Virus record (IMG/VR): IMGVR_UViG_3300023214_000337
Span: 1-49,453 of that record
Source: a virus
Taxonomy: Duplodnaviria > Caudoviricetes
Length of the DNA stretch: 49,453 nt
Reading direction: 5' to 3' (one strand)
In this document: positions 1 to 49,453 of the stretch, one piece after another
Layout of the letters: each line of letters opens with the position of its first letter
Numbering within the stretch: position 1 is the first letter of the stretch
Notes under the pieces: generated by a model
What the model was told of the DNA's origin: nothing
The model's input: only the letters and a program-made list of their open reading frames with translations
The model's database searches: none
Program-made: the position numbers and the translations under genes

Positions 1-341
1 CGACGACGACGACGGACCCGCGGACGTCGACCCGGAGCTCGCCGACGCCCTGCGCTCCGCCGTGTTCGAGGACGGGGCGTCGGTGCGGGAGCTTCGCCGA
101 CGCTACGACGACGTGTTCTTCCCGGTGTCGGTCGCCGACGGGACGCCGGTGTTCGAGGCCGGATCACGAACCCTGCTGCCGGTGCCGCCCGCGTTCCGTT
201 GAGTTCGCTGTACGCCACCGCGTCTGAGCTTGAGAAGTTCCCCGCCGTCACGGTGATCTCGTAAACCGCACGCGTGAAGGTGATACTTGCGCCTCCAGTA
301 ACGCCTTGTACATACTTCTGCTGTGGATCGTTGGCAGCCAT
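1..341 (-). CDS. Truncated putative structural protein (MAANDPQQKYVQGVTGGASITF...); after ~57 codons it runs into unrelated high-GC sequence
   Basis: ATG overlaps the stop of the 341..952 gene (TAATG); beta-strand-like N-terminus; no stop before the window edge. Confidence 0.5.
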   Translation of the reverse strand, partial: MAANDPQQKYVQGVTGGASITFTRAVYEITVTAGNFSSSDAVAYSELNGTRAAPAAGFVIRPRTPASRRRPTPGRTRRRSVGEAPAPTPRPRTRRSAGRRRAPGRRPRVRRRR

Positions 342-952
342 TAAATGGTTCCCTTCGGCGTACGCCCAAACTCTTCTCTTTTCCACTCGGTGAGTTGCTC
401 ATACCATCCTCTGACCTGCGCCGCGACCGTCACCGAGACACTGGCGTTGCCATTGGCTGCTTCGATGGTCACGGTCTGCCCGCTGACCAACTCTAATGAG
501 AAATCAAAGGCGTTAAGACCTTCGGAAACAACGAGTCCGCCGTCGCCGCCAAACGGCCGGTACAGCGCGCCACCGAGCTTTAGACGCCACGTGATGTCGG
601 GATAGAAGCTTGGCGCAAAGACCATCAATTGAATGTGTTCAATCTGGCCGGCGTAGTTGTTTGGGACCGTGAAGGTCGTCGCCGTGCTCGTGCTGGACGA
701 AGAGACTGATACCTCATCCCCGCCCGAGATGAACGTTGCCGCTTCGCGCGGTCGCTCCTTAAGGAACTGGATATGCTTCTCTTGCCATAGCAGGGATATC
801 AGTTCCCGCATCCGCTGCATCTCAGTGAAGTCATCGGACGGATCGACGGGTATCGTGGGCTGGACAACGCGTCCGGCAGGCGCGTGACCTTGCGGCCTGT
901 TGGTTTTATTGTAAAGCGGGCTCGTGAAGTCGCCCATGCCTTTTCTACCCAT
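341..952 (-). CDS. Putative minor virion protein with C-terminal beta-sandwich (jelly-roll-like) domain
   Basis: Tightly packed operon; alternating hydrophobic beta-strand pattern; N-terminal GMGDF motif shared with neighbouring proteins. Confidence 0.5.
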   Translation of the reverse strand: MGRKGMGDFTSPLYNKTNRPQGHAPAGRVVQPTIPVDPSDDFTEMQRMRELISLLWQEKHIQFLKERPREAATFISGGDEVSVSSSSTSTATTFTVPNNYAGQIEHIQLMVFAPSFYPDITWRLKLGGALYRPFGGDGGLVVSEGLNAFDFSLELVSGQTVTIEAANGNASVSVTVAAQVRGWYEQLTEWKREEFGRTPKGTI

Positions 953-955
953 GGT

Positions 956-1867
956 TTATTTCCACATTTTGTCGGCCAGAACAATCCCGCCGAGGGTTAG
1001 GTAAATGGTGTTGCTGCTCCCGCTCGTATCGAGCATGTCCACAATGAGCCGGCTGCCCTCCTCAAAGAAAATGCCCTGCTCAAACCTGAAGGGATAGTTG
1101 TTGTCTCCGACAATCAGGTTATCCGGAATGCGGTACGTCGTGCCTTCTGGCGCATCGATCACCGAGAAGTTTCGGTACGCATCCAAAATATTCAGCGAAT
1201 ACCGGCCCGTACTCGTGCCGCTGATATGCGTGAGCAGAAAGTGATGCCCACCGTTGATGTCGATCGGTACTTGGCTGCTTGCATCTCCACTAAGCGTGAC
1301 AGCGCCCTGGTTGAATGTATACCAGAACGGCATCGACATGCGCTCTTTGTCCTGGAATCGCCGCTTTACCTCCTCGAGCCGTGGATCGTAGATGACCGAG
1401 GTGTATTTGGCTGAAGGGAAAGCCAGCCGGACGTTGTTCGCGCTACCTGAGACGTCCTGGAACGCCGCTGAGAGGCTGTGGCCGGCATGCAGGTAGAGTG
1501 CCTCGGGCAGGATGTACGGGTTGGCGCCGCTGCCCATCATGGTATCGATGTGGACCGGCGCATTCATCAGCGAGAAGGGCTGCCGTCCGCTACCCAGCGA
1601 GAGAAGCACCGTCATCGCGCCCGTACGGTGCGCGGCCAGACGAGTAATCTCGATTGGACCGTCGCCGCTGTTGGTCATCGTGAACTGAGCGGATAGATCC
1701 GCAGATACGCTCAGCGACGTATCGGGCTGATCCCCGGTCAAAAAGAACGGTCGCTCATGCGATTTCTGGGAGGCCACCGCCAATACGCGCCCGTCTCGCT
1801 CCGGCGGTTCGCGCAGCGTAGCGAATCGATTTATCGTAGGACGTGGCCCATGCAGTATATTTCGCAT
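956..1867 (-). CDS. Putative capsid-associated protein with two tandem beta-sandwich repeats (paralogue 3)
   Basis: Internal repeat (PFFLT.../PFWYT...; P-Y-x-L/F; NxxxLxxxG ends); similar to 1867..2907 and 2907..3950. Confidence 0.55.
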   Translation of the reverse strand: MRNILHGPRPTINRFATLREPPERDGRVLAVASQKSHERPFFLTGDQPDTSLSVSADLSAQFTMTNSGDGPIEITRLAAHRTGAMTVLLSLGSGRQPFSLMNAPVHIDTMMGSGANPYILPEALYLHAGHSLSAAFQDVSGSANNVRLAFPSAKYTSVIYDPRLEEVKRRFQDKERMSMPFWYTFNQGAVTLSGDASSQVPIDINGGHHFLLTHISGTSTGRYSLNILDAYRNFSVIDAPEGTTYRIPDNLIVGDNNYPFRFEQGIFFEEGSRLIVDMLDTSGSSNTIYLTLGGIVLADKMWK

Positions 1868-2907
1868 TACGTTCTCCCTACGGGCGACTGGAAGTCAAGC
1901 TTTTCGAAGACGCGCTGCTGATCCGAGGGCGACTGCGGCGTCCCGACTTCCGTGTCTTTCAAGACCTGGAGTACCTTGTCGGGCTTGGCGTAGATCTTGC
2001 GCCCAAATAGCGTCAAGTAGACGGTATTTCCGCTGCTGGAAAGGTCGGTTAGTTTGAATCGCAATCGGTATCCGGGATACAGAAGGTACGTCGTCGGCCA
2101 GATCGCCGGAAAGTTGGCGTTACCGATCGCGTTGGTGTTGGTAACCACGCCATTCTGGAGCAACGTACGCGTGCGCGTTTCGGATATCTCCATGGAGAAG
2201 GCGCCGTCGGAGACCGCGGTCGCGCCGAAGATCTCGATGCAGGAGTCGTCGCTGTTTTTGAAGAAGAACTCGGACGCAGTATCGGCGGTTAGTTCCACAT
2301 CGGTGTCGGGCGTAATCCAGTACGGAATTACATATCTATTGCGAACCTCCCATCGCTTGACGATATCGACGATGCGCGCCTTCCAGTCCGGATTTATTGT
2401 GAGGTCGTTTGCCCATGGCGTGTAGAACGATCCGCACAGGTACATGCGTAGATTGCGCAGATTGGTGTTCTCGATGCGCGTGATTGTGCAATCCAAAAAG
2501 CTGTTCGACGGGAAAAGCAACGGCTCCCGCAACAGTGCTGGCGTCTGTGCGGTACCGGCAAAAGTCCTGATATGGATCGGCCTGCTCATCAGGTCTCGAG
2601 CGGCCGCGCGTTGCCGGATCTGGATCGTAAAGTTGCTATTGGCCGTGCCATTTTCGCTTTCGGTATGCACAATCTGCTGGATTAGGAACGGCGTACGCAG
2701 AGATGCATCCAACCAATTATTCGAAGATGACTGCTGCCGGTACTTTGGGCGTTGCGTGTTGTTGGCCGCGCCGGCAGAAAAGGTCAGTGCGCCATCCTGA
2801 CCATCAAAATACAACCAGTACGGCTTGATGGATCGCCGCCAAGTCTGCATCTCAAAGCCGTTCGGGCTTGGCTTGAATATCTTGTTGACGTCGCCTCGAG
2901 TCGGCAT
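1867..2907 (-). CDS. Putative capsid-associated protein with two tandem beta-sandwich repeats (paralogue 2)
   Basis: PYWLY/PYWIT, LMSRPIHI, GNANFP and VYLTLFG motifs shared with both neighbours; 1-nt gene overlaps. Confidence 0.55.
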   Translation of the reverse strand: MPTRGDVNKIFKPSPNGFEMQTWRRSIKPYWLYFDGQDGALTFSAGAANNTQRPKYRQQSSSNNWLDASLRTPFLIQQIVHTESENGTANSNFTIQIRQRAAARDLMSRPIHIRTFAGTAQTPALLREPLLFPSNSFLDCTITRIENTNLRNLRMYLCGSFYTPWANDLTINPDWKARIVDIVKRWEVRNRYVIPYWITPDTDVELTADTASEFFFKNSDDSCIEIFGATAVSDGAFSMEISETRTRTLLQNGVVTNTNAIGNANFPAIWPTTYLLYPGYRLRFKLTDLSSSGNTVYLTLFGRKIYAKPDKVLQVLKDTEVGTPQSPSDQQRVFEKLDFQSPVGRT

Positions 2908-3950
2908 CAGTTAGCTCCCTGCACCAAAAACGGCGCCTTCGTTACCCGACCCTTGTTCATTACGCGATCAAGCGAAAGGCCAAGGTAGTTGGCCACGCCG
3001 GCGAAAGTGAGGTAGACCTCGGTGCTCTGGTCAGTTATCAGGTTCGTAATTTCCAATTCGAGTTGCGTATTGGGCGGCATCAAAATCGGTGCCGGCAACG
3101 GATACGGAAAGTTCGCTGTGCCGAATCCGTTATTGAGGCTGATCGGTTCGGACTGTAGCGGATCTTCGGTCTGTGGATCGATGATCTTGACCGTGAACAT
3201 TTCCGTTGTATCGCCGGCAGCACCAGTGCTAAGCCCGCGCCCCATCAATTGGAAGAACGCGACCTCGATGTCGGTCGTATTCGAGAGAAATGCCTTGACT
3301 GTCGAACTGGCGGCTACCGTCACTGCGTTGTCGGTGGTCATCCAGTAAGGATAGAGATGGACTTTCCGCTCTCGAATCTGGTTGTACCGCATCTCTGCGT
3401 AGCGATGCGACAGATCCGCGTTCTGAATCTTGTATGCGCGTGCGCCGAAGTTGAAATTCGAACTCCCCACGCCGCTGTTGTTCTGGAACTCGAATGCAAG
3501 CGCTTGCTGGCCTTGCATGAGTATGGTCTCCAACAACTCAAACTGTTGAAGGTTATTGCCAAAGATATGATCGGCGAGGATGTGCCGATTCATCATGCGG
3601 CGGCGCCACATGATATCCGTAATTTGCACCTCAAGCCGGTTGGTGACCGCGCTGTTATCGCTGCCTCCGTGCTGACCGTACAAAGCAAACAGTTCCGCAA
3701 CGCCATCCTGTGGTCCTTCGATGATGACCGGAGCGCTGGTTGAATTGGTGGACGTGACAATCGGCTGGCGGGCATCCGCGGGAACAAGAATTGTTCCCTT
3801 AGCGTATCGAAGCAACTGGTTGAGATAGACGTTGCCCTGCTGGTCTTTGACGTAGTTCTTGAAAATTCCCACGGTGGACTCCTGACGGGTTTGGTTCCCC
3901 GAAGCCGGGTTATTTAAGAATGGGATGGGTGCGATAAACACCCATCCCAT
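2907..3950 (-). CDS. Putative capsid-associated protein with two tandem beta-sandwich repeats (paralogue 1)
   Basis: Start re-assigned to MGWVF (3950) to avoid overlap with the upstream gene; MMNRHI, PYWMT, GTANFP and VYLTFAG motifs. Confidence 0.55.
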   Translation of the reverse strand: MGWVFIAPIPFLNNPASGNQTRQESTVGIFKNYVKDQQGNVYLNQLLRYAKGTILVPADARQPIVTSTNSTSAPVIIEGPQDGVAELFALYGQHGGSDNSAVTNRLEVQITDIMWRRRMMNRHILADHIFGNNLQQFELLETILMQGQQALAFEFQNNSGVGSSNFNFGARAYKIQNADLSHRYAEMRYNQIRERKVHLYPYWMTTDNAVTVAASSTVKAFLSNTTDIEVAFFQLMGRGLSTGAAGDTTEMFTVKIIDPQTEDPLQSEPISLNNGFGTANFPYPLPAPILMPPNTQLELEITNLITDQSTEVYLTFAGVANYLGLSLDRVMNKGRVTKAPFLVQGAN

Positions 3951-3970
3951 TTCGCGTCTAGACGCCTTGT

Positions 3971-4633
3971 TTAGACGGCCTTGTACAACATCCCGATTAA
4001 GAAAACCTGAACGCGCGTCGCCGCCGAAACGGTGATGCCGGACGGATAGGTGATTTCGACGCCGAAGTTTTCGTTCGGCTGAATCCACAGCGTACGGTCG
4101 CGAATGTTGAACGGATAAACGTTCGACATGTGGCCGCTTCCGTTTTGTACTTCGGTGTATACCACCGCGCTCGTCGCGCCATCGGCGGCCAACGGACCTT
4201 CGGGCTTGATGCCCGCAGGAATCCGGTTGACCGGGATCTCCAGATAGACCCGAGATCCCGTGAAGGTGAAGACGAACGCGCCGGTATTTAAGATCAGGCG
4301 CATGTCCGCCAGCGTGGTACCGTACTCGATGACAACATTGAAGCCAAAGAGGGAAAATGTGTCTGGCGCGGAAAGCTGTCCCGTCTGGGTGAGATTTGTC
4401 TCACTTTTCGACTTGCTCGAGATCCCCCCCGAGGCATCGGCGCTACCCTGCGCGCGGCTGAACCATTTGCGCGAGGTAACGGAGCTGTTCGGGTACGATT
4501 CGGTATCGTACAACGGCTGCTTGAGTGGACGCAGGACAACCTTTTTGCCCTGGTACATGATGGTGCTGAGGGGGTAGCCCTTGGCGAATACCTGACCACC
4601 AACCTCTTCTTCGAACTGTGCCTGTCCAGGCAT
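3971..4633 (-). CDS. Putative major capsid protein, single jelly-roll-like (~220 aa)
   Basis: Strong RBS (AAGGAG) before ATG 4633; QPLYDT...ETNLTQTGQL motifs and beta-rich pattern; lies directly after the Arg-rich core genes. Confidence 0.55.
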   Translation of the reverse strand: MPGQAQFEEEVGGQVFAKGYPLSTIMYQGKKVVLRPLKQPLYDTESYPNSSVTSRKWFSRAQGSADASGGISSKSKSETNLTQTGQLSAPDTFSLFGFNVVIEYGTTLADMRLILNTGAFVFTFTGSRVYLEIPVNRIPAGIKPEGPLAADGATSAVVYTEVQNGSGHMSNVYPFNIRDRTLWIQPNENFGVEITYPSGITVSAATRVQVFLIGMLYKAV

Positions 4634-4744
4634 AACGCTTCTCCTTTTCTTAGAGCGCCCTAAATAGGTGTCACTCGGTGTCACTCATTTAAGGGTTAAC
4701 AAATGCGCTCCGGCCCTATGCTAGAGCGCTGTCAAAACAACTGA

Positions 4745-5416
4745 TTACCAAGCGTCGCCGCCGCCGCCGGTGAACTCGCTCATGCCCAGGCCTTGCAGCA
4801 TCGCGTTGTCCACGGAGTTGGCCGGTGCGGCCATGACCTTTGGAACGGTGGCGAAGTCGCCCATGCCATCCGTTCCGTTGAGGGCGCCGCTGTCGATCGA
4901 GCGGGCCTGTGCAATCGTGGTCTCGGTCGCGTAGTCGCCCACGTTATCGAGCCCGGTCATCTGCGCCACGCGCGGGAAGAACTGATCAACCGCGGTGGAG
5001 ACGACCTGGGCCAGCGCGCCGGTGAACAGGAGGTCGCTGTACTTCTTGACCCCCGGTACATATCGCGCCGCGCCACCGATCGCGCCCGCGCCTACCAGTC
5101 CGACCACGTACCGGCCAACACCGGCGCGGAGGAACTGCGGCATGAATGTCATGCCCGCGAGTTGATTGGTGAGGAACGCGTTGGCGGCCACGCCACCGAC
5201 CAAGATGCCCGCATCGCCGATCTTGCTCAGATCGAATCCGCTGGTGAGCGCCTTGGTGATCTTGGGGTTGTAGCGGTAGCTCCGGCGGCGCCGGCGCGGA
5301 TTACGACTCCGAGATTTACGCCGCGTGCGTCGACGTTGACGACGCGGATTGCTCGCGTAGCCCCAACCTTTGTTTCGCCGGCGGCGCCGGCGCGTTTTGC
5401 GTCTTTTCCTGGCCAT
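4745..5416 (-). CDS. Arg-rich N-terminal, multi-TM virion core/membrane protein
   Basis: About 50-aa poly-Arg region with NP motifs, then Gly-rich hydrophobic helices and a GMGDF-containing tail; RBS AAAGGA. Confidence 0.7.
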   Translation of the reverse strand: MARKRRKTRRRRRRNKGWGYASNPRRQRRRTRRKSRSRNPRRRRRSYRYNPKITKALTSGFDLSKIGDAGILVGGVAANAFLTNQLAGMTFMPQFLRAGVGRYVVGLVGAGAIGGAARYVPGVKKYSDLLFTGALAQVVSTAVDQFFPRVAQMTGLDNVGDYATETTIAQARSIDSGALNGTDGMGDFATVPKVMAAPANSVDNAMLQGLGMSEFTGGGGDAW

Positions 5417-5453
5417 GTGCCTATCCTTTCTTTTGAGCTGAACCGGAACCGGC

Positions 5454-6230
5454 TTAGGTTTCCGGCATATCGTTTATCCCGTCAAAGCTTGCCATGCCTT
5501 GAAGGGTGTTATCAATCGGGCGTGCCTGAGCGGCCTGATTGCTCGTCACGTAGTCTCCCATACCGCCCATACCTTGGAGATTGTTGTCAATCTGGCGTGC
5601 CCGAGCGGCCTGATTGCTCGTCACGTAGTCGCCCATGCATCCAGGACAACCCAGTCCGGTCAGCGCCTGCTGCAGCGGACCGGCCAGGTAGGCGTTGGCC
5701 ACGTCGCTAAGGACATAGGCCAGACCGCCGAGCGTGACATTGGTCTGGTACTTCTTCATGCCCGGGAGGAAACCGACCAGTAAGCCAGTCACGCCTGCTG
5801 TGGCGAGACCGATGCCCCACCGCACCGGCTGCGTCTGCAGTTGACTCGGCAGGAAGTTGGAAACATTGGATGCGAGGAATCCATTTCCGATGACGCCGCC
5901 GACGATCGGGACCGCATCTCCGATATTCTTGAGCTTGAAGCCTTTGGTCAGCGCCGCGACGGGATTCTGCGCCAGCGAAGCGCCGCGGTAGTTGCGCCGA
6001 CGCGGACGGTAGTTGTAGCGGCGCGACTTGCGTCGTGTTAGACGCTTGCGCTTGCGCCCGGGCATGCGGCGCGACTTGCGTCGTGTTAGACGCTTGCGCT
6101 TGCGGTTGCGGTAAAGCGGGTTCTTCCTTCGTCTTCGCTTGCGTCGTTTCATTTTACTACCCCTTCGAATTGGTTTTCCGCCTGGATTTGCGACCATGAT
6201 CCGAGTTGCCATTCCTATCTCCGCATCCAC
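5454..6230 (-). CDS. Arg-rich multi-TM virion core/membrane protein, paralogue of 4745..5416
   Basis: Shares ALTxGFxLxxIGDA and PGxKKY; has internal duplications RKRKRLTRRKSRR x2 and MGDYVTSNQAA x2. Confidence 0.7.
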   Translation of the reverse strand: MDAEIGMATRIMVANPGGKPIRRGSKMKRRKRRRRKNPLYRNRKRKRLTRRKSRRMPGRKRKRLTRRKSRRYNYRPRRRNYRGASLAQNPVAALTKGFKLKNIGDAVPIVGGVIGNGFLASNVSNFLPSQLQTQPVRWGIGLATAGVTGLLVGFLPGMKKYQTNVTLGGLAYVLSDVANAYLAGPLQQALTGLGCPGCMGDYVTSNQAARARQIDNNLQGMGGMGDYVTSNQAAQARPIDNTLQGMASFDGINDMPET

Positions 6231-6742
6231 TTATCTACGCGAAGCGTAGACGGCCCGTAAATGATGTTGCCTTGTTGGTCCTGCCAAGCCTTGGGCCATG
6301 TACCGCCTTCATCGTCGTGCTTATGGACCCAGTATTTTCCGCGCTTAAAAGTTCCTGCCTTTTCGAGCGCGGCGCTCGGCACGTAATCCGTTTGAGGCAC
6401 CCACCCAAGGAACTTCTTTTTCCGGCGGTTGCCTCTTCTTTGTTTGCTCTTACGTTTGCGCAGCAGCATGACCTGCTTACCGTTGGCATCAGCCACGACA
6501 AGGAACGGTCCTTTAATCCTCCGGGCGCGACCGCCTTTGCCTTGCGGCTTGCCGGAGATGTACGCGTGCGGCGTAGTCCCAAGACCGACCATGCGTACGG
6601 TTTTGTTTGGTCCTGGGATTTCGTAATCATCGAGTTCGACCGGGTACGGGACGCCCCAAAACTTGCGATAACGAGCGAGCGCTTTACGCCCTTCTTTAGT
6701 CGCCGCATAATTCGACAAAGCTTGCTTGTAAGGCTCTGGCAT
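6215..6742 (-). CDS. Hypothetical basic protein in virion operon (start uncertain; frame open further upstream)
   Basis: Globular-looking sequence from MPEPYKQ; fills the gap between co-oriented genes. Confidence 0.55.
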   Translation of the reverse strand: MPEPYKQALSNYAATKEGRKALARYRKFWGVPYPVELDDYEIPGPNKTVRMVGLGTTPHAYISGKPQGKGGRARRIKGPFLVVADANGKQVMLLRKRKSKQRRGNRRKKKFLGWVPQTDYVPSAALEKAGTFKRGKYWVHKHDDEGGTWPKAWQDQQGNIIYGPSTLRVDKWMRR

Positions 6743-6878
6743 GGAGTCTTCCAAGTCTTCGTCGTATTCCGGCGGTGGATCGTCATCTTCGTCATGATGC
6801 CTGTTGTACCCAATGAACTCTTGCCTTAGCGCTGCTGCTTCGCGGATGAGCTTGCCGTAGCGCTCTTTCGCGGACTCT

Positions 6879-7475
6879 TTAGTAGCGAAACGAACGCCTT
6901 CGCCGGCGCCCCCCCTTCCGGCCGCCTTGCTTGCGTCCGCGATAGATTCGCGCGGCTTTTTGAACGCCGTGTTTCTTGACCAGGCTCTGCCAACTGGATC
7001 GACGCGTCCGGCGGCGCCGGCGCGGATTGGCGTAACGGATACGCTTCGTGCGGCGCGAGGGGTAGCAGTGTGGGCGACCTTTTTTACCCTTACCGAGTAT
7101 CTTAACGGACCGCTTCCACTGGTTTCGCGCCCAGCGCAACGCGGCTTTCCCCCGCGTGCGCTTGTGACGCCGTTTGTAGGCGGCAACCTTGCGCTTAATG
7201 AATTCGGGATGGGTGTAGTGCTTCTTCCCGATTTTCGCCCGAAGCTTATAGGTGCTGCGGCGTCTGCCGCGCGTGGTTCGCCGTTTCTTTCGTGCCATGG
7301 GTTTCCCCTTTCTTCCGTAAGGGTTGTGGACGATCATGAGTTCGGGATTGCGCACAGTACGGTATCCCCCATTCATTGCATGCCCGTGGATAGGGCATGT
7401 ACAAAGCGGATTTCGTTGCGGCAAGAGCCGCGGTCCGACAAGGCTTTCTGGAGTGGCCTCGTATTCGTGCATCAC
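6879..7475 (-). CDS. Highly basic Arg/Lys-rich putative DNA-condensing protein with four NP motifs
   Basis: Composition; QRNP, VRNP, VHNP and YANP motifs; ATGA overlap with the upstream gene. Confidence 0.65.
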   Translation of the reverse strand: MMHEYEATPESLVGPRLLPQRNPLCTCPIHGHAMNGGYRTVRNPELMIVHNPYGRKGKPMARKKRRTTRGRRRSTYKLRAKIGKKHYTHPEFIKRKVAAYKRRHKRTRGKAALRWARNQWKRSVKILGKGKKGRPHCYPSRRTKRIRYANPRRRRRTRRSSWQSLVKKHGVQKAARIYRGRKQGGRKGGRRRRRSFRY

Positions 7476-8890
7476 GCGAGAACCCTTCCTTTGGCTGTTT
7501 TGATCGCGGAAGTCTTGGGCTGGCTGCGCGCGAGCGCGGTGGCGCGACGACGCGGGCCTTTGAAGACGTCATATGCGATGTAGGCAGCTCCGGCTGCAAG
7601 AGCCGCCCACATCGCCGTGCGCACAAAATCCGTTGATTTATCGATGGCTACGCCGCTGGAGCGAATCACATTGGCAAGCTGGTCCAGGTATCCGCGCGAG
7701 GATGCCGAGTTGCCGCGCAATGAATCGACCAGTGCCGAAAGCCCCAGCGCGGCAAGTCCGGCTGCGGCGATAATGGCGGCCACGGGCAACGCCTGTATGG
7801 CGCCCAGTCCCGTATATGGCAGATTGCGAAACCGCTGCGGATTGACGGTGCTTGCCGTGGCGATGTTTACAGCCTGCGCCACGGAATTGTATTTCTCCAA
7901 TGCTTCGTTCAGCTTGCGAAGCATCTGTTGGAGCGAGTCGTTGGCCTGCTGCCAAAGCCCTTCAGCTTCGACGCGTTTGGGGCCTTTCGGCATTTTTGCG
8001 ATGTCGATGCGGCGTTGTGCCAGTTCTTTGCGCATCTTTTCGTAGTTGCGCTGCGCCTCTACAAGGTCGCCGTACATGGAGCCATCGGCGACGCTGTAGA
8101 TGGTGGAAATCGTACCTTGATCGGGTATGCCGATCGACGTGTCGTCTACCAGTGCGAGGTCGCCCATGCCCGGCGTCTGGCCGCTGGGCTGCCCACCGGC
8201 ATAATCGATCTGGCGGTAATCGGCGGATGGACCTTGGACGTTACGGTCAAGGTCAACGACGCCTGGAATGGGGCCTTCGGCTAATCCCATTACGCTAGCA
8301 TCCCCCTCTTCCTGCATCGGATCGGTTGATGCAGGCCACGCCTTGCGCGGAAACCGCTTTGGCGGTTCCCAGCCGAAAGGAACGCGAGGTTCCATCGTAA
8401 CGTCCATGCCCTTCCAATCGCGCACCCCCCCACCTTTGCGCGGCAGACCGACTTGAAGATAGACGTGTGAGAACTCGTTGGGTTTGCTTGGATCGGCTTT
8501 GATGGTAATGTACCGGCAGGGCAGTCCAATACCTTCGAGCATCGAAGCCAGCAGCACGCAGACGCTGTCGCAGTCCCCGCCGCCCGCTTCCAGAAGCTTG
8601 CGCGGATGCTCGACGTATTCCACATTGACCGGATCGTAGACGTACTGAATTTTGTCGCGGCAAAATTCGTAGCATTTTTGCGCGTAGCAGGCGTAGTCCT
8701 TCTTTTTGCATTGACTGGCTAGTCTGATGGCCAGTTGCCGCACGCGCTGATCGCGCTTGCCCTTGCCGACAAGCATTTGCATGCCCGCGATCGTTTGAGC
8801 GGTGCCGGCGTTGCCCGAAGGAATCGACTTGCGCTGGTGCGACTTCGGGAGGCCGGCTGCAATCGGATTGAGCTGTCCAGTGAACAGCAT
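7472..8890 (-). CDS. Transglutaminase-like (Cys-His-Asp) domain protein with coiled coil and C-terminal TM helices; possible maturation protease
   Basis: GGGDCDS, SHVYLQV and GMDVT triad motifs of the transglutaminase-like superfamily; two hydrophobic C-terminal segments. Confidence 0.8.
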   Translation of the reverse strand: MLFTGQLNPIAAGLPKSHQRKSIPSGNAGTAQTIAGMQMLVGKGKRDQRVRQLAIRLASQCKKKDYACYAQKCYEFCRDKIQYVYDPVNVEYVEHPRKLLEAGGGDCDSVCVLLASMLEGIGLPCRYITIKADPSKPNEFSHVYLQVGLPRKGGGVRDWKGMDVTMEPRVPFGWEPPKRFPRKAWPASTDPMQEEGDASVMGLAEGPIPGVVDLDRNVQGPSADYRQIDYAGGQPSGQTPGMGDLALVDDTSIGIPDQGTISTIYSVADGSMYGDLVEAQRNYEKMRKELAQRRIDIAKMPKGPKRVEAEGLWQQANDSLQQMLRKLNEALEKYNSVAQAVNIATASTVNPQRFRNLPYTGLGAIQALPVAAIIAAAGLAALGLSALVDSLRGNSASSRGYLDQLANVIRSSGVAIDKSTDFVRTAMWAALAAGAAYIAYDVFKGPRRRATALARSQPKTSAIKTAKGRVLA

Positions 8891-9000
8891 GCATCGACGT
8901 ACTCTTGGTTTTTTGTTGTAGCAATGGACCGTCGCAGGACGCGATCGGGTTTTAATTGGGCCTTCAATTTGCCCAGCAGGTATTCATATGTCGGCAGTCA

Positions 9001-9029
9001 GGAATACGGGGCGCTGCCCTTGTTGTCAA
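9001..9029 (-). promoter_or_regulatory. Putative sigma70-type promoter for the structural operon
   Basis: TTGACA-17nt-TATTCC on the minus strand, upstream of 8890. Confidence 0.4.
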
Positions 9030-9036
9030 CACTTTT

Positions 9037-9351
9037 CTAGCCGGCTACTATCCTCGCATTGTACGAATTTCCGCTTTTGCGTATCTTTTCTAAAAGCTGT
9101 CTCTGCTTCTCTGGCGTCTTCCCATTTATGATCATAACCTCTTGTGCTGTATGGCACTTAGAGCAATTCAAGTCCACGAGAATACCGAATCCGCCTTGCG
9201 GAAGAATGAGAGCTTCGATACGGAATAAAAATTTTTTGCAATCGGGGCAAAAAACTTTTCCATCTTTGGTGTGACATGCTGCTGATCGGTTGCGCCTTCT
9301 AATCTTCGTCATCGTCATCGGTTTCTTCGATGTCGTCCATGAAATCGTCAA
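9037..9351 (-). CDS. Small zinc-ribbon protein (Com-like)
   Basis: CPDCKKFLF...CSKC; start uncertain. Confidence 0.5.
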   Translation of the reverse strand: MTISWTTSKKPMTMTKIRRRNRSAACHTKDGKVFCPDCKKFLFRIEALILPQGGFGILVDLNCSKCHTAQEVMIINGKTPEKQRQLLEKIRKSGNSYNARIVAG

Positions 9352-9727
9352 GGCGCTCCATCAAATCAGCATTCACATCGATGATGTGCTCGCCTTGGTA
9401 TTTGATCGCAACCAGCATCTCGGGGAGCGTGAAGACCTCGGCTTCGGTCTTGCCTTGAGGGTTCTCAACGTTATCGACCCGCATTGGAACGGTATAGAGA
9501 TACCGCAAGACCGCGGAAGTGGTTTGTTTGGCCACGATCGCCGAGATTTGATTGACCCCCTCCTTAAGAAGGGCCACCGTCCTCGGCGAGGTGCCTATCT
9601 TTTCGGCCAGTCGCTCCACGAAGTCGTCAATCTCTTTGTCGCGACTCTTTCCTCCGGAGTTTCCGCTCGTCTCAACGTCAACAAACTCGACGTCTTCAAA
9701 ATCCTTCCGCTTCTTCTTATCAGCCAT
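9299..9727 (-). CDS. Hypothetical acidic protein
   Basis: Start at MADKKKRK overlapping the upstream stop; acidic tail. Confidence 0.6.
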   Translation of the reverse strand: MADKKKRKDFEDVEFVDVETSGNSGGKSRDKEIDDFVERLAEKIGTSPRTVALLKEGVNQISAIVAKQTTSAVLRYLYTVPMRVDNVENPQGKTEAEVFTLPEMLVAIKYQGEHIIDVNADLMERLDDFMDDIEETDDDDED

Positions 9728-11594
9728 TGGTGCGATCCCTGTGCATGTCGATTGCCACATCCCAAGCGTTCATGAACGGCACATATGCAGTCTTCGCGTT
9801 CTCCGGATTACGCAGAATGTCAACGAGACTACTCATGACGTCCTGCCGACAGTAATGATTGACCAACTGGAGCCTCTTGTAGTGACTGTCGGTACCCTTT
9901 CCGAGCGCCTGCATCGCGTCCATGAACTTATTGTTCAGCTCGCCGGCCGCGATACCGGTCCACCGCGGATTAACCAAACCATCCTTGGCGTCCTGGACCG
10001 CCATCTCCATCAACTCCGTGAGCGACGCCCTTAAGCGTTGTTCGGAGTCCGGGGCCAGCTGCGGCAGGTTGATCTGATTGCTCTGCTGCGGCGCCTGCTG
10101 TTGGCTCTGAGCGGATTGGGCTTGTGGCTGCGCATTTGGCTGCGGCGCTTGCGGATTCTGCTGCGGTGCTTGCGGCGGCGCTGGTTGGCCAGGGATAGAT
10201 ACATCCAAGGAAGGCACCTGCTGAGGCGGTGGCAATTGCTGCGGTGGTGCTTGTTGCTGCGGATTGCCAAGGGCTGGCAGTTGCTGGGTAGGAGGATTGA
10301 GCAGGCGCCCGGCTAGTCCTTGCGCGAGCGACTGACCCAGCGTCGTCCACATGCTGCTGCCTCCGCCGCCTTCTTCGTCGCCGCCGGTACCGCGCACGGT
10401 ATCCACGAACTGCTGGAACTTCATGAAGTCTTCCATGGGATCGCCGAAGCGCTTGTCCATCATCTTGGTGAAGAATTCATTCATCAGTCGATCCGAGTTC
10501 TTCTCGCCGGCTTGGACCATCTTCAGGAACATCTCATTGGTTTGCTTGCGCTCGGCTTCGCGCTCTCGGTCTGCCTCTGCCTTCGCCGAGGAAATCTTGG
10601 CATCGGCATCCGCCTTAATCTTCGCCTCCTGGAGGCGGACTTCGGCGTTTTTGTCGGCCTCGTACTTTCGGGCTTCCGCTTCGGCTTTGGCTTTTTCCGC
10701 AGCCGCCTTCGCTGACTCTTCGGCGGAATCCTGCTCCTTCTTGAGGAGGGTGAGCAAAATTTCCTTCGTACCGTCCTCTTTGGGTTGGTTATTCGCCATC
10801 GCCTGCATCGTATCTTTCATCATCGATGCGAAGGAATTCATCATGTCCTTCATCTCGTATCGAAGCTGCTCGATGGGCTGCATGCTAGAACGCTCCCTTT
10901 CCTTGCGTTCGCGCTCCTCGGCCTCTTTACGTTCCTTCTCTCGGCGCCGCTTCTCCTCCTCTCGACGTTGCTGAGCATCTTCGAACTTAGCCTCCTCTTC
11001 GTCGATCTCCCGTTGATGCTTGAGCTTCTCTTTCTTCTCTCGCAGTTCCAGGAGCTCCCTCGATCCACCGGGGAAGGGAAGCGCTGCTGCCGAGCCATAT
11101 CTGCCGTTGCTGGGCGCATCCTCGTCATCCACGATGATGTTTTTTTTGTGTTTAATATTGGGCGGCACGTCTTCGGTGTCGATCGAAAGATCGATCGAGC
11201 TCTCTTCGGCGCCTTGACTGCTGAAAACGATGATGCGGTATGATCCGCCGCCAAGCTTATCTTCGATTTCTTCATATACCTCTCGGTAGGAGCATAGGCT
11301 ATTGATCTTGATCAGATCGCTGCGCGTGTTTAGGACTTTGTTCTTCCACATCGTCGGCAACTTGCGCCGAACAGTCAGGTACCAGTTACTCTTGTCGACG
11401 TCGTTGCAGTGTCCATTCAGCCATGCGATGCGCTCCACGTTGTTTTTTGTCGCGCCCGGCTCTTTCTTCGCGTCGCCCGGTGTAACCGGCCGCTTGTAAG
11501 TGACCTCTCGTGTCTCTTTGACCTGAGCGGAGTCGTCGGGCGTTTTCGGCTGCGGGAGCGAGATGGTTTTGGCTTCGGCCATTGTTGTCGTCAT
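9720..11594 (-). CDS. Large coiled-coil protein with Gln/Pro-rich linker
   Basis: 624-aa ORF; E/K/R-rich heptads; QQAPPQQ region. Confidence 0.75.
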   Translation of the reverse strand: MTTTMAEAKTISLPQPKTPDDSAQVKETREVTYKRPVTPGDAKKEPGATKNNVERIAWLNGHCNDVDKSNWYLTVRRKLPTMWKNKVLNTRSDLIKINSLCSYREVYEEIEDKLGGGSYRIIVFSSQGAEESSIDLSIDTEDVPPNIKHKKNIIVDDEDAPSNGRYGSAAALPFPGGSRELLELREKKEKLKHQREIDEEEAKFEDAQQRREEEKRRREKERKEAEERERKERERSSMQPIEQLRYEMKDMMNSFASMMKDTMQAMANNQPKEDGTKEILLTLLKKEQDSAEESAKAAAEKAKAEAEARKYEADKNAEVRLQEAKIKADADAKISSAKAEADREREAERKQTNEMFLKMVQAGEKNSDRLMNEFFTKMMDKRFGDPMEDFMKFQQFVDTVRGTGGDEEGGGGSSMWTTLGQSLAQGLAGRLLNPPTQQLPALGNPQQQAPPQQLPPPQQVPSLDVSIPGQPAPPQAPQQNPQAPQPNAQPQAQSAQSQQQAPQQSNQINLPQLAPDSEQRLRASLTELMEMAVQDAKDGLVNPRWTGIAAGELNNKFMDAMQALGKGTDSHYKRLQLVNHYCRQDVMSSLVDILRNPENAKTAYVPFMNAWDVAIDMHRDRTNG

Positions 11595-11869
11595 CCTTCC
11601 ACGATGGGCTTAAGGTGCCTGTACTTGCGTCCCGCCTGACGGACATCGTAGGCGAGTTGCTTAAGCGCCCAATTGTCGGGCGCCTGGTTAAGGGACTTGC
11701 CAATCTTCACGCCCAGGTTGACCGTGATGCGGCGCCTCCCCTTGCAGATGTCGGTGAGGGTACTTTGGCTGATCTTGCAGTTTGTCGCCAATGCGCACTG
11801 GCTGATCTCGAGTGCCTTCAATTGGGCGCAGAGTTCCAGTCCTGGATGTGATCTTTTTGATGTCGGCAT
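11591..11869 (-). CDS. HigA-like/XRE helix-turn-helix protein
   Basis: HPG...ISQCALA...ISQSTLTDICKGRRRIT...W..Q..YD pattern typical of the HigA family; no HigB toxin adjacent. Confidence 0.75.
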   Translation of the reverse strand: MPTSKRSHPGLELCAQLKALEISQCALATNCKISQSTLTDICKGRRRITVNLGVKIGKSLNQAPDNWALKQLAYDVRQAGRKYRHLKPIVEG

Positions 11870-11979
11870 ATATTGACTATTTCGCGAAAAGGTCTAAGCT
11901 ACAGCCTGCGATGTTTTACTGCACGACCGGATGTCTGTCTAGAAAGAAAAACTGGAGAAGCTTCGGATTGTCTGAATGA

Positions 11980-12768
11980 ATGAAGAATGACCTGCATCAC
12001 GTTCCACCGGTAGGGCATCTACCGTTGCCCTACGGCAAACGCGTCCTTAAACACTTCGCCGCTAAGGGCATCGATGGTATGTCAGTCAAAGAACTAATTG
12101 AAGCTGGAAAAGCCATAAATATATGGGAGCCAAATAAAGAAGACCTTGATCGAGCCTTCATCTTTCACATGTGTGAGGCCGGGTACTCGATCGAGGCGGT
12201 GCTTAAGCTTTACAAGCGTCGTGATAACGCACTGAGCGGTGCGCGCAAGTACATCGTTGACTTGTACAACGATGCCTATCAGGCACTAGAGGACGCCGAG
12301 GTCTCAATCAAGCGACGCAGGAAGACGCCCGAGCGCCGCGACACCTATGACGATGTGCCGGCTGTCTTGGCGTTGCTACACTTCGTGCGTATTTTGATTG
12401 AAACAGAAGACCCGTTGATCGTCGACGGCCTCAAACAAGGCAAGTTTTATTACCAACTTAGCATGTGGAATCCCGACATATTGAAAATCAATACGATGAA
12501 CTGTTGCGATATCGTATCGGCATATGGCTCTCGGGAGAATGTATTGTGGCCTGACCTACTGACGGTGAGGCGGTCTGTCCGGAAGGCAAGGCGAGATCAG
12601 GAGCCGTGGTACTTGGGGAAAGACCACCGATTCACGTATATACACTATGGCATACGGAGAAACTACAGTGCCGAGCTCTTCAACCGCCGGCTGCTCATCC
12701 ATATGGGCTACTGGACCGACAAGGACTCGTTGGTCCGCGATATACTCTTCGCAAAAAAAGAAGATTAG
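11980..12768 (+). CDS. Hypothetical protein (possible regulator)
   Basis: 262-aa ORF divergent from the structural operon. Confidence 0.6.
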   Translation: MKNDLHHVPPVGHLPLPYGKRVLKHFAAKGIDGMSVKELIEAGKAINIWEPNKEDLDRAFIFHMCEAGYSIEAVLKLYKRRDNALSGARKYIVDLYNDAYQALEDAEVSIKRRRKTPERRDTYDDVPAVLALLHFVRILIETEDPLIVDGLKQGKFYYQLSMWNPDILKINTMNCCDIVSAYGSRENVLWPDLLTVRRSVRKARRDQEPWYLGKDHRFTYIHYGIRRNYSAELFNRRLLIHMGYWTDKDSLVRDILFAKKED

Positions 12769-12813
12769 GCTTGCATAAGTGTGAAAGCTAGGTAAATTCC
12801 TGATTTGAACGCT

Positions 12814-12891
12814 CGCGGGGTGGCGCAATATGGCAGCGCGCTGGGCTGCTAAACCCAGAGGTTGCAGATTCGAATCCTGTTCCCGCTACCA
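12814..12891 (+). tRNA. tRNA with initiator (fMet)-like body and 8-nt anticodon loop (CUGCUAAA); possibly atypical or pseudo
   Basis: Cloverleaf: acceptor cgcgggg/tcccgct-A-CCA, D stem gcgc/gcgc, anticodon stem ctggg/cccag, TTCGAAT loop. Confidence 0.8.
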
Positions 12892-13030
12892 ACAGTAGGC
12901 TGTACGAAGATCGGCAATCTTCAGATTTACACAATTGAATATGCAACCGGGGCGTCGCTGTTCCTCCTCTTCAGCGCGGGTTTCCTGCCGACACCTGTAC
13001 AGCGCCCCGGTTGCTTACCTTGGAGGTGTC

Positions 13031-14605
13031 ATGCCCACTCTCTTCGAAAGCGAAGACAGGGCGCCCGAAGATAACTTTACCCTTCGGCCCTATCAAGAGT
13101 CCTCGGTCTCTGGTGCTATTGAAACCTTCAGGGAATTCAGCCGTGCGCTCGGAATCTTGCCTGCGGGTTCTGGTAAAACGGTCGTGGGTGCCTACATCAT
13201 CAAGCACTTTCTAGAACAGGGCGATTCAGTACTGTTTCTGGCACATACCAACGAGCTTTGCCAGCAGGCTGCCGACAAGCTTTACGCCGCCATCGGCATC
13301 ACCGCACAATTCGAGAAGGCCGAACAACACGCCGATCTTGATGCCCGCGTCGTGGTCTCTAGCATGCAATCCATGCGCGAGCGCTGCGGAAAGTTTGCCC
13401 CCGACCACTTCGGCCTTGTCATCGTCGATGAAGCGCATCGTACGTTGGGCGCCTCTTACCAGCACATCCTTAAACACTTCCATAACGCCAAAGTACTCGG
13501 CCTGACCGCGACGCCGCACCGTGGTGATAAGAAGAATCTTGGCCGATACTATGAGACAACGGCATTTGAAGAGACGATGCCGAAGCTTATTCGGCAGGGA
13601 TATCTATCGCCGATCAATATAAAAAGCATTCCTTTGGATATCGATCTGTCTACGTTCTCAAATAAAGACTCTGATGGAGAACTTGACGAGAAATTCCACG
13701 ACGAACTCACCCCACATTTGGATGCGGCCGCCAAGGCGCTTGCCGAAGAAGCACCGGGTCGCAAGACCATTGCCTTCTTGCCACTGGTCGAGACGGCCGA
13801 GAAGTTCGCGAAGGCTTGTCGGCGTCAAGGGTTAATAGCCAAGTGCGTTCATGGGCTGCATCCTGACCGGGAAGGAATACTAGATAAGTTTCAGAAGGGA
13901 TTCTATCAAGTCCTGTGCAACTCGATGTTGCTAACCGAGGGATGGGATTGCCCATCGGTCGATTGCGTATTCATTTTGCGCCTAGTCCGATCCTACACGC
14001 TTTACGCGCAAATGGTGGGGCGCGGCAATCGTATCTGTACGGGTAAGCAGGACTGCCTTCTGCTCGACCCGCTATATCTGCATGAAGACTTGGACTTGAT
14101 TCGTCCTGCGCATTTGGTCTCCGACAACGAAGAGGAGGTTAAGCGCATTACCGAAGTTCTTAAAAAACAGCCACGAGGCGGAAGGAAGGGCACTGTCGAT
14201 TTGATTGAAGCGCAATCTCAAGCGGCTACCGAACGCGAGCGAAAATTGCGCGAGCAGATCCTTGCCAACAAGAACCGCAAGCGAAAATCCATCGATGCAA
14301 TGGAGTACCTTCTGTCCATCGGTGGTCCCTCCTTGGCTGAGTACGAGCCCGTCTTTAAATGGGAGCGGAAGGAGGCCACCGATGGTCAACTTAAGCTGCT
14401 CTCTAAATTCAAGATCGATACGGATACGATCAAGGGCCGTGGTCATGCCTCCAAAGTGATATCTAAATTGACCGCGAGGCAACGCGCAGGACTTGCCACG
14501 CCGGCACAGGTCCGATTTCTTTCGCGCCAAGGCCATGAGGACGCAAACGAGTTTACATTCGAGTACGCTAGTCAGTTGATTTCATCCACCATAAAAGGGA
14601 GATAG
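13031..14605 (+). CDS. Superfamily 2 DEAD/DEAH-box helicase
   Basis: LRPYQ, PAGSGKT, DEAH, TATP, LTEGWD and QMVGRG motifs; RBS GGAGG before 13031. Confidence 0.92.
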   Translation: MPTLFESEDRAPEDNFTLRPYQESSVSGAIETFREFSRALGILPAGSGKTVVGAYIIKHFLEQGDSVLFLAHTNELCQQAADKLYAAIGITAQFEKAEQHADLDARVVVSSMQSMRERCGKFAPDHFGLVIVDEAHRTLGASYQHILKHFHNAKVLGLTATPHRGDKKNLGRYYETTAFEETMPKLIRQGYLSPINIKSIPLDIDLSTFSNKDSDGELDEKFHDELTPHLDAAAKALAEEAPGRKTIAFLPLVETAEKFAKACRRQGLIAKCVHGLHPDREGILDKFQKGFYQVLCNSMLLTEGWDCPSVDCVFILRLVRSYTLYAQMVGRGNRICTGKQDCLLLDPLYLHEDLDLIRPAHLVSDNEEEVKRITEVLKKQPRGGRKGTVDLIEAQSQAATERERKLREQILANKNRKRKSIDAMEYLLSIGGPSLAEYEPVFKWERKEATDGQLKLLSKFKIDTDTIKGRGHASKVISKLTARQRAGLATPAQVRFLSRQGHEDANEFTFEYASQLISSTIKGR

Positions 14606-14643
14606 AGGAAGATGCTTTCATTGGGATTGAGATTGATTGGACG

Positions 14644-15693
14644 ATGAATCGAGAAGAGGCTGTACGCAATGAGAAGCTTTTTCTGGATACGTTGGGCATA
14701 GATAAGCACCCAACGGACCACGCCTATTGCCCGTTTCATGGTGAGGAGCGAGGGAGTAGCAACTCACCATCGCTTATGACCAGAGTACAGGACGACGGGA
14801 CACATTATTTCAAGTGTCACAGTTGCGGTGTCAAAGGGACGGTCATTGACGCAATTATGGAATTACGAAACACAGATTTTAAAGGCGCGGCACAGATACT
14901 CGGTATTGAGATGCAGGGCTACCGTCCTATGCCTCTTTCCGTAAACAATGCCGTAAACAATGGATCGCCACCGCGCAAACCCAAGACACCATCGGAACCT
15001 TTAATTCCCGTTCCTGACGGGGAGAAGATGGAGGCATACATATCGTCAAAGCGCGAAGACATGTATCGCGATCTAAACGGGCAAACCGCCATTGAATTCC
15101 TATATGAAAAGCGCAAAATCACGGACGAAGTGGCCACGGAGTATTCCATCGGCGTTGACCGCCTTTCGTTTGACGATAGCGGAAGGATTACGCGTTGCCA
15201 GTGGGTGCTGCCTATCACAAACGATGCTGGAGTATGTTACGGCGTCAAGACGCACTGGGAGGGCAACCGCCCCATCAATCCCAAGACAGGACGCAAGGTT
15301 CCTAAGTGCCTATGGAGGAAGTTTGGGACTATGCCCAAGGATAAGCCAATACATCGTTATATCACGGCATGGCCAGCGCCCGAGACGTTCAATGCTGAAC
15401 ATTGGCTATTTTTGCATGGGGGCGAACTCAAGGCGCTGTCTATGCTGAGTGCTGGCGCGAACGCATGCGCGATCACGGCCAGTGAGTCGTTCGAGTGGAC
15501 GCCTAAACTGCTCGGTCGATTTAAAGGGCGCAAGGTGTGCCTCATATATGACGATGATGAATTAAAGATAAATAAACGCACCGGCGCGCAATGGAAACCG
15601 GGGGAGAAATGGCGAGACCGAGGTCTCGAAGCGCTTCGGACTGTGGCGACCAATGTCGAAGCATTGACCTTTTGGGAGTGCCTAAGTGGCTGA
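14644..15693 (+). CDS. DNA primase-like protein (CHC2 zinc finger + TOPRIM-like)
   Basis: CPFHGE...SPS...FKCHSCG; GGELKALS and YDDD TOPRIM-like motifs. Confidence 0.8.
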   Translation: MNREEAVRNEKLFLDTLGIDKHPTDHAYCPFHGEERGSSNSPSLMTRVQDDGTHYFKCHSCGVKGTVIDAIMELRNTDFKGAAQILGIEMQGYRPMPLSVNNAVNNGSPPRKPKTPSEPLIPVPDGEKMEAYISSKREDMYRDLNGQTAIEFLYEKRKITDEVATEYSIGVDRLSFDDSGRITRCQWVLPITNDAGVCYGVKTHWEGNRPINPKTGRKVPKCLWRKFGTMPKDKPIHRYITAWPAPETFNAEHWLFLHGGELKALSMLSAGANACAITASESFEWTPKLLGRFKGRKVCLIYDDDELKINKRTGAQWKPGEKWRDRGLEALRTVATNVEALTFWECLSG

Positions 15694-16897
15694 GACAGAA
15701 ACACGCATCAAGGACTGGAATGATTTCGCCAATGCTTACGGCTTGGAGCAGGCATTGGCACGTGTCACCTCTGTTCTTGAATCAAAGCAGGAGCAACGTC
15801 GCCTTGATCGTTTCGCGAACTCCGGCCTACTTTCCGCTGGCACGCTGTTTACAGAATACCCCGAGCTTAAGCCTGCCGTAATCGAAGGCTGCCTGCGGCG
15901 CGGAGAGGTCATGACATTAGCCTCCGATCCGAAAAGCAAAAAGACCTGGCTTCGCGATCAACTCGCGCTGTCCATGCTTGCCGGTCTCACGTGGCTTGGC
16001 TTTCAGATGCCCTTGCAAGAGCCACGCATCATGATCATAGATAACGAACTTGATGCTACGCTCTTGAAATGGCGCATACAAACCGTATCCGAGGCTATGA
16101 GTATCGACCTAACCAAGCCGCGCTACGGAAACAGATTGCAATATAAGGCTTGTCGTGGACAACTCGAAGATATTAATCAAATCAACCAGTGGCTTCAAAG
16201 GAATTTTGAGCCTGGTGACTTCGATTTTATCGCGATCGATGCGCTATACCGCATGATTCCACAGGGCATGCGAGAAAACGAGAATACGGACATGGCCCAG
16301 ATATACAACGTCCTCGACCAAATCGCTATCAGCATGGATGCGGCGGTCATGGTCATTCATCACGCCAGCAAAGGATCTCAGTCGGGCAAGAATGTGACCG
16401 ATGTTGGCAGCGGTGCCGGAAGTATTACCCGGTCCACGGGCACGCATCTCATCATGCGGCGGCACGAAGACCCCCAAAAGACCATTTTGGAAGGCGTAGC
16501 GCGGTCCTTTCCCGATATCAGTCCGCGCGTATTGAGTTGGAGCGAGACCTACTGGCAGTGGATCTACGAGCCGGACGGCGTGATTGCCTACGCAAATGAG
16601 GACAGGGCGCAACCGACAAAGCCGCAGGCCGACTATGATGCAAAGCGTCCTGATTGGGTAAAGGATAATAGCACTATCGAAGAAAAGGCCAAGAAATTTG
16701 TAGAAACCTTCATCCCGATTGGAAAGGAGGTTCAATGGAGCGTTGTCATTGACCGAAGCAGGCCGCTTAAGATCCCGCAAAGAGATCTTAAGGCGTTTCG
16801 CGATGTGGCATTATCAGAAAAGTACTGCTACGTTCGTCATGCACCGCGGCAAGGCGGCCAGCATCTTAGCCGTGAGCCTTACGGAGCCAGCGAGTAA
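15686..16897 (+). CDS. RepA-like AAA (RecA-fold) replicative helicase
   Basis: Variant Walker A SDPKSKKT, IIDNE, Walker B FIAID, VIHHASKG, GSGAGS. Confidence 0.8.
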   Translation: MAETETRIKDWNDFANAYGLEQALARVTSVLESKQEQRRLDRFANSGLLSAGTLFTEYPELKPAVIEGCLRRGEVMTLASDPKSKKTWLRDQLALSMLAGLTWLGFQMPLQEPRIMIIDNELDATLLKWRIQTVSEAMSIDLTKPRYGNRLQYKACRGQLEDINQINQWLQRNFEPGDFDFIAIDALYRMIPQGMRENENTDMAQIYNVLDQIAISMDAAVMVIHHASKGSQSGKNVTDVGSGAGSITRSTGTHLIMRRHEDPQKTILEGVARSFPDISPRVLSWSETYWQWIYEPDGVIAYANEDRAQPTKPQADYDAKRPDWVKDNSTIEEKAKKFVETFIPIGKEVQWSVVIDRSRPLKIPQRDLKAFRDVALSEKYCYVRHAPRQGGQHLSREPYGASE

Positions 16898-17096
16898 TCG
16901 GCGAACGCGGCCCGCACGCGGGGGTTCCCGTGAAACCTCTGTGCCAGAGCTATTTGTTGGACAATAGCGGAACGAAAGGCACGAATAACGTTCCGCCAAA
17001 AGGGGAGTACAGGGAGATCGTTGACCATGAATTGCGTTGAGGACATGTAAGATGAAGCACGACGATGTGAGCCTAACCCATACGAGGACATGCAAG

Positions 17097-17327
17097 ATGA
17101 ATAACCCTATCAACCACATAAAGGCAGCGCGCAAGAATTACACATGCAATTGGTGCGCTGAAAGAATTGAAAGAGGCAGGGCATACGTAAAGTGGTTTAC
17201 TTATGGCGAAAACGTTACCACCAGGATGCATTCGGAATGTTTTGCCGCAATGCAAAACGCTAACCTTCTAGACAATGAGTTGCCTCCTGCTGGTACGTAT
17301 AGGCGGGGGGAATCGGAGGAAAGATGA
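17097..17327 (+). CDS. Small Cys/His phage protein
   Basis: KAARKxYxCxWC...HxEC; start after GAGGA. Confidence 0.55.
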   Translation: MNNPINHIKAARKNYTCNWCAERIERGRAYVKWFTYGENVTTRMHSECFAAMQNANLLDNELPPAGTYRRGESEER

Positions 17328-17572
17328 CATACTACATCGAAGACCACGGAGAAACCATCGCTGACGCAGTAGACATTGGCGATGGAAACGGCATGCACGG
17401 CCACGACAGCTTTACTGCGGAAGAAGCGGCAGAGTACGAACACAACAGCCGTGACGGATGGGAGGCAGGTTGGCCGATGACCATTACCTTGGTCGATGAT
17501 CGTGGCATTGAGTCACGATGGGAAGTGGACCGTGAATCAGTGCCGAGCTTCAACGCAACGCCGGCCAGCTAA
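17324..17572 (+). CDS. Hypothetical acidic phage protein
   Basis: GGAGG RBS; ATGA overlap. Confidence 0.6.
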   Translation: MTYYIEDHGETIADAVDIGDGNGMHGHDSFTAEEAAEYEHNSRDGWEAGWPMTITLVDDRGIESRWEVDRESVPSFNATPAS

Positions 17573-17690
17573 CGCTAACTGGCCGGCGTCGCCTGATACG
17601 ACCCCCCATGTCCCGAAAGGAGAAAAAAGGCGCGGTGAATCGGAGGAAAGATGACATACGTAGTTGGCTCTTTTCGCGGGCGCCAATCTA

Positions 17691-17876
17691 TCATTTCTTG
17701 TATTTCATTATCAGTAAAACAATTAGAAATAATGGTGCTAATAATGCTACCCAAAATGTTATAAATATGTGATATAGTGTATTGTCTGGATCTCCGGTTT
17801 CGTATTGTTTATCGACTAATATTTTGATGCAGCATATGATACAGATTAACCAGAAGATATACAGTGTTTCTATCAT
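17691..17876 (-). CDS. Small two-TM membrane protein (AT-rich)
   Basis: Two hydrophobic segments. Confidence 0.5.
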   Translation of the reverse strand: MIETLYIFWLICIICCIKILVDKQYETGDPDNTLYHIFITFWVALLAPLFLIVLLIMKYKK

Positions 17877-17878
17877 AT

Positions 17879-18013
17879 CTCAAGCGCCTTGTTTGAAAAT
17901 CAGCACACCCTCCGGCTTCAACACGCGGAAGCACTCCGCAAACCCGCCGCGTAACGCCAGTTTGCCAGCAGCCGCCCGTATACTGCCCTCTGAAACGGCT
18001 TAAGAGAGGCCAT
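17879..18013 (-). pseudogene. Frameshifted fragment of a SAM-dependent methyltransferase
   Basis: VYGRLLANWR in one frame, then LRGGFAECFRVLKPEGVLIFK in another. Confidence 0.5.
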
Positions 18014-18074
18014 TTTTGCAGGCGTCACCTCCTCAGCGATCGAGTCCAGCCTCCCAGCCAACTCCAAAACAGGC

Positions 18075-18503
18075 TTAGCTAGCACTCTTATTTCTCCTCT
18101 TCTCAGCCATCTCCCGGCTTTGCTTTTGTACCTTGATCAAATCCTCCTTATGATCAGCCAGCCCTTCGAAATCCTCAACTATCTGGTGCGTCAATTGTGG
18201 GTCTAATGATCCACAATATGCTGACATCTTCATGTTGGTGATTGGCTTAGCAATTTGCTCATGCAAATCGCTAAGCGCCCCATTGGACTGGACATCTTTC
18301 CATGAAAGACCGGCAGCCTCCTCGCAAGCGCCCTCAACATACCCGTTAAACACGCGTCTGCAGGTGGTTTGGCTGATCCGTAGCACCGCTACAAGCTTGC
18401 TTCTCTCCTCTTGTGAGGAGAAAGACGACCCCATCTGTATGCGAGCTAGCATATATGACGCCAATGTGGTAAGGTAGATATTACTGAATTTGTTATCTAG
18501 CAT
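18075..18503 (-). CDS. Hypothetical protein
   Basis: GAGGAG RBS; 142-aa ORF. Confidence 0.55.
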   Translation of the reverse strand: MLDNKFSNIYLTTLASYMLARIQMGSSFSSQEERSKLVAVLRISQTTCRRVFNGYVEGACEEAAGLSWKDVQSNGALSDLHEQIAKPITNMKMSAYCGSLDPQLTHQIVEDFEGLADHKEDLIKVQKQSREMAEKRRNKSAS

Positions 18504-18675
18504 CTCGCGAAACTCCTCCTCTCCGCCGAATGCAGCACATATGCTCCGGTATGCGTAAGCCCTCGGATTAATGGGGATATTTTTTTTCCAGAAATGATCA
18601 AATCTTCGTCTTTTTTAGGCATGGCGCCCTCAGAATCCCATGGGTGAATCAAGTCCTAAGTCTGGAGGAATATCG

Positions 18676-19644
18676 CTATCGAGCGTGATACCCCTTAACA
18701 ATGTAGCATCCAGGTTCTGTATCTACTCCAAATTTACCGTAATATCCCAATTTTATCCTCTCTTTCACGTGTAGCAAGACGTTTCTGTCTGGGAGTTTAT
18801 ACACATCTACCTTATTCAGGTCGATTCCGTCCAGAGTAGTAGATCTCATAATCTCATATTCGCTCATCTTCTCGTACACGCTGAGCGGGTCACAGGGGAA
18901 AAATTTTATCAGAACCTGCTCTACTTCTCTTCTATCACCGACGTTTTCTTTGATCTCGGTCTCCATACGCAATGCGCCCGCCTCTATTTCCCTCCACTTG
19001 AATCGGCCCTTGCCGCTATTCCTCCATTGCCCTAGACCTCGCAACGCCCCGTAATCCAGCCACTCTCGAACCACATTCTCATAGGCGGGATCGAGGAGGA
19101 CGACGTTGAAATTCATGATGCTGCGCTCGGGGACGACCTCGCTCTCGGCGAGCGCCACTCGCTCACCCTGCGCGGTCTGCGCTCGTAGCGGGCGCTGGCA
19201 TGTCGGCAGCTTGAGGTAGCCATCCTCGATATCCATGTCGTATCCTTCGGGAAGCACGATGGGGATCTTTCGAGGTTCGACAAAGATTAGGCCGTCGATT
19301 ACCTTACGGTAGGCTTTGATCTTACTCGAACGGGTGCCCTTACCTTCGCCCTTTACCCTCGAAAGCATCCCGCAGGCGTCCTTGAAAAATCCTTTTATTT
19401 GGTAGTCCCACATGATGGGTCTACCACCCGGACGGCCCTCTTTATCCCTATCCTCACGCGGGAAGATAGTCATCGATTTATTGGCGAATTCGTACTCCCC
19501 AAGTGAGGCGATCTCCTCCTCTCTGCTTTTGGCGTTGGGTCCGCGCGCGGCGATGTATTTCCGGTGGATCTCCGGGTCGACCGATGCGGTACCAAGCATT
19601 TCCTCCGTCAGTTCGAGACAAACCTTCATTTTGCTTCCCTTCAT
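18676..19644 (-). CDS. Solitary Cas7/RAMP-like protein with ~100-aa unrelated C-terminal extension
   Basis: N-terminal strand 'VCLELTEEMLG', 'IKGFFKDA' helix, C-terminal Gly-rich loop 'YGALRGLGQWRNSGKGRF'; RBS AAGGAG. Confidence 0.75.
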   Translation of the reverse strand: MKGSKMKVCLELTEEMLGTASVDPEIHRKYIAARGPNAKSREEEIASLGEYEFANKSMTIFPREDRDKEGRPGGRPIMWDYQIKGFFKDACGMLSRVKGEGKGTRSSKIKAYRKVIDGLIFVEPRKIPIVLPEGYDMDIEDGYLKLPTCQRPLRAQTAQGERVALAESEVVPERSIMNFNVVLLDPAYENVVREWLDYGALRGLGQWRNSGKGRFKWREIEAGALRMETEIKENVGDRREVEQVLIKFFPCDPLSVYEKMSEYEIMRSTTLDGIDLNKVDVYKLPDRNVLLHVKERIKLGYYGKFGVDTEPGCYIVKGYHAR

Positions 19645-19648
19645 TGCT

Positions 19649-19890
19649 CTATCTCCTTTGCTTAGCTAGCGCCTTAGCACTCGCGTCGTGGACACCGCAC
19701 GACACCAGCAACTCGCAAATCTTTTCCGGTGGCGCACTCTGGCCGTCAATGTCCTTCAGCGCTTCCAGCACGTCACGGAATTGCCACAATGCGGACCACG
19801 CATCGTCGTACACGCACAACTTCGGGACGCGGGCGCCAGCCAACTCGAACCAATGAATATCAAACTCGCCCGTTGTTCCGCCATCAGGGC
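19649..19890 (-). pseudogene. C-terminal fragment of a phage hypothetical gene (PDGGTTGEF...DDAWSALWQF)
   Basis: Coding-like frame whose 5' end is replaced by a copy of an intergenic repeat. Confidence 0.45.
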
Positions 19891-19987
19891 CAGCCCCATC
19901 CCTGGGATACATGGGGGCACCTATCTCCACGCGGTGCGCGCTGGGCGGCTGCAATGGGCAGCTGGCGGACAGGGACACACACACATG
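19882..19987. repeat. Deleted copy of the hairpin module at 42279-42448
   Basis: catcagggccagccccatccctgggatacatgggggcacctatctcca joined to cgcggtgcgcgctgggcgg...acacacatg. Confidence 0.9.
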
Positions 19988-19994
19988 GCCCAAG

Positions 19995-20045
19995 GCAAGG
20001 AGGATCGAGGTAATGGCTGGAGAACACGGCATCAAGGAAACCAAG
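19995..20045. repeat. 51-nt exact copy of 28162-28212 (RBS and start of the 28180 gene)
   Basis: gcaaggaggatcgaggtaatggctggagaacacggcatcaaggaaaccaag at both places. Confidence 0.92.
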
Positions 20046-20514
20046 CCACAGTCCGCGAGTGGAGGCATCAAGTGTATTGGGAAGTTGACCATCCCATGCA
20101 TTGACGAACAAGTCTACCAACGGCCGCGGAAGCGTTGATGCTTCTCCATGCAATGGCCCCACAACACAAGAAACACGCCGACGCCGACGCGCCATCCTGC
20201 GGCTGTCCACAACATCGCGCAGCCGCCAAAGATCATCGCCCCGGCAAGCAGCAGTCGAATCAATCTCGCTTTCATTTCGTCCTTTCCCCGCTGGCCGACG
20301 AAACCGCCAACCAGCGGATTGAGGGTACGGCGCTATCCGCGCCGCCCCTCCTCTATTTCTTTTGGCGACATTCCCTGAGCCGTGCGCAGAAAGTCTGCTG
20401 ATCAGATTCCCAGGAGCGGAAGCACCTTTGGGGTCCCCGCGTCCCACAGGTCGGTCTTGCTTGAAAAATGCACGTCCATAGTCAACCTCCTTGCGAAGAC
20501 GTTCCAGAGGACGG

Positions 20515-20733
20515 CTACCGGCCGCGAGGCGGTGCTTGCGCCAACGTCACCTGAATGCCAATCTGCGTAAGCGGCTTGGGTGTCCGCGTCCCGCGTTCCC
20601 ATTCAGATATCCGCGGCGAACTCACGCCGAGAAACCGGGCTACGGCGTCTTGCGTCCATCCGTTCTTCCTTCGCTGCTCCACGAGCCACTTCGCGAAGGT
20701 CTTCCTACTCCTTTTCTTCTTGGGCATTCTCAT
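20515..20733 (-). CDS. XRE-family HTH regulator
   Basis: RRKNGWTQDAVARFLGVSSPRISEWERGTRTP. Confidence 0.85.
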   Translation of the reverse strand: MRMPKKKRSRKTFAKWLVEQRRKNGWTQDAVARFLGVSSPRISEWERGTRTPKPLTQIGIQVTLAQAPPRGR

Positions 20734-21202
20734 CCTCCTTTACTTCATTGGTGAACACGCCACAGACGGTGACGCGCTGATGAAACTTCGTCCCCGACGG
20801 CAGGAACGAAGCAAATGTCCATTCCCGATTATCGTCATCGACAAACACCGGGTGTTTGTCGATAATCTTCCAGTGACCGGTGAGCTTCCTCGTAAGACGA
20901 GGCACTCCTTTATACATACGGTTGATCTCTATCTGAAGAAAACTGCGGTTTTCCTGGCGTTTAATATATATCGTATCGAAGTAATCTTTTGGTACGGCCT
21001 TCGATAATTCGGCCGCCACCGCATCGATGAGATCGTTCCACTGATCCGCAGTAAGATCGCTGTCCTTGCCCTGTTGCATAATCAAGGCCCACATGGCCTG
21101 TATCATGCCGCGCCCCATATTAGTCGCGATCTCAGGATCGACCATGCGCACGAGCATCCCGATTGAGTCGATGATGCTCTGGATTCGCTTTGGAACTTGC
21201 AT
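20705..21202 (-). CDS. Hypothetical protein
   Basis: Coupled to the upstream ORF; 165 aa. Confidence 0.6.
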   Translation of the reverse strand: MQVPKRIQSIIDSIGMLVRMVDPEIATNMGRGMIQAMWALIMQQGKDSDLTADQWNDLIDAVAAELSKAVPKDYFDTIYIKRQENRSFLQIEINRMYKGVPRLTRKLTGHWKIIDKHPVFVDDDNREWTFASFLPSGTKFHQRVTVCGVFTNEVKEDENAQEEKE

Positions 21203-21466
21203 CTAAATGCCCTCGAAAATTTCCGCGTCTCGAAGGTCTATTCCGAGTCTTAACATCTTTTCTTCAAACTCCGACATCTCTTGCTCTTTATCTCTTACAA
21301 CTTCCTGACCGTCGATCCAACCCTTCGCGGTCGCGTACTTCTGGTAGGTTTCGGCCGTGTATTCCCAGCCTCCATCTCCTTCGGCCGGTGCCTCCTCGCA
21401 AGCCCTAATGTAGTCCCTGACAAAGCCCATGTCCTCGGGCGTCAGATGTACTCCTCCTTCGTTCAT
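21203..21466 (-). CDS. Hypothetical acidic protein
   Basis: AAGGAG RBS; first gene after the promoter/hairpin. Confidence 0.6.
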   Translation of the reverse strand: MNEGGVHLTPEDMGFVRDYIRACEEAPAEGDGGWEYTAETYQKYATAKGWIDGQEVVRDKEQEMSEFEEKMLRLGIDLRDAEIFEGI

Positions 21467-21567
21467 TTCAAGTCACTCCTTGGTGTGAGTTCCGCTCTAC
21501 CTCGAGCCCCAGCGCGCCATTACGCGCGCATGGGGCTGAGGCGTGCTAGCGTATTGCGCGGGCTACT

Positions 21568-21596
21568 ACTATAATAGGTAACACAACAAGCGTCAA
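21568..21596 (-). promoter_or_regulatory. sigma70-type promoter driving the 17.7-21.5 kb operon
   Basis: TTGACG-17nt-TATAGT, followed by a hairpin of the 40730/41080/42324 family. Confidence 0.6.
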
Positions 21597-21615
21597 TACC
21601 TAAGGCGGAAGTTTA

Positions 21616-22359
21616 TCAATATTTAATCTTGTATTTCTTGCCGTCATCATCAAATCGCCTAAGGCCACCATCGTTGGCGAGCACGGCTATGTTGGTGATC
21701 GCATTGTTCAGCGGATCGAGATCGAGGTGCCGGACCTTTTCCCTGCGCTTGAGCCGGCGACACATCCATGCCTCAAGCATGAGTCGGTCGACGCGATGCA
21801 ACTTGCCTCCCAAGTCGACATGTTCGCGCATGTCCTGGATGTAGACGTCCAGGACATGATGGTGCAGGGCAATCAAGCCATTGGACGCGCACCAGACCCC
21901 CAGCGCATGCCGGCGCCAATTGAGCGCCTGCAACCACGCTTCGAGTCGCCATCGAAACTTATCACGCGTCATGCGGAATGGCTCCCGTAGATCGGCGTCC
22001 TCGGCGCGACCGCGAAGGTATCGCCGGAACATCGTATCGTATTCGCATGCGCTTGGCGACCGCGCCTTCGGGAGATTTCGGTGTATCCTCAGATTCTTGA
22101 GCGCACAGTTGGTGTAAACGCCGTCCACGTGCTCGATGCGCATGCGCTTGGCGACCGGACCGATGAATGCGCGCCAGACTAGATGATGGACGTACCAGTC
22201 CTTGTGCTTGCCGTCCTTGCGTAGCCGGACCACGCGGCGTCCCTGTGCGGTGATCGATCCTTTAAGTTGCTTCCAACCCGATCTAAGACTGTATGACCAT
22301 ACCGAACCGTCCCGAGAGACGCGGTACCGGTCAGGATCATACCCAGGAATCTGTATCAT
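21616..22359 (-). CDS. NUMOD4/HNH homing endonuclease-like protein with a second degenerate HNH
   Basis: IPGY..YRVSRDGSVWS; VHHLVWRAFIG...HVDGVYTNCALKNL; second HLDLDPLNNAITNI. Confidence 0.8.
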   Translation of the reverse strand: MIQIPGYDPDRYRVSRDGSVWSYSLRSGWKQLKGSITAQGRRVVRLRKDGKHKDWYVHHLVWRAFIGPVAKRMRIEHVDGVYTNCALKNLRIHRNLPKARSPSACEYDTMFRRYLRGRAEDADLREPFRMTRDKFRWRLEAWLQALNWRRHALGVWCASNGLIALHHHVLDVYIQDMREHVDLGGKLHRVDRLMLEAWMCRRLKRREKVRHLDLDPLNNAITNIAVLANDGGLRRFDDDGKKYKIKY

Positions 22360-22597
22360 TTTGATATCTCCACGTGCAGTCAGTATACCTATTTTCTGTT
22401 CATTTGTCTATAAAATCTTACCGACACTTTTTTATTTTTGCTTAGGCAATCAATGTGCATTAGGCTAATACTGAAAATCTTAAAAACTTACTTCTAATGC
22501 AGTATAGATGTTTGTTTTTAACTTTAGGTATACCCTAAACTTTATGCTTTTCGTAATCTAACACCCTAACAATTCATATAAATCTAATAATCACAAC

Positions 22598-22707
22598 GCC
22601 TTAAGACGCGGTTTAGCGGCACAGGGCTTTTTACCCTCACTCTCTCCCTCCTCCCTACGGGAGGGAGAGTGAGGGGTAAAAACCCTGTCCGATAAACGCG
22701 CTTAGGC
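22598..22707. repeat. ~110-nt bulged inverted repeat in an AT-rich divergent intergenic region (candidate origin)
   Basis: gcc-ttaag-a-cgcg...acaggg-c-tttttaccc-tcactctc pairs with gagagtga-ggggtaaaaa-ccctgt...cgcg-cttaggc. Confidence 0.8.
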
Positions 22708-23680
22708 AAGCGGCAAAAACAAAACAACAACGCTTAAGCTAAGTAAGGAAAAATCCAGGGTGTATTCCTAGCGAATTCAGGGTACTCTCAGGAGACTTTT
22801 TACACCCGAGACGCTTAAGTCATTGGTGCGGACAAGAAGTCTCCTGATATCGCGTTTAAATGGAAATTGCACAATGGTGTCTTTACCATCTCAACTTACG
22901 ACGTATAAAAACATATGCTCTTTTTGGGTTCTGTTCGTAAGGAAAAGGTTTGCCTGGGTAAGATTGAGTTTTACTTGGTAAAAACGAGGTAAGATTTAGC
23001 GCACATTGGTATTTAATAGGTGGCCTGTCGAATTAATTTCAAGTCAATTCATCTCATGAGTGAACCGGATACTTCCCGCGCAAGTTTACGAAGTGGGACC
23101 GCTACGGTTTACTTCCCGCCATACGCCTGGTTTAGTTACATGTCGCCGTTTGCTCGATGCCGTCTGGTGACCCCGGGGAGACGCCTGGATGCGTATCGTC
23201 GTTTCTCCGCGTCCAAGTCGCATAGGCCTGCGCCCATAAGGGGTTGTGTGTCGGATTCAGGGCCTTCACCTCGCAGCACGCGTTTCACTTCTCCTTGGCT
23301 TACGCCACGGTAGACTTTCACTTCCGAGCAGCGTGACTTTGGTTGTTGCGTTTCCTGCGGCGGTCGGATCGGGGACCAACGTCCTCCGGCTGATCGTCCG
23401 CATGCTGAAAGCCGGAATTTTGTTGGACGGCGTTGTGGTCGAAAGCCGCTTGTCCGGTTCTGAGAGGGCTTGGTGCCCAACGGTGCGAAGCTGGAGGCAC
23501 CTTGCTACTCGCAGAGTGAGTTGAGGCGATTTCTAAAAATAGCCTTTTTCACTTTCGATTATCTGCCGACGGCGGTATAACATCGGCCGTGTACCTTTTA
23601 CGGAAAGAATACGAATGACTTTAGGTGATGCATCGGCGACGATGCGCGGCAGTGTCTACAGCAGGAGTGGGAAATCGCTT

Positions 23681-24565
23681 ATGAATAAATACCATCAATC
23701 CCAACTCAGCACATTCCTCCTCTGCGGTCAGCAGTACTATTACCGCTACGTCAAGGGAATCAAGGCGCCGCCCGGCATCGCCGCGCATGTCGGTACGGGC
23801 GTGCACCGTGGCATCGAAGCGAACATGAAGGTTAAGCTCGAACACGGCCATGATAAGCGCATTGCGCTGGAAGCCGTGCAAGAGATCGCGGCCACTGCCG
23901 TTAAGGCCCGCATCGACAGGCAAGGCGTAATGCTCTCAAAAGAGGAGCGCGAGCGGAGCGAGAACGTCATCATCGGCGAGGCCGTCGATCGCGCCGTTGC
24001 GCTGGCCACGATTCACTGGAAGGTGCTGGCGCCCTTCATTCGCCCAAGGCGAGTGGAATGGCCTTGGGTGGTTTCGTTGCCTCAGCGGCCATACAAGCTT
24101 GCCGGCACGATCGACCTCCAAGACCAAAATGGGTGCCTGCGCGACACCAAGACTACATCCCGCAGCCCCGAAAAGGACCGAGCGCACAAAAGCGACCAAT
24201 TGACGATATACGCGATGGTTTTGAATGCCTTCGACGGCGAAATCCCCAGCATCCAGCAAGATTACCTGGTTGCTACCAAGACGTGGTCCAAAAAGTGGCC
24301 GGCCATCAAGGATGCGGATAGAAAAGCCCTGAAAAAGGCCTCGAAAAAGAAGGGGTCACCTATTAAAGTAGTGACCCAGGAGACGAGGCGGGACTCGGAA
24401 GACTTCCGAGTAGCATTGAATCGCGTAGATGCGATGCATAAAGCCGTCAAAAAAGGTGTGTTTCCGCCGGCGCCCTCCGATCATTGGGTGTGTTCTGAAA
24501 AGTGGTGTGGATATGCGGATAGGTGTCCGTATTTCCGAGGCAGAAAGACCATGAGCTATGAGTGA
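23681..24565 (+). CDS. PD-(D/E)XK (RecB/Cas4-like) exonuclease
   Basis: SQLSTFLLCGQQYYYRYV, GTGVH, GTIDL..DTKT, QLTIY, C-terminal CSEKWCGYADRCP. Confidence 0.85.
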   Translation: MNKYHQSQLSTFLLCGQQYYYRYVKGIKAPPGIAAHVGTGVHRGIEANMKVKLEHGHDKRIALEAVQEIAATAVKARIDRQGVMLSKEERERSENVIIGEAVDRAVALATIHWKVLAPFIRPRRVEWPWVVSLPQRPYKLAGTIDLQDQNGCLRDTKTTSRSPEKDRAHKSDQLTIYAMVLNAFDGEIPSIQQDYLVATKTWSKKWPAIKDADRKALKKASKKKGSPIKVVTQETRRDSEDFRVALNRVDAMHKAVKKGVFPPAPSDHWVCSEKWCGYADRCPYFRGRKTMSYE

Positions 24566-24909
24566 GGAACGTAATGGAAGCCTACGGTTTCCGCTACCAA
24601 CGGACGTTGACTTGGGACAAGGCAAACGGGATGTGTCTATTCGGGTTTCACCACCGCACGGAGTTCTGCCTATTTGAGTATCGCGGCAAGATCGAAATGT
24701 ACCCGCGCCGAAAGGCAATCCCGACCGTGTTTGCGGGGAAATCTGAACGGCACAGCGCAAAGCCTGACGAGTTCTACCGCATGGTGGAGCCGCTTGGAAC
24801 GAACCGACTGGACATCTTCGCAAGACGCCAGCGAGAAGGCTGGACGGTGTGGGGGAACGAGGTAGAGGCCCCCCAAAGCAACCCAAAGAAAGGACACTTA
24901 CATGTCTAA
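24562..24909 (+). pseudogene. C-terminal part of an MT-A70-family adenine methyltransferase
   Basis: MEAYGFRY..LTWDK, TEFCL, HSAKP, DIFARRQREGWTVWGNE; the catalytic DPPW N-terminus is missing. Confidence 0.75.
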
Positions 24910-26218
24910 CGAATTGGCACAATTTTGTACCGATCTGAACGATGTCCGGGTCAAGGCTTTTCAGGCATTCTGTAAAGCCGAAACCGCCGACAATCCCTTC
25001 ATGGCCATGATGGCCGCCGGGCAAAGTATGTATAAGCTCCGGAAAATGATCGAGTCGAGCAAGCATATCGATAGCCTGCTCAGCTTGAGGGGGAGCCGTT
25101 TAGGCTTCAAGGTCGACAATCCAGGGTATCCTCGAGCGGTCCTTGTCGACGCATTACTTGAGGCATGGCTTACCGGCGTGCTGCCAGTGGGCAATCAGTT
25201 CAACGTAATTGGCGGGAACTGCTACATCACACGAGAGGGTTTTCGGCATTTGCTTGACAAGAACTGCCGCAAGCTGAAGCACTGGGCGCTACGCACCGTT
25301 GATCATCCCCGCCGCGATAAGCGCGGGTATGCGATCATCAATATGGAAGTTAAATTCCAGCTGGAGGGCGAGAAGAAGACGCGCACAGAGACCATCGAAT
25401 GCCGCGTCCGGCTGCATGACAAGTCGCCCGATGAGGCCGGCGTCGGTAAGGCCGAGAGAAAGGCGTCCAAGTGGCTTTACGAGACGTTGACGGGCGTGAA
25501 AGGCCTCCTGGACGGTGATGTAAGCGAGATATCCACGATTCCGAGCGAAGTCGAAGGGCGCGTCATAGAAGATGACCTGGTTGACCCCGAGACCGGCGAG
25601 GTGCTTGAGGAAGACGAGCACGCGCTTCCCCATACCGCGGCAGCGCATCCGGAGGACGAGACGCCCGAACCGCACGACGAAGAGGAGCAGGTCCTAGACC
25701 TTGAAGAGAATGCGCCTATCGAAGAAGAAGACGATCAGAAAGAAGAAGACGATCAGAAAGAAGAAGACGATCAGAAAGAGGAAGACGATCAGAAAGAGGA
25801 AGACGATCAGAAAGAGGATCCTGATCCGCCCAAGAAGAAAAAGCGCGGGCGACCGAAGGGTTCCAAGAATAAGAAGAAGAAAGCTGGTAAGACTAAGGCG
25901 CCCGATCCCGACGAAGTGCCAACGCCTCCGGACGACGCGCCCGAGAAGCCGCAAAAGAAGACGGAGAAGAAGATCAGCAAAAGCTCTGACGTTGACGTAG
26001 TAAGTCTCATTGAAAAGATCGAGAGCGATGAGCTGTCACAGTCCGAGGCGGCCGATGCGGTGTGGATGATTCTGCAAAACATACCGGACGACACCATCTC
26101 AGCATTTCGCGAGGCATTCGAAGTCGAAGAGCATGAACAACTAAAACAGAGCATCGTCGCGCGCTGGCCGCTGCAGACGCTCAAGCTCACCGCTCAAGTA
26201 GTCAAGGAAAACCTTTAA
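24902..26218 (+). CDS. Putative single-strand annealing (RecT-like) protein with long acidic tail
   Basis: Next to the exonuclease; GVLPVGNQFNVIGGNCYITREG; VDPETGEV; EEDDQK x5 repeat. Confidence 0.45.
   Translation: MSNELAQFCTDLNDVRVKAFQAFCKAETADNPFMAMMAAGQSMYKLRKMIESSKHIDSLLSLRGSRLGFKVDNPGYPRAVLVDALLEAWLTGVLPVGNQFNVIGGNCYITREGFRHLLDKNCRKLKHWALRTVDHPRRDKRGYAIINMEVKFQLEGEKKTRTETIECRVRLHDKSPDEAGVGKAERKASKWLYETLTGVKGLLDGDVSEISTIPSEVEGRVIEDDLVDPETGEVLEEDEHALPHTAAAHPEDETPEPHDEEEQVLDLEENAPIEEEDDQKEEDDQKEEDDQKEEDDQKEEDDQKEDPDPPKKKKRGRPKGSKNKKKKAGKTKAPDPDEVPTPPDDAPEKPQKKTEKKISKSSDVDVVSLIEKIESDELSQSEAADAVWMILQNIPDDTISAFREAFEVEEHEQLKQSIVARWPLQTLKLTAQVVKENL
25724..25816 (+). repeat. 18-bp tandem repeat x5 (EEDDQK)
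   Basis: gaagaagacgatcagaaa units. Confidence 0.9.
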
Positions 26219-26241
26219 AAAAACCTTTGAGGAGAACGACA

Positions 26242-26763
26242 ATGTCCAAGGTTCTATTCACCGTCTTCTGGAACCGCAACCTTGATGCGCGCACCGGAGA
26301 AAGATTCAAAGATCGGATCAAGGGGTTTCTAGACCGGCAGCAGAATGATCCGGGATACGGGGAAGAGGAACTTAAAAAGCTTGTACGGGATCAAAACCCA
26401 TTCCCCGAATGGATTAGACCGTGGCTCGAATTCGCGCTTGAACACGACCCCCTCAACGGGTGGTATTACAAACAGGTAGAGGAGACCGAAGTGCACCGGT
26501 TGTTCTTATACATAGAATCGGTCATAAATCTTTTCCAGACGAAAGGGGCGGTTGACCAGGACGCCGTCCAACGCCTCATCAGTAAACTCCGGACCGACCT
26601 GTTATACCTATGCCCAAGAGCTCGCGGAAGATTCGACTGGCGCAAGACGCTGGAGAATCGAGAGGAGCGCGCAAAGGAGCTTAAGGAGCATCTTTGCGCG
26701 CAAAGCCTCCTCGCTTCTCCGTTCTTCGATGATCTGGAAAAAGACGTAAAGCGAGGAATGTAA
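26242..26763 (+). CDS. Hypothetical protein
   Basis: GAGGAG RBS before MSKVLF. Confidence 0.65.
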   Translation: MSKVLFTVFWNRNLDARTGERFKDRIKGFLDRQQNDPGYGEEELKKLVRDQNPFPEWIRPWLEFALEHDPLNGWYYKQVEETEVHRLFLYIESVINLFQTKGAVDQDAVQRLISKLRTDLLYLCPRARGRFDWRKTLENREERAKELKEHLCAQSLLASPFFDDLEKDVKRGM

Positions 26764-27020
26764 TGTCACACCTTGGGAGACCACTGACCGGTGTGAAAAA
26801 GTTCCGGAACAGCATGATTCAGCCGTTGCCGGAAGAGATGTCTCTTTTCGCGTGCTCACAGTTGCTGCGCACGTCGCTGTCATCCATACAAAAGTGGGTG
26901 AGAGCGACGAAGCCGAGAAGGAGGCTGAAAGCTAAATACGAGCTCACCAAGGGTAAGTGGACGATCAAAAAAGAGGATCTGATCGAGTTCCTGTACCGGA
27001 CGGGGAGGATCGATGAGTGA
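26763..27020 (+). CDS. Small HTH/excisionase-like DNA-binding protein
   Basis: SLSSIQKWVR...LKAKY...GKWTIKKEDL resembles the MerR/Xis-type HTH. Confidence 0.55.
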   Translation: MSHLGRPLTGVKKFRNSMIQPLPEEMSLFACSQLLRTSLSSIQKWVRATKPRRRLKAKYELTKGKWTIKKEDLIEFLYRTGRIDE

Positions 27021-27399
27021 AGCATCATTCAAGGAGAACGGGTTGAATCATTACGAGCGCCTCAACATTGCTCAGGACGCCGACCAGGCGGATATCAAGA
27101 AGGCATTTCGCAAACTTGCCAAGGTCTGGCATCCTGATCGACACAACAACAAGCGTAAGCGGCGTGCCGCGGCCAAGTTCAAGCGCATCAAAGAGGCGTA
27201 TCATACGCTTGTTGATCCGGAAAAGCGCAAGAACTACGACAGCGACTTGAAGGCCGGCATGCCTTCGAAAGATTGTCCGCGATGCGGCGGTAGCGGGTAC
27301 ATGATGGGCGGCCTGCTCGGGCAGATCACACACTGCAATTGCAGGCGCACTCATGATCGGCCGCCGGCCGGGACGGTCAAGGAGGAGGCAAAACGATGA
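27013..27399 (+). CDS. DnaJ-domain protein with a CxxCxGxG motif
   Basis: YERLNI...IKKAFRKLAKVWHPD...FKRIKEAY; CPRCGGSG. Confidence 0.92.
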   Translation: MSEASFKENGLNHYERLNIAQDADQADIKKAFRKLAKVWHPDRHNNKRKRRAAAKFKRIKEAYHTLVDPEKRKNYDSDLKAGMPSKDCPRCGGSGYMMGGLLGQITHCNCRRTHDRPPAGTVKEEAKR

Positions 27400-27950
27400 G
27401 TAATCATCCGCTTGACATGAGCCTCAGTAAACAGCAACTCATACATCTGGGAATGATCGCAGAAGAGAGTCCATTAATCGATACGCAGTCCACGCTGGCC
27501 TGTCGATCGCCACGTTTGGTTGGCCCATTTCTCCCACAATGCAATCCGGAGCCCAAGGCTGTCTGCTTCCGAGATACAGTCTTCTCAGCGAAGATGGATA
27601 TCTTAGGGGAGCTTTATCAGATGGAGTACTGCGATCGGATGGAGTACTGCGACTCTGCGGGCCTGATCGATCAATGCCTGAGGCTCAAGTATGCCGTACA
27701 TTCAAACAGGCCAGCAGAACGCCAGAAATACAAGTACGCCCTGCTGTGCGCCATGCACGATCTTTGCGAAAAAGGCGCGCTGATATATACAAGCGCTGGC
27801 GAGGTCATGCTCGTACATGCATGGCGACAGAAGCCGTTTTATTTCAGACTCGCGTTCACGCCTAAATCATTTTGGAAGGAGTGCTGTAGCGCGCTGTGCG
27901 CTACGCTTGAGCGTTGGAGAGAAAAACTAAGAAGGAGGATGGGAGCATGA
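27396..27950 (+). CDS. Hypothetical protein
   Basis: GGAGG RBS; internal MEYCD duplication. Confidence 0.55.
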   Translation: MSNHPLDMSLSKQQLIHLGMIAEESPLIDTQSTLACRSPRLVGPFLPQCNPEPKAVCFRDTVFSAKMDILGELYQMEYCDRMEYCDSAGLIDQCLRLKYAVHSNRPAERQKYKYALLCAMHDLCEKGALIYTSAGEVMLVHAWRQKPFYFRLAFTPKSFWKECCSALCATLERWREKLRRRMGA

Positions 27951-28179
27951 AGATCATGCGCTTGTTATCTGCAATGCGATTCGAGATGTCTGTTCCGTCC
28001 CTCTGATATCTGGTAGAATCGAAGTCATGTTCGCGCTGCGATTGGTCTGGAAGTTGATACGAAAGCGCCCTGCATTGGCGCTGTGGATCGCGAGCAAGTT
28101 GTTCACACTGGCGCGCTGGATGTGGCCCTGGAAGGCGCGTCAACAACAGATTGAGGGCCTTGCAAGGAGGATCGAGGTA

Positions 28180-28518
28180 ATGGCTGGAGAACACGGCATC
28201 AAGGAAACCAAGGAAGCGCTCATCGGCGCCAATGCGCTGACGGCGATCATTCTGTTCCACCTACACGATGGACTTCAAGCCGGCAAGGACGCCATGAACG
28301 TCTGGGCTGACATCTCCGGGAACCCGGAGGTGAAGGCCAAAATTCAAGCGGCGGCAGACGGAATATCGAAGGTGCCCAGCGAGGTGAAGGACATCCAAGC
28401 CGAAGAAGGCGTCGAGCTGGCGTCCGTTGCCCTGGAAGGCGTCCCGGACATCCTAAAGGCCATGCGTGGAGATCATCCGTTTACCGCGAAGGATGAATCG
28501 ACGACGCCGAGTGCGTAA
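28180..28518 (+). CDS. Hypothetical phage protein (possibly lysis-associated)
   Basis: GAGG RBS before MAGEHGIKETKEAL; frame also open from 28027. Confidence 0.6.
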   Translation: MAGEHGIKETKEALIGANALTAIILFHLHDGLQAGKDAMNVWADISGNPEVKAKIQAAADGISKVPSEVKDIQAEEGVELASVALEGVPDILKAMRGDHPFTAKDESTTPSA

Positions 28519-28689
28519 GATCATTCGAGTTCGAGCGCGGCATTCACCGTTCTTTCTTGGATGCTGTTGGCACTGTGCTGGGTGGATGTCGCGCTTGTTA
28601 CATTTACTGATCGAGGACCCGCGGGGCAAATAGGCCGCTTCGGTGAGGGTCCGCGCTTAGATTGTCAGCCTGTATCGGGAGTAAGAAGC

Positions 28690-28956
28690 ATGTGGAGCGC
28701 GATCGCGGCCGCCGTCGGTGTGATCATCACCGGCTTGAAGAAGCTACTTGGGATGGACAATCCAGCAACCACGGAGGTGAATCATGTCGGGAGGAGAGAT
28801 AAAGACCCTGAGATCGATAGCCGCAGCGATCTCAATGACGCTCTTGGTGGCCTTGACGGCGTGCGTGACGATCGGACCGAAGGTGAAGGATCGGATCACG
28901 TTGGTAGAGCAGACGACGAAGCGCCAGCGCGTGGTCGAGGTCGCGAAGGTTCTTGA
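28690..28956 (+). CDS. Small N-terminally anchored membrane protein (i-spanin-like position)
   Basis: MWSAIAAAVGVIITGLKKLLG; overlaps the lipoprotein gene in another frame. Confidence 0.45.
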   Translation: MWSAIAAAVGVIITGLKKLLGMDNPATTEVNHVGRRDKDPEIDSRSDLNDALGGLDGVRDDRTEGEGSDHVGRADDEAPARGRGREGS

Positions 28957-29194
28957 TGACGTCAAGGTGCTGATCGCGGTCAAGGTTGATGGCGACCTCG
29001 ACCACCGCACCGAGGAGCGTGACCTCGAAGGCTACAACGTCATCCGTCCGGACATCGCGGTTGCTCGCGGACTACGGACGCCGTTCGTCGCCGAAGAGAA
29101 GGTCGTTAAGGTGCGCCGGCTAGACGGAGAAATCGACCGGCTCAATATCGGCGGATGGTACATTATAAAGTCCGGAGAGCGCGTGGAGGAGTAA
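28784..29194 (+). CDS. Lipoprotein (o-spanin-like position)
   Basis: GGAGG RBS; signal peptide with lipobox LTA-C. Confidence 0.6.
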   Translation: MSGGEIKTLRSIAAAISMTLLVALTACVTIGPKVKDRITLVEQTTKRQRVVEVAKVLDDVKVLIAVKVDGDLDHRTEERDLEGYNVIRPDIAVARGLRTPFVAEEKVVKVRRLDGEIDRLNIGGWYIIKSGERVEE

Positions 29195-29262
29195 TGTATG
29201 TTGCGGCCGAGTTCTTCGCCGCCAACTATGAACCAGCGCCACCTTCTGGGGAGTGAAAGACC

Positions 29263-29565
29263 ATGAGTACAGAAAACACGTCGTCCACGGAGCCCGTGCA
29301 ACCGATTGTTATCTGGCGGTGCCACCCCAATGGCATTGCTCACGGTTTCGAGGAAGGCCACGCGACGAGCAAATGCGGGCTAATGACCGAGGACATGGGA
29401 GACCAAATAGATCCGCGACAGTACTATGAGTGTTGGACGTGCCGAGCTAGGGATGCATGTCGAATCTGTGATGGGAAAAAAAATCTCTACGACTACATAG
29501 AAGAATGCGACGTTGTTTGCTGGTCGTGCAAAGGTTCTGGGTTGCGTTTGGTGCCAGCGAGATGA
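29263..29565 (+). CDS. Small Cys-rich protein
   Basis: CRICDGK and CWSCKGSG motifs. Confidence 0.55.
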   Translation: MSTENTSSTEPVQPIVIWRCHPNGIAHGFEEGHATSKCGLMTEDMGDQIDPRQYYECWTCRARDACRICDGKKNLYDYIEECDVVCWSCKGSGLRLVPAR

Positions 29566-29621
29566 ACTGTAGGCCAGTGTGGGAACGAGCGTTGGCATAG
29601 AGAAATAGAGCGACTAACACG

Positions 29622-30497
29622 ATGAACGACGAACAAACTAAAACCCAGGCTGACACGACCGACGCTCCAAGCGGAACGGCTGATAGTGTTCGCTGCAATG
29701 ACTTGTTGTCAGGCGACAAGATCGTATGCGGTGACAACTGTGACGTAATGGGCCAACTGCCTCGCGAGTGCATCGATCTTGTAGTTACCTCGCCACCATA
29801 CGACGACGCCAGAGAATACGGAGGATTTGTCTTTGACTTCGATTCGGTGCGCAGGAATTTGTGCCGCATTATAAAGGATGGAGCAATTATTGTTTGGGTA
29901 GTGTCAGACACAAGTAGGGACCACTGCGAAAGCCTGACTTCATTCAAGCAAGCCATTGCATTTGTCGACGGCGGGATGAAGTTGCTTGATACGATGATTT
30001 ACCGAAAAAAGGGTGAATTTCCACGTCACGGGCATCGCGTTTATCCGCAAGTGCACGAATATATGTTTGTGTTTTCCAGAGGCAGGCCAAAGACGCTTCA
30101 CCTTTTGAGGGATAAGCCGAATTCATACGCAGGGAAAAAGTATTCACCCACCCTGCGATGCAAAGACGGGAGCATGAAAAAAAGCCATAGCTTTGGTCGA
30201 ATAGCTCCTGAAATGGGAGCAAGGGGAAATGTGTGGGAATATGAAGCAGGCTTCAGGCACTCGTCAACAGATACCATAGCACACAAGCATCCCGCCATAT
30301 TCCCCGAGGCACTAGCCCGCGATCATATCTTGTCTTGGAGCAACCCCGGAGACATAGTCTTAGATCCATTCAACGGCAGCGGAACGACGACAAAGATGGC
30401 CAGAGAGCTTGGCCGCAAGTTTCTCGGAATCGAGATAAATGAAGAGTATTGCGAAATCGCTCGTAAACGTATCGAGCAGCAATTACTTTTCGCCTGA
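29622..30497 (+). CDS. N4-C/N6-A DNA methyltransferase (beta class)
   Basis: VTSPPY, HPAIFP, VLDPFNGSGTT, GIEINEEY. Confidence 0.92.
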   Translation: MNDEQTKTQADTTDAPSGTADSVRCNDLLSGDKIVCGDNCDVMGQLPRECIDLVVTSPPYDDAREYGGFVFDFDSVRRNLCRIIKDGAIIVWVVSDTSRDHCESLTSFKQAIAFVDGGMKLLDTMIYRKKGEFPRHGHRVYPQVHEYMFVFSRGRPKTLHLLRDKPNSYAGKKYSPTLRCKDGSMKKSHSFGRIAPEMGARGNVWEYEAGFRHSSTDTIAHKHPAIFPEALARDHILSWSNPGDIVLDPFNGSGTTTKMARELGRKFLGIEINEEYCEIARKRIEQQLLFA

Positions 30498-30678
30498 TAC
30501 GCGTACACCGGGAGTAACGCCTTTGCTTTTGACTTTCACCACAGAGACCCAGCAACCAAGTTGTTTTTGCCAACAAGTAAAAACTACGCATGGGAAAATG
30601 CCGCGTTGAATTGGACAAATGCGACTTGCTGTGTGCCATTTGTCATCGAGCAGAACACAGCGAGAGCTATTGAGGAGG

Positions 30679-31173
30679 ATGAATATGACTGCACCAAATA
30701 AAGACAACCCCGTTTTGTGTTATGTAGACGGGCCGTGGGCCTACTTTACGACGCAGGCGCTGGAAGATGCATGGGGAGATGATTTTGACGATGCACCGTA
30801 TGAACACAACGCGGGAACGCCATACGGTCCTTGCAAGCACGAAAAGTTTGAGATTATCAAGGTCGCGTGGGACGGCGACTTCGAGACGCCATCCTTCGGG
30901 CATTGCAATAGCCCGTGGAGTGTGGAACAGATTAATGCCGGGGCTGTCGCGTGGTTGCGGACAAGTCGATACAGCCCCGGGAAGCCCGTCGTAATACCGG
31001 CGGGGACAACGATGGAACGATTCTACGCGCTGATACGCAAAGGTGGTGGGACTGTGTATATGGCGAACGCTGCCGATAACCGGCCCGATGGGCCAAAGGA
31101 AAAAGTGATGCCAAACGAATCAGCATGCCGCGCATCATCCTTTCCGATGAACGCGGACTCTGCGGCGCGGTAG
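30679..31173 (+). CDS. Hypothetical phage protein
   Basis: GAGGAGG RBS; WGDDFDDAPYEHNAG motif. Confidence 0.65.
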   Translation: MNMTAPNKDNPVLCYVDGPWAYFTTQALEDAWGDDFDDAPYEHNAGTPYGPCKHEKFEIIKVAWDGDFETPSFGHCNSPWSVEQINAGAVAWLRTSRYSPGKPVVIPAGTTMERFYALIRKGGGTVYMANAADNRPDGPKEKVMPNESACRASSFPMNADSAAR

Positions 31174-31199
31174 CGTCCGCTGAATTGCCCTTGTTGGGC
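31146..31199 (-). mobile_element. attC-like site
   Basis: Minus strand gcccaac-aagggcaattcagcggacgctaccgcgccgcagagtccgc-gttcatc. Confidence 0.55.
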
Positions 31200-31222
31200 A
31201 GCAACTTTCAACCGGAGGAAAA

Positions 31223-31516
31223 ATGTACGACCACATTGAAGCTAAAGAACAACAGGCAGCGGACGCACGCAAGGCCCTCGGCTTGCCGGTTCCGCAAGGG
31301 GGCTGGGCGCTCACCCGCATGTTCGGCGTGCGCGTGCCCGTAGATCGCCCCTGGAGCGAATACCCTATCGGGACCAAGGCGCACGCCATTATGGGTGGAT
31401 ACTGGATTAGGGTCGCGCACGGCTGGAAGTGGTGCACAGGCTCTACCTTCCCCACCCCTGGCGGCGATGCTGTCGGTGCCTGCATTGAGCTGCCCAACGA
31501 TGAGGTGAGCGGATGA
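31223..31516 (+). CDS. Hypothetical protein (cassette between two attC-like sites)
   Basis: GGAGG RBS; stop lies inside an attC-like site. Confidence 0.6.
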   Translation: MYDHIEAKEQQAADARKALGLPVPQGGWALTRMFGVRVPVDRPWSEYPIGTKAHAIMGGYWIRVAHGWKWCTGSTFPTPGGDAVGACIELPNDEVSG

Positions 31517-31564
31517 CAATGGAGCGAAGCGGAATTGGCAGTACGCTCGACCGTCTTGTTGTGC
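31492..31564 (-). mobile_element. attC-like site
   Basis: Minus strand gcacaac-aagacggtcgagcg...gcttcgc...cgctcacctcatc-gttgggc. Confidence 0.7.
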
Positions 31565-32454
31565 TGTTTGTTCGAGAGCAGAGCATCTACAAGGCGATGG
31601 GGCTTGACTGTTACGACCGCTGGCGGGATGCGCGGACGTTTGCTGGCACGGGGCCGGTGATTGCACATCCACCGTGTCGGACGTGGGGAAACTTTCGTCA
31701 CCAAATACCCAAGCGGCCGGAAGAACATGCCCTTGGTCCGTGGGCGGTGAAGCAGGTGAGGCGATGCGGTGGCGTGCTGGAACACCCAAAGGGTAGCGCG
31801 TTGTTTGAGCACTGCGGGTGTGGTGCCGCTGGCGACGTTGGATTTCTCCTGACGGTGGATCAATTCCATTGGGGACACCGGGCCAAAAAACCGACGCGGC
31901 TCTACGTGGTCGGATGCGAGCCAGTGGACGTGCCGGCAATGCCGCACAGAGAAGGCGAGCCGACGCACTGCATTTCGCAAGGGCATGGCGTGCGGATTGG
32001 GCATCCGCGATTCAAGTCGCGGGTTCCGCAATGGGAGCGCGAGGCCACCCCGCCGGGGTTCGCCCGATGGCTGGTGGAACTGGCGCGCAAATGCAGTAAG
32101 CACAACATGAGAATATACGAACTTCGCGTTGACGCCGTGGACTGCTACTACTCCCTCGGCCTGTCAGCGTCCTTAGATGCGCTCAAGCAACAAGTTGAGG
32201 CAATGGACGGACCCGACGGTGGCCCAGTGCATGAATACGCACACGGAACAGAGCAGCTGGAAATCTACGCGCGAGAATTAGGAGAGCTGCAGAGCGATTG
32301 CGCTGTCCCCGGCGTGCTAGTCTGCTCTGCCAAACGCTATTCGTATGTGTCGGATGATGACAAACTCAAATGGCGCAGTAAGGTAACGGGGATACCGCCG
32401 CTCCCGTTGACCGATTTGTTAGGCGGCGGTTGGAGTATCAATCATGTTGGATAA
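31513..32454 (+). CDS. Cytosine-methyltransferase-like fragment (HPPC...VLEHP) fused in frame to a copy of the 36151 gene
   Basis: IAHPPCRTWG, LEHP and KPTRLY motifs; C-terminal part MRIYELRVD... duplicated at 36219-36480. Confidence 0.6.
   Translation: MTMERSGIGSTLDRLVVLFVREQSIYKAMGLDCYDRWRDARTFAGTGPVIAHPPCRTWGNFRHQIPKRPEEHALGPWAVKQVRRCGGVLEHPKGSALFEHCGCGAAGDVGFLLTVDQFHWGHRAKKPTRLYVVGCEPVDVPAMPHREGEPTHCISQGHGVRIGHPRFKSRVPQWEREATPPGFARWLVELARKCSKHNMRIYELRVDAVDCYYSLGLSASLDALKQQVEAMDGPDGGPVHEYAHGTEQLEIYARELGELQSDCAVPGVLVCSAKRYSYVSDDDKLKWRSKVTGIPPLPLTDLLGGGWSINHVG
32104..32377. repeat. Inverted near-identical duplicate of 36219-36480
   Basis: Same MRIYELRVD...KLKWR coding segment with a 12-nt indel and a few SNPs. 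Confidence 0.92.
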
Positions 32455-32692
32455 AACTGTGAAGTGCCCGATTTGTGGGAAGCCGTACAAACTCATGGCG
32501 TTTTACGCTGGCGATCAGTCGGCGTGCCATGCGTGCGTTCGAGAAGCGGAAAGGGCCGTTGCACGTCCGACGCCCCAGGGCGATGAATTTCTCGAGCGAC
32601 TGAAGGAGGCGCAGCGGCGCGGAATAATGGATTTAACGGATGGTCTGCCCGCCGAAGAGGCGATCGAGGAGATCCGCGATGCCGGAAGTTGA
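32444..32692 (+). CDS. Small zinc-binding protein
   Basis: CPICGKPY...CHAC. Confidence 0.55.
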   Translation: MLDKTVKCPICGKPYKLMAFYAGDQSACHACVREAERAVARPTPQGDEFLERLKEAQRRGIMDLTDGLPAEEAIEEIRDAGS

Positions 32693-32743
32693 GCGCGTCG
32701 TCTGGGATACCAATGTCGCCGACTTCGGGAAGGGGAAAGAAAC

Positions 32744-33130
32744 ATGAAAATGGTTAACAGTCATAGAATGCGATGCCCAGAATTGTGGTTGCGTGGATAC
32801 TTTGCGCGTATGAGTTGGAATGAACGCAAGAAAGCTCTTGAGGGTCGCAATTGGTGGCTTTCAGTGCAGCGCGGCGCGACACACAAGATTTATCGTAAGC
32901 GTTCGCCAGAAGTTGCAGAAAACGGGCGTACCTATTTGGGTGAGGTGTTTCGTACCTCTAATGGCTGGAAGTGGAAAGATAACGGTGGCCGCATGGGTCC
33001 AAACGCATGCTTAGGCCAAGGAGAAGGAGTTGGCTACCGTTGCAAATTAGTGTGTCTTTTGGACTTCATCCTGGCGCACCCAAAAATGAAATGCCAATTT
33101 ATGGAGAAATTTGAATCTGCGAACTCTTGA
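32744..33130 (+). CDS. Hypothetical protein
   Basis: Purine-rich RBS; 128 aa. Confidence 0.5.
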   Translation: MKMVNSHRMRCPELWLRGYFARMSWNERKKALEGRNWWLSVQRGATHKIYRKRSPEVAENGRTYLGEVFRTSNGWKWKDNGGRMGPNACLGQGEGVGYRCKLVCLLDFILAHPKMKCQFMEKFESANS

Positions 33131-33291
33131 CCCACGGGTTAACAGGGGCATTTGGTTAACAGAAAACAGGATGTAGAAATATGAGCAGAAAGGACTTACG
33201 AAAAGCGCAGATGCAGAGTTCGGCAAGGGTTGCTCTTGGGAAGTCGCGCCCCGGATCTCATAGTCCAAGCCCGCCGAAGGGGAGATAGCAC

Positions 33292-33684
33292 ATGGCCCGC
33301 GTTTTATTGTCCATCAAGCCCGAGTATGCCGAAGCAATTCTCGATGGCGAGAAGCGATTCGAGCTGCGACGCAAGATTTTCCGAGACAGAAGTGTGACCC
33401 GCGTCGTAATTTATGCATCGAGCCCGGTCAAGCGCGTCGTAGGGGAGGTCGAGGTCAAGGGCATCATCGAGGCACACCCAGACGATCTATGGGAACGGAC
33501 CCGAGACGGAGCTTGCGTAGCGCGGGATTTCTTTGACGAATACTTCAAGAACCGGGACGTGGGATACGCGATCGAAGTGGCGCATCCGAAGCGATACACG
33601 ACTCCCCTTAGCCTTTCCGCATTTTGTGTGGCACGCCCACCTCAATCGTTCTGCTATCTGAGGGGCATTCAAAAACATCTTTGA
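33292..33684 (+). CDS. ASCH-domain protein
   Basis: LLSIKPEYAEAILDGEKRFELRR...YASSPVKRVVG...PPQSFCYL. Confidence 0.9.
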   Translation: MARVLLSIKPEYAEAILDGEKRFELRRKIFRDRSVTRVVIYASSPVKRVVGEVEVKGIIEAHPDDLWERTRDGACVARDFFDEYFKNRDVGYAIEVAHPKRYTTPLSLSAFCVARPPQSFCYLRGIQKHL

Positions 33685-33734
33685 GTTTTCCGCTTTGGCG
33701 ATAGAATAGGTGCCCCTTAAGGCTGGAGATTGAG

Positions 33735-34106
33735 ATGACTGTTTACGAGATGAGTGTCGCGCTTGGATCGGACGAGCCGCCTTACACACCGATCGGCATT
33801 GGCCGCAACGTCGGCTTCTTTCTCGCCGTGTTGACCTGGTGGCACGACAAGGACCGCGACGAAGACGCATGCATTCTGCATATTCCAACCAAGAAAACCG
33901 TTGGCGTGGTACGCGGCCACGATACAGCCCGAGCGGTAGCCAAGGAGATCAACAAGATCGTCCCGATGGACAAGCTTGCACTCGCAGATGACATGGAAGT
34001 CGCCAAGGCATTCCCGGGCCATTGGCGACAGTACATGGACGCCCAGTGGTATTCGCTGTGGCAGCAATACCAGTCTTACACCGAGTGGAGGGGACAGCAA
34101 TGTTAG
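33735..34106 (+). CDS. Hypothetical protein
   Basis: GGAG RBS; 123 aa. Confidence 0.55.
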   Translation: MTVYEMSVALGSDEPPYTPIGIGRNVGFFLAVLTWWHDKDRDEDACILHIPTKKTVGVVRGHDTARAVAKEINKIVPMDKLALADDMEVAKAFPGHWRQYMDAQWYSLWQQYQSYTEWRGQQC

Positions 34107-34282
34107 TGATTCAGCAACTGATTCTTTTAGCGGTACTATTTATTAACGGCGTGTACATGGGCGCCGTTGGTATCGAGGCGATGCAGGGATTCAGCTGGCA
34201 ATACATGGCGATGTTTATCGCGTTGCTTTATTTTACGAGAGTGATTGTCTATAAAATGCTCAGCGTCGATCACCCTGCTTGA
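34100..34282 (+). CDS. Small two-TM membrane protein
   Basis: MLVIQQLILLAVLF...; GGAGG RBS. Confidence 0.5.
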   Translation: MLVIQQLILLAVLFINGVYMGAVGIEAMQGFSWQYMAMFIALLYFTRVIVYKMLSVDHPA

Positions 34283-34285
34283 TGA

Positions 34286-35041
34286 TTATGATAATTCTTC
34301 GTTGGCAGTACCAAAGTCGAACCGCCCTTGCGCGTGCCACCGCTCAAGGCGTTTCACCGCTACGTCAACCCACCGCTCGTCAATCTCGATGCCGATGGCC
34401 TTGCGCCCGGTCTCCAGCGCGGCGATCAGCGTCGTGCCGCTCCCGCAGAACGGGTCAAGCACGGTGTCGCCCTCGTTCGTGAACTGGCACAGCACGGTGT
34501 CGCCCTCGTTCGTGAACTGGCACAGCACGGTGTCGCCCTCGTTCGTGAACTGGCACAGCAACACCTTCCACGCTTGCAACGGCTTGACGCACGGGTGCCC
34601 GTTCTTCTCCGGTGCCTCGGTCAACGTGAAACTGCATCGCTTCCCCATGTTCTTTCCGGTCAAGTTGCGGCCATAGTAAAAGATCGGTTGTGCGTCCATG
34701 TTCCCGAACGACTGCAATCCAACCGCTGCCGGTTGGTAGAAACATCCGAAGCTGTCCGGTTGCGGATACCACATCATGTTTTTGATGCCTGGCGTCAACA
34801 CCACAGCCTCGCATGCCTCAATCAGTCGGCGCACCGTGGCGGCGCACACGTCGGCCACATAATCCGGCGTGTCTTGCCATTCTTCACCATATCCGCCCTT
34901 GTTGCGGGCCCGGTTGATCGTGCCGCGTGCGCCTTCAATGCCGTATGGCGGATCAGTCAGCACGGCATCGGCCTTACCGGACCACTCCCGGCAGTCGCCG
35001 TGCCACAACTGGACGTTCTCGTTTTCGTATGCGATCTTCAT
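34286..35041 (-). CDS. DNA methyltransferase (DPPY, beta class) with an in-frame 33-bp triplication
   Basis: LTDPPYG, HPCVKP, LDPFCGSGTT; QFTNEGDTVL x3. Confidence 0.88.
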   Translation of the reverse strand: MKIAYENENVQLWHGDCREWSGKADAVLTDPPYGIEGARGTINRARNKGGYGEEWQDTPDYVADVCAATVRRLIEACEAVVLTPGIKNMMWYPQPDSFGCFYQPAAVGLQSFGNMDAQPIFYYGRNLTGKNMGKRCSFTLTEAPEKNGHPCVKPLQAWKVLLCQFTNEGDTVLCQFTNEGDTVLCQFTNEGDTVLDPFCGSGTTLIAALETGRKAIGIEIDERWVDVAVKRLERWHAQGRFDFGTANEELS

Positions 35042-35060
35042 TCCGTGTCCTCCAAAGAAC

Positions 35061-35119
35061 TGCCAACAACCGGGTCGAGAGTACGCGGAGTACCGCGACT
35101 CTCACCCGAAACGTTCGCC
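35061..35119 (+). mobile_element. attC-like site (59 bp)
   Basis: tgccaac-aaccgggtcgagagt-acgcggagtaccgcg-actctcacccgaaac-gttcgcc, with bulged bases in the stem. Confidence 0.75.
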
Positions 35120-35122
35120 AGG

Positions 35123-35578
35123 TCAATCAATCTCGTCAATAAACTCGGCCACGTTGATCGCATCTGGAACCATCGCAAGCGTTCCTCCTTCTATCACGTC
35201 CACCCACGACACGTTTACACGGGGCGCAAATGTGCGAACGAACAAGTGGCCGTCTTGCTCCATCGCCCACACAGCGACGTTCAGGCGGTCCCACTCTGGA
35301 TGATCGCCCTGCGGCCACAGCCGCACGTCAATCCTGTTGCGTGCCCGCTTGCGTTCCTTGTCCCAACCTGGCTTGTGGAAGCCCTTCGGTAATCCGAGGG
35401 CAATCGAATTGCCCAGCCCGATCATCGTCCCAAGAACATGACTTACGCATCGGCGCTCGTTCTGGTCGTACGTGTAAACGCCGCAGTCAGTGTCTCCCCC
35501 GCAGACGCACCCCGGGCACTGAAACTGGCGAACAAGGCGGTCAACCGGAGTGCCGGTCGGCGTCGTTTCTGAATCCAT
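35123..35578 (-). CDS. Hypothetical Cys-containing phage protein; start lies inside an attC-like site
   Basis: MDSETTPTGTPVDRLVRQFQCPGCVCG; GGAG RBS. Confidence 0.65.
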   Translation of the reverse strand: MDSETTPTGTPVDRLVRQFQCPGCVCGGDTDCGVYTYDQNERRCVSHVLGTMIGLGNSIALGLPKGFHKPGWDKERKRARNRIDVRLWPQGDHPEWDRLNVAVWAMEQDGHLFVRTFAPRVNVSWVDVIEGGTLAMVPDAINVAEFIDEID

Positions 35579-35616
35579 AGTCTTTCTCCGGCACCCGGTT
35601 ACCTTGGTCGTTATGT
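35527..35616 (+). mobile_element. attC-like site
   Basis: ggcgaac-aaggcggtcaaccggagtgccgg...ccggcacccggttaccttggtc-gttatgt. Confidence 0.75.
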
Positions 35617-35858
35617 GAATGAAAATCCTTCGCTCTACAGTAAGCTCCGACGAGGTAGAGAGAGCCGAAGGTTGTAGCCATTGCGCCTGCTCCAAAGAGC
35701 GACCCAGCCCATCCTCCATCCGCGCCAGCAGCGGCACCAAGGGCGATTAGAAACGCCATGCTTCCCGAGCCGGGATGGTAGCCGTAGCCCTCCAGATACC
35801 CGCAACCCTGCCAAGTCCACAGAACAAGGCGAGGGAGGCAACGCCTTCGCTCTGTCAT
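35541..35858 (-). CDS. Small membrane protein (cassette)
   Basis: Starts and ends inside attC-like sites; hydrophobic Gly/Ala segments. Confidence 0.5.
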   Translation of the reverse strand: MTERRRCLPRLVLWTWQGCGYLEGYGYHPGSGSMAFLIALGAAAGADGGWAGSLFGAGAMATTFGSLYLVGAYCRAKDFHSHNDQGNRVPEKDYGFRNDADRHSG

Positions 35859-35885
35859 TCCGAAACCTCACTTTCTGCGTTGGGC
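35819..35885 (+). mobile_element. Degenerate attC-like site
   Basis: acagaac-aaggcgagggagg...cctcactttctgc-gttgggc. Confidence 0.5.
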
Positions 35886-36130
35886 GAGATCACTTCGCCG
35901 TACTCGCCAATCTGGCGCATCACTTCGCGGCCTTCACTGGTCAATGCCGGGTGATCCGTTATGTATTGCAACTGAAAGCAAAACGGCTTTTCCCATTCGG
36001 CCACCAGACGCGCCAACTCATTGAAGAATACGGCTTGATTCTTGTCGCTCATCTGGGAGAATTCAAAAGCCAACTCTTGCGGCGTCGGCTCTACATGCAG
36101 GGTTACTTTTCTCTGAATCATTGTTCTCAC
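35855..36130 (-). CDS. Hypothetical phage protein
   Basis: TPQELAFEF...QAVFFNEL...QLQYI. Confidence 0.6.
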   Translation of the reverse strand: MRTMIQRKVTLHVEPTPQELAFEFSQMSDKNQAVFFNELARLVAEWEKPFCFQLQYITDHPALTSEGREVMRQIGEYGEVISPNAESEVSE

Positions 36131-36150
36131 CCCGTAGGAAGTTTTTTCAG

Positions 36151-36477
36151 CTATTTCTTGTTTTCGCTCCCTTCTTGAAACTCAACTTGGGCGTTATCCG
36201 CATCAGCCGCCCACTCAGTGCGCCATTTGAGTTTGTCATCATCCGACACATACGAATAGCGTTTGGCAGAGCAGACTAGCACGCCGGGGGCAGCGCAATC
36301 GCTCTGCAGCTCTCCTAATTCTCGCGCGTAGATTTCCAGCTGCTCTGTTCCGTGTGCGTATTCATGCGCCGGGCCGTCCATTGCCTCAACTTGTTGCTTG
36401 AGGGCCTCTAAGGACGCGGACAGGCCGAGGGAGTAGTAGCAGTCCACGCCGTCAACGCGAAGTTCGTATATTCTCAT
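36151..36477 (-). CDS. Hypothetical protein (full-length copy of the MRIYELRVD gene)
   Basis: Duplicated at 32107; ends in a half attC-like site. Confidence 0.6.
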   Translation of the reverse strand: MRIYELRVDGVDCYYSLGLSASLEALKQQVEAMDGPAHEYAHGTEQLEIYARELGELQSDCAAPGVLVCSAKRYSYVSDDDKLKWRTEWAADADNAQVEFQEGSENKK

Positions 36478-36479
36478 GT

Positions 36480-36983
36480 TCACCCCGATACCAACTCGCC
36501 ACGGCACGCGCGGAGCCGGTCGGAATCCTCATGCTCTGTCTCGCACAGCAAAACAACGTAATCCCGACGCAGACCGCTGCCGTGATTCGCGAATCCGCCC
36601 ACCATCGTCGCTCGGTCACGGGACTCGGCAACGAATCGCAACACTGTGTTGTGGGAATCGCTATCCCACACGATGTCCACGCCTCCGTTCGGGCTGCAAT
36701 GAACGCTGACCCCACGAGGACACGGAAAATACGTCCCATCGCAATCATCGACGTGCTGCTCTTGGCATTCACGGCACGCATCCGTGACGGCCTCGACGAT
36801 GTCGTACATATCGACACGCTCATCGCCTTCCGCGTCCCAATCGAGACGCTGAATAAAATCCTGGACGTAAGCAGGCAACATTGCTCCCGCAGTGGATGCG
36901 GCCGCACACCAGCGATGTACACCGTCCGCGATTGATAGTGATTCTTGAAACAACATGGGAGACTCCGAAGAATGGGTGAACAA
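36480..36983 (-). CDS. Hypothetical protein
   Basis: Acidic 167-aa ORF; start uncertain. Confidence 0.5.
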   Translation of the reverse strand: MFTHSSESPMLFQESLSIADGVHRWCAAASTAGAMLPAYVQDFIQRLDWDAEGDERVDMYDIVEAVTDACRECQEQHVDDCDGTYFPCPRGVSVHCSPNGGVDIVWDSDSHNTVLRFVAESRDRATMVGGFANHGSGLRRDYVVLLCETEHEDSDRLRACRGELVSG

Positions 36984-37065
36984 AACGGTGCACCGGAGCC
37001 GCGGTCGGCGCGTTTAATTGAGGTCGAGGTCATCGGCCGCGGCCCGGTGACCTTGGACGTTAGCC
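36975..37065 (+). mobile_element. attC-like site
   Basis: ggtgaac-aaaacggtgcaccggagccgcggtcg...cggccgcggcccggtgaccttggac-gttagcc. Confidence 0.75.
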
Positions 37066-37112
37066 AGACTACGTTTACCCATGCCGATGCTCCGCTCCGC
37101 AGTAGTCTACTG

Positions 37113-37269
37113 AGATCAGGGGGGGAGGGAATCGAACCCTCGAGGAACGGCCTTTCACCGTTTCGTGGTCTGCCGGTTGGCATTCGCGACTGCCACTGCC
37201 GACATTGGCCACTGCCCCTTCCTGCGCTAACAGGCTGGAACGGGCCCAACGCCCGAACCCCCCTGATCT
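37113..37269 (-). ncRNA. tRNA-like multi-hairpin RNA with a canonical T-arm
   Basis: 12-bp closing stem agatcagggggg/cccccctgatct; T-arm gaggg-TTCGATT-ccctc just before the 3' strand; four internal hairpins. Confidence 0.6.
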
Positions 37270-37743
37270 TTATTCCTCCTGGTCCAGCACTTCCGGCGCC
37301 CAGCGCCGCTCCTCGTATGAATCTACAGCAGGTAGCGCAGCGGTCAAGCACGAAATAGGTGCGTGCGCCCAGTACGCACCTGGCCATGGATTTGACGTTC
37401 TGTACTGTCGGGAGGTTTTCTAGCGAGGGCGACTGCCAAAAATCCCAGATTCCTTTTTATGTATATGGCGGAATGGTGATGGACCATCGTGGCAGTTTGG
37501 GATCTCTTTGAATGGCCTCCTCTATTTTCCTCATTGTTGATTTTCCAACACGGACCCCTTTTTTGTAGACCTTTCTTACCAATCGGACAATGGGGTGCAT
37601 TTGGCGATAGGTCATGCTTCTGGCCAGTCCGAGAGTCTTTTCGATTGAATCTAGGAGTTCGCCGCCCCAGTGTTGCTCTAAGATGCCCCATGACCTTTCT
37701 ATCGGATTATATTTGCTGTGATACGGAGGGTGAAACCACGCCG

Positions 37744-37786
37744 GGCTACCTATTTTTAGGCTACCTATTCCAGGCTACCTATTTTA
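37744..37786. repeat. Three direct repeats of ggctacctatt
   Basis: Direct repeats about 14-15 nt apart in a divergent intergenic region. Confidence 0.8.
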
Positions 37787-37935
37787 TACTGTAGATCCTA
37801 GGCGAGGGCCGATGGGCCATTCTTGTAAACCCTTTCAGGCAGATGAGTTATGAGAAGCCATAAAAACTTCATTCTTATAAACCCTTATATGGCAAGGGTT
37901 TATAAGATATTTCAGAAAATGGTCATTTTCTGAAG

Positions 37936-37963
37936 TTGACACCGCCGATCCATGCTGTATTAT
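37936..37963 (+). promoter_or_regulatory. sigma70-type promoter of the rightward early-type array
   Basis: TTGACA-16nt-TATTAT; palindrome cttataaaccctt...aagggtttataag just upstream. Confidence 0.6.
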
Positions 37964-38031
37964 GGATTAAGAAGGTTAGAGAGAGAGCGCGGGAATGAGC
38001 CCGCGCCGAACGAAACGAGTGAGAAAAAACC

Positions 38032-38619
38032 ATGAATATTGAAAACGTAGCAAAATATATTCGCGCGAAAGCTTCAGCCGGGATGCTGAAGTACGTAATC
38101 CAAGCGGCGGAACGGCACCCGTTGCTGTACGTTATGCCATGCGCGGATGAAAGCGAGTATAGTACTGAAATAATATGCATTGAAGATGACGATGGAGACG
38201 AGTTTTATTTTTACGCTTTGTACGATGAATATGCCATGCGCGGAGCGCGTATCCGCGCTCCGAAGGAGGTGGGATATTATGTACATGTGCTGAATGATGG
38301 CTGGCGTGATGATTTCATGGACATCGGTGGCCACATCTGTGCTACCGATATTGGCGCGGCGCAGTTTGTGCGCGCCAAAAAGCTAGCCGTTGTCCTGAAA
38401 GGCGTACCTGAGTACGCCTATGATTACGATTGCCATAGTTTTTTGTATAAAAATACGCGCTACGCCGGAACGCGCGTAGGGAACCAATCCAGACCCGAAT
38501 ATTGGATCGCTCCAGCCAGCTGCGAACTAGTCGCCATTGCTGGAGATGATGGGTTAGCCCGCAAGATGCGCGTTGCATCGTGGGATTTTGGAGCGATCGA
38601 AGGGAAAGCGCGGGAATGA
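38032..38619 (+). CDS. Hypothetical protein
   Basis: Follows repeat RBS; stop inside the next repeat. Confidence 0.7.
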   Translation: MNIENVAKYIRAKASAGMLKYVIQAAERHPLLYVMPCADESEYSTEIICIEDDDGDEFYFYALYDEYAMRGARIRAPKEVGYYVHVLNDGWRDDFMDIGGHICATDIGAAQFVRAKKLAVVLKGVPEYAYDYDCHSFLYKNTRYAGTRVGNQSRPEYWIAPASCELVAIAGDDGLARKMRVASWDFGAIEGKARE

Positions 38620-38649
38620 GCCCGGCGCCAAGAGCAGAGGGAGAAAACC

Positions 38650-38883
38650 ATGGAACTGAAAATACGAGGTGTTCGAAGTATCCGCCGGGCCCTTGAGGCC
38701 GGGCATTCGGCCTCAGAGATCCTGGCCGCCGCCCGAGAGAGAGGCACCTGGACCGAAGGCGAGATCGTAGAGGCATTCCAGGACTGTGGAATACCGGCAG
38801 ACTTTCAGGATCGAAAATGTGTCCTGCTGGATGCCGGCGCGGGAATGAGCCCGCGCCGAACGAAACGAGGGAGAAAACCATGA
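38650..38883 (+). CDS. Hypothetical protein ending in an ankyrin remnant (LLDAGA)
   Basis: Follows repeat RBS. Confidence 0.6.
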   Translation: MELKIRGVRSIRRALEAGHSASEILAAARERGTWTEGEIVEAFQDCGIPADFQDRKCVLLDAGAGMSPRRTKRGRKP

Positions 38884-39128
38884 AAATAAAGATAACACAG
38901 GTGCGCGGGAAAGACGGTAGGACGCTCTGCCTGCGAACGTGCGAAACATTCACGCTGGCTTTTCTGGATTCAGAGGGAGACGTTGTCCAAAGCACTCCCA
39001 AAGAATTGGCGGAAGCACTCGATCTGGGAGAGCTAGCCCGCATAGAGCGGGATGGGGATGCGAATGAAAGTGAGAAGGCTGCGGAAGCACTGCGCTACGC
39101 TATGGCCGTAAGTTCCGGCTCGCTGTGA
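38880..39128 (+). CDS. Hypothetical protein
   Basis: Follows repeat RBS (MKIKITQV). Confidence 0.65.
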   Translation: MKIKITQVRGKDGRTLCLRTCETFTLAFLDSEGDVVQSTPKELAEALDLGELARIERDGDANESEKAAEALRYAMAVSSGSL

Positions 39129-39232
39129 TCCCGCAGCGTATGCGCACAGTCCAGGGATAAGCCGCGCCCCACGCTTATAAATGGGGCATTGAGAGAGAGC
39201 GCGCCCAATCGGGGCGCGCAAGGGAGACAGAC

Positions 39233-39406
39233 ATGAAACCAGGTGACTACATCTACATCAAGATCTACGGCGAGTCGGTCGAGCGCTGCCGGATCCTCGA
39301 GCATCACGGCATGGGCACAATCGACGTCGAGCGATTAGAGGACGGAAAATGCTTCCGCGTTAGCGGGCTGCCATTAACCATGAACGCAGGAAAGGCGCGG
39401 GAATGA
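39233..39406 (+). CDS. Small hypothetical protein (57 aa)
   Basis: GGGAG RBS; MKPGDYIYIKIY...GKARE*; stop inside the repeat loop. Confidence 0.6.
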   Translation: MKPGDYIYIKIYGESVERCRILEHHGMGTIDVERLEDGKCFRVSGLPLTMNAGKARE

Positions 39407-39432
39407 GCCCGCGCCAGAGAGAGGAGACAACC

Positions 39433-40044
39433 ATGAGCACCACGACCACCACCACGACCCCGAAAATATCGCGCCTCCGCCTCGGATCCGCCGACGCTGG
39501 GCGCTGCGATCCGCCCGGCGGATTCCAGTCGTCGATCACCTGCGAGATCGACGTCTGCCGGCGCGGTCGTCCGTACCGCGCCGAACTAGCGGCGCAGTAC
39601 GGAGGAAATCAGGGGTACTTTCAAATCGATTACTCGCACGGCCCTTGGGTCGCGCGAGGCGACACGCCGCGCGAGGCCGCCCTGGCCGCCCTGGCCGTCG
39701 TCCCCGAGGAGCACGCCGACGACCTCGCGGCGGCCGTCGAAGAGGCCCTCGCCGGGATGCCCGAGTCCGTCGAGTGGGCGGACGTGGCCCTCGCGGAGGC
39801 CGCCCGCATTCGCGGTCTGATCGACCACGGGGACGGCGGTCGATCGTCCGTCCGCGCCGGCGGGCAGGTCGTCGCGTGGCTCGACGACCCCGACGACCGG
39901 CGGGACCTCCGCATTCGGCTCGAACGTCAGCTCAGGCGGTCGGCCGGTCCGTCCGATCCGCATCTGGCGTCCGTGTCGGACGCCCAGCTCATAGAGGAGG
40001 CTCGCCGCCGAGGGATTGACAGGGCGATGGACGACGCCCGTTGA
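39433..40044 (+). CDS. Hypothetical protein
   Basis: Follows repeat RBS; high GC. Confidence 0.65.
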   Translation: MSTTTTTTTPKISRLRLGSADAGRCDPPGGFQSSITCEIDVCRRGRPYRAELAAQYGGNQGYFQIDYSHGPWVARGDTPREAALAALAVVPEEHADDLAAAVEEALAGMPESVEWADVALAEAARIRGLIDHGDGGRSSVRAGGQVVAWLDDPDDRRDLRIRLERQLRRSAGPSDPHLASVSDAQLIEEARRRGIDRAMDDAR

Positions 40045-40086
40045 GCGGCGTCTTGGAATCGCGTCCGCGAGAGAGAGGAGAAAACC

Positions 40087-40710
40087 ATGAAAATAGAAGT
40101 CACAGGCCCTCGGGATGTGGCCATCACGATCAGAGACGTAGACGTAGATTCCCTGTCTGTGGACATCGACGATCTGCGGCAGGGGTTGCGCGAGGCCATC
40201 GAGGATGACGATGAGACCGACGCCCGCGACCTCGCGCAGACTGCGGAGGCCTGCGAGGAGGCCATAGAGTGGCTCCGCCGGCTGATCGCTGCCGGCGCGG
40301 ACGTCGACGCGCGCGACGCCGGCGGCCAAACGCTGCTCCACTGGGCGGCGGAGGAGGGCCACGCCAAGATCGTCCGCCAGCTGATCGATGCCGGCGCGGT
40401 CGTCGACGCCCGCGCCGAGGACGACTCCCGCACGCCGCTGCATCTGGCGGCGAAGACGGGCCGCACCGAGATCGTGCGCATCCTCCTGGATGTCCTCGCC
40501 TCGGTCGACGCCCGCACCGCCGCCGGCGCCCGCACGCCGCTGCACCTGGCGGCTATGTTTGGCCACGCCGAGATCGTCCGCCGGCTGCTGGATGCCGGCG
40601 CGGAGGTCGACGCCCGCGACGCCGGCGGCCGCACGCCGCTGGAGCTGGCGCGCCGTTGCGGCTACACCGAGATCGCCGGCATCCTGCTGGATGAAGGCGC
40701 CGAGGCCTGA
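40087..40710 (+). CDS. Ankyrin-repeat protein
   Basis: About four repeats of GxTPLHLAA..GHxEIVRxLLDAGA. Confidence 0.95.
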   Translation: MKIEVTGPRDVAITIRDVDVDSLSVDIDDLRQGLREAIEDDDETDARDLAQTAEACEEAIEWLRRLIAAGADVDARDAGGQTLLHWAAEEGHAKIVRQLIDAGAVVDARAEDDSRTPLHLAAKTGRTEIVRILLDVLASVDARTAAGARTPLHLAAMFGHAEIVRRLLDAGAEVDARDAGGRTPLELARRCGYTEIAGILLDEGAEA

Positions 40711-41148
40711 CCCCGGCAAGGTCGACTCCAGCCCCAGGCGCGCGTGATGGCGCGCAGGGGCTCGAGGCATTGAGAGCGGCGCGGGAATGAGCCCGGCGCC
40801 GAGAGCAGAGGGAGACAGACATGCGATACAAGCATGAGGCATTGAGAGACATTATTAAGTCATTGCCCCGCCACATAGATATCTATGTGGCAGTGGAGAA
40901 CGCCTCCACGCTGGCGAGACTCGAGACCGAGGCAGCAGTAAACCTGCTGCAGAACGAGCCGCCGGCGTGGAGGCTCGTCATCCGAGACAACGGAGACGAC
41001 GCGCATGTCATTATTGCGTGCGACGCTGACGAGGCTGGAGTCGACCTTGCCGAGGCCTGACCCCGGCAAGGTCGACTCCAGCCCCTGGCGCGCGTGACGG
41101 CGCGCAGGGGCTCGGGGCAGTGAGAGAGCGCGGGAATGAGCCCGCGCC
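40699..41148 (+). repeat. Two ~95-bp direct repeats (40699-40797; 41049-41148) including gene ends and hairpins
   Basis: gccgaggcctgaccccggcaaggtcgactccagcccc.ggcgcgcgtga.ggcgcgcaggggctcg... Confidence 0.9.
40821..41060 (+). CDS. Hypothetical protein flanked by the ~95-bp direct repeats
   Basis: Repeat RBS; shares its AEA* end with the ankyrin gene. Confidence 0.65.
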   Translation: MRYKHEALRDIIKSLPRHIDIYVAVENASTLARLETEAAVNLLQNEPPAWRLVIRDNGDDAHVIIACDADEAGVDLAEA

Positions 41149-41166
41149 GAACGAGAGGAGAAAATC

Positions 41167-42228
41167 ATGAACAGATCCCGCATATGGGCCCTCGGGGCAC
41201 CCGACCCCGAAATGGAGGCGATCGAGCGCATCCTCCGGGCGGCCGACGAGGCCGTCCTCTACGCGACGGCTGACGGTCGCCGCGTGCACCCCGGGTCCGC
41301 CTACCGGGCCGATGGTGTGATCGGTGCCGATGGCGCCGTGTACACACCGCTGCCTGGCGGCGTGGACCCGCACTCGATCCGGTGGGTCGAGTGCGAGATC
41401 CCGGGATTGCCCCGTGATCATGTCATCGACCACCACCGCCCCGGCGACACCGGCTACGGTCGGCCGCCGGCGGAGTTTTTGCCGGCATCGTCGATCGGAC
41501 AATTGATAGCGGAGCTAGCGCGACTGGCTTTTGCAGCCTCTTCTTACCGCATCCTCGACTGGGATCATGTCTCCGCCGGCAGCCATGACGGGGAGTACTC
41601 CGCTCATGTCGTTTCAGAACAGCGCCGCGAACTCTGCACCGTTCCCAGCGAAATCGAAGATGGCATACATCCAGGGGCATATGTCCGGGTGCGGGACGTG
41701 GGGTGGCTCGTCGGAACCTACACTGCCGGCCACGAGTGTGGCGGCTGCTGGGACTATGCCATCGTGCCGCACGATCTCGTTCTCGCCGCCGCCGCGGATC
41801 ACTGCCTCGGCGCCGCCTACCGGGGCGAGTGCCCGGGCGTGGAACCGGACGATCTGATGGAATGGCGCGCAGAGAGTCGCGCCAAGTACCAGGGTCGCCA
41901 GGTGGCGGATGTGTTGGCGGACATCCGCTACGCGCAGCAGGAGTTGCGCACAGCAAAAAAGCTCACTATAGGCGGGTGGACGCTGCACGAGGTCCGCGAC
42001 ATGCGGCGAGATAAGCCTATCCCAGAATTACCCGAGGCCGCTACGCGGCTTGGCCTTGGGTACATTGCTGGCCCGATCCCGGCCCCGGACGGCCGTGAGA
42101 AATACACCTGCTCGGGAACATTCGAACAGGTGAAATTATTCATGGAGTTGTGGGCGCCGGCCAACGGGCTCGTGGGAATCTACGGCGATCCCGTCCGCGG
42201 GTTCGCCGGCGGGTACGCCGAGGAGTAA
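41167..42228 (+). CDS. Hypothetical protein with DHH-like motifs
   Basis: DPEM, VIDHH, AAADH. Confidence 0.6.
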   Translation: MNRSRIWALGAPDPEMEAIERILRAADEAVLYATADGRRVHPGSAYRADGVIGADGAVYTPLPGGVDPHSIRWVECEIPGLPRDHVIDHHRPGDTGYGRPPAEFLPASSIGQLIAELARLAFAASSYRILDWDHVSAGSHDGEYSAHVVSEQRRELCTVPSEIEDGIHPGAYVRVRDVGWLVGTYTAGHECGGCWDYAIVPHDLVLAAAADHCLGAAYRGECPGVEPDDLMEWRAESRAKYQGRQVADVLADIRYAQQELRTAKKLTIGGWTLHEVRDMRRDKPIPELPEAATRLGLGYIAGPIPAPDGREKYTCSGTFEQVKLFMELWAPANGLVGIYGDPVRGFAGGYAEE

Positions 42229-42233
42229 CATAT

Positions 42234-42330
42234 CCTGCCGTAGCCGCGCATCTCCCCCTCACGGCGCGGCTACGGCCTCATCAGGGCCAGCCCCATCCCT
42301 GGGATACATGGGGGCACCTATCTCCAGCCC
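42234..42330. repeat. Multi-hairpin intergenic module, also at 47371-47464 (and partly at 19882)
   Basis: gccgcg.atctccccctcacg.cgcggc...catcagggc..gcccc.tccctgggatacatgggggcac. Confidence 0.88.
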
Positions 42331-42477
42331 CTGGCGCGCGTGAAGTCGCGCTGGGGCTCGGAGCGATGGCGCGCAAGGAAACCCTACCTCCACGCGGTGC
42401 GCGCTGGGCGGCTGCAATGGGCAGCTGGCGGACAGGGACACACACATGCCGGACAACCCGGCAAAGGAGGAGACATC

Positions 42478-43488
42478 ATGAAGATGCTATTTAAAGTAAA
42501 CCAGGAAGAGGCGTTGCGCTTGGGCATCGACGCCCCCTCTAGCACGGTTTTGTTAGACGTGGACCCAACGAATCTCACCCAGAGTCAGCGCGATCTGCTG
42601 GCTCGTTGCTTGTGGGATGGCCACGACTGCACGAGGCCATTCTGGACGGACTCCGGCCACTCCTTTCGTATCATGCTCACGGAGCCCTCGGTGGAGGGCC
42701 TCACGCTCGAACTGGAGCGCATCGAGCGCGAGGAGCAGGCCAGAGTGGAGGCCCGCAAAGAGGATGCCACCGCGCGCATTCGCGCGGCGCTAACTACGCG
42801 CCGCGAGCGCGAAATTGTGCAGCTAGACAAGAATGGGGGGGGTACGAGCTACCCCCGTGACGCCGTGGTGTCGACCACGGTCGAGGTCCCTATGATTTCG
42901 TCGGATTTGGATGGCCACCTACAGTATGTGGATGGCGATCTGCGCGCACAATATGAGGCTCGCAAGGCTGAGGCCATAGCCGAGCGCGAAAGAATACTAG
43001 ATGCGGCACGAGAGCGGTTGTTGCCGGAGCTTCGCGCTAAGCTCGCAGAGCGCGCCGAGGCCGCGCGCGCGCAAAAGGACGCCTACGATCAGCTGTATCA
43101 GCAGCTACCGGAGGTGCTCCGGCAGCGCGATGCAGCCGGGTTCGCGCCGGCTTCGGAAATCGAGGGCAAATTGAAGGCGCTGCTCTGTGAGAGATTGCCC
43201 GAAGGCTGGGAGCGCGTCTATAAATGGGAGGCGGGGGCGGCAGAGTCACTGACAGACAGGCAATATAAGTGCTTGTCTGGGATCCGGGAATCGATTGCGG
43301 CCCTAAACCTGGAAGGAGACGTGGATGTGGAGCCTGTCTCGTGGGCCTATCACAGGCCGGCTGAAGACACCGACGACCCCGAAGACATCGACCACGACGA
43401 CGAGGTGTACGTGAACAACGGCACCTACGCGAAGCTGGTATGGCATCATCCGTCCGGCGTGTCCCTCACGGCTCGCTGGGATTTGTAG
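42478..43488 (+). CDS. Hypothetical coiled-coil protein
   Basis: AGGAGG RBS before MKMLFKV. Confidence 0.7.
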   Translation: MKMLFKVNQEEALRLGIDAPSSTVLLDVDPTNLTQSQRDLLARCLWDGHDCTRPFWTDSGHSFRIMLTEPSVEGLTLELERIEREEQARVEARKEDATARIRAALTTRREREIVQLDKNGGGTSYPRDAVVSTTVEVPMISSDLDGHLQYVDGDLRAQYEARKAEAIAERERILDAARERLLPELRAKLAERAEAARAQKDAYDQLYQQLPEVLRQRDAAGFAPASEIEGKLKALLCERLPEGWERVYKWEAGAAESLTDRQYKCLSGIRESIAALNLEGDVDVEPVSWAYHRPAEDTDDPEDIDHDDEVYVNNGTYAKLVWHHPSGVSLTARWDL

Positions 43489-43546
43489 GAGCCCCACAGG
43501 GTGCGCTCGAATAATCTAGGACATCGCCAGGGCTGTTGCATTTCAA

Positions 43547-43625
43547 GATGTCCCAGGCTGGCTAATCAGCCTGTTTGGAGCGCCGTTGCCCCGTGGCGCG
43601 ACACCAACGGGGCACCAATAAGAGC
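43547..43625. repeat. ~78-bp two-hairpin repeat, second copy at 44622-44699
   Basis: gatgtcccaggctggctaatcagcctgtttggagcgccgttgccc...caccaacggggcaccaataagagc. Confidence 0.9.
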
Positions 43626-43889
43626 GCGGGAATGGAAGGCGTTGACATGGACGATCCCGTGGCCGTCGTTGCCGCGTGCGTTCCTCACCTGTTGCCAATT
43701 AATTGTTAGCTGTGGAGGCTAGAGAGATGGACAGATTTAGGGCTAGTTTTATTCCCGCGCTAGGCGCAATTCGTAGATGGTGAGTGGGTAGAAGTGGAAG
43801 AAGACAGCTAACGATCAAGCTCAGTTTCGCGAGGAACGAGCGTAAACTGGAGCGCCTTGTTGGGCGCTCCGCAAAACGGGAGAACGACA

Positions 43890-44168
43890 ATGGAAGCATT
43901 CGAGATGCAACTCAGTCAGTATGATTTCATCGTAGATACAAACGCGCGCAGCGCCCGCGAGCAATGCCCAGTCGCGGCGCGCTACACGGCGCGAATTCTA
44001 TCCGAGTCATGGGATGAACCCTTCGAGGTTCGCGACTCGGATAGTGGATACTGGGTTGTGCCCTTGTCGTGGCGACGCAAGCGCGCCCACGTCGTGGGTT
44101 TTGGATGGCTACCGATGCTCACTGTGATGGCATTCGGCGCTCTAGTTGAGTTGAGTAAACTACTGTAA
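43890..44168 (+). CDS. Small protein with a C-terminal TM segment
   Basis: GGGAG RBS. Confidence 0.55.
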   Translation: MEAFEMQLSQYDFIVDTNARSAREQCPVAARYTARILSESWDEPFEVRDSDSGYWVVPLSWRRKRAHVVGFGWLPMLTVMAFGALVELSKLL

Positions 44169-44183
44169 AGAGGAGGAAGGCAG

Positions 44184-44612
44184 ATGGCAAAGCGAAAGAG
44201 AAAAACACCCGTAAGGTCAGTAAGCGGCGAGACGATCAGGCTACTTGGGCAGCATTTAGTCTCGCTTTTAAAGGGCAATCCGGAATACCGGAAGCACCTG
44301 AAGTACAGCGACAAGGGCGTAAGCAAAATGCGCGACTTCGCGATCTGTAAATACCTTGGGCGAATCGAACAGGAATGGGGATGCACGGCGGACATGGCCG
44401 TCGACGCGCTGGGCGAGACTATACTCGGCAAGACGATGTATGCCTGCATTGTCGGTAACGGCAAGCACTACCTGAAGGGCGAGCGGCAGAGCCTTGCGAA
44501 GCTCCGCAAGAAGCTTTGCGGAAACCTGGATTGTGGCTGGTCGATCGTCCCGTGCCGATTCAAGCCGGTCGAGCTACTTAAGGACTCCTACTGGGCTGCC
44601 GCTGGGCGGTAG
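44184..44612 (+). CDS. Hypothetical basic protein
   Basis: GAGGAGG RBS. Confidence 0.65.
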   Translation: MAKRKRKTPVRSVSGETIRLLGQHLVSLLKGNPEYRKHLKYSDKGVSKMRDFAICKYLGRIEQEWGCTADMAVDALGETILGKTMYACIVGNGKHYLKGERQSLAKLRKKLCGNLDCGWSIVPCRFKPVELLKDSYWAAAGR

Positions 44613-44719
44613 GAGATGCCTGATGTCCCAGGCTGGCTAATCAGCCTGTTTGGAGCGCCGTTGCCCGTGGCGCGACACCAACGGGGCACCAATAAGAGCC
44701 ATAGAATGGGAGACCAGAC

Positions 44720-46363
44720 ATGAAAGTCATCGTGGAAATCTGCAATGAGGTAAATTCTGGCCGACGCGAGGGCTGGACGAAGTTGGTCACAAACGTGCGA
44801 GAAGAATTATCCGATGGATACGCGTTTGAAGGCCTATTTTTGGAGGAAGGGGAAAATGAAATTAAAGCAGGGTCGATCCTTGTCCAAAAGAACCCTGAAG
44901 GGTCCGTAAAGAATGCATGGTATTCCGGACGATTTGGTCGCGTGCAGCCAGACGGCACGACATCTTGGGAAGAGGACGCGTACGACTGGAAAAAAAGCTT
45001 CATCTCATTTCGGAATGCCGTCGCGGCTGCCCTCAAGTCTTCCGACGAGATTAATCCGCTTGAGGGCTTCAAAACCGAAGTATTGGTGGAAGAACTAAAG
45101 CGACGCGGATTTATGAACATCTCCATGATTGTACTTTTGGTATTGGCCATCTCTATTTTTCCTACTCAAGCGCAAACGGTTGCAGTCATTGACTCCGGGG
45201 CATCCGACGTTGCCGAGAAGTTCATCGAGGCCAAGTATTCCGTTGTTGGGGGAACCGAGGACCTCCACGGGCACGCCACCGGGATAATCACCAACATGCA
45301 GGTTCCGGTCGTATCCTATCGCGCGTATAAGCGTCGCGCCCATGCGCGAGATCTGATCGCGGCGCTCTCGATGGTTAGAGATCATGTAGAGAGGCACGAT
45401 ATACGAGTGGCTCTCATTACCGTGTCAGCGGGGAACTGGGACTACCCGCTAAGCAGCAGAGATTTCGAGGATCGCGTTCGGGCGCTCGAACAATTAGATG
45501 TGCCAGTGGTCATATCATGCGGAAACAACCATGGCCCTGAATCGGCGCTCGGAATTGGGTGGCCCGCTACAACTCCAGGTGTTTTAGCGGTATCCGCGGT
45601 GTACGGGGCTTCGCAACCCAAGCTCACCTATTTCACCGGCGCTAAACTTGCCCACGCCGTGGTCGATCAGATCTGCCCTTTTGCACAACGACATCCGGAC
45701 CTGACCACACTCATGGCAGTTGGCGCGCCGTATGTGGGGCTGCGGCTCGATGGAACGCCCTCTAGTCGTCACGGCACAACCGGTGCTGCTGCCTCAGTCG
45801 CCAAGGCGATCTATCAGCTCTCCCTGGAGTTTGGTAGACGTTCGCGCGATGAATGGGCCAGCATTTTGAAGAGATCCGGATACCCAGTATACGATGGAGA
45901 CGACGAAGCCGATAACGTGACGCACTCAGAGCATACCTACAGGCGTCTATCTTTGGAGGGCGCGCGATGGATGTTACGTGCTGAGTCGAGCGAGACCTTC
46001 GGCGGATTGCTTCAGGTAAGTAAAGTATACCTGCGCATCCCTGATGCCTGGTGGCATAGGCCGTATATCGGCATCCTCCTGACCATCAAGGCCCAGCCAT
46101 TTAATGGTATGCGCGCAATGATCGGGGAGGAATTGATAGATTTCGGAGAATCCAGGCGAACAAGATTTTCGGTATTATCAGCCAGGCGCTCCAGGGATGG
46201 GGTAAATATCTTGATCAAGAGCCGGATTTCGTCCCTCAGGAAGCTCACCGCCTACAGTAAGATTCCGGTAGCAGTCGAGTTAAATGGGAGATACTGGCGT
46301 AGCGAAGTAGCCCTGGAGAAATTGGTTACTCGTTGGGGCTCCATTCACCATTTCGGATATTGA
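44720..46363 (+). CDS. Phage protein (first ~131 aa) fused in frame to a secreted subtilisin-like (S8) domain starting at 45113
   Basis: Signal peptide MNISMIVLLVLAI...AQ; VAVIDSG, HGHAT, SCGNN, WPA, HGTTGAAA. Confidence 0.75.
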   Translation: MKVIVEICNEVNSGRREGWTKLVTNVREELSDGYAFEGLFLEEGENEIKAGSILVQKNPEGSVKNAWYSGRFGRVQPDGTTSWEEDAYDWKKSFISFRNAVAAALKSSDEINPLEGFKTEVLVEELKRRGFMNISMIVLLVLAISIFPTQAQTVAVIDSGASDVAEKFIEAKYSVVGGTEDLHGHATGIITNMQVPVVSYRAYKRRAHARDLIAALSMVRDHVERHDIRVALITVSAGNWDYPLSSRDFEDRVRALEQLDVPVVISCGNNHGPESALGIGWPATTPGVLAVSAVYGASQPKLTYFTGAKLAHAVVDQICPFAQRHPDLTTLMAVGAPYVGLRLDGTPSSRHGTTGAAASVAKAIYQLSLEFGRRSRDEWASILKRSGYPVYDGDDEADNVTHSEHTYRRLSLEGARWMLRAESSETFGGLLQVSKVYLRIPDAWWHRPYIGILLTIKAQPFNGMRAMIGEELIDFGESRRTRFSVLSARRSRDGVNILIKSRISSLRKLTAYSKIPVAVELNGRYWRSEVALEKLVTRWGSIHHFGY

Positions 46364-46385
46364 GATACATCGAGAGGAGAAAGGC

Positions 46386-46778
46386 ATGAATCGGCCTATT
46401 TGCCACCACTTCGCGTATCGCGTCGCGCGGCAGGACGCGATGCAAGAGCAGGCCTTAGCGATTTGGTTACACGGCGCTGGGCGCGCGGCGCGTCGCGCGC
46501 TCACCTCTCAGCTAGACCTGCTGCTGCGGGATCTCGGCTGGGTACGTATCCGCACCCAACAAGGGCGCAGGTGGCTGCGCGAATTCCGCGCTCTCTCGCT
46601 TCTAGAGTGTGGTGTCGATCCGTACGACACGGCGCTCGCCGTAGCTGATGGGTACAGACACACACGAGGCCGCCGCAAGCGCGAGGCGGCGATGAAGATG
46701 ACCCCAGAGGCGCGGCGCGCTCGCGCACAAAAAGCGGCTGCCGCAAGCGCGGCGGCCAGAAAGAGGAGACAAAGATGA
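46386..46778 (+). CDS. Hypothetical basic protein
   Basis: GAGGAG RBS; MTPEARRARAQKAA tail. Confidence 0.6.
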   Translation: MNRPICHHFAYRVARQDAMQEQALAIWLHGAGRAARRALTSQLDLLLRDLGWVRIRTQQGRRWLREFRALSLLECGVDPYDTALAVADGYRHTRGRRKREAAMKMTPEARRARAQKAAAASAAARKRRQR

Positions 46779-47368
46779 AACCGTGTACAATCATCACTGT
46801 AACACTCGACCGTGATTTTCGCGAAGCTCTTCTGCTGTTCCAACACCCTGACCGCGTGGCACTCGCTCCCACTGTCTGGTGCGACCGATTTTCGCTGCGC
46901 CAAGTATCCCAAAAGCGGGGGAAGTATGACGGAGCTGAGCGCATTCGCCTTCTTTTCCGTCGGCGTCCGAAGGCGTGGACGTATCTCCCTTGCGCATCTC
47001 TGCGCAAGCGCGACCTAGAAAACGCCGTAGCGCTGTCGCTCGTCGGCGTGGACGACGCGGTCCTGTGGGCGGCTGAGTTCCGAGCAGACTGGTCGGTAGC
47101 CGATAAACCGCACGTAGCACGCAACACGGTTTTTGGACACGCTATTCGGCACTTCCCGCGCGAGATCGCGGAGGATGGGGAGATCATCCGCGAGGCAACG
47201 GAAGAGGTTCAGGCAGCGCTGGACGCGGGCGGGCACTACATGCCAGACGCCCGAAAGCTCGCCGACATCGCGCTGGCCCGCATGGCGCACGACTACGGCT
47301 GGCGAAAGTGCCCGGCTCGCGTCCAGCGACGCAAGGGGTGTTCTCTTTGGGTCAAAGAAGACGGTTAG
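46775..47368 (+). CDS. Hypothetical protein
   Basis: GAGGAG RBS; ATGA overlap. Confidence 0.6.
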   Translation: MKPCTIITVTLDRDFREALLLFQHPDRVALAPTVWCDRFSLRQVSQKRGKYDGAERIRLLFRRRPKAWTYLPCASLRKRDLENAVALSLVGVDDAVLWAAEFRADWSVADKPHVARNTVFGHAIRHFPREIAEDGEIIREATEEVQAALDAGGHYMPDARKLADIALARMAHDYGWRKCPARVQRRKGCSLWVKEDG

Positions 47369-47510
47369 ATCCCCTGCCGCCGCGTATCTCCCCCTCACGA
47401 CGCGGCGGTAGGCTCATCAGGGCTGGCCCCCTCCCTGGGATACATGGGGGCACTATCTCCAGCCTCATGGCTGCGAGCGAAGCCACAACCAAAAGGAGAA
47501 GATCGAGATC

Positions 47511-48272
47511 ATGAGCATTAAAGTCCCTTTTAAGGAGTTCCTGTACGTTACAAAAAAGGTGATGCCATTCACATCTAAACCCGATACCTCTCACTACTGT
47601 ACATCTAACGTCCATGTGTACGGGGATAGGGCATATGCTACCGATGGCGTTCGAGCAGTTTCTTTCAAGGCTAATTTTGATGTTCCGGGCAGCCTGGATG
47701 TCTTGGTTAACAGAAAAACCCGTGACCGTCTTGGACAAATGTATCGGCAGGACGTGCTTCACATCAGAAATATAGATATCGATACAAATCAATTCTACAC
47801 GCTACTACGCGATGATATTTTCGAGTCTGTATGCTACAAGGGTACTGGCGCGCGTATTCCACCAATACGAAAGGTGCTCTGCGCGCACAAGATGCACAGG
47901 GAGATAAAAAATATCCATTTAGAAGGAATTCTGGATATGTTCAAACCGAAGGAAATAGAGGATAAAATCGTAACGCTGGGATTCACCAAAAAATCTATGT
48001 CGATATCGGAAATGAAGGACCTGGAGGATAATCCGGCTCCAGGCGAAGTTAACGTAAACGGGAATTTCCTGATAGATGCACTAAAGGTTATCAAGGCTGC
48101 CGTGGGTTATCGGAATGGAAGAAAGCCTGAAGGGTATATCACAGTCTACGCTCCACCGCAAAAAGTAGGATCGACCAAGCGCAATATTCCCCTTGTGATT
48201 CATGCCCCAAATGTGAATATCGCAATTTGCCGCATGCTAGCCTGCGCCGAACCGAAAGGAACAAGAACATGA
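47511..48272 (+). CDS. Divergent DNA polymerase III beta-clamp-like protein
   Basis: VHVYGDRAYATDGVRA and VNVNGNFLIDALKVI resemble clamp-domain motifs; shorter than DnaN. Confidence 0.5.
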   Translation: MSIKVPFKEFLYVTKKVMPFTSKPDTSHYCTSNVHVYGDRAYATDGVRAVSFKANFDVPGSLDVLVNRKTRDRLGQMYRQDVLHIRNIDIDTNQFYTLLRDDIFESVCYKGTGARIPPIRKVLCAHKMHREIKNIHLEGILDMFKPKEIEDKIVTLGFTKKSMSISEMKDLEDNPAPGEVNVNGNFLIDALKVIKAAVGYRNGRKPEGYITVYAPPQKVGSTKRNIPLVIHAPNVNIAICRMLACAEPKGTRT

Positions 48273-48296
48273 GAATCGACACAGAGGAGCAAGACC

Positions 48297-48581
48297 ATGA
48301 GTAACACTATTAACATTGGCAACGACAGGTTTCAGTTGTTGCATTTCGAGAGCACCTCGCAATGGGTGCATTGGGCCAAAGCGTGTGAGATTGAAGGTGT
48401 TGGAGCCATCGTCCAGGTGGCGACGCAGCAGGTAAAGGGACAGTTTACGCAATCTGTAGTATTCGTCCCCGGAGTCAGGGTCGTGCCCGATGATGCCGGG
48501 GGGAGGAAGTTGGTCAGGCTTCCTCCCGTTTCTGTAAATTTGGACGCCGCAAGCGCGTCCAGAAAGAGGAGAAAACCATGA
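48297..48581 (+). CDS. Hypothetical phage protein
   Basis: KACEIEGVGAIVQVATQQ...VVFVPGV. Confidence 0.6.
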   Translation: MSNTINIGNDRFQLLHFESTSQWVHWAKACEIEGVGAIVQVATQQVKGQFTQSVVFVPGVRVVPDDAGGRKLVRLPPVSVNLDAASASRKRRKP

Positions 48582-48790
48582 GTTGTTACAAGCAACGTCT
48601 TGCGTTTCTTAGGGCCAAGCTGCGACACGCTGCTGGCGTATACGAGCAATCGCCCGACAGCGAGAATCGCGTTTCGCTATTGCTCACATACAGCCAGCTA
48701 CAGGGTTTTTTGGAGGCACTGGTTTTGTCGGGAGTAATGGACGAGACCAAGTACCTTGAAGAGGTCTCAGCCATTGAGGCAATGTTTTAA
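48578..48790 (+). CDS. Hypothetical protein
   Basis: GAGGAGAAAACC RBS. Confidence 0.6.
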   Translation: MSCYKQRLAFLRAKLRHAAGVYEQSPDSENRVSLLLTYSQLQGFLEALVLSGVMDETKYLEEVSAIEAMF

Positions 48791-48803
48791 AGAGGAGAAA
48801 GAC

Positions 48804-49453
48804 ATGCAAAGATCTAGGAATAGGAAAATCTTCCAATACGATTTTCCAGTCAATGCGATTCGCGCACTAGCTGCGACTTCCGCAATTCTTAGCGACAATA
48901 TCTGTATTCTCATGCCGAAAGGTGCCGAGGTCCTTCATTTCGCGTGCCGAGAGGATCGGCCTTGCATCTGGGCGATTGGCAATCCAGATCACGAACTGGT
49001 TCCATGTTACTTCAGGTTTTTTGAGGCAGGGGACTTTTTGCCTGATAAGATTGGCGCTCATGTCGGTTCATTTCACGTGGGGCAACGCTTTTATCACTTA
49101 TTCTATTCGGAGAAAACCATGCAAATCGAGAACTGGATAGCCCGTGCTGCACAAGCCGGTGCCTGCAAGGACGCTATCAGATGGTTGCGGGCGAACCCGC
49201 GGGCGGTCGAGGACATCATCGCAATCGATAGGTACGTGCCCTGGGCGCTCGGCGCTCTGGACGAGGAAGCCACACGTATCCTGCTCGATGCCGGCGCGAA
49301 GGTCAACGCGCGGGATGCTGAGGAGTGCACGCCGCTGCATTGGGCAGCAGAGTACGGCCATTCTTCAATCGCGCGCATCCTGCTGCAACATGGCGCGGAT
49401 GTTGACGCCCGCGACCATAGGCAGCGTACGTCGCTGCATCGGGCAGCGAAGCG
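48804..49453 (+). CDS. Partial ORF: phage domain fused in frame to an ankyrin-repeat protein (internal RBS/ATG at 49119)
   Basis: Open frame from 48804 to the window end; ILLDAGAKVNARD..TPLHWAAEYGH. Confidence 0.8.
   Translation, partial: MQRSRNRKIFQYDFPVNAIRALAATSAILSDNICILMPKGAEVLHFACREDRPCIWAIGNPDHELVPCYFRFFEAGDFLPDKIGAHVGSFHVGQRFYHLFYSEKTMQIENWIARAAQAGACKDAIRWLRANPRAVEDIIAIDRYVPWALGALDEEATRILLDAGAKVNARDAEECTPLHWAAEYGHSSIARILLQHGADVDARDHRQRTSLHRAAK

What the first reader, a model, noticed from the sequence alone, without database searches (positions are those of the whole stretch)
341..11869. Tailless-virus-like morphogenesis module (jelly-roll-like proteins plus basic cores) joined to a tailed-phage-like replication and accessory genome
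Seen: an 11.5-kb co-oriented operon with beta-sandwich proteins, Arg-rich multi-TM proteins and a transglutaminase-like enzyme. No terminase, portal, tail or packaging ATPase is in view, while the other 38 kb resemble Caudoviricetes accessory content. Inference: an undescribed lineage of large (>49 kb) membrane-containing icosahedral viruses that may condense DNA with basic proteins.
Basis: inference. Interest (0 to 1): 0.75.

Follow-up and report, generated by a model that had tools for sequence, protein, structure and literature searches.

The report
Large tailless jelly-roll phage, SSIP-1 relative
This gene block likely builds the particle of a large uncultured bacterial virus with no tail, portal or terminase genes in view: it encodes a predicted single jelly-roll shell protein, three predicted double jelly-roll proteins and very basic proteins that would pack the DNA without a motor, and it belongs to a widespread lineage whose only cultured relative I found is the salt-water phage SSIP-1.

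Summary
Confirmed, with corrections. The 341-11869 block is a co-oriented virion module. Gene 3971-4633 folds (pLDDT 90) as a single jelly roll whose top three structural matches are shells of tailless viruses (HHIV-2, SPV1, HCIV-1; Z 7-8). Gene 956-1867 folds as a double jelly roll (STIV MCP Z 11.8) and has two paralogues beside it. The family is large: 1,118 clusters at 50% identity, and 149 of 173 motif-scan loci. Gene order is kept in 37-106-kb relatives, two of them complete; none showed a terminase, HK97, A32 or HerA gene. Gene order and several homologies tie it to the cultured, membrane-containing phage SSIP-1, so the lineage is undescribed but has a cultured anchor. Corrections: bases 1-172 are a chimeric join and the virus runs on to the left (probably about 77 kb in all). 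The 'multi-TM' helices are marginal. Tailed-phage-like accessory arms are the norm in this lineage, not a one-off graft. Two extras: the double jelly roll looks like a tandem of a single-domain minor protein found in most relatives, and a stripped-down version of the module sits in bacterial chromosomes with no replication genes seen.

The parts
1..172 (.). Not viral: chimeric join with a high-GC fragment of other DNA
   Evidence: Loose ends at 173 in runs X1, X2 and X4; 1-126 lies on a depth-10 contig against depth 123 for the virus; GC 0.73
173..341 (-). g1, first 56 codons of a small beta-rich protein, candidate penton or vertex protein (inferred); cut by the chimera
   Evidence: The same position holds a 102-108-aa gene in G006, L108 and L151; fold not tested
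341..952 (-). g2, 203-aa beta-rich minor structural protein with an N-terminal GMGD motif
   Evidence: 27% identical to the G006 orthologue, E 5e-15; its profile hits SSIP-1 gp47 at E 2e-4
956..1867 (-). g3, predicted double jelly-roll protein (303 aa), likely a minor shell protein
   Evidence: AF2 pLDDT 73.5; VIA Z 11.9 GH172, 11.8 STIV MCP, 11.2 DUF2961, 9.5 PM2 P2 and PRD1 P3; Atlas TM 0.53-0.56 to GH172/DUF2961
1867..2907 (-). g4, paralogue of g3 (346 aa)
   Evidence: phmmer E 1e-14 to g3; two repeat domains; orthologue in G006 35% identical
2907..3950 (-). g5, paralogue of g3 (347 aa, ATG at 3950)
   Evidence: phmmer E 3e-18 to g4; orthologue in G006 31% identical
3971..4633 (-). g6, predicted single jelly-roll protein (220 aa), best candidate for the major capsid protein
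   Evidence: AF2 pLDDT 90.5 on 104 sequences; VIA top three HHIV-2 Z 8.1, SPV1 7.6, HCIV-1 6.9; Foldseek top PDB hit SPV1, E 9e-3; 1,118 clusters at E<=1e-3; AAGGAG ribosome site upstream
4745..5416 (-). g7, Arg-rich N-arm with NP repeats, three-helix hydrophobic core, acidic tail with GxGD-type motifs
   Evidence: paralogue of g8, E 2e-33; the family profile's best SSIP-1 hit is gp44, E 0.004
5454..6212 (-). g8, paralogue of g7 (252 aa)
   Evidence: internal 70-nt repeat
6215..6742 (-). g9, basic conserved protein; first ATG at 6742, but the frame is open and conserved up to about 6880
   Evidence: 43% identical to the G006 orthologue; relatives start 68-75 codons before a shared motif, G000 has no ATG/GTG/TTG there
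6879..7472 (-). g10, protamine-like protein (net +62, 34% R+K, four NP motifs), candidate DNA-condensing protein
   Evidence: Arg-rich genes at the same position in G002, G003, G004, G006 and L151
7472..8890 (-). g11, transglutaminase-fold enzyme (Cys107-His142-Asp163) fused to a coiled region and a C-terminal membrane anchor
   Evidence: PF01841; only INPHARED hit is SSIP-1 gp34, E 1e-9; DC[DE] present in 44 of 45 family members; hydropathy peak 2.39
9037..9351 (-). g12, small ORF with two CxxC pairs, start unclear
   Evidence: Sequence; no Pfam or PHROG hit for 9040-9285
9299..9727 (-). g13, acidic 142-aa protein
   Evidence: Genes of 104-143 aa sit at this position in G002, G003, G004, G006 and L151; sequence homology not detected
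9720..11594 (-). g14, 624-aa coiled-coil and Q/P-rich protein heading the structural arm; no Walker A
   Evidence: 544-694-aa genes at the same position in G001-G004 and G006-G008; 20% identical to G006, E 7e-7; SSIP-1 gp33 is similar in position and make-up only
11591..11869 (-). g15, HTH regulator (HigA/Xre-like)
   Evidence: PF01381 E 1e-4; phrog_1381 E 3e-9
11980..16897 (+). Divergent replication block: SF2 helicase (13031-14605), DnaG-type zinc-finger primase (14644-15693), AAA_25 RecA-type helicase (15686-16897)
   Evidence: one contig of 13,837 nt at depth 131 covers 6075-12000 and runs 7,912 nt beyond

Best explanation
This block is likely the particle-building operon of a tailless icosahedral virus of bacteria, probably about 77 kb and distantly related to phage SSIP-1: the predicted single jelly-roll g6 likely forms the shell, the predicted double jelly-roll g3-g5 and the small beta proteins g1-g2 likely form minor shell and vertex parts, and the Arg-rich g7, g8 and g10 would condense the DNA and tie it to an inferred inner membrane, so that no packaging motor would be needed. 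Steps. Shown: gene order, the homologies, the predicted folds, the charge of the arms, the intact Cys-His-Asp triad, and no terminase, HK97, A32 or HerA hit in complete relatives. Inferred: (1) g10 and the g7/g8 arms coat the new DNA, as VP1 does in SPV1. (2) The hydrophobic cores of g7/g8 and the anchors of g11 and downstream proteins recruit a lipid layer. (3) g6 closes an icosahedral lattice around it, with g1-g5 at vertices or under the shell. (4) The g11 enzyme matures the particle by cutting (or, less likely, cross-linking) at the G-[MLV]-G-[DA] motifs that recur in these proteins. (5) The divergent arm replicates the DNA with a helicase, primase and RecA-type helicase of the kind tailed phages use.
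For: Folds: g6; g3. SSIP-1 links in matching order gp34...gp44-gp45/46-gp47: TGase profile E 9e-46, g7/g8 profile E 0.004, g6 profile E 0.04 with a collinear 140-column alignment, minor jelly-roll profile E 9e-6. SSIP-1's record marks gp34 and gp44-gp48 as structural proteins, and reviews describe it as tailless, membrane-containing, T=49, 44 kb. Module conservation: TGase in 37 of 41 loci with at least 7 kb upstream; the minor jelly-roll family in 56 of 59 loci with at least 1.5 kb downstream. No motor: P-loop candidates in 2 of 54 loci with at least 4 kb on one side. Complete G002 (59.8 kb, 144-nt terminal repeat) has no credible Walker A protein. PF03237, PF04665, PF01935 and PF05065 are absent from G001-G005 and from the three viral contigs in G006-G008, while the controls rang. 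Motifs: 7 G[MLV]G[DAMC] against 0.43 expected, and 10 NP against 1.7 expected, each reached by 0 of 2000 shuffles (patterns chosen after seeing them). Bacterial hosts: lysozyme-like, SLT and M15 genes in relatives.
Against: The g6 match is modest (Z 6.9-8.1, Foldseek E 9e-3, TM 0.35-0.41), in the range the tool calls common, and the g6-gp46 sequence link is weak (hhalign probability 1%). The window lacks the left part of the structural arm, so a motor gene there is not excluded for this virus itself. Complete G005 encodes an unassigned 798-aa protein with a Walker-A-like N-terminus on the opposite strand, L069 has a same-strand 623-aa P-loop candidate 9.4 kb upstream, and SSIP-1 has a virion ATPase, gp40 (RecA/AAA_25-type by Pfam). 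Five of the six hydrophobic segments in g7/g8 are below the usual membrane-helix threshold. The GxG motif is not enriched in G006 (204 of 300 shuffles reach it), and NP is not enriched in G006 or G008 (my gene caller truncated some genes). The double jelly-roll proteins, not g6, could be the main shell proteins.
Confidence: 0.75

Rival explanations
1. The double jelly-roll proteins g3-g5 are the major capsid proteins (a Varidnaviria-type lattice, perhaps a heterotrimer), and g6 is a minor or scaffold protein.
For: g3 matches the STIV, PM2 and PRD1 major capsid proteins over 200-230 residues at Z 9.5-11.8, better than g6 matches anything.
Against: The tandem form occurs in only 15 loci against 63 with the single-domain form only. 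Its copy number varies from 1 to 3, while g6 holds a fixed place with the strongest ribosome site. Reviews give SSIP-1 two single-barrel major proteins, which by size and position would be gp45/gp46 (my inference; the original paper was not held).
Confidence: 0.12
2. Tailless virus, but the DNA is pumped in by a divergent or host ATPase that the searches missed, so the basic proteins only neutralise charge after packaging.
For: SSIP-1 gp40 is a virion ATPase. G005 has a 798-aa P-loop-like protein and G007 a RadA-like one. Genomes of 60-106 kb are large for motor-free assembly (established knowledge: SPV1 is 20 kb).
Against: These ATPases are sporadic and lie in the accessory arm. G002 is complete with none found.
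Confidence: 0.15
3. The block is the tail-less remnant or accessory module of a tailed phage whose head and tail genes lie in the missing part.
For: The replication and accessory genes hit PHROGs of tailed phages; Atlas taxon labels for the g6 and g3 look-alikes are mostly Uroviricota.
Against: There are no head or tail genes in complete G002 and G005 or in 77-kb G006, whose 25 kb beyond g1 has no PHROG head or tail hit. The Atlas labels rest on few members.
Confidence: 0.03
4. The join between the structural block and the 38-kb arm is an assembly artefact.
For: The left end of the record is chimeric, and repeated mosaic segments occur near 19.8-20.0 kb. Continuity beyond about 20 kb was not checked by reads.
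Against: Contigs of three runs cover the g15 end of the block and run past 12000. The same divergent layout is in G002-G004 and G006-G008, and two arm genes hit G006.
Confidence: 0.05

Closest known systems
[quoted passage not shown]
   Same: Tailless, internal membrane, T=49, 44-kb circular genome (reviews). Homologous virion TGase (gp34), preceded by a coiled-coil Q-rich gene. Block of membrane protein, single jelly roll and 256-aa two-domain-sized protein in the same order. GMG and ENP motifs. Phage-like accessory genes.
   Different: SSIP-1 has two ~210-aa proteins (gp45, gp46) where the window has one g6, and one gp47 where the window has three double jelly rolls. It has a virion ATPase (gp40) and no protamine-like protein of g10's size. 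The genome here is probably about 77 kb. The g6-gp46 similarity is at the edge of detection.
Portogloboviridae (Sulfolobus polyhedral virus 1; VP4, PDB 6OJ0)
   Same: [quoted passage not shown] VP4 is g6's top Foldseek PDB hit.
   Different: SPV1 has an archaeal host, a 20-kb genome and no replication proteins. No TGase or double jelly-roll protein is described for it in the text I read. Homology of its VP1 to g10 was not tested.
Singelaviria / Helvetiavirae (Halopanivirales: HHIV-2, HCIV-1, P23-77)
   Same: Vertical single jelly-roll shell proteins: chains of the HHIV-2 and HCIV-1 particles and P23-77 VP17/VP16 score Z 5.8-8.1 against g6.
   Different: They use two paralogous major capsid proteins and an FtsK/A32 ATPase. 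Here there is one g6 in the module and no such ATPase in relatives.
Varidnaviria double jelly-roll viruses (STIV, PM2, PRD1; the ATPase-less Odin and FLiP groups) and cellular DUF2961/GH172
   Same: g3 has the double jelly-roll fold. The Odin and FLiP groups also lack a packaging ATPase (PMC5894146).
   Different: Their prokaryotic members are under 20 kb (PMC8812541) and the double jelly roll is their major protein. Here its two halves are sequence homologues of each other and of a single-domain protein (E 1e-22 to 1e-27), which points to a separate origin.

Membership tests
Caudoviricetes | HK97-fold capsid, terminase and portal | tested here: not met
   No hit in the window proteins scanned nor on 8 related records or contigs (portal checked only through the PHROG/Pfam scans of G002, G003, G005, G006). 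The window's own missing part was not seen.
Singelaviria / Helvetiavirae | Vertical single jelly-roll major capsid protein | tested here: met
   Predicted fold only; top three VIA matches are tailless single jelly-roll viruses at Z 6.9-8.1; the role as major protein is inferred
Singelaviria / Helvetiavirae | Two paralogous major capsid proteins | tested here: not met
   One g6 in the window's module; some relatives carry 2-3 tandem copies (G007, L112)
Singelaviria / Helvetiavirae | FtsK-HerA/A32 packaging ATPase | tested here: inconclusive
   None in the visible window or in 8 relatives, but the window's structural arm is cut
Singelaviria / Helvetiavirae | Internal lipid membrane | not testable with these tools
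   Only marginal hydropathy and the SSIP-1 analogy
Portogloboviridae | About 20-kb circular genome, Sulfolobales host | tested here: not met
   More than 49 kb; relatives of 37-106 kb carry bacterial cell-wall hydrolases
Portogloboviridae | Single jelly-roll hexon plus single jelly-roll penton | tested here: inconclusive
   g6 matches VP4; the penton candidate g1 is truncated and was not folded
Portogloboviridae | VP1 nucleoprotein core | not tested
   g10 is protamine-like; no comparison with VP1 was made
Varidnaviria (double jelly-roll viruses) | Double jelly-roll fold | tested here: met
   g3, Z 11.8 to STIV MCP over 228 residues
Varidnaviria (double jelly-roll viruses) | The double jelly roll is the major capsid protein and is homologous to known DJR-MCPs | tested here: inconclusive
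   No Pfam or PHROG hit; most relatives carry only the single-domain form
SSIP-1-like viruses (informal, no ICTV taxon) | gp34-type TGase and the gp44-gp47 block in order | tested here: met
   E 9e-46, 0.004, 0.04 and 9e-6 for the four links
SSIP-1-like viruses (informal, no ICTV taxon) | Virion ATPase gp40 within the structural region | tested here: inconclusive
   Not in the visible module; the window's AAA_25 gene lies beside the primase; the left arm is missing

The most novel reading that the evidence does not exclude
A vast unclassified group of large (37 to over 100 kb) motor-less bacterial viruses with a single jelly-roll shell, in which a single-domain minor protein was duplicated in tandem, perhaps more than once, to give double jelly-roll proteins independently of Varidnaviria. 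One branch was domesticated: TGase, shell protein, membrane protein and minor jelly rolls sit in bacterial chromosomes under a regulator, followed by variable hydrolase-like genes with GxG leaders, which would make a virus-derived jelly-roll cargo particle comparable to encapsulins or gene transfer agents.
Probability: 0.35. Interest if true: 0.9.

Novelty: new variant of a known kind. Interest (0 to 1): 0.7.

Why it matters
In the papers I could read, prokaryotic double jelly-roll viruses are under 20 kb, the motor-less SPV1 is 20 kb, and single jelly-roll viruses were known only from extreme habitats. This lineage is common (over a thousand 50%-identity clusters), reaches 60-106 kb, has no Pfam or PHROG markers for its structural genes, and is easily mislabelled as tailed phage because of its accessory genes. 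It gives SSIP-1, unclassified since 2012, a family context. It makes two questions testable: whether a genome of 60-100 kb can be encapsidated without a motor, and whether a double jelly roll can arise by tandem duplication inside a single jelly-roll virus, which bears on the 2025 split of Singelaviria from Varidnaviria. The chromosomal cassettes may offer an expressible model, since none of the large viruses is cultured.

Tried and rejected
Complex prediction of four g6 copies gave no answer; not used as evidence either way. No RNA holder was listed. The 76,917-nt contig that holds g3, g6, g11 and g14 could not be retrieved: an exact-pattern scan of metagenome contigs found nothing. Protein-seeded locus searches in viral contigs found no confirmed relative, and the deep alignment was too diverse for that tool. 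A PDB sequence search with the g6 profile and tblastn of g6 against INPHARED found nothing. Foldseek of g3 against PDB gave mostly PHM and unrelated beta proteins. BFVD entry I1ZBH9 (211 aa, the best TM for g6) may be SSIP-1 gp46, but one search did not confirm it. Profile-profile comparison found no sequence link between g6 and the minor jelly-roll family or g2 (E 0.14-0.43). A g14 homologue search returned only itself. A programmed frameshift fusing g10 to g9 was considered and not supported: relatives have their own ATG at that point. Promoter and terminator scans were at chance level. Read continuity over 20-49 kb remains unchecked.
Full report
What the window is. The window is a whole IMG/VR record, linear, 64% complete by CheckV. 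All 13 genes called between 341 and 11869 lie on the minus strand; a plus-strand replication arm begins at 11980. None of g1-g10 or g12-g14 hits Pfam or PHROGs; g11 is a transglutaminase-fold enzyme and g15 an HTH protein. The first 172 bases are not viral. Contigs of runs X1, X2 and X4 leave the window at 173, one of them going on for 2,587 nt at depth 123, while 1-126 lies on a depth-10 contig, and GC drops from 0.73 to 0.575. These runs are one study and two may be the source of the record. The same proteins are on record on a 76,917-nt contig, which I could not retrieve. One X1 contig of 13,837 nt covers 6075-12000 and runs 7,912 nt further, so the module and the start of the replication arm are very probably one molecule; continuity beyond about 20 kb is unchecked.

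Folds. With a 104-sequence alignment g6 folds at pLDDT 90.5. Against 48,161 solved chains the top three matches are chains of HHIV-2 (Z 8.1), SPV1 (7.6) and HCIV-1 (6.9); P23-77 VP17 and VP16 follow at 6.3 and 5.8 among many unrelated jelly rolls. Foldseek's best PDB row is SPV1 (E 9e-3). These scores are modest; what carries weight is that the three best are all tailless single jelly-roll viruses. g3 (pLDDT 73.5, 6 sequences) matches double jelly rolls over about 230 residues: GH172 Z 11.9, STIV MCP 11.8, DUF2961 11.2, PM2 P2 and PRD1 P3 9.5. g4 and g5 are its paralogues.

The family. A g6 profile finds 1,118 clusters at 50% identity (348 at E<=1e-10). A degenerate motif scan returned 173 loci, of which 149 carry the family: 6 of 15 viral, 29 of 38 GTDB and 114 of 120 metagenome loci (the metagenome scan stopped after 16 of 64 parts). 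The order is stable: large coiled-coil protein, small acidic protein, TGase, anchored proteins, Arg-rich NP proteins, membrane-core protein, g6, minor jelly roll, g2/g1-like genes, fibres and lysis genes. TGase is present in 37 of 41 loci with at least 7 kb upstream, and the minor jelly roll in 56 of 59 with at least 1.5 kb downstream. I read whole records of G001 (106 kb), G002 (59.8 kb, terminal repeat), G003 (66.4 kb), G004 (67.3 kb) and G005 (36.8 kb, terminal repeat), and the viral contigs of G006 (77.2 kb), G007 (61.5 kb) and G008 (58.7 kb). The closest of these, G006:C68, has orthologues of g2-g9, g11 and g14 at 20-44% identity and 25 kb more of structural-looking genes after the g1 position. 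Adding a similar arm to the window gives about 77 kb, which fits the 76.9-kb contig (inference). MAG labels (Acidipila, Planctomycetota, Nitrospiraceae) are bin assignments of stand-alone contigs and do not show the host; cell-wall hydrolases in relatives indicate bacteria.

Missing motor. Terminase_6N, Pox_A32, DUF87/HerA and HK97 Phage_capsid gave no match on G001-G005 or on the three viral contigs; the hits in the MAGs lay on other contigs and the controls rang. PHROGs found no head, portal or terminase family in 43 G006, 33 G002 and 26 G005 proteins of 150-170 aa or more; smaller proteins were not scanned. A six-frame Walker A scan found nothing credible in complete G002, and 2 of 54 longer loci had a P-loop candidate (strict pattern). 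Against this reading: G005 has an unassigned 798-aa protein with a Walker-A-like start, G007 a RadA-like protein in the accessory arm, L069 a same-strand candidate, and SSIP-1 a virion ATPase, gp40, which Pfam places with RecA-type AAA_25 rather than A32.

Cultured relative. The only INPHARED match of g11 is SSIP-1 gp34 (E 1e-9). Lineage profiles searched against 28 SSIP-1 proteins hit gp34 (9e-46), gp47 (9e-6), gp44 (0.004) and, weakly, gp46 (0.04, collinear over 140 columns), in the same order as in the window. The record marks these as structural proteins. SSIP-1 is unclassified. Reviews call it tailless, membrane-containing, T=49, about 100 nm, with two major protein types (PMC6356626, PMC6260650, PMC4958249, PMC5332951: passages seen). 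The original paper (PMC3344969) was not held, so its protein assignments and supplements are unseen.

Mechanism. g10 (+62) and the arms of g7 (+29) and g8 (+40) are protamine-like. Their hydrophobic cores are marginal as membrane helices (1 of 6 segments above 1.6), whereas g11's anchor is clear (2.39). G[MLV]G[DAMC] occurs 7 times in g2, g7, g8 and g11 (0.43 expected) and NP 10 times in g7, g8 and g10 (1.7 expected), 0 of 2000 shuffles each. The patterns were chosen after inspection. A related GxG pattern is enriched in 4 of 5 relatives and an NP pattern in 3 of 5. The TGase keeps DC[DE] in 44 of 45 members. The simplest reading is SPV1-like assembly around a nucleoprotein core (PMC8459092, whole text; lack of ATPase from PMC8812541, passages), with maturation by the Cys-His-Asp enzyme at the GxG sites. 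That transglutaminase-fold enzymes of prokaryotes are often proteases is my own knowledge, not a call.

Origin of the double jelly roll. The minor protein is single-domain in 63 loci and tandem in 15, the window included. Single-domain ORFs cut by contig ends were dropped before the count; their number was in an output that was lost; L108 and L151 are near-identical. The two halves match each other and the single form at E 1e-22 to 1e-27. In a g6 tree the window sits in a clade (support 0.956) whose members, where visible, mostly have tandem forms (L107 shows one domain). In a domain tree the halves of L091/L106 and of L112 group apart from the main set, hinting at more than one duplication, but deep nodes are weak. 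This fits an origin inside a single jelly-roll lineage, separate from the DUF2961 route proposed for Varidnaviria (PMC8812541) and used to create Singelaviria (PMC12714852, passages). It remains an inference.

Chromosomal cassettes. In G009:C4 (1.7 Mb), G010:C16 (0.96 Mb), G011:C3 (1.25 Mb) and G264:C3 (4.35 Mb), and on short contigs L064/G255 and L066, the core TGase, g6-like, GxG membrane protein, single minor jelly roll and a further small gene sits among cellular genes. A BTAD or response-regulator gene precedes it in G009-G011, and OmpA, NlpC/P60, M23 or amidase genes follow, several with an MY...GxG leader. I saw no replication or Arg-rich genes in the 38-60 kb read. These g6 homologues form one clade (0.989). 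Against a tidy reading: G009's cassette is next to a terminase-like gene on the other strand, transposases and a recombinase, and the cassette is rare (3 of 301 genomes of G011's order), so it may be a decayed or mobile island.

Novelty. Ten literature searches (listings only) showed no paper describing this lineage or the cassettes; subscription journals are mostly not held. Yutin 2018 (PMC5894146, passages) describes ATPase-less DJR groups of 7-11 kb, which are different. This scan has noted similar viruses often (31 notes in at least 26 genomes); these are unchecked repeats of the idea, not support, and I found the SSIP-1 link before reading them. Three look-ups for the cassettes or this g6 found nothing. 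Verdict: a real, undescribed large variant of the SSIP-1/SPV1 kind of virus; interest 0.7.

Noticed in passing
G009:C4 ~1272900-1284000 (L207), G010:C16 (L210), G011:C3 (L213), G264:C3 (L218-L219), G255:C34 (L220), L066: Minimal chromosomal cassette (TGase, g6-like jelly roll, GxG membrane protein, minor jelly roll, then variable hydrolase or OmpA-like genes with MY..GxG leaders) among cellular genes, with a regulator upstream and no replication genes seen: a possible domesticated virus-like particle system.
   Followed up: partly
G003 62369-63121; G004 46275-46751; G005 14849-15322 and 15879-16427; G007:C24 3342-3923: Extra, divergent copies of the g6 family lie in the accessory arm away from the structural operon; they could interfere with the assembly of rival viruses (speculation).
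   Followed up: no
G007:C24 41984-44149: Three near-identical tandem copies of the g6 gene; L112 has two.
   Followed up: no
window 6215-6880: g9's conserved N-terminal region has no ATG/GTG/TTG in this virus, while relatives start there; a non-standard start codon is possible.
   Followed up: partly
window 37974-48581: Repeated intergenic elements (GCGCGGGAATGAGCCC core with AGAGGAG ribosome sites, 5-6 copies) before accessory genes, like early-promoter or gene-cassette repeats.
   Followed up: no
window 19846-20045: A mosaic of exact or near-exact copies of 42243-42446 and 28162-28212; either a real duplication or an assembly join.
   Followed up: no
window 12814-12891: tRNA-like gene with an irregular anticodon loop, between the module and the helicase.
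   Followed up: no
window 28561-29194: Two overlapping ORFs, one with a lipoprotein-like LTAC signal, resembling a spanin pair; would suggest a host with an outer membrane (no Pfam hit).
   Followed up: no
window 40087-40710, 44720-46363, 48804-49453: Two ankyrin-repeat proteins and a subtilase-domain fusion in the accessory arm.
   Followed up: no
L022:7405-8961 (G003): The TGase gene of G003 carries an intein (Pfam Intein_splicing).
   Followed up: no
L002:24775-25737 (SSIP-1 gp40): SSIP-1's virion ATPase is RecA/AAA_25-type and lies two genes from a primase, like the primase-helicase pair here; it may not be a packaging motor.
   Followed up: partly

Follow-up and report, generated by a model that had tools for sequence, protein, structure and literature searches.

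Integrons are regarded as a bacterial tool and, lately, as stores of anti-phage genes. Bacterial attC sites and CALINs, as presented in the parts consulted of Cury et al. 2016 (PMC4889954) and Loot et al. 2017 (PMC5371416), have the R''-L''-L'-R' layout, bulged bases and, for CALINs, at least two sites with no nearby intI, features that recur in the viral locus presented here. The latter source, in the same part, also attributes the correct orientation of cassettes to Pc to bottom-strand preference. Phage CALINs are already published: in the part of Qi et al. 2023 (PMC9892861) drawn on here, 5/6 tested phage sites recombined with IntI1/attI1, the bottom strand better than the top, and the clusters described, like the present one, lack an integrase and carry methyltransferase cargo. 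As for genes pointing away from their sites, that part of the text does not present this as a rule; TJE1 and PH101 are treated there as typical, and divergent sites are mentioned for P12002L. For the reversal of genes against sites, a literature search found no describing paper. A further relevant process is IntI insertion at secondary sites (SALIN / GWT; bioRxiv 10.1101/2022.09.11.507474, in part), by which isolated sites such as 43806-43865 and 20305-20330, and arrays without attI, could arise through insertion at a short triplet; the portion cited shows it for ordinary cassettes in bacterial chromosomes, whereas the cassettes considered here are reversed and lie in a virus.

The window, i.e. 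the whole stretch of 49,453 nt analysed, contains integron-type attC sites in two rows that face each other and are partly decayed; relative to their sites, the genes occupy the other strand from that usual in bacteria. With a probability of roughly 0.6, an integron integrase acting from outside built these rows by adding circular cassettes singly, its source being a co-infecting virus or a host, the latter likely Planctomycetota-related.

Organization of the two rows

Block 1 (29-34 kb) consists of plus-strand genes and block 2 (34-37 kb) of minus-strand genes. Their features, with the neighbouring promoter match and the isolated site, are given below.

29263-29565, plus: 100-aa gene, N-terminus crossing the left arm (R''-L'') of an attC (29289-29314, top strand minus, 17.7 bits)
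29622-30497, plus: N6/N4 DNA methyltransferase (PF01555, E 2.5e-44), N-terminal extension ending in an attC left arm (29686-29711, 17.2 bits)
30685-31173, plus: 162-aa gene of no known family, reading through a right arm L'-R' (31062-31087, 25.2 bits)
31146-31199, minus: damaged attC, R'' box 31193-31199 intact, 13 bits
31223-31516, plus: 97-aa cassette gene, stop inside the next attC, own R''/R' match 7/7
31492-31564, top strand minus: complete attC containing a stop and a start codon, 23.5 bits
31513-32106, plus: phrog_12600 cassette gene (as a weak lead, a possible methyltransferase relative), ending at R' box 32100-32106, in-frame fusion to the next gene
32104-32377, plus: duplicated cassette gene, copy 1, identity to copy 2 starting at the AAC triplet
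32372-32424, minus: attC remnant, R'', L'' and L' kept, R' lost, 29 bits on the arm profile (32399-32424), 13.3 bits under the covariance model
32444-34282, plus: five more genes, one with an ASCH domain, no complete site, convergence point of both blocks
34286-35041, minus: N6/N4 DNA methyltransferase cassette, R' box 34301-34307 matching its R'' 35061-35067 at 7/7
35061-35119, plus: complete short attC, 31 bits, near-identical site heading a different gene in virus locus L171
35123-35575, minus: 150-aa cassette gene, N-terminus attC-encoded, short N-terminus in most homologues
35527-35616, plus: complete Planctomycetota-type attC, GGAG and ATG on its bottom strand, 77 bits
35541-35858, minus: open frame of 105 aa lying between two sites, R'' and R' of the unit matching at 6/7
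35819-35885, plus: damaged attC, unpaired arms, 7.3 bits
35855-36121, minus: 88-aa gene, C-terminal tail site-derived
36175-36199, plus: weak right-arm remnant, R' box 36193-36199, <9 bits
36219-36480, minus: duplicated gene, copy 2, starting at R' box 36478-36484
36480-36956, minus: 158-aa cassette gene, own R'' (36975) / R' (36478) match 7/7
36975-37065, plus: complete Planctomycetota-type attC, 78.1 bits, close relative heading another gene in locus L007
37706-37734, minus: sigma-70-like promoter match (10/12, by consensus), pointing into block 2
43806-43865, minus: single complete attC outside the array, also reversed (gene 43890-44168 on plus), 30.4 bits

Geometry, scores and folding of the sites

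The canonical geometry comprises AAC, 5 nt, an L'' of 8 nt carrying one extra base (position 4), a second bulge, a 7-nt L', 5-6 nt and GTT. It fits four of the six sites that the sequence-only reading had called complete (23.5-78.1 bits); the other two are damaged. In 31146-31199, only the R''-L'' arm is attC-like, with a 6-nt spacer, the 13 bits being obtained over another span, and the two arms of 35819-35885 do not pair. As to the half sites named in that reading, 29289-29314, 29686-29711, 31062-31087 and 32399-32424 reach 17-29 bits on arm profiles, and the fifth, 36175-36199, drops out at <9 bits. Damaged or half sites make up at least 7 of the 11 named earlier, which weighs against the preferred explanation. 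The complete site 43806-43865 had been overlooked, as had lone R' boxes at 32100, 34301 and 36478, these three located after the fact.

The window has five complete sites (31492-31564, 35061-35119, 35527-35616, 36975-37065 and 43806-43865), all with the extra L'' base and the second bulge that define the bottom strand, the base being a bottom-strand G in four and a C in 36975; two of the three adjacent block 2 sites with full geometry keep the G and T bottom-strand bulges. A CALIN is taken as at least two attC close together: block 2 has three complete sites within 2 kb, and block 1 has one plus remnants. Over 29200-37300, the final scanner called 4 sites, against a mean of 0.01 (maximum 1) in 100 dinucleotide shuffles. 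A covariance model (R1), distinct from that of IntegronFinder and trained here on 47 bacterial sites, none of them a match to the seed pattern and all from loci retrieved with a window-derived pattern, scored the five sites, in the order given, at 23.5, 31, 77, 78.1 and 30.4 bits. The matches foreseen on model scanning of both strands were found, much higher on one strand, with 78.1 versus 9.2 and 77 versus 9 bits for the long sites. Minimum-energy folds pair the L arms in 5/5 complete sites and the R box in 3/5, and are clearly better than those of shuffles in 2/5 (z -4.7 and -4.1; the rest -1.4, -0.9 and -1.0).

Genes face away from their sites

A canonical cassette has its gene upstream of, and co-oriented with, the attC top strand. 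All five complete sites of the window oppose their genes, in both blocks, so that the reversal noticed at the outset is confirmed. With the same scanner, flanking genes are opposite in 51/55 viral calls and co-oriented in 309/344 bacterial calls. Codons within sites also proved real, with GGAG-ATG at 35575 in 35527-35616, and TGA at 31514-31516 and ATG at 31513 in 31492-31564; a bottom-strand Shine-Dalgarno motif with ATG occurs in 11/27 long viral sites versus 0/235 bacterial ones. Unlike bacterial cassettes, those of the window have bottom-strand genes, an attC at the 5' end of the gene and possible translation starts inside the attC; the orientation set out in the cited part of Loot et al. 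(PMC5371416) would put their genes antisense to Pc.

They differ likewise from the phage CALINs in the cited part of Qi et al. 2023, since the reversal extends to 5/5 complete sites, some of which also provide start and stop codons. The comparison covered three of the four CALIN phages in Figure 2 of that paper (TJE1, H101 and P12002L; the fourth being MW202573). TJE1 is co-oriented. H101 has three sites with the top strand on plus among annotated minus-strand genes, two units also containing unannotated plus-strand frames. The sites of P12002L were missed by the scanner and the covariance model; by eye, one lies opposite to its genes and one along them.

Marks of probable integrase-mediated assembly

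Complementarity of R'' and R' within one cassette is a mark of the circular form. It is perfect in 5/7 window units (the seventh, 6/7 by sequence, counted as imperfect), in 14/23 viral cassettes (permutation mean 1.0) and in 119/150 of the bacterial set analysed here, i.e. 79%, a likeness between the window and bacterial cassettes. In the duplicated gene, whose copies are 94% alike, identity begins at the AAC of 32104/36480; at the 3' end, the duplication stops 20 nt ahead of the R' box in copy 2, and copy 1 has no such box, which weighs against assembly by an integrase. A homologue in another virus (L156) is alike up to the same R' box and then continues into a different attC, and both this homologue and the duplicated gene diverge exactly at the crossover triplet. 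Nearly identical attC stand ahead of different genes in the window as compared with L171 and L007. Breakpoints fall at the AAC/GTT triplet, where 3-7 nt only are shared. Model scores, R''/R' matching, these breakpoints and the orientation counts bear out the earlier claim of a viral CALIN-like array, and support its reading as one of reversed, integrase-assembled cassettes.

Present-day shuffling, also proposed from the sequence, is not shown: over 3 kb, order is unchanged in a contig of 99.6% identity, and no excision joints occur in contigs of four runs from one study, contigs being prone to drop rare variants. A metagenome scan brought up one near-identical contig and two weak matches without DNA similarity, and thus no close relative whose array differs. 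Given the decay of many sites and the lack of any rearranged form among those seen, present mobility is unproven. Compared with cultured phages, the DNA of both blocks matches in methylase stretches only; positions 24902-25690 as query retrieved no viral locus, an atlas search with the 35123-35575 gene gave no usable match, and no RNA dataset containing the array was listed. One further pattern search yielded eight loci, with a complete site in 1/8.

Source of the integrase

As stated at the outset, no intI lies within the window, which covers ~64% of the genome: PF00589 has no match at E 10 in 49,453 nt, the best tblastn hit with viral IntI is at E 1.3, and a search for intI or attI remnants found none, the viral attI profile, of one attI type, reaching 5 bits at best versus 18-43 in leave-one-out. 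Neither intI nor an attI of that type lies beside the array, as they would in a complete integron. A host IntI acting in trans, as the sequence-only reading supposed, is not established, because the linear record covers 64% of the genome and because reversed sites occur in other viruses together with an IntI of their own; that about a third of the genome is unseen weighs against the preferred explanation.

Viral IntI (288 bits) occurs in 12 viral loci, with intI on the strand of most neighbouring genes and, in 10/11 loci examined, a conserved attI-like site just upstream. In these platforms (L158-L170), an attI-like crossover, on the same strand as intI, is where viral genes stop; some have reversed attC nearby, and one carries a homologue of the phrog_12600 cassette. 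The window resembles them in its reversed attC and in this cassette, but has neither intI nor that attI. The gene/attC reversal is likely due to the position of the IntI of related viruses, beside attI and co-directional with viral genes; exposure of the lagging strand (PMC5371416) is another conceivable cause. Against the former, only six complete sites lie around viral intI genes, with flank calls of 8 opposite and 4 same. As to the host, 120 of the 131 bacterial loci retrieved with the seed pattern are titled Planctomycetota, and one such array has beside it an intI scoring over the TIGR02249 cut-off; a search of 401 genomes from the phylum of G001 turned up no 35061-type arm, so that the host call is based on two sites.

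Alternative explanations

Rows built by IntI in an ancestor and now immobile, with arms kept only as ribosome sites and protein ends, would account for the damage to most sites, for the lack of joints in contigs and of attI or intI remnants in the window, and for locus L181, where array order is fixed and differences cluster in the 31062 half site. This frozen state is unlikely given that the three adjacent block 2 sites have full geometry, two with G and T bottom-strand bulges, and that the duplicated copies are still 94% alike. There is a small chance that the virus encodes IntI and attI in its unsequenced part: the record is linear and incomplete, two window proteins are also encoded on a 76,917-nt contig, and 12 viral loci do have IntI. 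In such viruses, however, attI and intI directly adjoin the last cassette, and the corresponding ends of both blocks (32.4-34.3 kb), which lie in the sequenced part, have neither; moreover, a complete 46.9-kb virus has nine model matches, all on one strand, and no TIGR02249 match.

The hairpins might instead serve a different recombinase, Xer-like or a phage integrase, as substrates, or mark places where homologous recombination is frequent, and some viruses with these sites do carry a non-IntI tyrosine recombinase; this is very unlikely, as the sites differ in sequence yet have a common IntI-type geometry with bulges, breakpoints fall at the AAC/GTT triplet with 3-7 nt shared, and the window has no PF00589 match. 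Capture of a piece of a host integron array, lying inverted in the virus, is hardly credible. Two of the sites belong to a type often found in chromosomes of Planctomycetota, and prophages capturing host arrays are described in the cited part of PMC9892861, but inverting a segment flips gene and site together and so cannot reverse them against each other; the cargo matches phage families, two viral homologues lack attC, and the bottom-strand start signal is found in 0/235 bacterial sites.

Proposed mode of operation and implications

Under assembly by an outside integrase, each cassette on the mRNA strand would present attC first and gene second, the loop of the attC often supplying the ribosome site together with the first codons, and the stop coming from the attC that follows. 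In viruses with intI and attI within a viral operon, transcription would come in from the far array end and express bottom-strand genes only. Loss of one arm might fix a useful gene in place, the protein-coding arm being kept. The array methylases could shield viral DNA against restriction. Small accessory genes, including two DNA methylases, set between reversed attC hairpins likely give the virus its own swappable gene pool, with the integrase predicted outside the sequenced part. If so, integron machinery would stand on the other side of the host-phage conflict as well, and would offer a site-specific path to phage mosaicism that accounts for the attC-derived ends of many small phage proteins.

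More tentatively, and with some doubt, viruses may run a mirror-image integron economy using the same integrase and hairpins, with 'attC first' cassettes on the bottom strand, new ones arising in the virus when an attC is grafted at a GTT close to where an ordinary phage gene begins. Host cassettes, many of them anti-phage, would then be silent in the virus and viral cassettes silent in the host, and plain and attC-headed family members would be before/after pairs for cassette creation. Cassette genesis could be tested on the family of the 35123-35575 gene, whose members occur both with an attC and lacking one.

Promoter and terminator scans of the window were little above chance (11 versus 6.4 and 11 versus 10.7, respectively), and its GC skew tracks the coding strand.

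attC sites and their bacterial counterparts

The elements delimiting the viral accessory genes at 29280..37065 are integron sites. An attC-geometry scanner detected four complete sites within this region and one more outside it; the stretch 29200-37300 has four, and 100 shuffled versions average 0.01. A covariance model of our own, a check proposed by the sequence-only reading and built from 47 bacterial sites, with 95.4% of cells paired and 177 double changes, gave all five at least 23.5 bits (78.1, 77, 31, 30.4 and 23.5; next matches 13.3 and 13), but because its training loci and those of the arm profiles were retrieved by a pattern from two window sites, neither is a fully independent test of those two. 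Six complete sites had been proposed, of which four are supported by scanner and model and two are damaged; four of the five named half sites score 17-29 bits with the arm profiles, which find 12 arms of at least 13 bits in the region (shuffled mean 0.22). The seed pattern matched at least 131 bacterial loci, at least 120 of them titled Planctomycetota, and intI exceeds the TIGR02249 (integron integrase) cut-off in four of five genomes tested from those loci. In G001, a bacterial genome with a matching array, intI adjoins the array and diverges from it.

Features of the array
31492-31564, top strand −, complete attC
31513..32106, +, phrog_12600 gene
32104..32377, +, duplicated gene, copy 1
35061-35119, top strand +, complete attC
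35527-35616, top strand +, complete attC
36219..36480, −, duplicated gene, copy 2
36975-37065, top strand +, complete attC
43806-43865, complete attC outside the region

Orientation of genes relative to sites

Bulged bases and covariance model agree that sites at 29-32 kb have their top strand on − and those at 35-37 kb theirs on +, in each block against the genes, two Pfam-verified methylases among them, which bears out the reversed orientation claimed for both blocks. With gene strands in other loci assigned by our own dicodon model, a first tally gave 23 opposite versus 2 same in seven viral loci, and 364 same versus 57 opposite in bacterial loci. The second, from which duplicate viral loci and viral loci without a complete site were excluded, gave 51 opposite versus 4 same in 15 viral loci (per locus 10 opposite, 5 ties or no site, 0 same), and 309 same versus 35 opposite in 80 bacterial loci (per locus 72, 6 and 2). 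A lone attC left arm at 20305-20330 (12.5 bits, top strand +), preceding a minus-strand start codon, is reversed too.

Anti-phage cassettes are reportedly a topic of preprints. Literature searches covering mostly open-access journals yielded no description of reversed cassette arrays in phages; PMC5371416, PMC8876359, PMC9024848, PMC4889954, PMC8618304 and bioRxiv 2022.09.11.507474 were consulted. The text of Qi 2023 (PMC9892861) does not describe the reversal; its figures or Dryad file may show orientations. Reversal is common among viruses and not universal, since among the phages of Qi, as checked here, TJE1 follows the canonical layout, with both H101 and P12002L mixed.

Integrase and likely origin of the reversal

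No integrase was found in the window, as had been claimed, and within the window the attC cluster qualifies as a CALIN, in agreement with the proposed viral CALIN-like array. The array appears to work like an integron cassette array but lacks the canonical gene orientation. The viral locus L158 encodes an IntI above cut-off, and relatives occur in twelve viral loci on the same strand as most neighbouring genes; a conserved attI-like site, often coinciding with the stop of a viral gene, lies 50-95 nt before intI in 10 of the 11 with upstream DNA. The viral integron integrases of L159-L170 form a clade that has this site and is embedded among same-strand viral genes; in the viral integron at L163:3759-5776, one cassette is present twice, co-oriented with its attC among reversed ones.

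The reversal likely arose in arrays transcribed toward intI: attI would fix attC orientation, so that bottom-strand genes alone would be expressible. Near viral intI genes, complete sites are few (six) and the flanks mixed (8 opposite versus 4 same). IntI-free carriers exist, since the complete 46.9-kb virus G411, with nine covariance-model hits that share a strand, gave no IntI match. A sigma-70-like consensus match at 37734-37706 lies at the far end of block 2 and points inward.

The viral sites appear adapted to the reverse strand. Of 27 long viral sites, 11 contain a Shine-Dalgarno match with an ATG that starts a long frame on the bottom strand, compared with 0 of 235 in bacteria, the sites not being mutually independent. 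Among 116 scored homologues of 35123-35575, most begin 4-16 residues ahead of the first conserved motif and a few carry long extensions resembling the window's at protein level; attC is absent from two viral homologues. This would fit a grafting of attC onto ordinary phage genes.

Signs of past movement and evidence against present activity

The R'' and R' of one circular cassette pair with each other. The four outer bases of own R'' and R' match perfectly in five of seven window units (neighbour pairings 0-3 of 4; 0 of 200,000 random draws reached five), the units having been picked by the analyst and the 34301 box located by seeking the complement. Applied to other loci, this test counted 14 of 23 viral cassettes (permutation mean 1.0) and 119 of 150 bacterial ones. 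The duplicated 274-nt gene has one copy per block with differing neighbours, and identity starts exactly at AAC, the bases at which assemblies of other runs break; its 3' end misses any crossover, and copy 1 has probably suffered a deletion. The copies form an inverted repeat at which contigs break, and the 3.8 kb between them could invert. The phrog_12600 gene of locus L156 resembles the window's as far as the same R' box, after which it carries another attC; that of L158 has a third pair of boxes. Sites nearly identical to 35061 and 36975 stand at the head of other genes in L171 and L007, respectively.

Several observations speak against present activity of the proposed cassette shuffling. 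Cassette order, a comparison suggested with the original claim, is unchanged over 30239-33311 in a 99.6% identical contig (L181), which may share the window's source; no joints in the array occur in contigs of four runs from one study, and most sites are damaged.

The virus record and other elements

The record is a whole linear virus record of 64% completeness (CheckV). Its 69 scanned frames encode a helicase, primases, a PD-(D/E)XK exonuclease, an HNH nuclease and methylases, with no match to capsid, terminase or integrase families. A 76,917-nt contig also carries two array proteins, hence ~27 kb of genome are unseen. The window may hold small errors at 28709-28712 (four letters) and 37245 (one extra A), where every covering run differs. 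A 33-nt unit stands three times in frame within the second methylase (34448-34560), and the elevated depth of contigs in run X2 suggests that this is real. Ankyrin-repeat genes lie at 40087-40710 and 49276-49453, the record stopping inside the latter and contigs extending beyond. A tRNA at 12814-12891 has a candidate four-base anticodon reading.

At 37118-37218 (−) there is a tRNA-like fold, called by neither ARAGORN nor Rfam, in which a long variable arm, a T arm and half of the acceptor are clear. With R' 37059-37065 on one side and an R''-like box on the other (37225-37231, 6/7 match), it may be an RNA cassette or attP remnant. Repeated gene heads of a second family stand before many genes and recall regulatory cassettes reportedly known from T4-type phages.

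37974-49140, repeated gene-head families (GC hairpin, then GAGGAG...ATG): D3, D5, D7, D10-D13

At one such repeat, contigs from two runs connect 38838 with 41049, with short sides.
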